Below are positions 1 through 64,000 of a stretch of 64,000 nt of DNA, in pieces. Every line of letters starts with the position of its first letter. The first letter of the stretch is position 1. Source of the DNA: Phoronis australis (lineage: Eukaryota; Animalia; Phoronida); the NCBI GenBank assembly GCA_002633005.1, contig NMRA01000080.1, forward strand, positions 35,985 to 99,984. Reading direction: 5' to 3'. Under the pieces are notes generated by a model, which worked only from the letters and a program-made list of their open reading frames with translations, was not told the DNA's origin and did no database searches. Made by a program: the position numbers and the translations under genes.

Positions 1-714
1 AAGCCATTCTCAACCAATTGTTTATGTTAATAACAAACCCGACAATATTTCCCAACGCTACTAAATATTCAGCCAACGAAAATCAGAAATTTTATGTTTG
101 ATGACAAATTCTACTTAGCTCAGCAGGTAGGCAACCATACTCTAAGTATTTATTGAAATCATATATTGAAACTGAGACGGGTTGTCTCGCTGCCATGGTA
201 AGCAGATATTTCGCCAGTCACTATCAGAAACTGGTGGAAATTTCACGTTAAAAGCAGGCTACGTTGCCAAAAATATTTGAGTTGACTCATTGGTGAAATT
301 TAGAGTTATTGCAAAGCTGAACTGAACATCGTCACTATGGCAACAAGTTTTTTTACGAAGAACACCAATCTTAGGCTCGATTGTACTCATGTTAGAAGGC
401 AGGCAGCCATGAACAAATCCTTTTAATATACCTTCCTTAAAACGTAGGGCAGTTGCCAAACTTGGCAGTGCAACGTTGTCATGATAACCATGTATTTTGG
501 AGTTACAAAATTATAGTAAGCTGCACACATAACATACCAAAAATAAAAATAATATAAACCTCCTCTAGCACAGACTGACTGTTCTACCAAACATATACCA
601 CATTGTAGGACACTTTTGAAAATCCAAAACTGGTTGTCAAGGTTTACCGGAAGCTCTCGCAGACAGGCTGTATCTTATCAACAATCATTGCAGTTTGCAA
701 ACCAGTCACTGCTT

Positions 715-3700
715 TAAAATATTCCTGAGGTACATTAATCTAATTTAATTTATGAATAAAGTCTATATCAGAAATCACATATTTGTTATTCTTTCACATT
801 TTTCTAAAAAAGCGTTTTTCCAAAGTTAATTCCTATTGGCTAATGCACGCCTGACGTCAGTGAGGCTGTACCGTGGGTGAAGGCAATGAGATAAATTATA
901 GTCCTTCTCTCACGCGTTGTTAACCCTTATTACATGGTTAGAGGATGTTATAAGGATCCAAGAAGTACCTACCCCATAACTAATACACGATCCGTACTCG
1001 AAATAAGTTTAAATGAACGCGCCGCTCACGATTCGCACCCGAAGAACCACCGCCATTTTGAACTTGCTGCGAACCCGGAAGTACAATTCATTCAGGAACC
1101 CAGGCCGAGAAAACGCCGTCAGTGCGACTGGAGCAGTGCCTGTACTGTTACCAGCCAGCAAACGGGGATAAAATAATCGACAGCGCTTCTTAATTTTAAT
1201 AAAATCAAAATACGAACAATTTTATCGAATTTGCTGAAGGCGAATAAATTTTGACAGAAATTATTTTGCCAGACTCGGGACCGCAGCCTATCGGACCCGG
1301 TGCGGATCGAGACCAGACACTGGAGAACGGTAAATGCATGCGGTTGCAAGCTGTTTGTCGAAGTAAAATGGTCAAATCATAAATGCTGCATATATTCAAG
1401 GGTAGTTTCAGACACTTGCATGAAATTACGGGCTGGTTAGTCCTGTGTCACACTGCCGCGGCAGACCTTAGTTAGCCACAGTCATCAGCTACCAGTGAAG
1501 ACTATCGTCAAAATACAGCTTGTTAGTAGGCCTATACAGCTTTGCGCCAAGGCTACCCTTAGGCCTAACTGGTCGCTAGCCACAGCGCTCGCTCAAACGA
1601 GGTTTATTTAGAACTTGGGTACTTCTGGCGAACTGTGCAAAGTTGTTGGCTTTCAATAGAAATTTTCCCAGACTTTGTATGAGCTCACCAAGCCTAAAAG
1701 AATGGAGAGGCTGGAATTTTTGGGAATGTCTATCTTTTACTATAAGATTCAGTGGGTACGTTCAGAGCTATGAACTGCAGACTCTAAATTTTGGTACTTC
1801 CTGTCTTCTAGTGGAATATTGTCTCATTTTCTACTTTTTTCGGAATTCGTGCTTCTGTGACTGAGGCAGATCTTTTTCCAGTTCTCCAAAAAGGGGGCTC
1901 GTTCGAGCACATTAATATGACAAGTCCAATACAGCATGTTATTATTTTTTATTCATTAACCCAAAATGATTCAAACTTTTAACATAATAAGTAACTTAAA
2001 ATGCACAATACTTTACAAAATTTAGCATTACAAACACTATTCAACAGCAACAGTTTCCATGATATGAAAGTGGACATACATGTAACTATTACCATGGTAA
2101 CGGAATAGTGTTTTCTTACACCAGAATTTGACAAGCATCATTTAAAAAATATGAAGTTGCAAAGAACAAGAATTAGAGGCTTGAAGCTTCACAATCCAAC
2201 ATAGCTTATTTCTCAAATTAAGATTATTCATATTGTTGACTTGATTAAGAAGCAATAAGTTACAAAACATGACTTGAAAGCAATTGAGACTTAAAATTTA
2301 GAAAAACATGAATCATTTTGTGACACCGAATCAAGTCTTGAACAGCAGTTGACAGTCAATCAAAAAACCATTTCAAAATTATTTCAACTATTTTTTAGCT
2401 TAGTGTAAGATCACCTGAATTGGAAATTTACAGTAAAATAATACATCTTATATTTTTGCACAAAAACACGAAAATTGAACAAAGTTTCTTTTTTTTAGCA
2501 ACGTTTGTCAAAATGTATCAACGTTAAATCTTCACAAATTACAAAGTAACCGATTGAACATGCCTTTGAGTTCAGCAAAAGTAGCCATGTTGTCGGTGCC
2601 GCTAGAAATGAGACGAAGTCCAACGGGAATTGTGAGCACATTTATCACTTAATGAGTAACAACTGTGAGGCTGAAATTTGGTGAACACTGTTAAATCGTG
2701 CAGAATAGTAAGTAAAGATATGTCTAACTAAATTTCACCGTAATTTGTTGGCGAAAACAATTTACACAAACTTTCAAACTCGTAACTTATCCCGCTGTCC
2801 TCCAATATGGCCGACGCGACCCAAACAAAGTGACCCACATTCCGCCACAAAACTTGCAATAACTTTACACTGCTTGCCCCGATTTTGATACTTTTTCGAT
2901 TTTTACTGAGTACAATGCACTACCTTTCCGATGATAGCAAAGTACTTTTTCAAAACGAGAAAAAAATAAAACCGAAAAAAATAGGTTCGACCCATATTGG
3001 TTCCTAGGTTCGACCGGCCTACGTAAGGAACTAAACACCAAATGCTATTTTAACATACTACGTAAGTACGCGTAACATTCCAAAAAACATCAACGATCAC
3101 TAACTACAAACTATAAATACACTGCATATGCAAACGAATCACGAGATATTACTAACAAAACAAAATAATGAACACTTTTCGATCGAGCGATAGCACATTC
3201 AGTTACAAGGAAAAAATGGCGGATTTCAGGACAAGTTCCTGAACTGATGAGCCGGAAATGTGGGTACGGAAATAACCGATGACAACCGGCAATCATACGC
3301 TCAGAGAGAAGGGTCAAATACTGTTCAAAAATCGCTTTCGGCAAGAAAGGCGAAAAGAATATAAAGAAAGGGTGTCGAAAATAAGATTTTATGTAGTAAG
3401 TATTTTCGGATACTGGAACCACATGGGCAGTTTTAGAGAAGGACTTTAAGCTTATTATGTATATAGCTCATTTGGTGAATGCCTCTCGGCTCCAGAACTG
3501 TGCTTAATGCGTATAATTCGTCTGCGATCTGGTGGCTCTCAAAAGTTCTTAATACAAGTTTACTGCCGAGTAGCGTTAACTATTAGTGGAACGATGCCAC
3601 TCTCGGCACGCCGGCTGCCGGCCTAGAAAGCAAAGGGCCCCGACTGCGTAGCCTTGCCTTGGTGCAAGCTGTATACTAAATATACAGCGGCTGTTGCACC

Positions 3701-4676
3701 GACGTGGGTAAAAACTGTTCAAATAAAATCTGACACAAAATTAGAGTCATTAAAAATTACACACTTCCTTGAGTAAACTAACTTATTCACTGGCGATCTG
3801 CTGTTCATTCTGCTGCTAAGATTTAGGTATGCTCTTTAAGGTCGGCCTTCGGCGCCTTCACCTGTTGCCTTATTGGCCAGTTTCGTTCCCAGAGTTGTTC
3901 TTCTCCAAAGTATAACAAGCGATCAAACTGTTCTTTGAAATTGTGCACGTGTCATAACGAATTATTAGAGTTGATTTCATTTCCTTCCAATTTTTTGGTA
4001 TTTTAATACCAGGAAACCGAATTTCATAAAAATTTTGCTCCGATGTCGCGAAATTTTAAGAAATTGCGCGTGTTGAGCGTACTGTTTTCTTTGTTATAAA
4101 AAGGTGAGAATTATGAGATAAAATAACGTTTACTAGATCGTTTTTCACTTAAACGGCTCCAGCGGGCAAGGAGAGTGTCGGTTGACACCCAGACATTTGC
4201 ACGTTACCCTGCCGGTTGTTGATATAAGTTTCGCGACGAGGTGACGAGCACAACTGCTCGGGCTATGTGAAATTTCGGAGTCTAACGGAGTTCAACACAC
4301 AGTGCTACTGGTACCTAGCTGTATTTGGAAGATAGTCTTCATACAGCTAGCTGGATGGCTAGGCCCCGGGATGAATCAACGTCACAGGAAAGAAAAACGA
4401 AATAACTTGCGAGTATGCACATGTTGATCTGTCGACTGGACTACTGCGTACTCGCTCGGCTAATGACCTATATCTCTTTGGGCTGTACAGCCTCAATGAC
4501 GTCACGAAAAACAGCGCTTACAGTGGGGCTTTACGAAACTAATAAAGTTTTACTTTTCAAAGTAAAAAAGAAAAATACTGTGCACTATTAAGGAATTTGT
4601 GGATTCCAGTAACCAACCTATATACAATCAAAATTCATATTAAAATGCTGAAACATATAGTTCAGGCCTCTTTTAA
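715..4676. mobile_element. Older TIR element hosting the Kolobok-like copy (boundaries approximate)
   Basis: 20-bp inverted repeat tgacgtcagtgaggctgtac (852-871) / gtacagcctcaatgacgtca (4485-4504), with degenerate TTAA-bounded ends. Confidence 0.35.
900..3445. mobile_element. Non-autonomous Kolobok-like DNA transposon, copy 1
   Basis: Perfect 11-bp TIR AGTCCTTCTCT...AGAGAAGGACT, flanked by TTAT/TTAA. AG..CT termini with a TTAA TSD are Kolobok hallmarks. A second copy lies at 56488-58706. Confidence 0.75.
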
Positions 4677-4839
4677 TTATTACCATCAGCAATGCAACAC
4701 GCCATTTGATTAACCCAGAAACTCAAGTGCACTCAGCCTCGGCCTCATTCTTTCCATCCTGGGTTTGTTGTACTCGCTCCACTCTATCAATTGGTGTACG
4801 AAGACGTGGGTAAAATTTTGAGACCTTTTTTCCGGGAGA

Positions 4840-5030
4840 TATATAGAATATATAGCTTTAGCAACTATATATGCCCCATTGGGTATATGCCCCGGAACAA
4901 CATATAGCCCGCAACTATATATATATATATCTCACTAGGTATATGCCCACAAGAATAGATGTCCCATTGGGTATGTACAATATATAACCAGCAACTATAT
5001 ATGTCCCACTAAATATATGCCCCATATATC
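4840..5030. repeat. Degenerate short tandem repeat (caactatatatg/ccattgggtat units)
   Basis: Recurring gcaactatatat and cccattgggtat motifs. Confidence 0.5.
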
Positions 5031-5591
5031 CCGGTTTTCAATTGTTCATACATTCCTCGTAATAAACACGCCACACATCTTTATATATGTCACATTCGGT
5101 TAATGTGTTTATATGCCAAAAATACACTCATCCAAACAGCAGTGAACTATGTGTATATGTACACAACAGATTTTACCACTTTAAAATTCAAAAATGTATG
5201 ATACTTTTATCTTTTTATAATTCTGAAATGTTAGCCGATGACACTGTCTCCGTCAGGCTCTACGGTATATTTGGATACTTGTGCAGCAGAATTGTAAAAA
5301 ATATACTTCTATAAACATGTTGAAACCATCCTAAATGACATTCTTGGTGAACTGTCAATAATAACTTTCAAAGATGAAAACTTATTCATTTATTGATCTG
5401 GACACCAAAAGTAGAAGATGCATACCATATACCACATACGAGAAAGATTACTGCCAAATTCTATTGATATATAGCATGTGTAAAGATTAATAATGTTTCC
5501 TTATTCGTAAAATTTTAACAATTTTTCCTTGTGAATTAACTTTGAACAGATTCCTGTAAAACTGGGACTTGTTACTGTGACACAGTCAGTT

Positions 5592-5710
<119 letters not shown>

Positions 5711-8700
5711 CGCTATACCGGCGCCGACCGGCGGCCTCCATACTGGCTAGTGGCAGACGGGGCAGGTACGTCAAGATTCAGTCCAGTTACCACCAGGTTT
5801 GCGGAGGAACGATTTGGGGTTTGCGCCCCTGAATAGTACCGCCCGGCACCGGAAAGCGCCAGTGCTGATGATCGGCCGCGGGCCCGACGATCAGGAAGTT
5901 TCGGCGTGTTTCCCTCACGAAACAAAATTTTTAAAATGCGCGTTTGTACTTTACTTTATATCGTGCCACTGTAGGGAGCATCTCAGTCCTTGCCCCGCGT
6001 TGACACCTCAAGTGGTGCCCCCATCCCCGATTTCGACCTGTGTAATCCCCCAGTTAACAGATACGTGGTGCCATCCTTGGACAACACCTATTTAGCCCCC
6101 CCCCCACTTTGACAGGCGCCCGACGGCATCTGAGTCCTTTTGGTACGCCACAGAGTCAGGGCACTCGGTATGTTTATACTATGAAGTTCAGACCCGTGTT
6201 GAACTGTTTACATGATGTCACAGATACGGATCTACGTGGGGGGGGGGGTTCAGGGAGCTTAAACCACGGGACAGGACCAAAAATAAAAATTTGAAAAAAC
6301 GTCACCAGGAAAACGAAATCGCCTACAAAAACAAATAAAATATTACGCGCCTCGGATTCTCGCTAACCCTAACCCCCTACCTTACTGAAAACGTAGATCT
6401 GCCACTGAACGTCACGAACCGAGTCATTAATAAAATTGTCTTTCGTGAGCTGTTTTCTCTTGACTTTGAATGTATGCCTTTTCATACCGTTAATGTTCGC
6501 ACTGTCAGAAATATTCAACATTGGGATGGCCCGCGACTGGTGTGGAGATTAATATTCGTAGCAACCTGCAGGGACTTTACAATATGAACGCAAAATTACA
6601 ATGAGTTTTGACCAAGTCGAAGATTTTTTTGCACTGAACAGGGGGCCATGATAACCCCCTTAGGTGCCTCCTTTCCCGGCTTTGTCAGTGGCACTCACAA
6701 CGAAGATAAATAAATACGAGCAAGGCAAATTCGGCTGGTAGTCGCGTCCGCCGTCTCCATGTAAACAAACAGCAACGCCATCTATCATTTAGACGAAGCA
6801 CGCATGCCATTCACAATTTCCATATTTTTGTAATAAGTAATAATCATCAGTAGTTTTGATGGAATGGTAATTAGTAATGCTGTCTGCTTTTTCTCTAATA
6901 AAGAAACTTTTTACGTTGTTTTTGCAAGGTAATTACACGTTTCAAGGGGCCCCCTATTGGTGGTTCAGGCAACTGAGAACAGACAAATAGGAAAAAGTGC
7001 AGTTTTTGAAAAGGTGCAATATGGCTGCTACAGAGTTCCAAATTTGGCCAAAAATGGCTTCGGTGGAAACCTGCAAATTAGCCCCCACTTTTTTCAGTTC
7101 TGCGCCGCCCATGAGATTGCACCCGCAGTAACAATCGTTGTACAGGCCAACAAATCACAAATTACTGGAACGGCAATGGCAAAAGATGGCAATGACGACG
7201 AGTTACAGACAAATCGGACAATAGGTGTGGCCCCTGATATAGATTGTTTTTTACGTTTGCTTCTATAGTTTAGGCGATCGTTTTCATAAAATTTGGCAGA
7301 TAGATATGTTTTGCAGAGGTGACGCCACCTTTTTCAATGCGAATGGGTTTGACCCATTATGCGGCATCTAATGGACATTCTTATAATAGTAAAAATACTC
7401 ATAGAAGCACAGCGTTTGTGGTGCTATGGTGGGCGCATTTCAGCGCTCCGCGTTGCTCTTGTTGGCATCTGTGGTTGTATCAATCTAGTCCCTTGCAAGG
7501 TCACAATTTCGCATGTGTAGTTCTATTAACTTGACAACAGTTGGACCATCGATGTGCCTCTCAATGAAAATTTGCTTATTTTTTCTCAAAAAGTAAGTTA
7601 TGCTTTTCTCTATCTTTGGAGTTCCCTTGCGGATTTTCATTCAATTTTGGCTGACAGTGTTGTGTTAGAGAGATGACGACGCCTTAATTTGGACAGGTTC
7701 AATGTATTCTGTGCTATCTAATGGCCATTTTATGATATTAAAATACTACTGGAATTGCATTGCAGCCGTGGGTGCTTTTCAACGCTCCACGTAGCTCTTG
7801 TTTACAGAAAGCAAGCATCGAAAAATTTTACACCATTTGAGCATTTGTTACAATACTTTATTTGTCCAAGATCACAATAAGTGTGTAGGGAAATAGGCTG
7901 TTTTGAAAACGAGAATCATTCATTACAGAACACACATCCCATCAAATCTTCTCAGTATTGTCATAAAAAATTATGGTTACGTGTATCTTAATGCAGCAGA
8001 AATCTGTGCAAGTCGCGGTGTTGCGATGTTGGAAATTAAAGGTACATGCACCAAAAGATTTCAAAATATAATATAAAAACTTCCACAGAAGTCTTCAAGA
8101 CTCTGCCGAAATTGGGTAAATTTGTTTCCAGAATAATGTGTCAGTTTAGACGATTTTTGTCAGACTTGAATGTGCATAGTGTCTAGTCGTTACTTACACA
8201 GTAACTTGCCGCAACTTCGACTGCACGAGAGGAGCAACACTTGCATAGATCTTGATGAGATTTAGCTAGAACTGAAATGCATTTGATTCTATTCGAAAGA
8301 AAACATATTTTTTAATAGCCTCGTCAAAATTTGACATTGTCTATTTAATTTTGAAAACTACTGTGTGCTAGTCTTTGCACCTTTACACGGTATGTTTTAT
8401 GCTATGTTGGAGAAAATAAAAACTTAGACCTGTCCAAGCAGATATCTTAAGGAAAAGTTACATACGTATTTTTAATGTTTATTATTGTATCTACTAGCGG
8501 GTATGTCGAGCCCTGACTCGAGACAGTTCATTGTATTCTGCAGATTTTGTCAATATCTCCGGCGTTCTAAGTTTCATATGTACGCAATGCGTAACACCGG
8601 CTAAAAAGTGCCTGGACGGTAATTAAGTCTACGACAAACTCATGCTGAGTTTAATGGTTCGAAATATTCTTAACTGACTGCTGCCTACTTTGGTTCGAAA

Positions 8701-8849
8701 TGTACTTAAGGATATGTAGGACCTTGCTTCTTTATTTTTTGCAACATTGCATATATGCGTGGGTGAATCGTTCATCTTCATTTCTACGAGTTAACTTTGA
8801 AATCGACATCTTGCCTTTATATGGTAGAAAGAAAACGATTACCCAGACA

Positions 8850-9105
8850 CACTTCAAGAGAGTGTAAATTTGTTTGGTACTCATCACAGTTCGAAGGTTA
8901 CACAGCTGTCACTCAAATCAGATCTCCCGGCAAGCAAAGAGCAGTTACGTATGTACCCACAGTCCTTTCATTCAGAGAATCGCCATAATACTGAGTCATC
9001 GAGGTGTGAGTAGCATAATACGCAATTTTGATCCTGCGGGAGTCATGCATCTGCCTGCCTTAGGACCGTTGAGAACGAATGCACCGAGTTCGAGTCGCCT
9101 CGATG
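8850..9105. repeat. Dispersed repeat; inverted diverged copy at ~28245-28520
   Basis: gagaacgaatgcaccgagttcgagtcgcc (9071) is the near reverse complement of ggcgactcggacttggtgcattcgttctc (~28248). The ORF translations share NQISR.QA.SS..T.SPFI.R. Confidence 0.65.
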
Positions 9106-10885
9106 GTCTGTGACTTCGTGTTCCAGAACACAGTAAGTTGTGGGAAAAGATTTATTGTAATCTATTTCGCCCGAGGTATGGAACGAGGTATGTTGCAGAC
9201 TAAAACACGATAAGCGTAGTAGAATTATTTTAGTAACTAGTAAGTAGAAAAGCCAATGCAAGACTCTGCAAGGTGGGCATATGAAAACACACAGACTGAA
9301 GTGCACTTAGTGATAAAAGACAACTCATTGTAGTTTAATTTCAAAGTATCAGAAAATGTGTACTGTTCAGGAAAAACACTAAACCCGAGATCGACAGGAG
9401 TGTTACTGAGACACAGAGTAACAGGTCCACAAAAAGGTACACACTAGGTCAAGGTACACAGTGGCTAAACGAACAAGACCATCGTATACTGAACAAAAGA
9501 AATATGGTTTACCAATGTGATGTTGAGTAGAGAGGTGCATAAATACAAAAGTAGTACCTGGATGGCATAAATATAAATAAGTAAAATAAGCCCTAAGGGT
9601 GGATATAAATCTAAAGAATGACAAATAGCATGATGATGACAGCAGTCACGTTACTTCCAATTCCATTATGACCTCGTTTTTCACTTCCTCCCGGTTTACT
9701 CACGACTTCCGGTTACGCATGTGACCTTTGATTGAGGTCCGTCTTCAGAGCAAAGACACGATGTCAATTATGTGCCAAATTTGACCTATTTAACATTGAC
9801 CTGTGACGTCATTGCTACTTCCTACGGTTTACAGAAGACGTCATTTCCTGGTCCACATTTAAACTCTAACCTATAACCCTTGACCGACACACCTCTCACC
9901 TGACATACTACATACACGGCAGGAAACTCCATCAGTAAAACCAAGCACAGGTGGTGAGTGTTATTTTGATCATGTGAGGAGAGTAGGTTTTGTAGTTTCA
10001 AGTTTTTGTTTGTTTGGTGAAAAATCGTCGATGTGGGCGGCTGCTTTTTACCGTTTTGTATTTGAACGGCATATTTCCTTTAGACGAAGGCAAAAACAAA
10101 TTTATTGCGTCTGTGAAAAAGCGAATTTGAATTTTAACAGTGGACAGCCATAACCAACTTGGGACACTTGCGACATATATTGAAATATGTGTCTCAGGTT
10201 TTAAAGCAGCTTTTCGATGAGAGATCGGGCTCAAAACTTGAAGTGCCGACGCCAGCCAAGTTTTATTGTACTCGACCGAGAGAAAGAAAGAGTGTGTTTG
10301 TGGAGACACTAGGCCAGTGTGCCACAGTAGGCCACTTTTACTTTTATTTGCTATTAATCATGAATACTCTTTTTCCTTTATAGTTTACTGGGTTATTTTA
10401 TCGCCACGGCAGTGAAATATGTGAAACATGTTTACTAGAAAATTTCAAAGGTCCAAACGATCCACAATTCCTAAACAAATGTATAAACGAGCCGATAAAA
10501 CCTGGCGGGGGAATAAGACTATCGTCTATTGACTATACTGAAGTGAGTCTTGGATTCGCGCCCTTCACCTCAGGGCCTTAGCATAACTTAAACAGCTTGG
10601 AATAAATGTTTGTCAGGTAAATAAATAAATGATTTGAGAACACTAACACTTTCCAACGTATTTCTCTCCTCGACCCGTCCTCATAAACACCTGTTATCAA
10701 GCTTTTCACACAGATCCCACGTCACCAATGGTGACTTGTACATTAGCAACCATTGGTGTCACAAACTTACACGCAGACACAGCCTAAAAATGGTGTTACT
10801 GCAGACGCAATCATTCATATTGCCTGTGTATATTAAGTATTGTTTCCTGTTGTACTCATTTTCAAGTAGCCCCAGATTGTGAACT

Positions 10886-11536
10886 TGTCACGTGGTACTG
10901 ACATTTAAAAGCGTTCTACCCGCCAGTTCCATTTCGTATTTCGTATCTGTGTGCAGTGTATGCATGTCATTGGTTTCGTCGTTGAGATTGCAGGGTTTTC
11001 ATGATGTAAGTATTGTTCTTTTGCTTATCGTTATATTCTGGTTTGTGCAATGCATTCTCTCGTGTCCTGCGTAGTTTCAGTATTTTCGCTTTATTTACTT
11101 CGCCGTATTTCGTCCTTTGTGGTTCGTGTCGAGGGATTTGGGCGTTGTTCGCTGCGACCTTGAGATTGCGATTCACAAACCAGTCTGTTTCTAGCTCATA
11201 TTATCGTAATGGTTTAGCGTGACTTGATATCTAGTTTGCGTCACGGTCTCGCGGCAGAATTGTGTATGAATTAGGTTCGTTTTTGTATATAGTATTTCCA
11301 TATAAGATTCAGTTGATCTGATGTAGCCATTTCGTTACTTGTATATTTTCTTCGTTGATGTAAATAACGTTTTTTGTGTATATTGTCAATGCCTGTGCTT
11401 GTATTATATTTCGTAGTAGTGACTCAGGGTTTTGTTTATTTCAGTTTACGGGTTTGTCTATCTACTGACGGCACTCGAATAAAAGAATTAAGCTGTACGT
11501 AGAATCACCTGTGTTTCTCTCGATTGTTCGCTGACA
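10886..11536 (+). mobile_element. Probable LTR (651 bp) of an LTR retrotransposon, internal region absent
   Basis: TGTCA...TGACA termini, AATAAA ~55 bp before the 3' end and a T-rich body. It is followed by ctgcgccagaaca, which resembles a decayed tRNA-Lys PBS. No TSD is visible. Confidence 0.5.
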
Positions 11537-12383
11537 CTGCGCCAGAACAAATGGGGTGCTCGAATTTTTTGAGAATATGAACTTTTCACTAAGATTCACG
11601 GGGTACGTTCAGAGCTGTGAATTGGGCATTCGCAGAATTTTGATAGTTCTAAGACTTGCCTTTTTAGTGGACTTTTGTCTCGTTTTCTGAGGCGGACCTT
11701 TTTGCCGACTTCGCCAAATGGAGGGACTCGTTCGAGCCCCCCGAGCACCCACTGGGTGTGCGCATGTTTACAGTTGTCATGCATGTTGATGCTTCCTGCT
11801 TTCTAAACAGGTTCAGTAAAAATGGTAAAAAGGACAAGATTTACACAATCCGATGGCTTAGTGTGAACATATAACGAGTAAGAACGCCACCTGAATGGTG
11901 TGCTCACCTATGAAGGACCCAGATTTGTATCAAGATTCGAGAGATCTCCGGGTGTAGCCTACTAACGACTTGGAAAGTTATAGATCGTCAGAGACATTTA
12001 GATATACCTGGGGGTTGTCATTTATTACCTATTTCATGTACACCCCAGCCAACCCGCGATCAAAAACGAAAACCTTACACCAAAGACGGCAGACGACAGT
12101 GAAATACCCGGTGGCTTTAACTGGTCTTAAATAGAGGCCACTTTGGTACCAATGCGACACACCGAAAAGCGCAAGAGCTTAGCCTTTGATGTGGACCTGA
12201 AATAATATTTGGCTTTTGATATTTTTTGACATAGAGACCGCAGAATGCAATGACTTTCGGTAAAATGCCTTGCGTCTCGTAAATTCGTCAATTTCTACTT
12301 GGTATTAACGTAGAAAATATATCTGAAACTAAATAAGGCGATCCAGATCCTCCCAATGATACTATTGTTTCATGAAATGAAGA

Positions 12384-12679
12384 ATATAAATCGGTAAATA
12401 AAACAACAAGAATGGATCAACTGAAATTTGAAATTTTCGGATGTAACAACTTCCTTTATCAACAAAAACAGAAATAAAGTAAAATCAAACACAAAATGAC
12501 AATTGACATATAAGATATGGTGTATGTATCATTTTCATTACACCATATGTTATATGTCAATTGTCATTTTGTGTTTGATTTTACTTTATTTCTGTTTTTG
12601 TTGATAAAGGAAGTTGTTACATCCGAAAATTTCAAATTTCAGTTGATCCATTCTTGTTGTTTTATTTACCGATTTATAT
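12384..12679. repeat. Near-perfect inverted repeat: 141-bp arms, 14-nt spacer
   Basis: 12384-12524 is the reverse complement of 12539-12679 with one visible mismatch. Confidence 0.92.
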
Positions 12680-15083
12680 ACTTGGTATTAGAACTTCTTG
12701 GATTCTTCAGTAGAGACTTCTGACGTTTATAGTTAAATCGTCCCTAGTGACACCTTTGTTAGTTATAATTTGTGAAACAAGTTGAGATATATACCGATGC
12801 AAGCAGGTCCTTGTGTGAGACGGCGATCGGGAACGAAGCTGTTAATTCTCCATGGCGATCGTGAACGCACTTTTTTTCTCTGCATTTTTCTCAATAATCG
12901 TTCAAGTTACGGTGTTATATCAATAATTTTAGAATAATACGATCCTGAATTAGTTGATGGGTCGATTGTTTGTTATACTTTCACCGTTTTTTATGATTTC
13001 TATGTGAGATTTAGCTCCACTTAATATGATTAAATGCGTTTGATTTTTCAGTTGAACTGTAGCCACACGATGAGTGTTAACATACATGTACACGCCTTCA
13101 AAAAAGAGAAGCACAACTGCTGCATGTGACAAAGGGCTGTGTATGCATATATTTTGTGGAGCTTCGTTCAGGAAGAAACCTTTTTTGTATAACCGGATGA
13201 CAATAAAACACAGTGACACTCAGCAGCAATCAAGACCTTTACCAGCCCCTTGATTGACGTGTTGCATTGGGGCAAGATTTTTTACCGACATAAGCAAACA
13301 CAATATGAAGCGCAGTGCTCAGGAACCAAGTTGATTCAGTGCCCTGTCTGCGATCAATGTCAGGTTTCACGGAAAGAGTAAGCCTGAGGACACTCCTTGT
13401 TGTTGTGAATGTGTCATGCAAAGAGTATGCCTCCTTCTACAGGCATGAGAACCAGAATCGCCATGAATAAAATCATTCAGTCCAATAGTGAAAGTTATTT
13501 CAATAAAAGTCACTAAACTTTTTTCGTATTTAAAGAGTTTATGGTTGGTAGTTGTCTGATGTGATAGTATTTTGAAGTTTGGTTTGAACCATTTTCCTAT
13601 TTATGTTATTTCAACAGCATCTTTAACAGAACCAGTGCATTTTTGTAGTGTTTAGTTAGATTTAAATGGCCACACTATGTATCACTGGGTGATACTTACA
13701 TGCAATTGTTATGACCAATTAGTATTTTAAAAGAAAACTATATGCCTGCCATAATTGTAGAAATTGTTTTCATGTTGTTGTTGATTCCCTGTAAGAGAAT
13801 TTTATAGTATGAACCGGTCCGAAATAGACTGCCTATGATTCAGTGATGATTTAGTCTAATACATTCCAAAAATAATTCGCAGGAAATGCAATGCTGATTT
13901 CTCTAAAGCAATATTTCACATTTTGTTTCTGTTGCTTTAATACTGTTGTTGATTTCCTGTGTAATCACTACATTGTGTTTTGAAGTGATGTTAAAGACAA
14001 CATTTTACGTTTTGAAAAAAATCACAATATAGTAGGTGTATTATTACTCGTCTCAATCTTTTTCAATGTCACATTAAACTGGAGATCATGGACTGAAGAT
14101 GCACTCAGGACCGAGACTACAAAACAGAAGAGTCAATCAAAAGGTACTATATGTTGTATATCCAATCCACACCAGTGCCACAAGTCACTCTGTTTATCTC
14201 TGTATCGATAATATCAGTAAAACATCAAACAAATACCACCCGTTTTATCAGCAAAACAGTTAACACCATTTCTGGCAATTTTTAAATCCCAGACCTTCAT
14301 GAGCGGTAATCTTTGAATCACCTCACGAATGGTGTAGCCGCACTCTTCTCGCTCCCCACAGGCACGGTCATCATCATTCTTTGACTTCACTGGCGTATTT
14401 GTTTTTTTCCTTTTGCTGTCACAATCTTTCAAGAAGATTCGACTCTCACTTTCATATGCATCAGCAATTTGTTTACTCCTGGCTTACACGCCACATGGAA
14501 CAATTGCTGGGTGAGTCTTAGTTCAGAACCCCTTGTTCCCCTTGGTTTCGTCTAAAAGTATAATTATATCTGTAATTCAAAACCCTGGTAGGGTGTAGTT
14601 TTACGCCCTGATTAACCTGTTCGTAGAAGCTCGCCTCACAATAATAACAGTGAACTTGGTTCCTGAAATGAAAATAAATTCATTTGTGAAAATATCTGTG
14701 ACTAAATTAGTGCTTGATGTACATGTAGTCGCTCATTGTGATTTAATGGTAATGCCATGATGGTATTGTTCAGTTTTGACACAAAAGAAGAAGATTAATG
14801 ACGAAAAATGTGATTATCTCATTGCACCATACTTATTTTGTAACACTTTTCACGTTTTATAAGTAAAACGTTCACAATTTTTCGGCACACCACCATGCGT
14901 TCTCGATCGCATAACCAAACAAAAATTTGGGTTTCCGATCGCTAATCTTTGCGTTCTTGATCGCATCTTTCAACAGAAAGGTGTCGAAAAAATCAGAGAT
15001 CCTGACAAAACTACGAAAAACAAGAGTTGTGTTGTATTTTCAAAAGTCATTTCTTCATAACTTCATGCTCAGTTTATTGATTT

Positions 15084-17816
15084 CAGTGGCGGATCAGCGT
15101 TTTCAGTAAGGGGGGGTGGTTAGGATTCCCGCAAAGGTCGAATCCGAGGCGCGTGGCGCCGAGCGGGTGAAGGGAGGTCGGGTTTACCCCCCTCCCGTGT
15201 AACACAACTTTTTGTTTTTGTAGCCAAACAGTGAAAGTTCCATGCATCCTGGTACGTTTCCTGCACTTAACATGTAAACTGGAGTTATTCATAAGATAAT
15301 TAATAACCCTTCTCGATTTCGTCACATGAACTTTGCTCATAAGTTTCGTGAATCTAGATTTGTGCACATCTGGGTATGAGTCGCACCACCAGCAAAAAAA
15401 TTTGTTGGAAGATCTGCTTACACACACCTTTTTAGCATACGAAAAAGTGTGACGTATATACAGGGGCTTAGACAACTACCAAATATTCAAGAGCGTAAGG
15501 AGCACCGACGGGGCATAAAAACTTGAATATCAGATGATCGCAACAGGCTCAAGCTGTTTAAGAACGAAGACCTGTACTGTTACATGTAGTACTGAAATAA
15601 ACATGTGTTCTGTCTCGTTACGAGAAAGACTGGCGAACGATGGTGCTCTCAGCTCATAGTCTATTATTACAATAAACAATTAAGTATCACTTTATTAAGC
15701 TGAATCACGTTGACAACAATTGAAAAACGTCAAATGTTTCAGGAAACAAATCATCTGAAAACAGTTTCACGAAACCAAAACATTTTGTACACCGTGGTGA
15801 AAAGATATATCGGGAGCAGTTCGCAGAGGGACCAGATGTACACTGAGAGTACACAAAATCTCTGGCCTGGTCCGTCATGAGACCAAAAGTACACCTGTAC
15901 TCATTATCCCTATAAAAATAGTCGATCTGTCGCGGGACCAAACAGTACTGGCTTAGAAAAATAGTTTTACAAAGCACACTTTGGTAAAAAAACATCACAA
16001 GACTAGTTCACCGAGGGGCCAGAAGTACACTGAAACTCGATATCTACACAAATCAAGCTGGCGTGGTCCGTCGCGAGACCTAAAGCGTACTTTGCAAAAA
16101 ATTTTGAATTGAAAACTTCTCTCTAGACACTTTTTAATCCTCAGTGGTTGCTCATACGTGTAGTTTACACATCTGGTGGTCAACTGCTGCGAGAGGTTGT
16201 CTAGGAAGGGTTTTCGCACCGTTCTGTAGTACTCACTGGAAGAAACAAGTATTGAGTACAGATTTAACTACGCACTACATGTACGTGAAATAGATTTAGG
16301 ATATGAAGCAGATAGACTCAAGTGGAAATACAAACCAGAATCAGTTTCTGTGCGCCCGTAGACCCTCTGCTCTACTTGGTAAATTTGGCATGTCCAAAAA
16401 TAATTTCTATTTCGTTTTCATTGTACACAAGCATAAAAAACCGACATCATTACAAACTGCGTAGAATTATAACTTATTACCTGGGTGTTTCTCCAGGAAC
16501 GTTAGTCCTATCCTGCTGTTGTCTGGACTGCCGAGGAATCTGTATGTCGGATCCATTAGTTTGCTTGTCTTAGAACCATTCCACCCAGACATCTTCGATG
16601 TTTGTTCCCAACGCTTACACTTCGTCAACTGCTGTGTCACTGAGCTTGTAAGCCTCTACAATGTCAGCATCTCGTTTCGCAGCTCAACTGGCACTAAGCC
16701 CCCTGATCCAAATCCATTCAAAAGACTTAATGCGCAGCTAAATTTGATCCGTTCACCATGAACTACTTCAAACCTAAACGATGTATCCCAGGACCTATTT
16801 CCATCTCTTGCAATTTTCGAAATAAACGCCCGAATGTCTGAACGCTTGAAACCCGAAGTACTAACATCAAATAAATGCCCATGGGCATGGGCGTTTCGTC
16901 GGGTGGGCTTTTTTGCGGAAATTCCCAGTATAGAAAACGGCAGTGGTGCTTATTGCGGGTAAATAGACGGTAGGTGTTGAGGTCGGCACCGTCTAGGGCT
17001 CCTTAGGAGGTCTATTGAACATCGCACGAGTCCCGCAAGACTTTGTTGTGAAAATACAGCCTCCCCGCAATTTCTGGTACTGTACACTGTTCGCGAATGC
17101 GGTCACTTTGTCAATGTGAGTGCCACCTTGGTCATTCCTTGTATAGACATAACTTGCTAGAGTGCATCTTCAAACAGACTCGCGACCAGATCACGGCGCC
17201 CGCCACAATAGCAATTCTTCGGAAAACGATTTTTTTCCAAAAGTATTACATGTACATGTACACTGTATGATATTGCGCAAGCCAACTTTACTATACATCA
17301 GTCAAATTCGAGTTACAAACGTATGGGGTGTAACAGAATGACACGCCATGACAGATGAGGTATACACGTTGCACGTCAATTCGCCTCAATATCAGGGTTG
17401 CGGCACCACAGTATTTCCCCTAATCAAATCAAAACATACCTTAGAGTAAAGAAACTAGTTACCTAAAGAAATCAGCTATAGAGCTGTTCTTTCAGCGGTG
17501 GATCCATCTAAAATCTTGGCTACTTCAGAAGTGTCGACGGAAGGGCGCGCACAATTGATCTCCGAGGTTTTGCCGATGAGCCACGAAGACTCGAAATGCG
17601 TTGATTTTCATAACAGCAATTCACAATGCAAAAAAATATATTTTCAGAGTGAACCCCCCCCCCCCTTCTCATTTTTTCCAAGTTGGTTTACTTGGGGTTT
17701 GCACACAATGGCGGTGCCGTTTTTGTTTTGCTGGAGACGTTTTTTTTTTTTAATTTTTGGGTCCTGGCTCGAGGGGGGGGGTTAGACCCCCTGAACCCCC
17801 CGTAGATGCGCCACTG
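15084..17816. mobile_element. Non-autonomous hAT-like element with 5-bp TSD
   Basis: gattt|CAGTGGCGGATC...GATGCGCCACTG|gattt, with G-runs inside both ends. Confidence 0.55.
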
Positions 17817-18329
17817 GATTTAGTGCCAAACATAACCGCAATTTGCCAAAATGACAGACAAATCACTTTTGACTCCAGCGATGCCTCGTTCAAGGTAACT
17901 TTTCTCCAATAATTGGAATAGACACTAGCCTAAACCTCTACCTGCCCTTCCTCAATGTGTTACGCCTTGAACTCATGTCTCTGTTTTCACATTGGAAGTA
18001 AAAACAACGTAAATTCATCAAATTTACTCACCTTGCCTGACTTCGCTTCTCGCAACAAATTTCGTTCTCGATCGCCTTTCGGTCGTTCTCGATCCCGAGT
18101 TGGCCGGGGTGATGTAAGTGTCATGAACCTCTGAGAGGAATAAACAAATTAAAATGTTGATTCAGAAATCCGTAATTTGCGCAGTTGCAAATGATTTTGA
18201 AAGAATAAATTTTCGAGCCTGTCGACGCCACGTGGCTTTTATTGGTGTCGGTTGTCAGGTGGGTTAAGTGTGTGCAAACGAGGAAATGCACATTTTTTTC
18301 GGAGACCAAGAATTGTACGAAGACACCTG

Positions 18330-18480
18330 CCTCCCGTTCAGTAACGCTAGGACCTCGCTAAAACGCAAGAATTCGCGAGATTATTTGAGATATTGCCGTG
18401 CATTTTAAATGAGAGCACGTGACTTTCACCAGGTCTTAGCTAAGTCCTAGCGTAGGTCTTAGCGTCTACTGAACGTACGC
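18330..18480. mobile_element. 151-bp MITE with CWG TSD (PIF/Harbinger-like); other copies at 57143-57293 and 55134-~55230 (truncated)
   Basis: ctg|cctcccgttcagta...tactgaacgtacgc|ctg. Confidence 0.75.
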
Positions 18481-20599
18481 CTGGCTTACCTCATCCAACT
18501 TTGCCCGGTGGTTTGGTAATTGGCCCATTATGTTGCACACCCAGAGGAACATATTATGGCAACATTTTAAAACTTTTAAAACGAAAATTAAAAAAAAAAC
18601 AATACTACTGTCGCCTCTAATGCGGTTATGATCGTCTCATTATTTAGGGAACGATAACATCTGCAGCCTGAGTCAATTTAAATAATTACAACAGCATGGT
18701 GTCTCTGATCTGAACCGACAAATTCTGGGTGCGCAAACCGGTCGGTTTGCTCAATTTCGACCTGTTCTACGTGGGATTCTTTTCACGTTTCTGTGATATT
18801 GCCGAGGCGACAGTGTTCGCCTCTGACAAACGTCATACCCGTCTTCTCCCTGTTAGAATTCTGTTTACGTTGCTTGGCTGTGTAGCTAAAAATACTCTCA
18901 GAAGACTCGCCTAGAAGGGGTTCCATTGAAGCTGGGGCAGAATTTTTTACATTATTAATTTCAAATTGATTTAGTAATCTCAAATAGGAGCCATTCATTA
19001 GAAAAATGATAATTAATGTATCACAGAGGTTATAACTGTTCAAAAGGTGATAATTCACAAAAATCATGAGAGTGAAAGGTGATTCGTTGCTTACGTCATT
19101 GTATTAATTCATCTTGGTAGATAATTGGCGTTTGCGTCGTGACATCGAACATACAACTGAGCATAGCGATTAAAAAAACATTTAATGTTTTACATCAGGC
19201 CTCAGTCTGAAATCGGTCTGGAATACGGACTAAACGGGGGTTAGTTGTAACTCCAACTACTAGTTCGAGGTTATAATAAATCTCAAATAGAAGTAATTTA
19301 TAGTAAAATTATCACAATTGATAAATTACAAAAAATTATAACTCTTCTAAGGGTGGCTTTTCACAAAATTCATGAGAATGAGGAGTCAGTCACCAGTTGG
19401 CGAAAGTGGCTCGACCACGCGTCGGCTCACCAAGATTCACTTTTAAGTGGATCTTGGTGAGCCGACGATATATTGTTAAAACAATATATTTGTATTGTTA
19501 AAACAATATATCGTGGAAATCGGCTAAGATCGATACAGCAGAAAAATGAAAGCCAGTTATCCGAAGCAGCAATGGTTACTTGGCATTGCTTTTGATGCCC
19601 GATATCAATGTCGTGCTTTTTCAGCTGAATATACTGCATGTGTGGTGTTAGTGTGATTGGAATATGAAAGCCGGCATCTCTGCCAATTTTGCTCAGTTTC
19701 ACATCTGCTATTCATCGAGGCAATCAATTTCTTTGTGTCCGCAAATTACTTTTTACGCAACGATATGAAACATAACGGCTAGGAGGACTGATGCTGGTGT
19801 CCCGCTAATGAATAAATAGGCGGTTGTTCGAAGCAGAGTCGTGCGTGGAAAGGTCGGTAACGTATGAGTGAGAGAAACATTTCGTCAAGTGTTATGCTTG
19901 ACCCTGTGTAATCACTGATTCCTGCCTCCGCCTCCAAACATCTTAGCCGACTCTGTGTAGATCAGCAGCAGAAACTGGCTAACAGTAAGTAAACGCTTCT
20001 TCTCAGGAAACGGCAGTTTATTGTTCATGTATTTTTTCATAAATTTGCTCTATTGAATTAATGTTACAGAACTTTTGCCCACTTGTCTCGTTTGAAAGTT
20101 TAATTTTCATCATTTAAATTTGCAAAAAAGCGATTCAAAATTTAGATCACTTACGGCTACAAAAGTTGCCTCAGCGTGTCTTTACTCAGATTAAAAAAAG
20201 AATAGTGGTGGGCTTAGAAATCTAGCATTTCATTTGCTTGAGACCATGCTCAGGGTAAATGGTGACCCGACGAGTCAGGTTAGCGTCTAGAGTCTCGCCT
20301 TCCGTCCACGCGTATTCAGTCGAAGCGACTTCTAAAATGCAAGTTTTTACAGCGCTCTCTAGTTCGACTAAGACTTTTTCAGAAAGCGACGAAAACGTAA
20401 CTTTGATTCATAATTTTTCAATCCGTAATGTTTGAGCTGAAGTTAAGTCACAAAGTTTAAACCTTTCCATTAAATTCAAGTCAACACAGGCTCCCAAAGA
20501 GTTTTTAAAACTGGAAGCTTCAGGGTAAAAACAAGCATCCTAAAACAAGAAACAAATTGAATCAGAACTGTGGACATTTAAATATTGTGTTAATGATAT

Positions 20600-20832
20600 C
20601 ATGCGCGCACCCAGGGAGGGGGTGCTCGGGGGGGGGGGGCGAAGTAGGCCAAAAGGAAACAAAAAGTCCGAGAAAACGAGACAAAAGTCCACAAAAAGGC
20701 ACGAATGCACAATTCATAGCTCTGAACGTGGTACACCGTTCTTTTTCTTTTTAGTCCCCCGTTTTTTGTTTGTAAAAGGTCCACATTGTCAAAAATTCGA
20801 GCCCCCTATATTTTAGGCTGGATGCGCGCATG
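20600..20832. mobile_element. hAT-like MITE with 5-bp TSD; partial inverted relative at ~11550-11766
   Basis: gatat|CATGCGCGCACCCAG...CTGGATGCGCGCATG|gatat. Confidence 0.75.
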
Positions 20833-23800
20833 GATATTAAAACTAAGCAAATTGTTTTGGTGATGAAAATGCTTCATGTCAATTTTACTAAATGTGTGCA
20901 TTATATAAGCATTTTAAATTTATCCATGAACCGCGATTTCAGTGATAATAACTTTTTACCCGTTTTACTGCAACTAACACGTGAAATATTAAAACCACTT
21001 TTCATACAAATGTCGACGGAGACTCGCTTTGAGACCATCTGCTGGCCTTTAGACGTCTGAACTTTCAGACACGTGAGTGATATACCTTACACGGCATCTT
21101 GTATTTTCCTCACAAAGTCTGTGGCTCCGAGTTAGTTGTCGTCTTCAAAGGGCAACTAAAATGATCCATATTTTAGGTTAAAGTTATATTAAGCGCTACA
21201 TATTTAGTTTAACTGATATGATTAAATAAGGTGGAAGCATTAGGCAGTTCGTACGCTAACATTTGGTCTTCAGTCACCCGATCAACGCTATAAGCGCACC
21301 CAAGCCAGACTGTGCGCGGAATTTCATAAAAGTTAATAAATGCGTTGCTGAAGAAAACGTATTCACTATATTTTCTCTTATAATGCATCGACTTTCAAAA
21401 TTCGAAGACGACTAATATTTAATTTTTAATCTTAAAAGCAGTCTTTTTGGTCGTTTGTCTTACTAATTATTCGTTTTACTTATATTAGTATCCTATACAG
21501 GCGCATTTTTACGCAGTTATCGGCCAAGCCCATGAATAGCGATCACTTCAACGGGTGATGGTGCCGTGAAGTGATAGTCTTTGATGTGCCGAAAAATTCT
21601 ATGGAGACTGTGCACGGATTCTCGTGCACTTGCGTGCAAATAGTGTTAGCGCACGAGTTGCCTAATGATTAGTTGGAGACTTTTGTGGGCAAAACCATAA
21701 GAGTAAATAATGCAAACTACCCCTGTTTTATGGCTGCCTTTCAACATGACCTCATCATACTATCACCCGGATAGGGACACTAAACGGTATAATCTACTGC
21801 GTTGTATTTATTATAAGAATTCCCTAACTAACAACTAAAGAGTGTAGTCATGATTGGTTTAACTATGAATGACTGTGTTAAGCAGCTATATAACACCATT
21901 TTGTGAATGGGTGACTTTCTTACAAGTACTGTGCGTTAGAAAGTTTATTGTTCATGATCTCTCGATGGCATTTGGACAACATAGAGAATCACGTATTGAG
22001 ACACCAATGTTTGGTGACCGTCCTTTCGGCCTGCCGCCAGGGCCTTATCGATTTTAGTAGATTGCCGTACAGGGAGAATAACGTACTACAAGCGCTCATT
22101 GTTGAAAAGGGGATGTTTCACCATAATCTTTGTTTCAATGTTTATTATCATATGTCAAATATAGTTACATTCCACAATTTGTACACACACGCGCACACAC
22201 ATACACCGTGGTCATCAACTGTCATTAAACTTCAAAGAGAAGGGAGAATAGCTCACCATCAGTTTAAGAATTCGTGAATTCTGGGTTCTTGCAATGAATG
22301 TATTTTTCAATTTTGTTTTAATTTAGTAATTGTGTCTGTAATACTGAAAAACTGGTAAACGGTTGTAATAGCGACATAGGTAAATATGGTATCCGTATGG
22401 GCATTTCACTCGCTAAGCGTTACCAACTGACCTTGGGTCAGAGATTACATAGGCATGCGAGATGGCATAATTGCCTGGTGCCAATAAGAAAAACGGCTGA
22501 CGACCTTAAAGAAAATTTTTAGGCTCACATGAACAATACAAGTGATTTTTCATGAAATATTCCGATTTGTGAAATACAAAAATGAAAAAATTATCAAAAT
22601 AGCATGATGTATTCAAAAGTTTTTGCTACTTATGTGTCAAAATTTGATTCTATTTCGGTAGGGTCGGCAATTTTGCGATGTCAGTAGCAAAGGTTACGGA
22701 TTTTAAGTGCTTAAATATTATTTTCACAAACATTCTAGAAGTAAAACTTAGTACCACGTGTATTTACCTACCATTGTGTACAATCCAAGAGGTTACACCA
22801 AAATTTAATCACGCAGGTGTAACTTACAAGAATACAAGTGACTGAATGTGAAGCAATATTCTACTAAACAAGTCTTGCGTGACAAAAAACGACAGGATAT
22901 GTATGAATATACACAAAAGTGCCTGATCTAATTTCAGAAGAGATGACGTGTCGGCTACAGGAATGATGATGACGTAATTCACGTAAATAGGCCTTCTATA
23001 CAACTTATAGTTGATGGAGGCTAATGACCACAAGACGTTTATACATTAAAATTTTACTTTTGATTGCAGTCGTTGCATTTACTTCATTCTGTGAATCGGA
23101 CTGGGGTCTCAGGTTTTCGACATTCTTGACATGAAAACTCTTGTCTACTAAGTGTTTGTATTTTCTCGTTGACTTTAAAGCTACCCATAGTTGTACATGC
23201 GCTCCACCAGCAGCTGATTTCCGTCTATGTCATCAGCAGCTAATTTCCGTCAATATTAGCGCATTTTCTCGAAGATCAATTTTCCGGGTAGCGTACTACT
23301 CCTGGAATAAAGTAGTTCGACATGCACTGGGCTATAAGCGATTTCTTAAAAGCTATAATTTGGCCATCGTGTTTTGCTTATGGATGTTGTAACGTACATG
23401 TAGCTTAGCTGTATAGACCTACTAAAAGAACAATCCATACAATAATGTTCATAATGATCAGCGTATGTAAATCCTATGGGTATATTAATAAGCACGCTCG
23501 TTCATTTTCAATCTTAACCAATGTTTGTAGTTTTTAGGCTACTACTTCATTGCTCTTTAAAAAACGAAAACCGTTCTTATCGTTGCTGTTTTTTGAGCTG
23601 AATACCGCCATGACGTTTATTTTTAACGAAAATTATTGAGTTATACAATTTCGCCAATATATACATGCACAGATGTTTGCTACGGTGTATGCCTGGGTAA
23701 CTTAGGAATTGCTCGCACCGGCTGTCATAACCACTGTGTCCGACTCGGGGCGGCGCTCTCAAGTGGCCCAGAAGGACCAGCGGTGAAAATTCCCGCATAT

Positions 23801-24429
23801 CATTAGAAATACACTTTTCCCGTATTATTGACGGCATCTGGAATGATAAGCTTGAGAGACACGTCGGAATTGTAAAATAATCTCGCTGTCATGGCTAATT
23901 TCCGTAATCATCTATTACGTCATCGGGGAATGCTACTTCCATGAATATTGCATTAATCCGGCATGTCAATCAAGCTATTAATCCCGGTAAATCGTGAAGT
24001 GAGCAATTACTTGTAGCTGCCACCGTCCTGCATCTTTAAGGCCTTTACCACACCTAAGCTTCGGTCAATGGGAACACTTAACTTCGGTCTTGAGTTGAAG
24101 TTACAGCGCGAGTTAAGTCCGAAGTAAAGAAGTGTATTTAAAAGATGACGGTAGTAAAAATAATGCAGCGGTTAACGGATTCTAACATACAAATAAAACT
24201 CACATTAATATTTATTGTCCAAATACTGATTGGCTGATATGTCAGTGACGTGTTGGTTGGGCATCGCTGCTTATCACATATTGCTGTGCCATATTGTGAC
24301 ACTGTTTGAAATAGTGTTGTAAAATGTTCGGTATGCCTTTTGTATGGCACTTGGTTGCTCGAAAAGGTGTCTTCCAAGGGGAGGGACATCGCATGCTATC
24401 GGTTACCCTAACCTTGGCGCAAAAATTGT

Positions 24430-25745
24430 ATACTAAATACCGAATAAAATCTGACAAAATTTTAGTGTCATTAAAATCTACTTCCTTGAGTAAACTAACT
24501 TATTTACCAGCGATATAAAAATTGGGGCTTTGTCGTTATTCTGCTGCAAAAATTTAGGTGCGTTCTTTTGGGTCGGCTTTCGGCGATGGCGTCACCTGAC
24601 CTTGATCAGTTTCTTTTCCCCCGATTCTTTTATCAAACTATTCTTCGCTCACACTACGTTGCGTACATGTCACAACAGATTAACAGAACTGGTTTCATTT
24701 CGTTACACGTGTTTAGTTTTATAATACCAGCAAAACGAATTTCAGAACGAAGTTTACTGCTGCAAAGCTGTCGTTATTTCCCAAGAGCTGTTGCATTATT
24801 TTAGGAAATTGCGCGTAGGCGTGTCACGATCGAGCGTACTGTTTTCAAAACGACGACATACTTTTCTTTGCTACAAAAGGAAGGGAATTAATGCAAGGAA
24901 ACGATGTTTATTAGATTTTTTTTCACTTCAATGGCCGGTCTACAAGTTGATATAAGTTTCTCGACAAGGTGACGAGCAGAACTCCCCAGGCAGTCCGCGG
25001 CTGAGTGAAATTCCGAGGTCTAACGTAGCCAGCCACCTAGCTGTATGAGGACTGTCGTCAAAATACAGCTAGGTACCACTGTGTGTATTTCTTCCGTAGA
25101 TCCCGAAATTGCACACAGCCAGGGTAGTTCTGCTCGTCACCTCGCCGTGAAACTTTAATTGTTTCAACATGTAAAACTAAAAACCGGACGGGGTGCATGC
25201 AAAATCTGGGAATTAACCGACACTCACCTTGCCTGTTACAACCGTTTAAGTGAAAATCAATGCAATAAATGTCATTTTCTTGCGTAACTCTCCGCCTTTT
25301 CTAACAAAACAGTACGCTCGTGTTACGCGCATGCGCCATTTCCTAAATTTTTGCGGGAGATGATGATAGCTAGGCAGCAGCAAAATTTCTTCTGAAATTC
25401 GGTTTTTCGATATCAAAATTCTAAAAACTTATAATGAAGTGAAACCAGTTCCGATAATTTGTTGTGACGTGTGCGCAACCTCGTGAAAGAAGAACAGCTG
25501 ATTGAAGAAACAGCGAAAAAAGAAACTGGCCAATAGGTGACGCAATATTTCAATGTGCCGAAAGCCGTCGCTAAAGATCACTCCACAACTTTAGCAGCAG
25601 AATAACGGTAGAACGCCATTTTTTCCAACACCGTTAAATAATTTAGTTTACTCAAATAAGATTGTAGTTTTTAATGACACTATTTTATATCACATTTTAT
25701 CTTACCACTTTTTTACCCACATCGGTGCAAAGCTGCGGCTATAGC
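24430..25745. repeat. Diverged ~1.3-kb foldback (two ~600-bp arms); related single arm at ~3660-4365
   Basis: cttccttgagtaaactaacttatt occurs at ~3765 and ~24481, with a reverse-complement-like aataatttagtttactcaa at ~25637. 25030-25085 is the reverse complement of ~4300-4362. Confidence 0.65.
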
Positions 25746-26820
25746 TAGCTGGCTAGAGTCCGCACTGCCCACAATCATGCACACCAGTGTAAATTGTTGA
25801 TACGGGTTGGTTGCACCGGCATATTTTCGTCTGACGATGACGACGAGTGGGTAATACTTTGCGTTGCTTCGGGCTCTTAGAGGTATTCCTGGCGACCCGA
25901 CATTTCGCACTAAAATTTCTTATTCCGACATTCACTTGAATGAAAAAGACCACTATACGTCTGCCTCCAACAAAACCTAGTCTCTTAGTGAGTGATTATG
26001 TTATTTACACCACTTGACTGCACGCTAAAATATTACGCTGACTTCCGCCCCACCAATTTCGTCACTAGAAGCAGCGCTCCAAGCGGGTGATTATGGAACT
26101 ATTTGAACCAATTTTTTGAGTTTCGTTAAGAAAATATACATTAATTTTTGCTGCTTAATCATGGTTGAAATTAATCAACAACTCAATGAAAACTATGCAA
26201 ACTTTACTCAGAATAAAATACAGTTCCTTTTAAAGGAGAATGCCACCCAAAAACAACCTATTTTGTATCAATTTAGATCGAGTAGTTCTACTCGATAATG
26301 GCACATTCGGTTACGTTACCTGACACCTGACGGCAGACGGAGGTTTTGAAATTATCCAATGACGTCATTGGTTTCACACGCAGTCTGCTCAGCAGTTCAC
26401 AACACGGGTTACTGGTGTCAGCTTATCGCTTGAATTCATCGTTTAACACCAATAAAAACCCTGAAAATACACCGAGTTCTTATAAAAACGTGTTGTTATA
26501 TTTCGTTGTTACGGATTTATTGGTGTTTGGACCCAGCGTAGCCTACAAAATTTGGCAGGCCAATTTACCAAGGTCCGTAGTAGGAGTTTGGAGTGTTCGG
26601 AGATAATTTCGAAGTATTCTTCCGTGAAATACAGACAAGAGAACCTAGATCTGTGTTGCTTAGACTTGTGATTTTTTGACTTCTAAACACACAAAACGCT
26701 TGTTATTTCGGCCAGTGGCTCGGAACCCGATCAGGCCCGTCGCGGTCGCCGGGACTGTCACGAACATAAACCAGCTTGAATTGGAAACTAAACTTCCATT
26801 CACGAAAAGATTATAACAGT

Positions 26821-26976
26821 CAGTGCTGTAGTGGTAAAAGTAGAGGTAAGTAGGCGTCGAAAACCCACCGCATCACCTTGAGCACTGAACGTAACTTACG
26901 GTGCGTAGGCGCTACGTTCAAATGTCAAAAGGTGGTTGGCTGCGCCTACGTGCGCCTACGCTTCACTACAACACTG
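26821..26976. mobile_element. hAT MITE (156 bp), 8-bp TSD
   Basis: ataacagt|CAGTGCTGTAGTG...CACTACAACACTG|ataatagt; second copy at 34569-34721. Confidence 0.8.
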
Positions 26977-27619
26977 ATAATAGTGTACCAAAGAAATAAT
27001 GTGCACGTGATTATTTACGTGAATTAGCCACGAAACTGAAAAACAACTTACTTGTCGGGGGCCTCGAAGTCGGGTTCACCCGCTTCCACAGACCGTCAGG
27101 GCAAAGGTTGTAGGCTACAATAACAATGATTTGAATAATGTATTTGTATTTCTAAATTATGATTCCCCTAACGTGTGACCATACCATATAAAGTTTAGTA
27201 ATTGTTTCACAACAGCTTTCTGTCAGCAAGCACTAAATTAGCATGCGCTCACACGACCTCGGTTCCCGGTCAATTATTTTTATTCATTGCCGGCATCAAA
27301 AGCCGGTAACGCGGCGGTTTATTTATTGCTGGCTTCTCAACATTTGCACTCACGAATACTGCAAAGGCATTACAAATTGTATCTAACGAAGCAGACTTTT
27401 TTTCAATTTTATATACATGTAAGCATTGGCTAGCATGAGAATAATTCATTTTTAAACAGAACGCTGAATACATGGCAACTCGCCCGGCGCCAATCCGACG
27501 AAGACTTCACGGGTCGGATCGTTACACGTTTCACAGGTTATCAGTTCGAACCGTAATACCCTGATAAAGAAATACTAGAGAGGTGCCGTGAATATGCACA
27601 GACAACGGAACGTATGGAT

Positions 27620-27849
27620 AGTTCTTTGGTAAGCCGGAATTCTTCAGAGAAATCAATGTCGATAAAATGGCGGCCACAGACACGGAGATGTTTCACGGCC
27701 TCATACTTGCTATTAACAGCGTACCTTACCTTCTTCACTACCGCGAGCCACTTCCTGAGCATTTCGAGCTCTCGAGGAAGTCGAAAAAACGATATCCCTG
27801 CTTTCTTCGCAGCTTCGTAGTTCGGACAAGCGGGAACGATGCACCGCAA
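27620..27849 (-). pseudogene. THAP-type C2CH zinc-finger fragment, probably transposase-derived
   Basis: CIVPAC...SFFRLP...RKW...LRVCGRHF..DF is the THAP signature. There is no in-frame ATG (TAG at 27879-27877) and the AVPTIF box is decayed. Confidence 0.75.
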
Positions 27850-29289
27850 TGTAGCAACATGACTTAACCATATTCGCTATTTCAACATTCACTCACAATT
27901 TCAACTGAATTTTCAATGAGTAATTAACTTAATTATCACGTTTTAACTTTGCACGTGGGTTTTCATATATCTCGTGTCAACTAGGTCAGAAGGCGCCGGA
28001 GCCAGCGGTAAGTAGACCAACAGTTCATCATTGTATACGCACTACGCGCCGGCGAGAATAATATCAAGAAACCGAGTAAGAAATGGACAATAGACATAAA
28101 GTCACTGGTTAAAGGGCGTCGTGAGCACGAGGTTGAAACAGTAAAATTTCAAATTTCCGGTCAAAATAATGAATGTCGATTATGATTTAACTTTTTTTTA
28201 TCAGCTTAACAGCTATGTTTGTGAACACTAAGTCGTAGAGGCAGTTCGGCGACTCGGACTTGGTGCATTCGTTCTCAACGGTCGTGTATGTGTGCAGACG
28301 CACAACTCCCTCCGGATAAAAAAATACTTTTTATCATTGTTTTACCCGGCATCTTTCTATGATATGTACACTTCCTTGACTCAATTTTATGTCGACTCGG
28401 TGAATGAAAGGACTGAAGGTATTTACGGAACTGCTCTGTGCCTGTCGCCGGGAGATTTGATTTAAGCGACAGCCTTGCAACCTTTGAACTCGGATAGGTA
28501 GTGAACAAATTTCCACGCTGTTGAAGGTGGTTGTACTACATCTTTTTGTCGCTATACGTTATGTGTTTCGCGTTTGAAGTTCCCCGAGAATGAAGATAAG
28601 ATATTTTTCTACACATACATGTACATTAAAAATATTGTAAAAACGGCCAATTTTGTGAATAAGATTTGAGATATCGTTAACGTCTATGCCATCGGATTTA
28701 TCGCCGGAGGTCAGTGCCTGCGTTTGACAACAGCGCTGATCGAGGCAGGGACTGGTTAATGTTCGTTAATATTTTGTTATATTTACTATTTTGACAGTAT
28801 GAGCAAGCGGTTTCAATTTATCCTTTTTTGCTGTATGATCTACATTAAAAATTACTGAACGTATGGTGTACGCAAAACGAGTTCCTGCCATACCGCCTTT
28901 GCTCGGATCACATGTTACCGGTAGCCTATTCAAGAGTCCAATATGTCATCTTCTAGTACATCGTCATCGCTACAACGTAGCAACCGTTGGCGGCTTAGCG
29001 ATGTTGACGTTGGGGGAGAGGCATAGGTTCTTGCCATTGTTGATAAGTACAAAAACTCTGTATGATCGAAGGTCATATTAGCACCGCCTTGCGATACGTT
29101 ATACTAGTTTCCTGTGAAAGCTACTTTGTTGTTAAGATGTATACACATGTCTTGACTATTAGTACATGTAAGTAAGTAAGTAATTTTTATTATAGTGACA
29201 TGTGCTGTTACAGACGAACCAAAACAATAAATACGTAACCGAACACCCAGCACACCACTGGGCTTATACATTTAAGTCACTTTAGACAC

Positions 29290-31240
29290 ATGAACAAAAC
29301 AAGTGTACACGCATTGCAAGAGGACCAAACAGAGAACACAGTGATAAGAGTGATTAAAATATAAATGAAAAATTTTCCGTACCTCAAAAATATTTTGATG
29401 AAAAATTCAGTTTTCCTGATAACATCTTTTTGCATAGTTGTAATTAATTTACTTTTACAGCTTTCACACAAACACAATATGTACTTCAGTTTCGACCTGA
29501 CTAGTGTGACAAAGATAGCAAATTATATCATCAAATTCCAGAGAATGAAAACCCTCATTTCAACCCATAACTGTAGGGTTCTGGTTCTAATTTGAGCAAG
29601 AATTGACCTACTAGGCAGAGTTAAGTCCAACTGCACGTAAGGCTTAACTTCAAAACAGAGGTTCTTAACTTTGGTTTCGAACGGCATTCAAACAGCGACC
29701 TTTTACAAGCCAAGGCATTCAAAATATTCTTACAAAGAGAGCGATTAACTGAACTTAAATTATGAAAACAATTCAAAATCTCTAATTCTTCAAAAATTTT
29801 CAAAACTTCGGAAGACCAATTATTAGTACAGGTTTTCTAGTCCTACCAAAATATTTGATATGTTAGTCTATCTTCCTCGAAAATAATAACACGATTCCAC
29901 ATTCTCAAAAGCTCAATTTTCCGCCTAATACTGGAAAATTCCTACCCCAAGTAACCCGTAACAGCATGATTAGAAGCGAATTTGTGAACGCCCAAGAAAA
30001 ATCTCGCGGAATGACATCATAGTAATCTTGTAAATTATAGCCACCCCAAAAGCCTACACTATAGTCGCTAACAGGCACAAGACATGTATTGAATAATGTA
30101 CATGTAGTGAATTTTCTGCACCTCATATTTTTATTATTAAATTTAATAATTAAAGCGCCTAAAGCTCTTCCGGCAGATTCGGAGAGAGTTTTAGCAGTTT
30201 CAAAGAACGTCAAATGTTCATTTAAAGTTACTCCTAAATATTTATATTTGGGTACATAGTCTAGGTATAGTTGACTCAACCGAAACGGATGTTGGCTACG
30301 AGAGACATGCTTGTATCTGAAGTGAATAGTATTAGGTTTCTCTTGCTTGACGATTAGCCACTATTTAGAGCACCGTTTGTCATCTATATTCAATAAACCC
30401 TGTAAATTTTCTTCGCTCTCGGCAAGTACTAACTACATGTATGAGTATTTCATCAGCTAAAAAGAGGAAACATTAGCACCAATAGGAATTCCTAAGTTTG
30501 ATTGTGTTAATTCCGTTGCCAATTCATTTATAAGTATTGCAAAAAGGGTAGGAAATAAAACGTCTCCATGTTTGACCCCACAAATAAAACCAGTCCTTAA
30601 AGGTATCATTAATTTTAAGACATGATTTCATTTCGGCATGGATTTTTTTAATCGATTCATCCAGCATTTTAAAAAGTAAACCATTTGTATCTACACAGTC
30701 AAAGGCTTTTTGTATATCAACGAAAGTCGCAAATGTGGATTGTTTGTTATTCAAAGGGTTACGGATAACCGAGGTCAAAACAGACATGATCAACACATCC
30801 TCGGTCACGACGATAGCCATTTTGCTCATCTACAAGGAGCCCCGTGCTCAACCAGTCCATTGATAACTCGTATACGTTGGACAACAACTCAACGGGACGC
30901 GCGGGTCCTTCTCTGACCCATTTGGAATTGGCACAATAACAGATTTAACCATTAAACTACCTACCATACTGTAACGAAAAACCATTTGGAACAAATAAGT
31001 CAAAAGGTCAATAGCGGTATCATTATTAAATGCTTCATAATATATTTGATCAATTCCTACTGTTTTATTATATTTATATTTCATCACTACACGATTTACT
31101 TCATCGTGAGTAATATTTTCATTCAAAATACTATTAATAAAGCTTACTTATGAAACATGATTTTCCTTATATCATTCTGAAATTTGTGCATACGTGCATT
31201 TCATTTATAAACTTTCCAATTTCCCCACACAATTCTGAGA
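29290..31240 (-). mobile_element. Degenerate LINE (non-LTR retrotransposon) ORF2/RT relic
   Basis: Frameshifted pieces EVNRVV..NKTVGIDQI..E..LFQ..IVPIP..DP, FVDIQKAFDCVD and YKYLGVTLNEHL, plus a C-terminal CYLC..VETEVHIVFVC knuckle. Confidence 0.88.
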
Positions 31241-31547
31241 ACAGGAAATTGTCTTTAGTTAATATATCACGTGAGTGAGTTGTGTTCCGAACAATGATGA
31301 GTCGGTGGAATGTCTCCATTGATGCGCGCCAAAAATTCTAGCGTTTTCTTGAGAAATTTTATCATGATAGCCTTAATTTGCTTGGCCTTGGCATTCGAAA
31401 GAGAATGACAGACCGCTGTGTAGTGGGAGGTTTTGACATTACACCACGAGTTGAGGTGTTGCAGCACAGAATTCCTACTGATCTAAGGCTGCATGGCCGT
31501 TGGAAAGACTGTCAAGTACACGAAGTACAAATTGTGTGGGTGTACCA

Positions 31548-33030
31548 TTTTTATGCGCCCACATGTTTATACGTGGACGCATTATGCCGTCATCTCCGTC
31601 CGTCCTTCCGGCGTCTACCCGTCCCGAGTCCGGCGTCCGCTGATCTATCTCCAAAACCCTTTGACGTACGAACATGAAATTTTGCACATGTGTTCCTATC
31701 ATAGTTGGGACGGCATGAGCGAACATTCGGACGGATCCGACTACCGGTGTGCCCCCTAGTGGCAATTTTAGTTTTTTACGCTTACCTCTATATCTTCAAA
31801 GGTCCTCGACGTTCTTTCTTAAAATTTGGCATATAGGCATCAATTAGTGAGATGACGCTATCCTCCGGTTTTTGGATGGATTCGACGTAGTTTGCCCCGC
31901 CTAGTGGCCATTTTTACTGTTTTCGAGTCTGTTTTATGGCGTCCACCTCTCTATCAACCAAACCGCTCTAAGGATGATTGTGGAAATTGGCATGTATGTT
32001 TTTATTATGAAGAGGAGGGCTAACAATGATTTTCCGACGATTTCGACTACTGTGGCGCCTCCTAGTGGCAGTTTTGTCTCTTTTTGCGCCCGTGACTGTA
32101 TCTTCTTAACCGTTGGCTGGATCTTTACTAAATTCTGCAAGTGTATTTATATGATGTTGACAATGGATGACGACAACTTTCGGACGGATCTGAATACCGG
32201 TGTGCCCCCTAGTGGCAATTTAATTTTTCACGTTTACCGGTGTATCTTCAAAGGTCCTCAACGTATTTTCATAAAATTTGAAATATAGGCACCTATTAGT
32301 GAGATGAAGCTACCCTCCTGTTTTCGGATGGATTTGACGTAGCTTGCGCCACCTAGTAGCCATTTTTACTGTTTTTAGTCTGTTTTTGGCGTCCATCCCT
32401 CTATCAACCAAACCGCACTAAGGATGATTGTGAAAATTGGCATGTATGTTCTTACTACGAAGCTGACGATAATTTTCCAATGAATTCGACTACTGTGGTG
32501 CCTCCTAGTGGCAGCTTTGTTTTTTGCGTTCATGGCTGCATCTCCTAAACGGTTTGCAGCAACTTTGCTAAATTTAGCAGGTGTTTTTATATAATGTTGT
32601 CAACGGATGACAACAACTTTCGGACGGATCTGACAACCACTGTGCCCCCTAGTGGCAATTTTAATTTTTTAGGCTCACCTCTGTATCTTCAAAAGGTCCC
32701 AAACGGATTATCAGAAAGTTTGGAATATAGACATTTACTGGTGAGATGATGCTATCCTCCTGCTTTCGGATGGAATCGAGGTACTTTGCGCCACCTAGTG
32801 GCCATTTTTCCTGTTTTCGAGTCTTGTTTTTTGGCGTCCATCCCTCGATCAACCAAACCATTCTGAGGATGACTTTGAAAATTGATGTATATGTTCGCAG
32901 TGTGAAAAGGACGTTTGGTGATAACGAATTCGACAACTGTAGCGTCTCCTAGTGGTAATTTTGTTTTGTTTTGCGCCCGTAGCTGCATCTCCTAAACTCG
33001 CTGCAGGACCTTTATTAAATTTAGTAATTG
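31548..33030. repeat. Helentron/DINE-like element carrying ~3.3 tandem ~445-bp units, each made of three ~148-bp subunits
   Basis: Starts tttttatgcgccc, then a ccgtccgtcc microsatellite. cggacggatc recurs at ~31729, 32181 and 32621. A cctagt(g/a)g core recurs nine times at ~143-160-bp spacing. Confidence 0.75.
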
Positions 33031-33320
33031 TATTTATACGAAGCTAACAACAGATGGCGACGTCTTCACAAGAGAATAGGCTTCCTCATAGAACCAGTTA
33101 GAAAATACCTCAATGTTATAGACAGCAATAAATCTGGGGCTAAATCAGTCAACACAAGCAGCAGACTTGGAGTGATATTGGTCCAGACTAGCTGCACAGT
33201 TCCCGCAATTGGACAAAGGCAGCGACAAACAGCTAAAGACCATTTGGAAACATCTAAAAACGAAGGCCAGAAAAGATTCTACGTTAGTGAAAAAGGTTCG
33301 AAGAAAACTGGTGAAGGACC

Positions 33321-33542
33321 CAGTGGCGGATCTAGGATATCATGAGGGGGACTAACTTTTTTCATTTTATGACATCTGTGCCCAACACACGTACACACAC
33401 TTAAGTACACACCGACGATTATCCGCAGCATAATGAATGCCCAAAGTTATTTCCGTGTAAATTTTATTTACTTCTTTGCCGTCGGCCAAGTTGGGAAGCA
33501 GGGGGCAGGACCCCTGCCTAGTCCCATTTAAATCCACCTCTG
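33321..33542. mobile_element. hAT-like MITE with 5-bp TSD
   Basis: ggacc|CAGTGGCGGATCT...AAATCCACCTCTG|ggacc. Confidence 0.6.
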
Positions 33543-33946
33543 GGACCACAGGAGTTGGAGCTTAGGTAGAAGAATCAAAGATGGTGTCGCCTGATCGTAA
33601 CGCTTTCGACTATGACACCGTTCTCGATTTTGGGAGCCAATCCGAATGACACCCTGCAACAGCTCTCGGTCTATGTTTGAATACGTGTCGTGCAACACTG
33701 AAAAATAAAAAATAGCTTGTTCTATTGCATCAGCGTCTTTGAGCCGCACGGTTGAGCACACTTCTATTGCGCAAGTGTGCCATCAATTCAACAGTGTTAA
33801 ACTTGGGTCTGACCACGTCTGAAGTTTAACCTGGTTTGAGATCTCAGTACAGGTCTAAGCAGTATAAACCTCGTTGCTGAAATAAAAGCCGATTTGAATC
33901 AGGTCTAAAGTGGAGTTAAACCAGCTAGATCTGGACAGGTGTTTGA

Positions 33947-34860
33947 ATGATTACGATTGTTGAAATCGTCCACACAAAATTTTGTAAAGAAATTTTAAAT
34001 TTGCCTAGAACAGCAATTGCATCGGCTGCTAGAGGTGAGATGAGTCGTTATTCCTTGAATGCAAACCGAATTCCTGGAATTATGAAATATTGCTTAAAAC
34101 TATTAAAAATCGATGCGTCAAAATACATATCAAATGTTGATAAACCTTAACGGGTTAATGATATTAAGGTATTGCTATTTCAGTTTGGTTTTTGAGAAGC
34201 ATGTTACAATCCGGGTGTAGGCTCCGAAACAAGTTTCTTATCACTTTTTAAACAGAGATAGAAAGATATTGATCAACAAATATGGCATGAAATTTTGAAC
34301 AATTAGAATAAGCTGGAAAGTTACACGACTTTTAAATTAAACATATGATTTGAAAATTACTTTCATGTAATTGACAATGTAAACGTTAAATCTGATATGG
34401 AAAGATTAAGATAATCAGCGCCCAAAAAGGGTAGACACTTGAAACTTAGCAGACCAGAAATGTTATTCCCTCTCTGTATTAAGCCATGTGTCGAGTCAAA
34501 GTATCATTTTGTTACCGGATGCCCATTCCACTATGACAATAGGAGACGGTATTTGCCTGCCTGGAGCTCAGTGCTGTGATAAAATAAAAGGTAAGTAGGC
34601 CGGCGCCCAAAGCCCGTCGTATCACCTTGAGCACTGAACGTAACTTGCGGTACGTAGGCCGTTCAAATGCCAAAAGGTGATTGGCCGCGCCTACGTGCGG
34701 CTTCGCCCTACTATAACACTGATGGACCTACAACAATACCGGTGTTACAAATTTTATCAGACTCGTGGCTATGAAGGAAAATGATCTTATAAGATCAACG
34801 TGTAAATATGTTCATTTCGCATCCAATCGAAGAAGAGATGATATTACTGATAGCGTTTGA
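33947..34860 (+). mobile_element. 3' fragment of a LINE ORF2 (decayed)
   Basis: EIVHTKFCKEILNL..A..ARGEMSRY and a PLC..CVESKYHFVTGCP knuckle at ~34465-34530. Confidence 0.7.
34569..34721. mobile_element. hAT MITE, second copy, nested in a LINE relic
   Basis: ctggagct|CAGTG...CACTG|atggacct; shares atcaccttgagcactgaacgtaactt with the 26821 copy. Confidence 0.75.
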
Positions 34861-35540
34861 CACTTACCGATATTGTATTTAATGATTTGATTTTAACAAG
34901 GCCCACCTTTATCACATGCAGATTATCTTTAAACCTGGTTTAAGTCCAATTTAAACAAGGTCTAACTTTAAATCACGCTTATGAAATCGGCTGTTGCAGG
35001 CCAGAACGACGATTAACGGAGATTAAAGAAGGAAAATCGCCTACGCGCTACAAAAATATGTGGCAAACCTCACAATCAGCTGAAAATGCGCTCGGGCGTA
35101 TATTGTACGTTAAATGAACACTAAGCCAAATAAAGCCGAAAATGAAATCAATTCACTTAACCTAATGCAAACTTTTTCTTTTCTATGCAAGCATCTAATA
35201 TGAATTAGGATGACGATCAAATGTGGAATCTATGTGACTGACATTCCGAAACGCTTACATCGACGACAAGACTCCTGTATTCTTATTCTCTTGCATAAGA
35301 GTTCCAGCAAAACCTGGGAGACACGAGTGGAGACAGAGTTTGCTCATCGTCAGTTGCGCTATGAGTCAGACGACGTTTAATTTGCTGCATAAATATTTCA
35401 AACTTTCACTCTGTCTATTCAAGCCCCAGTAGACGGAGCTAGGCGTCTCCGCTGCATCGAGAAATATTTCAGCGAGTCTTCAGAAGAGTTGTGATTTATA
35501 ATTTTCGTATTAATTTGAGACTATAGTGCAAAGAGCGCGT

Positions 35541-35552
35541 TTTCTTTTTTAG
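35541..35552 (+). promoter_or_regulatory. 3' splice acceptor (polypyrimidine tract + AG) 2 nt upstream of the NRPS ATG
   Basis: tttcttttttAG|gtATG at 35541-35557. Confidence 0.7.
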
Positions 35553-35554
35553 GT

Positions 35555-38500
35555 ATGACCAGCAATGAAACAACAAGTTCTGAAGACACTACTGATGGCG
35601 GTGAAGACGACAACCATGCATTCTTCAGAATCAGCCAAAAACATTGCTCAGCAATATCTGACATTGTCTCACCTGCTGGCTACAGCACAATAGAAGCGTT
35701 GGTATGTATTGCGTATGCTGTGCTCATCCGTTATGAAGGCGCCGACAAACCCCCCTCCATTGTCTTGGCGTTCGCTAGTCCACTGCAGGATCAACAAGAA
35801 ACTGACACCTTTTTTCAGAATTACGACGAAAATACTCCTGATGGCGAATACTCAACAGCTCTATTTCCTTGTGATGTCAGTGGTCATATTTTGAACCTGC
35901 TTTTGTCTCAGCGTCTTGAGCTTGAAAAATGGCCTGAAGCGCTTTCTAATTTTAGGCGCAGCAGCCCAAACGTACACATGGCGTTCGATCTTCCGCGCGA
36001 GTTTAGTCGACGTAGACAAAGTAAGCAGTTTGCATTAAAGATCGGCATGGTCCTTCAAATAAATGGCGACTATGCATGTTCAGTGCGTCAAAGCACAAAC
36101 TGCTGTAACAAACACGTGACGAGATTTCAAGATCATTTTCTATCGCTAGTTGCAAAAGTAAACAGCTCTGAAAATCTTAATCTATTCAGCATCCCCATTC
36201 AAACCCAGAAAGAGAAGAAGCTAATCGCTGAGTACAACGCAACCGATAAATTTTATGAAAAGGGCGACTGGCTTATGCATGAGCTTTTTGAAGAAAAAGT
36301 AAGACAACTTCCCGACGCAGTTGCTGTTTCTTGTGCTGATCAAATACTAACATACAGAGAACTAGATGAGCAATCGACCAGGCTAAGTGTCAAAATACTG
36401 TCCAACATGGGAAGTGGATGTTCAAGTCGCTTGGTTGGTATAAGTGTTGATGCATCAATAGACATGGTGATAGCTTTATACGCCATCATGAAAGCTGGTT
36501 TTGCCTACGTACCGCTTGATCCAAGCTACCCAGAAGACAGGCTGAGTTACATGATTGAAAACTCTAACGTTAGTCTTATACTTGCCAAGAAATCAATTTC
36601 TGGCATACTGAGAAATTTTTGCAAAAATGTGCTTTGCCTTGAAGACGTATTGGTAGAATCTGCCAAAGAAAAAGAACTTCAAAAACACATTGTCAACCCT
36701 GATGACATGGCTTACGTAATATACACATCTGGCTCTACTGGTAGGCCAAAAGGTGTTATGGTGAGTCACCGAAACGCAGTTAACACTCTTCTGGACATTA
36801 ACGAAAGATACTCTGTTACTAAAAAAGACAAAATACTTTTGGTTGCGTCACTCAGTTTTGATCTATCGGTTTATGACATCTTTGGCGTCTTAGCTGCAGG
36901 GGGAACAGTTGTCATTCCAGTTCCGGAAGTGCGTGGAGTTCCAGATCCCAGCTGTTGGATCGAAACTATGAAAAAGCATAATGTGACAATCTGGGACTCG
37001 GCACCAGCGGTCTTAAGTCTCCTAATGGAATTTATTCTTTCCGAAGACGAAACACTTCCTCTTTCCTTGCGATTATGTATACTAAGTGGTGACAGAATAC
37101 CACTAAACCTCCCCACCCAGTTGGTAGAGATGGTTCCTGGAATTCAAGTAATGAGTCAGGGAGGTGCCACTGAGGGTTCAATATGGTCTATTTATTATCC
37201 AATACAAACCGTTGACGATGATTGGACGACTATCCCGTACGGCATGCCACTTTCCAACCAAAGGTACTACGTTTTGGATGAATTCCTTAATCCTGTATCA
37301 CCTTTAGTAGTAGGAGAATTGTTTATTGGGGGGATAGGTGTTGCCATGGGATACATAAACAATGCTAAAATCACCGACTATCGATTCTTGCCAAGTCCTT
37401 TTATCAAAGGAGAGCGAATCTATAAAACTGGTGATCTAGGCAGACTGCATCCAGCCGGATACATTGAATTTTGTGGAAGACTTGACACTCAAGTTAAAAT
37501 ACGTGGTTTTCGAGTTGAGCTGTCTGAAATTGAATCAGCTTTGATTAGCCAAGAAGGTGTTGCTGATGCGTTGGTCATGAAGGTCAAGGAAAAACTTGTC
37601 GCTTACGTCATTCCTGACCCAAATGTTCGTTTAATCGAAACCGACCTACAACAGAAAATTGCTGTTCAACTTCCATCATATATGGTTCCAGCGTTTGTTG
37701 TATTCATGCATTCATTCCCCGTAACTGCTAATGGGAAAGTGGACCGCCGAGCGCTGTCTGAGGTAGACTTTGGTAAAAAAATCAACGACAATACAGACTC
37801 TCCTCTGCTTGAAAAGAGCTCAGGAACGAAAATAGCATCGTTTACAGAAAGGGAATCTCTTCTTGCTGAAACATGGAGCAAAACATTTAATGTAACGTTA
37901 GAAGAACTTTCACCTTCGTCATCTTTCTTTGAAATTGGCGGTGATTCCATTTCTGCTATGACTGTAGTCGCTGAGGTTCGGAAGAAAGGTTTTAGGATAT
38001 CGGTGCAGCAGGTTTTGGGTAACCCTAGGCTTTGTCAACTTGCCATGATAGCAAAACCAGTCCGGAGTGTTCAAAATGGTGAGGTGCAACATAACTTAAC
38101 ACCGTTTGTCCAACTTACTCCAGCCCAGATTTGGTTCTTTGCACAAGAGTTCAAAAACCCACATTTCTGGAACCAGTCGTTCCTTCTTCAACCAAAGAAA
38201 CAAATTGAAGCATCCCAGCTGACTTCAGCCTTAACCAAACTGATTAGACAGCATGAAATGTTGAGGTGTACGTACACTCAAACATCTGAAGGTAAATGGA
38301 TACAGAAAATAAACGACACAAAGACGCCATTTCTCAGAACCAAAACATTAGAGAACTTGGACATGCTAAACGAAGAATTAGACAAGTTAAAATCGTCTCT
38401 TAATATACACGAAGGCCCTTTATTGGCAGCTGGTCTATTTAATGTCGGCAATGTGCAAAGAATCTTTTTAACAGTTCATCATCTGGTTGTTGACCTTGTT

Positions 38501-41500
38501 TCATGGCGTATCGTCCTCGAAGACCTTGAAAAAATGTATGAAGGACACCAGACTGAAATGCCAAGCATGTCATTTCAAAAATGGTCTTTACGCTTACGAC
38601 AAATGGCCGAGCCCATTATGCGTGATGCATGGCCGAAAGAAACTGAAGCCATGCCTTTACTGATAGATTCTGGAAGTAATTTAATTCCAACATCTAGCTA
38701 CAGAAAGGCAATTATTTCTGAGCTTGATCACAGCGTAACCGCTGCTTTGGTATCCACTGCAAATTCTTCATTCAAAACTAATACTGCAGACATTTTGCTT
38801 GCGTCTCTAATTCTTGCATACAACGAATCGTTTGGGTTAAAGGATCTGCAAATTGACGTTGAAGCTCATGGTCGAGAGCCGGGGTGTGACACAGATGACA
38901 TTTCAAGAACTGTTGGTTGGTTCATGACAATGTTTCCGCTGAAGTTAGAAATCTGCCAGGGTTCTTCACGCGACACCACCATGGAAAACACGCTAAAATT
39001 GGTAAAAGAAAAATTAAGAAATATACCGAATCGCGGGATGCCATTTTGGCTTTTGAAGTTTTTGAAGAACTCCGATGAGACAAAAGTTCAAAAATCAGAC
39101 GTACTTTTCAATTACTATGGTCGATTCGATCAAATTCAAACCAAAAGTGCTTTGTGGGACCTTGCCGACGAGTATCCTTGTGGTGAGGATGAATTCAGTG
39201 CAGAAGAAAAGCTAACACATAAAGTGGTTGTTGAATGTAGTCTGAAAGAAGAAAAACTCCACATGAAGATGTTTTACTGCACTGATATCCACCGAAAGAC
39301 GACTATAGAATCATGGATGGCGAAATGGAAAGAGAGTTTAACAAATCTTGTGTTACACTGCATAAGAGATGACGTCTTTGGATATACACCGTCAGACTTT
39401 CCGTTACTGAAACTTTCACAGCACCATTTAGATGAGCTATTGTCAACAAGACTTGCACAATTGGACCTTGAAGCTGAACACGTTTCCGACATGTATCCGT
39501 GCACGCCCATGCAAGAAGGCTTTTTATTTAGTCTTTTGAAAGATACTGCTGCTTATGTGATACAGAGGTCATGTACTATCAACGGCTCAGTCGACCAGCA
39601 CAAGCTACAAGTGAGCGTTTATAAAGTGATTTTAAGACACGACATTTTGCGAACACGCTTTATTGCGGACAGATTAAATGGCTGCATGCAGATAGTACGG
39701 AAAACTTTCCAACCCCAGTGGACAATTGAGGACTGGTCTGATCTTGAAGAAAACGAACGTTCTAAAAAAGAGATGGAATTCTTACAACATGATCGCTGTT
39801 CAGGTTTTAATTTCTCAGAGCCAATGCTAAGGTTTGCGCTGTTCAGGAATTCCAAAGAAACGTACCGCTTCATTATTTCCTCTCACCATAGTTTAGTGGA
39901 CGGCCAAACGAGTTCATTGATTCTTCAGGAATTAATACTGGCCTACAATGACGCCGTACTGCCGGACTCACCCTCATTTAAAGAATACGTCAGAGAAATG
40001 ATTGATTATAACACGACTTGCTACAAAGCTGAAGGTTTTTGGAGAGAAGAAATGTATCAACTACCTGACCGTGGCAACCTTCGTTTCTTGCCCCCAGAAA
40101 GTCCACAAACGGGGTATGCTGTTATTCACCACTCAACAATGTACGGAAAGGTGGGAGAAATTCAGAAGTATGCAGAGCAGCATGAGGTTTCAGTTGCTAC
40201 CATAATCTGTGCTTCTTGGGCTTACGTAATCAACAAATATTCTTGTGATCCAAACGACGTCATTTTTGGTTTTGTCGTGTCTGGACGTGGGACCTCTCAT
40301 ATTGAAAATATTAACAGATTAGTCGGTGTAACCACAAACACTTTGCCATTCAGAGTGAAGATTCACGACCAACACGTTCCCGAGTGGCTACACTACATCC
40401 ACGGAAAGTTAACAGCTATTCTTGAACAAGAAAAGTCGTCCATGTCAGATATACAAAAATTGTGTGGATTAACTCCAAACGACATACTTTTCGAAACTCT
40501 TGTATCTTACAATACAAGGAACAGAGAAATGGAGTCTTCCTTAAAATCAGCATCTTTCGATGTCTGCGATATCTATGATCATGAATTCACGGAATACCCT
40601 CTCGCACTAGACATTCTCAACAATGGTAATGCTATTGAAATCAAAGCAGTGTACGACAAAGATATTTTGGATGAGTCAGCAGTTGTGCAGATACTCAAAC
40701 AACTAGAAAGAGCCATGTGGTGGATAGCAACAGCGTCAAACGAAACTCGCATAAGCGAGTTTGACATTGTGAGTCCTGAAGAACATAACGTATTGAAAAA
40801 CTTCAATCCAGTCGATAACTATGATCGACAACTGGGGCACTTCAAAGGAGTGCATCAAGTATTTGAAACGATGGTGGAACGCTGTCCCAAAGAGCATAAG
40901 GCATTGATCATGGACGATGCGTCATTAACCTACAGAGAACTCAACTCAACTGCCAACGCTTTAGGTTTACGACTCCGATCTCTTGGCATTTCACGTGACG
41001 AGAAGGTTGGACTTCTCATTGATCGAGGAATAACTATGGTCATCGGAATGCTGGGAATCTGGAAAGCTGGGGGTGCCTTTGTTCCTATTGATGCTGCCCA
41101 GCCGTTGGACCGCCTGCAGTTCATATTGGAGGATTGTGGCTGCCAAATTGTCTTAAACTGCAGCTCCATCGACATAAACTTAGTACCACAGAAACATACG
41201 CATATTAGTTTAAATAGCCATACGCTTGCTACGTACAAAAATCAGAGTGTTTGTAATCTGGAATGTGTCAATGAAGCACGAGACCTTTCGTATATGGTTT
41301 ATACTTCGGGTACAACTGGGCGACCAAAAGGCGCCATGGTTGAACATCGTGGCATAATTAATAGCTTGATGTATAAGTCTGGGGGGCTTCTTGATGTGAC
41401 CCTTCAAACTAAAGTTATGCAGAACTATGCCGTCGGATTCGACGCTGCGGTCTTGGAAGTGTGGACAACACTTTGTCATGGCGGGTGCCTTTTTATTCCT

Positions 41501-44500
41501 TCTGGCGATTTTACGAAGATGATGAAAATAGTCGATGCTGTTGGGAACACACCGTCTACTCTTGCTATTCTCGACCCCATTGATTATTCTAATTTGAATC
41601 TTGTTCTTGTGGCTGGTGAACCGTGTTCGTCAGCAATGGTGAAAGTCTGGGGCAAAAGTGTAGTTCTAGTAAATGGCTACGGACCGACAGAATGCAGCGT
41701 AATGTCTCACAATAGTCGACTGTTGCCAGATAAACGAGTTTCAGTTGGCAAGCCTGTGCCAAATACCAAAAGCTACATTCTAGACGGCTATCAGCGTCCT
41801 GTTCCACCTAATATGACAGGTGAGCTTTATTTAGGCGGAGTTAACGTTGGACGAGGTTACCATAACAGACCGGATTTGACAGAAAACGCCTTTTTGGAAA
41901 ACCCCTTTGATACTGGACGAATGTATAAAACTGGTGACTTGGCAAGATGGTTGGAAAACGGGGAAGTCCAAATCATTGGGCGAATTGATCATCAAATCAA
42001 AATACGAGGCAAACGTGTAGAACTCGAAGAAATCAGGTCTGCTATTGAATGTCTTCCGGGTGTAACACAAGCACACGTCCTTGTTCAAGACAAACATTAC
42101 ATCGTTGCGTATGTCATGACTTCTGCTTCACTGAATCAATCCAATCTTCTTTCATATTTAAAGAAGAAACTTCCAGGTTTTATGGTACCGACGGCAATAT
42201 TTTTCATGGAAAATTTTCCACTTACAGCAAACAAAAAGATTGACCAAAAATCTTTACCAAAATTTGAGCCCCAAACAACGCATTATAAGGGTGCAACTCC
42301 GTCTAATAATTTTGAAAAAATGATTCTCAACGGTTATAGAGAGGTTGTTGACCCAGGTTTTAACATGGAGGATGATTTCTTTGACTTTGGAGGGCACTCC
42401 CTTTCAGCAATACGACTAAAATCGCTGCTTGCAGAAAATACAGGAATAGACATTTCCATGGTCGATGTTATGCAATTCACCACGCCGGCTGACCTCTCCG
42501 CAGAACTAAGCAACAGAATGCTGTTTCCAAAAAAGAAGCAACAAACGGCATTCATCATTCCAAAAACTTGTCCAATCGACGCTGAGAAGATAATTACGGC
42601 CAAAGCATCCTGTCGACAAGAACAAATGTGTTTATTGTATGAACTAATTCCAAGTAGTCCAGTGTACAATGTTACTGTTATCCTCGCATGTCATGGATTA
42701 CTAAAAGTGGATATTCTGACAAAAGCTCTTAGACAGATAACGACAATGCATGCTTCGTTCCGCACCTCGTTTACGAGGTCTGCTGACAATTCTTTTTATC
42801 AAACAATAACACCCGAAAAAGACTACGATCTAGACTTCAGCTACTTTGACTACGCAGGACAATCGGATAGTAGTCAACAGAAAGCACGTGAACTGCTGTA
42901 TAAAGAAGCTGCAAAACCGTTCGATCTTTATTCTATTCCACTGGCCAGGTTTGTACTGGTCAAACTATCAAAGGAAGTTCATCATTTGGGAATATTTATG
43001 CACCACGCCGTCACTGACGGAGCCTCAATTAAGATAATTATTGAACAGTTGGGTGAATGCTATTCTTCGTTACTGAATAATTATCAGTTAAATATTCCGC
43101 CACAAAGATTAAACTACATCGATTACAGCAATTGGGAGAGGAAGCTACTAGATGGTGGCGAAATGGAGAGACAACTAGAGTTTTGGAAAAACAATTTAGA
43201 CAATGTAGCCACTATTATGGATTTGCCGCGAGATCGTTCACGCCCCGCCATTCCATCGTATCGAGGCGCAACGGTCTTCTTTGATATTCCAGAACTTGTT
43301 TCAGAAAAATTGATGAAAACTGCCCTTGAATGTGGGGCAACACTTTTCACATCTCTGGTATCTACGTTTGCATTACTCATTCGAGTGTATTGTCAAGCTG
43401 ACGACGTAGTTGTGGGTGCCTTCTTCTCTGGAAGGCACAACCCCGGTGTTGAAAGTCTAGTAGGTTACTTCGTGAACACTCTTCCTGTAAGAGTTCAGTT
43501 CGAGGAAAATACCACATTCAAAACCCTTTTGAAATATGTGAGGAATTTGATGCTTGACGTTCTTGATAACCAGGATGTTCCATTTCAGAAGATCCTAGAA
43601 TGCTTGAATGTGCCACGTGATACTTCTTATCACCCCATCATTCAAGCAGCAACTGTTCTTCAAGAAGGTTTTGCAAACATGCACTTTGACGATGGACTTT
43701 CTATCGACGTTCAGACCTTCGAGCAATTCACTGCAAAGTTTGACTTGAACTTGGAGTTTGTGAGACAAGAGAGTGGAAAGTTGAGTGGCCATTTCGTATA
43801 CAACACTGATATATTCAACCGTTCTACCATACAAAGAATGAGCCACAATTTGTTACACTTGTTTGAAGTGCTAACAACAAACCAAGACGCGCCTTTTAGC
43901 TCTTTAGACTTGCTACCACCATGTCAATCAGCCCTTATTAAGTCGTTTAACAGGACGGGAGATTTTTGCAAGCTTCGCATGCACCAGCAATTTGAACAAC
44001 AAGCAGAGCTTGTACCAGACAGTATTGCAGTTGAAGAAATTGACAGGCACATAACGTACAGAAGCTTAAACGCAGCTTGTAACAAATTGGCACGGAAATT
44101 GCGTTCTTTTGGGATCGTTCCAGACGCCGTCGTCGGCGCTGTATGTGAGAGAAATTTAGAATTCGTTGCCTCTGTCTTAGGAATTATGAAATCTGGCGGC
44201 GCTTTTCTTTCAATTGAAGCGACTCTTCCGAAAAGTCGTATCGATTTGATGCTCGAGGACGCCGGTTGTAAAGTCATTGTTACCACAAGCAAAGTTAAAT
44301 CAACAGGGGTTCTCGATTCCTTTCTGGGGGAAATTGTGCTGGTTGATTTAGAAAAGTACACTACACGCTATGAAAATGATGCATTTGATGATAATGACTA
44401 CGCCAATTTGGAAAACGTTTCCGATTCAAGACATCTGGCATATATTGTATACACGTCAGGAACAACAGGAAAACCGAAAGGGATTATGATTAATCATTGG

Positions 44501-47500
44501 GGCTGTGAGTGTGTGGTTGCTCGATCATGTAAAGAGTACGGTATCACACATGGAACAAGAGTAACACAATTTTTCCACATAATGTTTGATATAGCTTATC
44601 AAGAGATGCTAATGACTTTAACCAGTGGAGCGACACTGGTCCAGCGAGAAAAGAACTTCCTTAATACTTTGAAGAAAGTTGACGTAGCGTTGATGTCGCC
44701 ATCTGTTCTGGCTTCTCTGGAACCTAGTGATTTTCCAAATATTAAAACGGTTGCTGTTGTTGGCGAAATACTCCCAGAGTCTGTAGTCAATAAGTGGGAG
44801 AAACACGTAGAGCTCTACAATGAATATGGTCCGTCAGAAATAACGATTGTTTGTACTTGGGGGTTGACAAATGGAAACCCCCAAGTTACTGTTGGAAAAC
44901 CTATTACCAACTGTTCAGTGCACATTTTAGATAACAACTTAAGGCCAGTCCCTATCGGAGTGAAAGGTACAATGTACCTTGGAGGAACTGGGGTTGCTAG
45001 AGGATATGTAAAGCGGCCGGAATTGACACAACAGAAATTCATCAATAACCCCTTTGGCGAGGGAAAACTTTATAATTCGGGTGATTTAGGTTCTTGGACT
45101 GAAAATGGAGAAATTATAGTAGCAGGTCGCAAAGATAGGCAAGTTAAATTAAGAGCTTTCCGTGTAGAACTCGATGAAGTCGAGCATGTTATGAGGATGC
45201 AGGATGGAATTTCAAACGCAGCATCTGTAGTGAAAAATGACGTTCTTGTGGGATACGTAACACCAGACATAGGAAGTGCTGGTGTTTTTCAACTGAAGAA
45301 AAATCTACAAGACACACTCCCTCTCTATATGGTTCCATCAGTGATAGTTCCTTTATCAGAATTTCCTATGTCAAGTTCAGAAAAAATTGACTACAAAAAC
45401 TTGCCTGAACCCAATGTTGGTGACATCGAGATATTGACTAAAAAAGAAGAAATTTTGATCCAAATATGGAGTGAAATTCTACAAATCGATCCATCAAAAA
45501 TCAAAGTAAGTGACTCATTTTTTTTCCTGGGTGGTGATTCTATTTCTGCCATGAGGGTATTTTCTGAGGGAAAAAAGCGCAGACTTCGTTTCACAGTACA
45601 ACAAGTATTCCAGTCCAGAAGTTTGTCTCAACTTGCACACTTGGCAAAGTTTGTCAGTGAAAAGAAATCTGCCATGAAGGACAACAACAAGGAGATATCG
45701 GGCAATGTGCCCTTCACCCCTATTCAAGAATGGTTTCTCCACTTAAACCTTCGTAACCGCAATTGCTTCAACCAGTCGCTACTGCTCAGACCATTGCTAA
45801 ACATGAACCCAACAATCCTCCAAAATGCCATTCATGAACTTATCTCCCATCACGATATTTTGCGAGCTTCCTTCACTTTTAAAGAAGGTGGGAATGCGAC
45901 TCAGGAAATCCAACCATGTGACAAAGCTCTAACACCAAAGTTGATTCACAAGAAAATTGATGAAGACCGACTGGATGGTGAACTGGGAAAACTTCAGAAT
46001 TCTTTGGATTTAAAATCTGGTCCGCTTCTGGCTATTGGTCTATTTGATATTGTTGGCCAGCGGCAGTATCTGTTCATAACTATCCATCACTTGGTTGTGG
46101 ACCTTGTTTCTTGGCAAACCATCCTGGAAGATCTCGAAACATTATGTCGCGGAAACTCCCTGCAACCAAAAACTTCTTCATTCAAAGAATGGTCAGAGCT
46201 TCTGATTTCCGAATATTCTCCTAGCCTCAATGCAGATGATTGGCCAGAATTGGAACAAAGCAGTCCCTTAAAATTTGACTTTTCGAAAAACATGGAAAGC
46301 ATCGAAAGCGAAAGTCGTATGCTTGAATCAATAGAGCTAGACAAAAATACAACAAGCAAATTACTTAGTCTTAGAGGGACTCAAGGATTCGACAGCACTT
46401 CGATGAACGACGTTCTTTTGACTGCTCTAATTGTGGCTTACTATGAGAGAACTGGTGAAACATCATTGACTGTCGATCAAGAATGGCACGGGAGAGCACC
46501 TTGGACTGACAAAATCGATCTTTCTCGAACTGTCGGTTGGTTCACTGCTATGTTTCCTGTTACACTGGCTTTGAAAAAAGGCACAGATAACCTACTGGAA
46601 CACCTTGAAGAAATAAAGCGACGAATCAAAAGAATTCCTAATAACGGTATGCCGTACGGGGTTATGAGGTACTTGAAAAAGGACAACGATCCAAGGTTTT
46701 ACCAACACAGTGACGTTGTTTTCAATTACCACGGGAGTGCCACGATGTTTTCTAAAGAGAATAGCTTGTGGGATGTTTGCAAAAACGGTGACTACACTTA
46801 CAACAATCAGTGTAAATACGAAAAGATCACTCACATGTTGGCTATTGAGTGTTATATTTCTGATGGATGCCTTCACGCCTTCTTCGTTTTTAGCAAAGAC
46901 CTTCATAAGCCTAAAACCATTCAGTTATTGGCACAATCGTGGAAGAAAGCAACAGAGAACATCGTGGAGTCACTTCAGCTATGTTGCACAATTTCTGATA
47001 TGCCTTCGAAAACTGATGAAAACAAAGTGAAGACAATGGAAAATGCATTGAAAGCAGCGCATATCAGTTTGGACGACGTGGAAGATATTTATGCGTGTAC
47101 ACCTCTACAAGAAGGATTAATATTCTCTCTACTTCAAAACAAGTCGTCCTATTTAGTGCAGTTATGTTTAAACATAACAGGAAGGCTTGATGTTGAAAGA
47201 TTCAAACATGCCTGGAGTATCGTTATTAAACGTCACACAGCTTTGCGAACGAGCTTTATTATTGATTCCGGAAGCCATTCTTTGATTCAAATAGTAAGAC
47301 GCCAGTCTGATCCTCAATGGGAAGTGGGATCCTGGATTGAATCTGAAGAAACGGAGAGTGGTTTTGTAAACTTAGACAGGGCGAAGGGATTCAGTGCAAA
47401 CGGAATTCTAATTAGATTTGCTCTACTGAAAACAAGCGAGTGCAGCCACAAGTTTATTTGGACCTTCCATCATTCGGTTGTTGACGGATGGTCTTCTCCG

Positions 47501-50500
47501 CTCGTCCTCAGAGACGTTTTGAAAGTTTATCATGCTCACGATCTTCCACCCGCCCCTTCATTTCGTCTGTTTGTGGAAAATTGCAAATCTCGTGACATGT
47601 CCGCTGCAAAAACTTTCTGGTCACAGTACTTGTCAAATCTGAAACCAAAGCGTATCTTGACTTTGTCGACAATTCAAGAATCCTCTGAATGTGGCAAAAA
47701 GCAGGTGTTGCGCACATTTTCTACAAAGTTGGAAGATCTGAAACAATTTGCAAGGGAAAACAGTTTAACGACGACCTCTGTTATGTATGGCGCATGGGCA
47801 TTAGTTTTGGATCGGTATTGCAGTAGCCCCAGGAAAGACGTAGTCGTGGCCGTTGTCGTCGCATCGCGAAGTGCTGACATTGAAGGAGTCGAAGACGTAG
47901 TTGGTCTACTGCTCAACACCTTGCCACTTCGCATAACTTTGCCTTCTGACGAAAGAGTCACTTTTACAGATTGGCTAAAGACCATCCACGAGAATCAAGC
48001 CGCAATAATGGCTTATGATTATAGCAATTTAGCTGACATACGAAAATGGAGCGGTCTTCCAAGAGATCAGAATCTGCTTGATACTCTGGTTACATACGAA
48101 AATTATCCAGCGTTTGAAAACCTGAAAGACCAAGAAATCGATTTTTTTGACATCCATGGATACGAAGACATTGGTTTGCCTTTGGGAATGCTTTTCGGTG
48201 ACGACGGCGAATATCTCATGGCTAAGTTCATGTACGACGCAAATAGCGTTAGCGATCAATTAGCCCTCCAGATGTTGACTCACTTGAACAACCTTTTAGA
48301 TGAGATACTCCTTTCTGATAGCTCAAAACCAGTCATTCATGCCGAGATTGACATTAAATATGCTAGTGTCGCAAGTCCAGTAATTGACGACGTGACATAT
48401 TCGCTCTGCATTAAGGATCAACACAACCGATATTGTCCAAACGGCGTTATTGGGAAGTTGTATATACAAATGAATAAGGGTAATTACGTGATTTACACTG
48501 GTGTTCTTGCAGCATCACAAATAAACGGTGACATAACAGTCGTTTTGGATAACGAAGTCAACTCAATACCACAGGAACTGGACGGGATTGACGGGTTGCG
48601 AGGCTGTTTTATTTCTAAAACTAATGAAGGTGTATTTGCCTTCATTACTTCCGACTATACCATGCCCCCAGCGACATTGAAGGATATCAAATCGATACTT
48701 GGAAGGACACATGCACCATTATGTGTTCTACCAGTTGGCTTCACCGTTGTCAGTAAAAACGTTCTTAAAGAGATAACCGAAATACCGTCCGAGGTCGGAC
48801 AAACGGAATCCAAACAATCGTGGCAAGGTTACAGTGACGTCATGGAAATGTTGACAGACAAGGAATTGATTCTTCGCGACATGTGGGCAAAACTCCTGAA
48901 AATGGACTCAAGCGACATAAAACTTGACCACTCTTACTTTGATCTCGGTGGCACTTCAATATCAGCTATCAGTTTAGTATCTATGGCTGAAAAAAGCGGG
49001 CTACAATTTAGCCTGTCAGATGTAGTGCAGCTTGAAACACTTGCAGAAATAGCCGCAGTTGCCGAGTTAAAGGCGGACGAGGGCGACATGTTGGTTTGTT
49101 TAAGCAGCGGCGATACCGGCAAAAAACCTGTCATCTACATTCACGCCAGTGACGGTGGGGTATCGTCATTTTCTTACGTTGTTGGTAAGTATAGTATTCT
49201 ATAGGAAGTGCACTTTTCAACGACATTTAACGGGAAAGCCATTGGTTTAGTTAATCTTACTGAACTTTAATCTGTAATTCGTTTTGTTCAGTAAAATGAA
49301 ACATGGCGGTAACGCTTGCTCCGACACCACATTAATGTTGAATAGGCTTAGCTTTTCATGTAATTGTCAGGTGAGCAATGTATAGTACGCTATATATGTT
49401 GAGGTAACTGATGACGATATAATGCTGCTGCCTCAAAACTAGCATGCGAATTCAAGCATCTTCTCACGCGATCTAAATACATGAACAACTGGTATTTCAA
49501 GAGGTTGGCTATTTGCAATTCAAAACTGCTGTGTTTGCGGACGTGTTATACGCATCGAACACCAAGGAGCTTCATGATATATGACCCTGTTCCAACGAAT
49601 ACTTCCTGTAGAACGGTTAAAGCTTGTCACATATAGTTGATGTTCTTAATTTCACTATAAAATGCTGCACTAAGGTGCCAAAAGTTTGTTACGCCCTACT
49701 TAAAAGTTCAATTTCATGATTTGATTGGCGATCGCCGAAATTTATCGAAATGCTCTTGAACACAAATTCGTACTCCCTTTGTACACCAACTCGTATCTGT
49801 GCCTCTGTATTTGAGATATGTTATACGGGAACTGGGGACGTATGTGTGAATTTTTAATGTATTTACATGTTTTATAGGCTCTCTGAAGACGCACCCGGTG
49901 TATGCCTTCCGTTTTCTGCTTGGTAGTACACCATTCGAGTCAATTCCTCAACTTGCCTCGCTGTATGTAGAGCGAATGAAGCAGTTAGACTTCTTTTACA
50001 AGGACACTCCGTATGTTCTAGTTGGGTATTCGTCAGGCGGGGCTATAGCTTTTGAAATTGCGCTGCAGCTTCAACAGATTGACCGGAGACCGGAAACTCT
50101 AGTTATTCTTGATGGAAGTCCAGATTTAATCACAAAATCGTACACGAGAATGTTGAAGAGCTCCGAAAAGCAGATGGGGACTTATGAGAAATGGCTTCAA
50201 GACACATGGAATGAAAAAGGTCTGAACGAAGACGATTTGAAGGTTGGACTGTCGCTCTTTCGAGAAACTCTGAATATTTACGCCTCCTACGTTCCTTCCA
50301 CCATTTACGACGGAGACGTCAAACTGGTACGTGCAACTGATATACTAACAGAAGGACCGCTATCTGAAACTCTTGCTGAGCTTCAAAAACAAGAGCGCGA
50401 CTATGGCACCCAACGTTTGTGCTCTAAACCAGTGCGAGTTGTTGACGTTGATGGCGACCATTACACCATGATGAGAGACGAAAAACAGATTATAGCGAAG

Positions 50501-50515
50501 ACTGTTGTCGAATAG
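35555..50515 (+). CDS. Multimodular NRPS, two coding exons join(35555..49184,49878..50515), ~4755 aa; [half-C]-A-T-E-C-A-T-C-A-T-E-C-[A remnant]-T-TE
   Basis: Uninterrupted 4549-codon ORF with three A3 P-loops (YVIYTSGSTGRPKG, YMVYTSGTTGRPKG, YIVYTSGTTGKPKG), four carrier motifs (GGDS, GGHS, GGDS, GGTS), two E motifs (HHLVVDLVSW) and three C motifs (HHSLVDG, HHAVTDG, HHSVVDG). It splices in frame to the 49898..50515 ORF carrying GYSSG...LDG...GDH. Confidence 0.95.
35615..36200 (+). other. NRPS N-terminal region: degenerate C-terminal half of a condensation/cyclization-type domain
   Basis: FFRIS...YSTIEALVCIAYAVLIRYEG...SIVLAFASP and ...VTRFQDHFLSLV resemble the second lobe of a C domain. No HHxxxDG or DxxxxD motif is present. 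Confidence 0.5.
36272..37770 (+). other. Adenylation domain A1, cysteine-type clade; by-eye pocket code DLYDISQIWK
   Basis: SLSFDLSVYDIFG, VTIWDSAPA, LRLCILSGDRIP, SQGGATEGSIWS, YKTGDLG, TANGKVDR. The GGATE..IWS A5 variant is typical of Cys-activating domains (consensus code DLYNLSLIWK). Confidence 0.85.
37850..39410 (+). other. T1 (GGDS, Ser codon 37946-37948) followed by epimerization domain E1
   Basis: FFEIGGDSISAM; LTPAQIWFF, HHLVVDLVSW, EAHGRE, SRTVGWF, RNIPNRG, FNYYGRFD, YTPSDFPL. Confidence 0.9.
39485..42520 (+). other. Module 2: C2 (DCL-type) - A2 (by-eye code DALGLAGVMK) - T2 (GGHS)
   Basis: MYPCTPMQEG, HHSLVDG, VSGRG; FDAAVLE, NGYGPTE, YKTGDLA, TANKKID; FFDFGGHSL. Confidence 0.9.
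42600..46985 (+). other. Module 3: C3 (LCL-type) - A3 (by-eye code DIQLAVEIVK) - T3 (GGDS) - E2
   Basis: MHHAVTDG, DLPRDRSRP, VGYFVNTLPVR, QDVPF, AKFDL; FDIAYQE, NEYGPSE, YNSGDLG, SSEKID; FFFLGGDSISAM; FTPIQEWF, HHLVVDLVSW, EWHGR, SRTVGWF, KRIPNNG, FNYHG. Confidence 0.9.
47075..49075 (+). other. Module 4: C4 (DCL-type) - truncated A remnant - T4 (GGTS)
   Basis: YACTPLQEG, FHHSVVDGWS, VGLLLNTLPLR, YENYP. The remnant IKDQHNRYCPNGVIGKLYI..IYTGVL..NGDI matches only decayed A6/A7 motifs. T4 reads YFDLGGTSIS. Confidence 0.8.
49088..50515 (+). other. Terminal type I thioesterase domain split by the intron
   Basis: Exon 1 ends with KPVIYIHASDGGVSSF. Exon 2 has PYVLVGYSSGGAIAFEIA (Ser), LVILDG (Asp) and GDHYTMM (His). 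Confidence 0.9.
49185..49877 (+). other. Spliceosomal GT-AG intron, phase 1, 693 bp, inside the TE domain
   Basis: Donor G|GTAAGT at 49184/49185 and acceptor tgttttatAG|GC at 49877/49878. Joining gives G+GC=Gly and reads ...SFSYVV-G-SLKTHPVYAFRF..., in frame with the downstream ORF. Confidence 0.9.
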
Positions 50516-50682
50516 TCCGTGTAAAAAGCTATATTTCTGTTCCACTGGAACCGCTGTTGCTGTTAGGTACATAAAAATTCACAAGGGAGCCCTATATATA
50601 ATTATATATATTCATCTGAGAAACGAACTGTTAAACCATGTTGCGTAAGAATGTTTAGCACGGACATGATTTCGCGCTTTTG

Positions 50683-52653
50683 CGTAGTGGAATCTCTATT
50701 TAGAACTGTGTTATGGTCGTTGTTAAGGACATTTGGTGAAATTACGAGTTACACCTATTAGTTGGGGCGATGAGACTCATTAAATAAGTACACTGTATTT
50801 AAGCCAGTCAGTTTGGTGGCAATGGAATACAACCAATTAGGGAGACTGGTGAGTAGAGACATAGTCTAGCTTACATGCATACTGTTTCTGAACAAGTCCG
50901 CGAACATCGCGCTGACAATGACGAATTAGTATCAGCGTAGGCGTAGATCAACCTAACACATCACATCTCTTACACTATGTACCAAGTAGAGTCTATGGAA
51001 ACAGCCCGTACCCAAAGACGAGTGTAAAATTTCGATTTTAATTTCCATTATCAATGAACATAATAGGAGACGTTACCATGCAACGTCCCTAAGTCGAGGA
51101 CACAGTCTATATTTATTTCCATTGACGCAGGAGCATAATTTTGGGATATATTATCAGAAAAATGTACGTAAAAGAGGACAGCATGATGAAGATGAAATGA
51201 TTAAAAACTAACGTTAGTAAAACCCTCAAAAAGCTGAAGATTGGGAACGTAGTGTAATCTCTATTTAGAACTGTGTTGTTGTCGTTGTTAGGGATTTTTG
51301 GGGAAATAATGAGTTACAAAAATTAGTGGTGGCGATGATACTCAATAATAAGTACACTGTATTTAAGCCAGTGAGTTTGGTGGCATTGAAATAGAACCAA
51401 TTAGGGAAACTAGTGAGTAGAGATATAGTCTAGCTTATATGCATACTGAATCTGAACAAGTCCGCGAACATCGCACTGACAATGACGAATTAGTATCACC
51501 GTAGGCGTAGATCAACCTAACACATCACATCTCTTACACTATGTACCAATCAGAGTCTATGGAAACAGCCCGTACCTAAAGACGAGTGTAAAATTCCGAT
51601 TTTAATTTCTATTATCAATGAACTTAATAAGAGACGTTACCATGCAACGTACCTAAGTCAAGGACACAGTCTCTGTTTATGTCCATTGACGCAGCAGCTT
51701 AATTTTGGGATATATTATCAGAAAAATGTACGTAAAAGAGGACATCATGATGAAGATGAAATGATTAAAAACTAACGTTAGTAAATCCTACAAAAAAGCA
51801 GAAGATTGGGAACGTAGTGGAATCTATTTAGAACTGTGTTATTGTCGTTGTTAGGGATTTTTGGGGAAATTATGAGTTACACATATTAGTGGTGGCGATG
51901 AGACTCACTAAATAAGTACACTGTATTTAAGCCAGTCAGTTTGGTGACATTGAAATAGAACCAATTAGGGAAACTAGTGAGTAGGAACATAGCCTAACGT
52001 ACATGCATACTGTTTCTGAACAAGTCAGCGAACTTCACGCTGACAATGACGAATTTGTATCAGCGTAGGCTTAGATCAACCTAACACATCACATCTGTTA
52101 CACTATACCAACTAGGGTTTATTAGGGCCTTTCATACTAACGTCGACGCGTCGATGGTTTGGGGAGTTGCGGTCAGTATGAACGCTTAACTCCGGTCCTG
52201 GATCGCAGTTAAGAGCTCCAGTTAACATCGCAGTTAATAGGTGGATTTAAGACCGCAGCGTCGACGCTGCGGTGCAGTATGAACGCTTAACTCCGGTCCA
52301 ATCGAAGTTATCGCCAGGTGCCACTGTTATCGTCAACAGTTACAGAGTAGTGCCGTCACTAATAACTACTTATTGTTTGCTTTAATGACAACCAATCGAT
52401 TTAAAAATGTGTTTACTGTCATTTAGCACATTTAAATGTTCCAAATTGTCACATTGAAAAAAATCTTAGCGTGCAGCGCTACCTTGCGATAACTTCGATG
52501 ACGTCAGCGTCACCAACCCTTTTCTTCGATGGTCATTAACTACCGAAGCCAGTATGAACGGTCCAGTTAACTGCGCTGTTTACGTCGACGCTCCGCTCAG
52601 ACCGGAGTTAAGTCAATATGAAAGGGCCTATTGAAACAGCCAGTACCTAAAGA
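50683..52653. repeat. Tandem repeat, ~565-bp unit x ~2.6, directly 3' of the NRPS stop
   Basis: cgtagtg.aatc..tatttagaactgtg starts at 50683, 51248 and 51813. The third unit is interrupted by a MITE and resumes with gaaacagccagtacctaaaga at ~52633. Confidence 0.92.
52124..52629. mobile_element. 506-bp PIF/Harbinger-like MITE, ATT TSD
   Basis: att|AGGGCCTTTCATA...TATGAAAGGGCCT|att, with internal repeats cagtatgaacgcttaactccggtcc. Confidence 0.75.
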
Positions 52654-55600
52654 AAACAACTGGGCAATGTGTTTGAACTGCTGCGGACAGTGTATTTACG
52701 GTTGCATTATTTATCATTTCGAATCGACTCTGGTAAATCGAGCTAGGTGTAGTGTGTTGATTACGTTTGGTTAACTAAGATGCTTTATTTTTTTACATCA
52801 GCAGCGATGACGTCGTTTGCAAAGGAGGCTTATTTTGGGCAATGACAAAGCTAAACGACTGAAATATATGCGATGAAGTTTTTCTGTTGCTTTTTATTAT
52901 GACGTTGGTTGTGTTGAATTCCGGGTGATGAGTACAATAAGAGGCTTTTTGAATCTGTGGATCAGCGCGTTTTGAACCAAACTGCACACAGAAGATGTCA
53001 TTTAAATAACTAAGAAGTACTCCCGATGCTCATTTACAGCAAAACATGTACAACAACTGTCTAGTTCAGATGTAATGTCATATAACATTAAATATGATAC
53101 ATATGATATCACACACAAGAAATGGCCGGGGTACACATGTGCATGGCATGTGAAACAGCAAAGGTGGGCGACAATCTACCAAAACATGTGTATTTACTGG
53201 ATAATATAGAAAAGTGAATACCAACAAAAACGGGAAAATAAAGATGGTAGGGGCCTAAGAGGCAGGGTTGAGGGAAATAGTGGTTGAAACAGGAGTCGCA
53301 AAGCACCATCCAATGCGAAAGCAAAAGTAAGATAAAGAAACCAAAATATTACCTGGGACATGTACCAGTGAAATTTGGTCTGTGTCTCGTGAAACTTTTG
53401 AACCGGCTAGGCCGATGTCTAGCGAATATTGAAGTGGGGTAGACTACCACAGTGAAATACGTTGCCTCAGTAGCCCGACGCCTCAAACGTGCTTTCCGTA
53501 GCCTTAGCACAGGCTTCGTACTCCCCGTGATGAACATGGGGGAAAACATACACGACGCATGCCCGGCTGAATAGGGGATTCCATTCGTTTACCAGCAAAG
53601 GAAAAAGTCCAAACACTAATCCTTGACAACATACAGCCTTAGCAATCACGCGTGGTCATTCCAAAACTGAATCGTCAGCTTAGTGATTGGTCGACGGGCG
53701 AATTGGATAAGATCGTCTGCGAATGTCACAGGCTCAGAAGCAAGATGGCATGCCGGTAGAAACTGAATGAAATGACTTTCTCTCAAAAATTTGATGATTT
53801 ATAGTTGATTTAAGATGTACGCGTATTTAGACGGACAGCAATTACAAACGTCTAATGTTTCGTCTCACACCTGCCAACACCCAGGGCCCTAGGAGGCGGG
53901 GAGCCGGAGAGCCATATTTCCGGGGGCTCAGCCCTTGATGAAGTTCAAGTGGCCACCCCTTTCGTGTTTTTATTGACGATTTCTTAAGGTTCCGCTCACA
54001 GAGAGAGGGTCCAGTGTTGGAATCGGTTACCTCTATTTTCAATTTTTTGTGAAATCGCACAACCGCGGCTTTCATGTTGATAAAGGTCACTTCTTGCACG
54101 GCCACACGACGATAGAATGAACATTCACACTTTTCCAAGCTGGTTTAGGCTTTCATCTTAAGGTGTCCCATTGTAGACGGGACCCTGTCTCGGTGGGGGC
54201 GGTTTGGAGGTATTGTCCCTTTGTTCCTTTATTCATGTAAATCCGACACTGCCAAGTATTCAAGAAGGGAAGTCGAGATTCCGAATTCATCAAAAACACA
54301 GCACAACAGTAGCCTATTATGAAATCAACCTAAACAACCAAAAGATGGGAACAATACAATAGGATATACTGAATAGGATTGACCGCCATGTAAAAAGCGG
54401 AATTTTGAAGAACGTGATAAGTTACACAAAAGGGCTATTTCCGATGGTTTGTTATAAAATAATGTTACTTTTTTCCATAGTATATCAAGAACATCGTTAC
54501 AAGTAGAGTTGTTTGTAAGGAATTCGCACTTGTCGAAACGACTGTCGGGGCTACGATTTGTGATGATCGTGTACATGTCAAACGGGGCTGTTCGGAGTAC
54601 TCGTAATCATAAACAAAGATTTCAGCGTTTTTTTTGGACTTCAAGTTTAACTCGTGAATCGTTATAGGCACCTCTGAAATGAGCAAACTACACCTAAAAC
54701 GAATGCCACAATTCCTTTGCTCCCCTGGTTGCACGTCAAAAATCTGCAAGCATGCTTGCGGAAATGCTTATAACACTCCGTTTTGATAACAAATCTGTTG
54801 GTTCCTACGAACATTTTCAGATGCATATAAGATTTTTGACAATTAGGGGTTAATCTTGAAAGACTTGATGATTTTCAGCGAATTAAGTTGCAACATGAAA
54901 TTGGAAAAACTTTATAATCCTACCCCCAATTTGTGAAGTACACTTAAACGATTTTTGCCTATTTAAAATAACTCTCCGATATTGATAAAATTACGGAACG
55001 GGTTGATATCTTTTTATTTTATTTTTAAACTTGAAGTACAAAAAACAGTGGTAGATTTTGATAGTCAGCGAAGCTTAAATAGTTTAGTTAATTGGCATTA
55101 ATTCACTCACGCTCACGCTCACGCTTACACCAGCCTCCCGTTAAGTAACGCTAGGACCTCGCTAAAAAGCAAGAATTCACAAGATTACGTGAGATATTGC
55201 CGTGTATTTTAAATGAGAGCACGTGACTTTGGCTAGATGTCGTACATTCAAAAACTTATTCAATTTCCCACCCTTACCTCCTAGTTTTCGTCATTCCCTC
55301 GTACTGTGGCCGGGCTTTTTATCGCCCATCTTACCAGAGATTACCAATTATACGTTATTTACCTGTATTCATGATATTTTAATTGTACTAGTCGTAATAA
55401 GTGACCTTACATCGCCTACCTCCATCAATCCTTTTCATCTCTGGAAACGAGCTTGCGACGTACGTATCAATATATCTATTATTCGGGACATATGTCGATC
55501 ATAAATAGTTTTATAAAGGTATTTTCGAGAGCGAGTCCGTGTTCGAATTGTAGAAATAGTATATTGGAGCGATCGAACGATATCAAACGACAGGTACGTT

Positions 55601-56487
55601 ATAGGCTAACTAAGCCATGGATTCGATCGTGTTTTTCCTGAGCCTTCTAATTCTGTAGATATTGGACTACTAACTGAACAGACTTGGCGAGAAAAGTGCT
55701 GTACTGTATAAACTTAGTGTCGCGCGGTGTTATTGAGTCGTAAATTTGGCCGCCGAAAAAAGTTTCATATACAAATGTTGTGTTGACGTTAGGCAAAGTC
55801 TCGTACCATTCACTTACAAGTAGTTCCATTGCCACACCAGGCGTAATTGTCATGTTTATTGCCCCCCGCAGCCGAGTGGGTAATGAACTGTAGAAATCGC
55901 TGACAAAAGCGTGTCAAGTTTATTGCCCCTAGCCTGTAACCCCTGAGATTCTATCACGATCATGTTGGGCAATATTACACCACAGTACGTGAAACAATAA
56001 TGTGATTTGTAACAGGAATGATCTCATCTCTGTCCCTATACTAGCATGTCATCGTCGGTACTAGCACATTCGAATAAATTGATCATTACCGGTTATTTGG
56101 TGAGGAACCATCAAGTCCAAGAACTTTAACTTGGTGACTTGTCATTGTCCCGGTTTGTCATGTGACACCCTGTATAGCGGGCCACCTCGTGGTTTCGGGA
56201 GTTCGGTCACTCTTTCTAGCGTCGTACACTGGCAGACGCGACATTTCGGCTCTACCAAATTCAACCGAAGCGGCCCTGGAGTCTGGACTCCATTTATAAT
56301 GGATGCGTAAGCCCATGCACTTAGGTTTAGCCCCTTAAACAGTTCGACTGTATATCTAAATTCACCCCTATTTACTCCCAAAGCAAGTGATCGTTCTCGT
56401 ATAAGTTATCCCCGCAGAATGCTGGGGTTTCGTCGTCTAACAGCTAAGACGCATCAATCACAACGCACCGGCGCCCACCGCACTTAA

Positions 56488-58706
56488 AGTCCCTGTCTCA
56501 CGCGTTGTTAACCCTTATTACATGGTTAGAAGATGTTATAAGGATCCAAGAAGTACCTACCCCCATAACTAATACACGATCCGTACTCGAAAACAGTTTA
56601 AATGAACGCGCCACTCACGATTCGCACCCGAAGAAACACCGCCATTTTGAACTTGCCGCGAACCCGGAAGTACAATTCATTCAGGAACCCAGGCCGAGAA
56701 AACGCCGTCAGTGCGACTGGTGCAGTGCCTGCACTGTTACCAGCCAGCAAACGGGGATTAAAAAAAATCGACAGCGCGCCTTAAATTTGATAAAATCAAA
56801 CTACGCGGACACTTTGCTGAAGAAATGTGGCGAATAAATTTTGACAGAAATTATTTTGCTAGACTCGGGACCGCAGCCTATCGACCCGGTGCGGATCGAG
56901 ACCAGACACTGGCGAACGGTAAATGCATGCGGTTGCAAGCTGTTTTGTCGAAGTAAAATGGTCAAATGATAAATGCTGCATATATTCAAGGGTCGTTTCA
57001 GACCGTCACTTGCATGAAATTACGGGCTGGTTAGTCCTGTGTCACACTGCCGCGGCAGACCTTAGTTAGCGCTCAGTCACCAGCTACCGGTGAAGACTAT
57101 AGTCAAGTGAAATACAGCTTTTTTGTTAGTAGGCCTATACAGCCTCCCGTTCAGTAGCGCTAGGCCTCGCTAAGAAGCAAGACTTCGCGAGATTACGTGA
57201 GATATTGCCGTGTATTTATAAATGAGAACATGTAACTTTCACTAGGATTTTGCAAGGTTCTAGCGTAGGTCCTAGCGTCTACTGAACGCACGCCAGCTTT
57301 GCGCCAAGACTACCCTTAGGCCTAACTGGTCGCTGGCCACAAACACAAAAAACACGAAAATTGAACAAAGTTTCTTTTTTGTAGCAACGTTTGTCAAAAT
57401 GTATCAACGTTAAATCTTCACAAATTACAAAGTAGCCGATTGAACATGCCTTTCAGTTCAGCAAAAGTCGACATTGTAGGTGCCGCCANCAAAACCATTA
57501 CGGCAAACAGATGGTGCTGTATGTAATGGTGCTTTACTAACAGGCAGCGCAGCTTACAGTCATGTGACATTCTTGTGTGAACTGAATCATGACCCAGCAC
57601 CTTGACCTACATTCTACAGCTGCTGACGTCACATCGCCGTTGTGACAACGTGACATGACGAGCTCAGTGCTTCACTCTTTGTTTATGCTGTCAGCTGTTA
57701 TTGATCATGGCCACCAACATGTTCATAGTGCATGGTTCAGTTCGTTAAATAGATATTATATAAGTTGAAACCACTCTCTTTTGCCTTAGTGTTGATAGAA
57801 CATAAAATATTACAGTCGTTTCTACTTGGCGGTGAACCATCAGCTGCCGTGCCGTGCCACGGCCAGTCCGGTCTGCTGGGCTCAGTGTTGTTGGCTAAGA
57901 GAACGAGACACTGAACGAAAAAGAAAATATCGCAAGAGAATAAAACCTAACATGTATATCACCATGTATAATTCAAGCATAATTTAAAAAATATAGTGGT
58001 TATATTTCAACCTAATTAAAATTATGGTTGTTGAGTTGCCAAAATCTCGCCGGGCGGAAAAGTGGCCGGGCCCGGTTTAATAGCCTCACCATGGTCACGT
58101 TCATTGAATATATATTTTACCCGAGCAACCACAACAGCGTAGATTATTAACACTTTCATCTTAATTTTATGTTATAAACAGTTATTACAAATGGGGTTTT
58201 AAACATGGAATGTCGGACACAAAGATTTCTTTTCCACACAAATTCGCCACTCATCACTGAGGACATACACTGTCTGGTTCATGAACTCTCGTGACCTGTG
58301 GCTACAGTCAGCAGCAGCAGAATGTAGGTCAAGGTGCTTGGTTAAGATTCTCTGGCAGACAGTCTTATTTGAGACGGTCTCTGTTTGAGCATAGACTATG
58401 TTTGAGCGATAAAATGACACGTGATTGATGAGAAGCGCCATCTGTTCGCCGTAAAGGTTTTGGATGAGCGGGTACCTTTTGCGTGATAGAGTGTAGTTCC
58501 TGAACTGATGAGCCGGAAATGTGGGTACGGAAATAACCGATGACAACCGGTAATCATACGCTCAGAGAGAAGGGTCAAATACTGTTAAAAAATCGCTTTT
58601 GGCAAGAAAGGCGAAAAGAATATAAAGAAAGGGTGTCGAAAATAAGAATTTATGTAGTAAGTATTTTCGGATACTAGAACTGCATGGGCAGTTTGCAACA
58701 AGGACT
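56488..58706. mobile_element. Non-autonomous Kolobok-like DNA transposon, copy 2 (internal deletion, nested insertion, one N at 57489)
   Basis: TTAA|AGTCC...GGACT|TTAA. 56497-57340 matches 908-1583, 57345-57480 matches ~2460-2600, and 58496-58706 matches ~3233-3445. Confidence 0.75.
57143..57293. mobile_element. 151-bp MITE nested in Kolobok-like copy 2, CAG TSD
   Basis: The empty site tatacagctttgcg is present in copy 1 (~1535-1547). The filled site here reads cag|...|cag. Confidence 0.85.
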
Positions 58707-61700
58707 TTAAACCCTACAGAACAAAAAAACGACAATGTCCGACAACGCTACCCATGCCGCGCCTGTGAGTAAACGTACTAGCGACTGTACAGTTTAAATG
58801 CTGCATAGGCCTACTATATACTACAACTTGGCGATTGTTTCTTTTGACTTAAAAGTACGTTCGTTTTTAACACTAAAATAGTTCACAAGTCCTGCCCCGG
58901 GCTCGATGATAACGAGACGCCCCGAGCGCCCTCGATTACAGATTTAATTATTCACATATTCCTCCGATTCTTTGGCACAAGTTGTGGTAAAGGAAAAAAT
59001 GGATGACCATGAGGCCAATAATTACAAAAATTCTTTTTACTGAACAAAAAATTTCACTAGATTGCCCAAATGAATATTCAATCGTCCACTGAGATGAGTT
59101 CACGCACTGAGCACTGCAGTCTGAAGCACGTTTTTCATATAACCAATAGGTGGCGCGTTATCTAGTAAGAGAAAAAAGTGGCGGGCAGGAAGCAAGCTAA
59201 ATAGATGATAAAATAACTTAATTTCACATTTTAAGCTTCAGTAATCTTCAGTTGGTACGGGTAAGTTATACATCTAAGGGTTTTAGAATTCAAGGACCAA
59301 TAGAAATGGACAAAACTGAGCGCAGCGACTTCGGCTCCGTCGTATTGCAGATCTTCTTGTTGAAATCTTGTTCACTACTGCAGACACCAGACAGTACTGG
59401 GGATTTTTTTTGACAAACTGAGTGACTATTCCCATGTGACTGCAATAGTTGGCACTACCTTCCTGCAGCGTTGACCCCAATCAAGGGTGTAGTTCAGGAT
59501 GGGGGTGGAATTATCCCCTCGTTTTTACAGCCTGAAAGGACAGTTCTCCTAATTAAAGTAAAATTCATTCTGGTTATTGTTTACAGTCATGACGATATTG
59601 GCCTACACACATGATTTTGGTATTGTTCTGTTCCTAGCAATGTTATCTGTCCAAAAATACATGGAAATGTTTCCTCTCCTGTCCCCTTAGTATTACATCA
59701 TCAAATTTCTGCACGCACTGTTTCCCGGTAGGTATTTGCCATGTTGAATGGAATTAAGGAATCATCTGTTGTAGGCAAACACCATTCAGAATTGAAGATG
59801 CTGTTTCATTCATTAGTGTAATGGGCATTATTGTCTTATTGTCGAGTAGGCTCTGAACATACTTCATAAAGGTAGGTCAAGTAGGATACTAGTGTCCTGT
59901 TTGTTTACACAATGGGTAACTTGACCGTGGGTGATGACACCATCTGAATGCCAGGCCACAGACATGCAGTGCTGGACTTCAATGGAACAATTTATTTTGA
60001 CCAAAAACATATACCGTTGTGGTCGACATTAGATAATTTATAATTAACTTTCAAAATTAAGTGAGAAAAATGCAACAAGTGAATTAACCGAATGCTCAGG
60101 CACATTCCAGTCATAGACAACAAATGTATGATCACTGCCGTACATCAAACATCAAGTTGAAACGTAAACATAACCACTACACACTTGTAATGTGGCAGTC
60201 TGTACTAACTTACCCCCACTTGCGAACACAGGACTAATTCATAATGGCCTTTATGCAGCGTACATCCTAGCACTAATCTGGTTGCCCTGGCAAAGACTCC
60301 TAATGTATCATTTGGATGCCCTGTCAATCAGAATTTCTCCAGTTTGGACACCCACACTGTAAGATTGCTAGGACTCCCAGCTAATGATTGAGAAAAGTTG
60401 GCCCTTTCAACTCAGACAGAAATATACAATGTAATGTTGCAATGTTTAAACTATTTTCAAAGTATTTAGTAGACATGTCCATCATTAGGAGTGTTTGGTT
60501 GCCAGTGTGTCTCTGCTTTCAGTGCTCTCATATCCCAGTGCAATTCAGTACTTTATATATTGGGACACTGGCCTTGGTTAACTCCAAACTGGTGTTTCAG
60601 AGCTGTTGTTTCATGTACTTCATCTTTTTTAAAAACATCAAATGTGAAATAAAAGTTATTATTTTAATAATACGATGTGCCACAAGAATATCCCTATTTA
60701 AAATGTTTGAGTTTGCACCTGTTTCATGCTTTTCTAGATATGGAGCAGCAGTCACCTCTTGCCAAAATGTAAACCACATCATCTGTGGATTTTTCTTGTG
60801 TTGGTAACTGCAGCTTTGATGACTCATTTTGTAGAATATAAAGCTAGTAAAGATGATACGATAAACTTAAAACAGCAATTTGACTTGAAATCGCCAAAAG
60901 CAGTGCACTCATCGTTCAACCAGTATCTGGAATATCTAGTACCTGCTCAGTAAGCTATTTGGCTGTTTTCGTAAATTTAGACATAAAAGTCTTGATCAAC
61001 AGTTTTTTAGTACTTAAAAAAGCCCAATACAAGGGAGCTGTTTTTGTAAACTTAGGTGTAAAAGCCTTGTTCAAAGCATTTTTTGTAAAAAACCTCACTG
61101 TGTCTGTGGGAGGAGGGGTTACTGGTGAATGGTGGTGGGATTGGGGGTAATGCGTCGTTGGAATCATGGACGCCCTGGAATATTGGGAACCCCATTTTGG
61201 ACACCCTATTTTTGAAATCCTGGACAAAGCCCTGACTTCTTGCACTGATCGGAATGAGCATGGGTGTATTCATTTTGCAGTACCAAATCTTCGATTCCGG
61301 GATGCGGTTTAGAAAAGTTCGACAGCGTTATATTACGAATAATAATATATGTTTTTGTTGAAAATACAAGATACAGTAGTAGGAGATATACATACAGATG
61401 TTACCAGAAATACTCGCATAGAATTTACATGTATGGACATTAAAATGATTTCGATGGTATGATGAATGACCGAGGCAGCTGCTTGCAAACGTGATCGGGG
61501 ATAGTTTCAGCCTAAGTGGCCGAAATGAAGCACACCCAACGCACCGCAAGCCTGACAAGCTACACTACATAACAGTTAGTTAAAAGGGGTAAAAGTGATT
61601 GTGTAAGGTGTACGAGGAGTGTATGAAAAACACTGCAAGCTAGTGCAAGATTTAAGTTATTAGACTGTGGAACCTGGGCTGCCCTGCTCAAACGTGGAGC

Positions 61701-62539
61701 TGGGCATTTTACAGCCTCTGGTCACGAGTGTAATGGCTGAAGGAAGGTCGTCAGATGCTCTGAAATAGCCAGAATTACCTTATACAGCGTCCCATGTATG
61801 GGATTCCCAGCAAGGCCAAGACTACGGACCATGTAGCAACAATCAGTCATAAATTACTCAAAGTACTGTAAGCCTATCAAGGCGGGCAGAGACCTCTGCA
61901 GATAGTTATCTGATGTCCAGAAGGTGGCACATGCATTCCTGTTACATTAGCAACAGGTGTCGCTGTAATTTTGGGTTGAGTGAACATGGCGGTTTCATCC
62001 AGATAGCACTAATATTTGAAGATAAAATAATGAGGAAATGTGGGGGACACGTTCATATATTTTTGGCCTGGGAATGATAGCCGGAATCGAACGATGCCAA
62101 AATCGTGTGTAGGTCAATGTCATCATGTTATGAAAAATTACCAAAATTCGTTTTCAATCTAATCAAAAAAGCGGACATTTTAAAGGCTTTTCTACTTTGG
62201 GAATTCCAGGTCAGTTTATCCCTCGTTTAGTGTCTACTCCAAACCACAGCTTTTTCGAAATCCAGATGTCAATGAAAATACAGTTAATGGATTGCATCCC
62301 GACTCCCAACGACTGAATTTATGAAGGCAAACACATCCATCCCAACTTCACTAGTACTGGTCAACTAACCGAATACAGTTATACCATGATTTTTGTCCAA
62401 TTTTCATCGTACTTTTTCTAGGAAATTTATATACTCAATAGGATTAGGGATTTCTATGCCTGGAAGAAAAACAGTAATAGTCTGATACATGGCTGACTGG
62501 TCCCTGATTTGAGAACCAGTTACTCCCACTGAATAACGC

Positions 62540-63480
62540 CTATTGGCAGCTGTTGTTACTGGTTCTCAATCTGTAAGTAGAAATGATCTGTCTGCAGGTG
62601 TTGTGTTCTGTGAGAGCCAGACTAGGGCGTCTTCATATGCTTCACATTCAGCTCTAAAAGACGAGGATTTTCCAACCCGTGCTGTTGGCCATTCAAAGAG
62701 GCGTTGACCCTCGTGAGTCCAAGCAACTGCTGCCCAAGCCGTAGTGTCATCTCTTAGTGAGCCGCCCGTTGCAACAATGATTGTGGGAGATTGTTCTTCA
62801 AGTCATTCCAATACAGTTGCTTGGTTGATATAGTCAGCTGTTTCCCGCCAATGACAGCCTCCAAATGACGGCCTCCAAATGACGGCCTCCAATCTCCATG
62901 GTGTTGATGACAAAGTTTGTGGCTTTGGACCACTCTATGCTGTTGATGTTCTCCATTGGACATACCTCTTCGACAAGCTCCCTAGCTCCGATAACCCATG
63001 ATTGAACAGTTTTCAGCCTCTGTGCAGTGTGCTCATCACTATGCTCTCTCAAGTCCAGGTACAGAGGATGAGAGTTGGTTGTAGCTGCCTTTAGAAATGC
63101 TTGGGCTGCTAGTGTCTTGTGTTTAGTACAGATGCTATTGATACCTAACCAGTATTGGAGACTGTCTACTGGAGTGGGTCTAGGTGCACTGGTTACTATC
63201 CTCATGGCGTGGTTTTGAATTCTCTGTAGTTTGGTCGTTGACTGTTGGGAGGCACATAGGCACAGATGGAGCCCATACTCAGATCTTGCGCTGACAGTTG
63301 CATTCATGAGCTGAACCAGGCTCTTTTGTTTGATCTGCTGGGCTGCTGCATATCTCAACACTGACAGGCTCTTGGCACCTTTCTCAGCCAGGAATTCTAC
63401 ATGGGATTTCATCGTCATTGTTTGATCCATCTTAAGTATCAGTCCATGGATCCACCGACCACTGTACAGCCAACAAGCGG
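62540..63480 (-). mobile_element. LINE ORF2 relic with RNase H domain (I-group-like)
   Basis: Post-RT KLQRIQNHAMRIVTSAPRPTPVDSL. After a frameshift it reads TIIVATGGS...SSFRAECEAYEDAL...FLLTD*, the RNase H TDGS / AE / TDS pattern. Confidence 0.8.
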
Positions 63481-64000
63481 CAAGGTGGGGGGTCAGCCAT
63501 TCAGATCCTTGTTTAGTCTGATAAATCACATTAGGGATGAGAGAAATTGGGTGAAGTATGACACCACAAAGTTTGGTGGTTTAGGAGATACAAGGGAAGT
63601 GTTCTGGGGGGCAGAATGAGGCAATTTCTTGGTGTGGAATGAGTCCTTTTTGACCAAATTTTCTACTCCGGTTTCTGCTTCGAACAGAATCACTTCTGAA
63701 CAATTTTGATAATACATGATAGGTTCATGACCAATGTCAGCAAAAACGGCACCGACACTGCAATATCGGTTACCATGGTAACACTGGAACTGTTTCCGGG
63801 GAGGTACATTTCCTTCTTGTGAAAAACCAGCAGTAAGTTGTACCCTTATAGCGAAGCTGCCCCCGCGAGAAAACTAAAAATAATAACATGGACATGTAGA
63901 AGACTCCATGCCCTTGAAATTAAAACAATAAAAACTTTGTCAGCCCTTCAGGCAGGTTTGGTAATAGGTGTCTGAATTTCACTATTTTCAGACCGCGTAT

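Follow-up and report, generated by a model that had tools for sequence, protein, structure and literature searches.

The window, meaning the whole 64-kb stretch of DNA that was analysed, carries on its + strand one long gene, whose spliced coding sequence (35555-50515) consists of two coding exons and specifies 4,755 amino acids without a stop. The stop-to-stop frame 35519-49204 (+) holds 4,561 codons and a second frame of 221 codons (49850-50515) codes for the remainder of a thioesterase, all other stop-free frames of the window being at most 248 codons long. A preliminary description of this DNA had reported a stop-free exon of 13.6 kb with a canonical intron, which the 4,561-codon frame, the GT-AG intron and the RNA junction 49184|49878 bear out.

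35555..49184 (+): coding exon 1, from the first ATG to the splice donor; 4,543 codons plus 1 base; covered by RNA in runs X6 and X7, with DNA contigs over its 5' boundary
49185..49877 (+): intron of 693 nt, GT-AG, phase 1, GTAAGT...TTTTATAG; donor GT at 49185, acceptor AG at 49876-49877
49878..50515 (+): coding exon 2, with the remainder of the thioesterase; stop codon 50513-50515; RNA depth 11.8 / 13.3 in the bin 49775-50425
50516..51076 (+): 3' untranslated region, its extent taken from RNA depth bins (4.1 / 5.7 in 50426-51076, 0 in the next bin)

The intron, whose acceptor is pyrimidine-rich by sequence, is skipped in 11 RNA reads crossing the junction (8 in X6 and 3 in X7), yet it is contained in short-read DNA contigs (49138-50074 and 49138-50531), and RNA depth in the intron bin is 1.2 / 1.3 versus 11.8 / 13.3 in the next bin. 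The 3' untranslated region includes ATTAAA at about 50779 and enters a 564-bp tandem repeat at its first copy. At the other end, an AG acceptor stands 2 nt upstream of the start ATG, so that an upstream exon or trans-splicing is possible.

According to Pfam, NCBIfam and motifs, the product is a non-ribosomal peptide synthetase (NRPS) with the domain order leader-A1-T1-E1-C2-A2-T2-C3-A3-T3-E2-C5-(spacer)-T4-TE.

35555..36286 (+): N-terminal leader, residues 1-244; from about residue 153 the end of a condensation domain and the C-A linker, no HHxxxDG
36287..37759 (+): adenylation domain A1, residues 245-735; specificity positions DLYDISQIWK
37847..38056 (+): carrier domain T1, GGDSI, Ser 799
38105..39421 (+): epimerisation domain E1, residues 851-1289; TIGR01720 114.5 bits versus cut-off 74.2
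39476..40795 (+): condensation domain C2, HHSLVDG, after-E type
40862..42259 (+): adenylation domain A2, DALGLAGVMK
42314..42529 (+): carrier domain T2, GGHSL
42599..43939 (+): condensation domain C3, HHAVTDG, after-T type
43991..45406 (+): adenylation domain A3, DIQLAVEIVK
45440..45664 (+): carrier domain T3, GGDSI
45692..47059 (+): epimerisation domain E2, residues 3380-3835; TIGR01720 71.1 bits, slightly below the cut-off of 74.2
47072..48334 (+): condensation domain C5, HHSVVDG, after-E type
48335..48856 (+): spacer of about 174 residues (4261-4434), at the position expected for the module 4 A domain
48857..49081 (+): carrier domain T4, GGTSI
49112..50512 (+): thioesterase domain, interrupted by the intron; GYSSG with Asp at +27, and a GDH towards the C-terminus

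Core motifs are complete in every domain listed. The product matches AMP-binding (Pfam) at E 6.8e-215, and TIGR01733 reaches 344-399 bits in the three A domains (cut-off 317), all of which have the A3 YTSGxTGxPKG, A7 YxxGD, A8 GRxDxQVKxRGxRxE and A10 lysine cores. The four carrier domains each have a GGxS serine, and five HHxxxD motifs are present, extended to HHxxxDG in C2, C3 and C5. While the leader gave nothing in a Pfam search at E 10 or in a phmmer search against the fetched proteins, its residues 153-278 align to Txo1 376-502 (E 4.5e-8), and NCBIfam models start aligning at about residue 166. The thioesterase matches PF00975 (E 1.9e-19, 71.2 bits versus a cut-off of 26.4) and has one GxSxG; we take the Asp at +27 and the His of GDH, placed by the spacing we assume for such enzymes, to belong to its active site. 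The two epimerases and the thioesterase of the preliminary description thus stand, the former by tree and the latter by PF00975 and GYSSG, but its four modules with all A motifs do not, an adenylation domain being present in only three of the four.

Continuity, transcription and selection

The gene lies in repeat-rich DNA and is physically part of its host genome. All four runs of the one DNA sample yield independently assembled contigs (741-1,018 nt) that bridge the boundary of flank and gene (34919-35659/35936), and gene depth in run X1 (59-250) equals that of the unique flanks (57-294), set against 32,302-90,091 in repeats; these runs come from a single sample, possibly the source of the assembly itself. 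The break in continuity or coverage of which the preliminary description had warned was accordingly not seen at this boundary. Two haplotypes, 2-3% apart, are present in the DNA sample. The GC3 of the gene (0.396) is close to the GC of the two flanks (0.397 and 0.415), and the flank CpG o/e of about 1.0 is uninformative on the host.

Two relics were recognised in the flanks:

27541..27876 (-): THAP zinc-finger relic (transposase-type) in the upstream flank; PF05485 46.3 bits versus cut-off 23.9
62834..63580 (-): tail of an APE-type non-LTR retrotransposon ORF2, 62% identical to P0249 (1,168 aa, RVT_1 and endonuclease domains)

A Pfam scan of the 271 flank ORFs of at least 55 aa gave this one THAP match above the cut-off, one sub-threshold RVT_1 and nothing for 269, and no recognisable gene was found over at least 35 kb on one side and at least 13 kb on the other. 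Of the metazoan-type transposons said to lie all round the gene, the THAP relic and the LINE tail remain, but 269 of 271 flank ORFs are devoid of a Pfam match. The Atlas clusters nearest the flank LINE are labelled both Ascomycota and Arthropoda.

RNA from a different study covers the gene with strand-specific reads in two of three runs (X6 and X7), first mates falling on the - strand in all 24 gene bins of X6 and in 23 of the 24 of X7, which signifies transcription of the + strand; in the third run, X8, none of the 24 gene bins is covered. The depth is low (0.2-13) and drawn from about 18% of each run. Alternative alleles, for example at 38080 and 38093, are common to the DNA sample and the RNA of the other study. 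The 75 listed variant sites, which are taken from among the 276 and 351 reported, fall in 72 codons and comprise 35 synonymous and 37 non-synonymous changes and no stop; against an expected non-synonymous share of 0.751 this is a deficit (binomial p = 1.2e-5) and yields, for these listed sites, an omega of about 0.35, which denotes only moderate constraint. In the leader, eight of the 12 variant codons listed change the residue. The gene is transcribed, spliced as predicted and under purifying selection. An untranscribed or neutrally decaying frame (dN/dS near 1), which the preliminary description had held to be fatal to its proposal, is at odds with the coverage in X6 and X7, the 11 junction reads, the allelic omega and the 72 variant codons without a stop.

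Relatives and host

Among 5.8 billion clusters or 1.84 billion representatives no database protein exceeds about 38% identity to the gene product. The nearest are the ENA protein P0032 and NRPSs of the fungi Basidiobolus and Tieghemiomyces, and homologues at large are overwhelmingly bacterial. For nearly all domains the best named relatives are proteins of Basidiobolus meristosporus (P0004) and Tieghemiomyces parasiticus (P0031), and the gene, P0032, P0004 and P0031 all begin with a leader of about 200-250 aa followed by A-T-E-C. In trees, both epimerisation domains belong to the E clade (support 100, 34 of 34 rows), C2 and C5 in a clade with 69 of 77 rows after-E (support 96) and C3 among after-T rows, where the after-E label describes domain context and not biochemistry. 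The tree sisters of C2 (support 99), C3 (support 98) and E2 come from P0032, and each module pairs with its positional counterpart in that protein (support 98-99). The nine E domains of the gene, P0032, Basidiobolus and Tieghemiomyces are split from the 45 nearest others, as are their eight A-T-E-C units from the 22 nearest others (SH-aLRT 100 in both cases). These trees suggest a clade of eukaryote-borne NRPSs, common to zoopagomycete fungi and apart from the sampled bacteria, and from contig sizes of 2.4 and 3.2 Mb and a truncated gene call we infer that P0032 is itself eukaryote-encoded. Where A1 has the specificity positions DLYDISQIWK, P0032 and a protein named as a yersiniabactin NRPS both read DLYNLSLIWK, and A1 is 41-47% identical to proteins of that name; DLYNLSLIWK we take to be of the cysteine type, the landmarks of the specificity code being assumed.

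The host is likely an animal, as judged from the THAP relic, the LINE relics, the 693-nt intron and the high heterozygosity. Since the named clade-mates are zoopagomycete fungi, a large-genome fungus of this kind is nevertheless a live rival as host, or else another non-animal eukaryote, in which the gene would be an ordinary, vertically inherited NRPS. We regard this as unlikely, though deserving of some weight. Basidiobolus and Tieghemiomyces do provide the best named relatives for almost all domains, in one clade with the leader and A-T-E-C in common, but the modules lie nearer to those of P0032 (support 99) than to the fungal ones; the Ascomycota label on one Atlas cluster near the flank LINE has to be set against a THAP relic of 46.3 bits, THAP being reported as animal-restricted and absent from fungi, plants and bacteria in bioRxiv 10.1101/2021.02.01.429122. 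The 693-nt intron with its pyrimidine-rich acceptor, flanks of at least 35 kb and 13 kb free of recognisable genes, two haplotypes 2-3% apart in a single DNA sample and expression in two runs but not in the third likewise speak against a fungus.

That the nearest named relatives are non-animal and no relative is more than about 38% identical fits horizontal acquisition, and to this extent the probable acquisition put forward in the preliminary description is upheld, tempered by the fungal rival. Most likely the gene entered the lineage horizontally long ago and has since taken on the base composition of the host and an intron.

Predicted product and the fourth module

Under the preferred reading, which we consider probable, the locus is a nuclear gene that functions in its eukaryotic host, probably an animal, and codes for a 4,755-residue NRPS whose predicted product is a short peptide in which residues 1 and 3 have the D-configuration. 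The D-amino-acid peptide of the preliminary description is a fair prediction, because behind each of the two E domains comes a C domain, C2 or C5, that is of the after-E type. A broad-specificity phosphopantetheinyl transferase of the host would prime the four carrier serines. A1, whose specificity would be cysteine-like with three positions differing, would load residue 1 on T1 for epimerisation by E1, and C2 would join this D-residue to the one that A2 has placed on T2. The A3-loaded residue on T3 would then be added by C3 and epimerised by E2, and C5 would hand the D-ended tripeptide to the cargo of T4. Since no A domain is at work in module 4, T4 would need to receive its residue from one of the enzyme's three own A domains or from an enzyme acting in trans, before the thioesterase would release a tetrapeptide, linear or cyclic.

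Canonical collinearity, with one A domain per elongation module, breaks down in module 4, which is C-spacer-T. The spacer (residues 4261-4434) has no Pfam match at E 10 and no catalytic A motifs. It shows a weak collinear likeness to the tail of A domains (blastp E 0.14 and 0.24; TycA 470-601, E 0.028) and matches the AusA model 1837-1991, again weakly and collinearly; it is likely what decay has left of an A domain, from its A6-A10 part. By its domain content, the gene behaves as an NRPS with an A-less module and not as a canonical four-module line, because module 4 has no A domain.

With this module and an N-terminal C domain that is cut down, the enzyme could be partly disabled, end at a tripeptide or need partners outside the window. 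A transcribed but decaying or neo-functionalised remnant, which makes nothing or shunts a di- or tripeptide without T4, would account for the shortened C domain, the spacer without catalytic A motifs, the relaxed variation of the leader (eight of 12 variant codons non-synonymous) and the low expression, but it is hard to reconcile with 4,755 codons that are stop-free on both haplotypes, no stop among 72 variant codons, the deficit of non-synonymous changes (p = 1.2e-5) and the catalytic motifs kept in C5, T4 and TE, and we judge it improbable. That P0032, at 37% identity, retains the A-less C-T ending as well speaks for an old design that has been maintained. Conserved in two distant relatives, such a terminal module is useful for studying carrier loading in cis and in trans.

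A contaminant or assembly chimera, in which bacterial or fungal DNA was misjoined to host repeats, would suit the overwhelmingly bacterial homologues and the frequency of contaminants among NRPS matches in animal assemblies (199 of 772 clusters passed the contamination check of one survey; PMC10531068), but is already contradicted, and left with next to no probability, by a spliceosomal intron present in DNA and removed in RNA, bridging contigs in four of four runs at a gene depth equal to that of unique flanks, alleles common to the DNA sample and a separate study's RNA, a GC3 like the flank GC and the want of a database protein above about 38% identity.

Returning to the preferred reading, it can be extended, tentatively and with more doubt than confidence, to an animal that expresses a complete assembly line, maintained under selection, from a lineage otherwise known in zoopagomycete fungi that live in association with guts and invertebrates. 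Having moved whole between genomes of fungus-like and of animal type, this line would have acquired an intron and lost one A domain while retaining the carrier, and would furnish the animal with its own D-amino-acid tetrapeptide, possibly thiol-bearing, by way of an A-less module that a neighbouring A domain loads. If the host is indeed an animal, the locus offers a testable animal-encoded pathway to a D-amino-acid peptide without a close homologue (at most about 38% identity) and a data point for the transfer of a whole 14-kb synthetase gene between eukaryotes; a short host-made peptide with two predicted D-amino acids represents an ability known in few animals.

Comparison with known systems

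According to PMC11258130, animals very rarely have multimodular NRPSs whose C, E and TE domains are of the canonical kind, and the matches of an animal survey are often on short scaffolds, where contamination is possible (PMC10531068). The present locus comes with evidence that is usually missing, namely continuity with the flanks, an intron spliced in RNA, independent strand-specific transcription, two haplotypes and a non-synonymous deficit.

The closest system is P0032 (4,451 aa), which, with its 99%-like sibling P0123, lies on contigs of 2.4 and 3.2 Mb. It has the same order leader-A-T-E-C-A-T-C-A-T-E-C-T, aligns collinearly for 4,165 aa (37% identity), has an A1 of the same type and likewise ends in a module without an A domain; it differs in a linker of 41 aa between the last C and T, as against 174 aa in the gene, the spacer being absent, and its gene call stops 41 residues past T4, ahead of any thioesterase. 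The domain order, which the preliminary description had thought unmatched, is thus shared by P0032. ORX93211.1 of Basidiobolus meristosporus (P0004, 6,237 aa) is the best or second-best match for most domains (35-48% identity) and has the same leader, a Cys-type A1 (DLYNFSLIWK) followed by T-E-C and a wealth of E domains; it differs in being fungal, with five A and three E domains and a deposited model without TE. In Tabima et al. 2020 (PMC7466969) it is the candidate of Luo et al. 2020 for fungal cyclopentapeptides, the link being unconfirmed. The top-scoring named bacterial matches, linear gramicidin synthetase LgrC (P0003) and anabaenopeptin ApnA (P0125), follow the same A-T-E-C unit logic, but are 31-34% identical, lie on the opposite side of the support-100 split, have no intron and carry an A domain in every module.

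Among animal-encoded systems, ACV synthetase has the order A-T-C-A-T-C-A-T-E-TE. As an identity for the present gene, with the substrates Aad, Cys and Val, it is ruled out by domain order, given the E domain after module 1 and the additional C-T before TE, and no ACVS-named protein was among the matches listed. The ACV synthetase of springtails and Plectus sambesii is animal-encoded, has three A domains, E and TE, and is thought to be horizontally acquired (PMC10531068).

Ebony-type and nemamide (NRPS-1/PKS-1) enzymes are, as would be the case here, animal-encoded synthetases that depend on carrier proteins, and their architecture is unlike that of this gene. The nemamide enzymes are PKS-NRPS hybrids confined to nematodes, and we know of no E domain in either type. 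Ebony-type enzymes have no canonical C domains (PMC10531068).

No bdelloid NRPS appears by name among the database matches listed, and the horizontally acquired NRPS/PKS genes of bdelloid rotifers were compared by description only. As described in Nowell et al. 2024 (PMC11258130) and Suring et al. 2023 (PMC10531068), they differ in being mostly PKS-NRPS hybrids with a subtelomeric position in gene-dense, AT-rich genomes, but they are likewise multimodular, bacterial- or fungal-like, expressed, intron-bearing and animal-encoded, and, like the present gene, they lie amid transposable elements and have a low baseline expression. The gene described here probably adds to this rare class of animal-encoded NRPSs of probable horizontal origin.

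Architecture of the NRPS gene and its product

The plus strand of the window holds a stop-free frame of 4,561 codons (35519-49204, stop to stop) and a second open frame of 221 codons (49850-50515), both under the standard code; elsewhere in the 64 kb no open frame exceeds 248 codons in any of the six frames. Read from the first ATG at 35555, and with removal of a 693-nt phase 1 intron which begins with the donor GTAAGT at 49185 and ends with the acceptor TTTTATAG (last base 49877), the two frames yield a protein of 4,755 residues with zero internal stops. Position of the ATG, splice sites and the uninterrupted spliced frame show the coordinates of the preliminary description, which had placed an intact, intron-containing NRPS at 35555-50515, to be exact. 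Just before the start ATG lies a pyrimidine run with an AG at a distance of 2 nt (35540-35554; ttttctttttttag followed by GTATG); a 5′ leader might be joined here by cis- or trans-splicing, and RNA depth at this place is low. At the other end, the 3′ UTR appears to extend into the first copy of a downstream tandem repeat (50683-52210; unit of ~564 bp, 2.5-3 copies, 89-94% alike), which begins 168 nt past the stop codon.

The order of adenylation (A), carrier (T), condensation (C), epimerisation (E) and thioesterase (TE) domains was obtained from Pfam searches with the whole protein and 18 overlapping 500-residue pieces, from NCBIfam searches with 8 pieces and from a motif scan.

Domain order of the NRPS, residues numbered from the ATG (gene on the plus strand)
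1-244, N-terminal leader
245-735, A1
765-834, T1
851-1289, E1
1308-1747, C2
1770-2235, A2
2254-2325, T2
2349-2795, C3
2813-3284, A3
3296-3370, T3
3380-3835, E2
3840-4260, C5
4261-4434, spacer, where the A domain of module 4 is expected
4435-4509, T4
4520-4755, TE, split by the intron

According to the motif scan, core motifs A3, A7, A8 and A10 are intact in all three A domains, the GGxS serine is present in four of four carriers, HHxxxD is kept by all five C-type domains and the TE motif reads GYSSG. The two proposed epimerases are true E domains, as judged from clade membership and from the E-specific model TIGR01720 (E1 114.5 bits, E2 71.1 bits, cut-off 74.2). In a FastTree phylogeny of 203 C-type domains, comprising all domains of four focus proteins and random samples from the fetched matches (80 after-T, 60 after-E, 15 starter and 25 E domains), the 34 E rows, E1 and E2 among them, form one group with support 100. 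C2 and C5, each of which follows an E domain, fall within a group of 77 rows (support 96) of which 69 are after-E C domains, and C3 is placed among the after-T rows. Carriers which feed E domains read GGDSI and those which feed C domains GGHSL, a rule with which T1 and T3 (GGDSI) and T2 (GGHSL) agree.

The four-module line with every A motif preserved that had been proposed does not hold in full, as three A domains only are present and the spacer in module 4 gave no Pfam match, even at E 10, and no A-domain motif in the motif scan. The spacer has a weak, collinear resemblance to the final quarter of an A domain: blastp aligns it with the tails of the protein's own A2 and A3 (E 0.14 and 0.24), TycA residues 470-601 match it at E 0.028, positions 1837-1991 of the NCBIfam AusA model align to it, and phmmer returns a single match (E 0.005). 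We read the spacer as a probable decayed A-domain relic.

The N-terminus, likewise, is not a free-standing start and is predicted to include a condensation-domain tail and a C-A linker. Leader residues 153-278 align with residues 376-502 of the Txo1 C-A structure (E 4.5e-8), a region which covers the end of the condensation domain and the C-A linker; the catalytic half of this C domain is missing. Residues 1-150 have no match, either in Pfam at E 10 or by phmmer among the fetched proteins; phmmer --max with the leader against all fetched proteins, the leader of the collinear ENA protein P0032 included, returned nothing significant, and hhalign of the leader (2 sequences) with the protein's own C and E domains gave a probability of 0.3. 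Further NRPS exons or relics were sought in the flanks: after masking of the gene, 8 NRPS queries were compared with the window by tblastn, and all matches had E > 2. As the AlphaFold2 models of the spacer (pLDDT 35.6) and of the leader (single-sequence, pLDDT 37.2) are too low in quality for use, the identity of both regions rests on weak sequence similarity.

The NRPS gene in its genomic surroundings

Linkage of the reading frame to its flanks, which the preliminary description had left to be checked, is provided by independently assembled short-read contigs from four DNA runs of one sample (X1-X4), which is possibly the source of the window's own assembly. The start codon is crossed by contigs which begin at 34919 and are 741 nt long in X2-X4 (0 differences) and 1,018 nt long in X1 (12 differences), and contigs 49138-50074 and 49138-50531 hold the end of exon 1, the intron and exon 2. 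Nor is the depth aberrant: in X1 it sums to 59-250 over the gene, and in X2 mostly to 8-30, resembling unique flank bins (294, 59 and 57 in X1) and far from the X1 depth of repeats (90,091 in a satellite at 32.5-33.2 kb, 32,302 in a repeat at 51.8-52.4 kb). Many stretches exist in two versions within this single sample, with 0 versus 12-29 differences per contig, which points to two haplotypes 2-3% apart.

Transcription, also proposed as a check, is evident in raw reads of a different study, of which ~18-19% of each of three runs was used. Reads cover 24 of 24 (X6) and 23 of 24 (X7) bins at 35453-51076, and X8 has zero reads in all gene bins and covers the flanking repeats. On the gene, the first mate of X6 and X7 pairs lies almost always on the minus strand, which in usual stranded libraries denotes plus-strand RNA. 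The depth climbs toward the 3′ end from 0.2-5 to 12-13; the intron bin has a depth of just 1.2 and 1.3, and past 51076 there is none. Eight reads of X6 (7 starts) and three of X7 (2 starts) skip the intron; the skip was reported as 49185 to 49883 with CCAA between, which is the predicted junction 49184/49878 because base 49185 is identical to base 49878. After the junction, both runs read CCAA at 49879-49882 and the reference CTCT, making the first full codon of exon 2 CAA (Gln) versus TCT (Ser), a length-preserving allelic difference of three adjacent bases at the splice acceptor. Many further sites distinguish the RNA from the reference, most reads being 95-99% alike, and some alternative alleles, for example at 38080 and 38093, are common to RNA and the DNA sample.

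The flanks are gene-poor and contain dispersed repeat fragments; the elements with recognizable coding sequence include these two.

27541-27876, minus strand, THAP zinc finger (Pfam 46.3 bits, cut-off 23.9)
62834-63580, minus strand, tail of an APE-type LINE, a 248-codon ORF with 62% identity to the tail of a protein of 1,168 aa in which endonuclease and RT domains are present

Among 41 flank ORFs of at least 90 aa, Pfam recognized the THAP zinc finger and one reverse-transcriptase piece, the latter below cut-off (20.3 versus 29.6 bits); 230 ORFs of 55-89 aa had no Pfam match at E 0.001, and Rfam and tRNA scans of the window returned 0 matches each. If the host were a fungus, the NRPS gene would be an ordinary finding, and the Protein Atlas clusters nearest to the LINE relative mix Ascomycota and Arthropoda labels. 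On the other hand, THAP is described as missing from fungi, plants and bacteria in bioRxiv 10.1101/2021.02.01.429122, and together with the 693-nt intron, the divergent haplotypes and the sample-dependent expression it makes an outbred animal, with good probability, the host.

A pseudogene is very unlikely. Listed from two data sets as the best supported of 276 and 351 variants were 37 and 40 sites in the coding sequence, 2 of them shared, giving 75 sites in 72 codons, of which 35 are changed synonymously and 37 non-synonymously, with 0 stops. Random change of this coding sequence (transition:transversion weight 2) is expected to be non-synonymous in 75.1% of cases, and for the listed variants omega is ~0.35 (one-sided binomial p 1.2e-5), contrary to the near-neutral evolution which the preliminary description had named as an argument against its reading. 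The leader is an exception, with residue-changing variants in 8 of 12 variant codons. Given this constraint, and a gene composition (GC 0.418, GC3 0.396) that passes without a step into that of the flanks (0.397 and 0.415), both a contaminant and a recent import from bacteria are excluded.

The surroundings are otherwise rich in repeats. The satellite at 31722-33038 (452-bp units, 2.9 copies), the X1 depth of which (90,091) compares with ~60-290 in unique sequence and which shows many variant joints, is very high-copy in this genome. An interspersed repeat of ~500 bp (52124-52629) is deep in X1 DNA (32,302) and high in all RNA runs, X8 included. Reads that pass either edge diverge into a variety of sequences (loose-end agreement 0.44-0.97), a pattern like that of a SINE- or MITE-like element borne by many transcripts. 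A short repeat occurs at 34595-34723 and 26820-26978; many RNA reads match its 40-nt core (34620-34659), have the opposite orientation to those of the NRPS and continue into other sequence on both sides. The element at 24463-25682 (~1.2 kb), which adjoins the THAP region, has inverted repeats of ~100 nt (70-76% complementary) at its ends and looks MITE- or DNA-transposon-like; related inverted copies lie at 4090-4361 versus 25026-25308. The hairpin at 12380-12683, two 145-nt arms 99% complementary with 14 nt between, could represent either a foldback element or a palindrome produced in assembly, and the sole N of the window is at 57489. Three fragments of one dispersed repeat family recur at 896-3449 and 56484-58710, flanking the NRPS at a mutual distance of ~55.5 kb, with order and orientation kept. 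A giant mobile element bounded by these direct repeats (0.9-3.4 kb and 56.5-58.7 kb) was considered and rejected, as they amount to only three short fragments of 91-95% identity; we read them as two dispersed repeat copies that do not delimit a mobile unit.

Relatives and the proposed assembly route

With the whole exon 1 protein as query, a word-indexed search scored 1,395 candidates out of 5.8 billion clusters, and among the best 120 the maximum identity was 37%, with P0032 (4,451 aa), followed by 34% with the Basidiobolus meristosporus protein ORX93211.1 (P0004). When residues 1-1300 were used to look for shorter proteins in the same way, 7,999 candidates were scored, the best 120 of which are cyanobacterial and other bacterial NRPSs with 28-36% identity over at least three-quarters of the query, 41-47% identity being confined to A1, as with a protein named yersiniabactin NRPS. 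Exhaustive HMMER with residues 1-1200 against 1.84 billion representatives gave none above 37% identity among the matches listed, which are ordered by summed score so that long multi-module proteins occupy the best 150. The only length-matched HMMER match, the metagenomic P0293 (4,751 aa), was rejected as a relative, having an unrelated architecture and 27% identity to P0032. In Protein Atlas, the N-terminal 1,300 aa found bacterial NRPS clusters only.

P0032 exists as an ENA entry only, with a 99%-like sibling, the two lying on contigs of 2.4 and 3.2 Mb. It is collinear with the NRPS over 4,165 residues and has the same domain order, including the terminal C-T without an A domain; its gene call ends 41 residues past T4, at a distance similar to that of the intron in the present gene. 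An intron shared at this position was considered and set aside. Per domain, P0032 is the best match and Basidiobolus P0004 the next, with an NRPS of Tieghemiomyces parasiticus (P0031) close behind, and all four proteins start with a leader of 200-250 residues followed by A-T-E-C. Two IQ-TREE phylogenies, both run as 'quick' without bootstraps, with many rows skewed in composition and many of the 'other' rows unnamed, unite these proteins. In the E-domain tree (54 rows), their 9 E domains separate from the 45 best-scoring others of 195 extracted with SH-aLRT 100. In the A-T-E-C tree (30 best of 81 units, 1,511 columns, LG+G4), 8 units split from 22 with support 100; module 1 pairs with P0032 module 1 (99), Basidiobolus module 1 coming next (99), and module 3 with P0032 module 3 (99). 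We infer a eukaryotic origin of P0032, and the picture suggested by these relationships is an old, eukaryote-borne NRPS lineage in which the common ancestor of this gene and P0032 would already have had the present architecture.

By domain order and ordinary NRPS logic, A1 would charge T1 and E1 would invert residue 1, which C2 would join to the A2 residue; C3 would add the A3 residue, E2 would invert it, and C5 would transfer the tripeptide, now ending in a D-residue, to the residue carried by T4, from where TE would release the product. Specificity positions, read from the alignment with landmarks of the GrsA numbering, are DLYDISQIWK in A1, DALGLAGVMK in A2 and DIQLAVEIVK in A3, the A1 counterparts being DLYNLSLIWK in P0032 and DLYNFSLIWK in Basidiobolus. 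As A1 differs at three positions from DLYNLSLIWK, which we take to be the cysteine code, residue 1 could be either cysteine or a different building block. A dead end at T4 seems less likely; since both relatives retain an ending without an A domain, we favour charging of T4 in trans by another enzyme or in cis by an A domain of this protein (A3 being adjacent).

Comparison with known animal and fungal NRPSs

Of 19 animal phyla, 7 have NRPS clusters according to Suring et al. (2023, PMC10531068), with only 199 of 772 clusters passing a contamination check and the echinoderm and mollusc cases on short scaffolds, and Nowell et al. (2024, PMC11258130) call multimodular NRPSs 'very rare in animals'. 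A search of open-access literature found this architecture described for no animal, and Ebony-type and nemamide enzymes, ACVS and the annotated echinoderm and mollusc NRPSs are not among the matches listed. Among fungi, Tabima et al. (2020, PMC7466969) ascribe many Basidiobolus NRPSs to transfer from bacteria and cite ORX93211.1 as an unconfirmed candidate, proposed by another group, for Basidiobolus cyclopentapeptides. The present gene is a host-encoded and probably horizontally acquired NRPS; its domain order is unlike that of ACVS, and its A-less last module is unusual, but not unprecedented.
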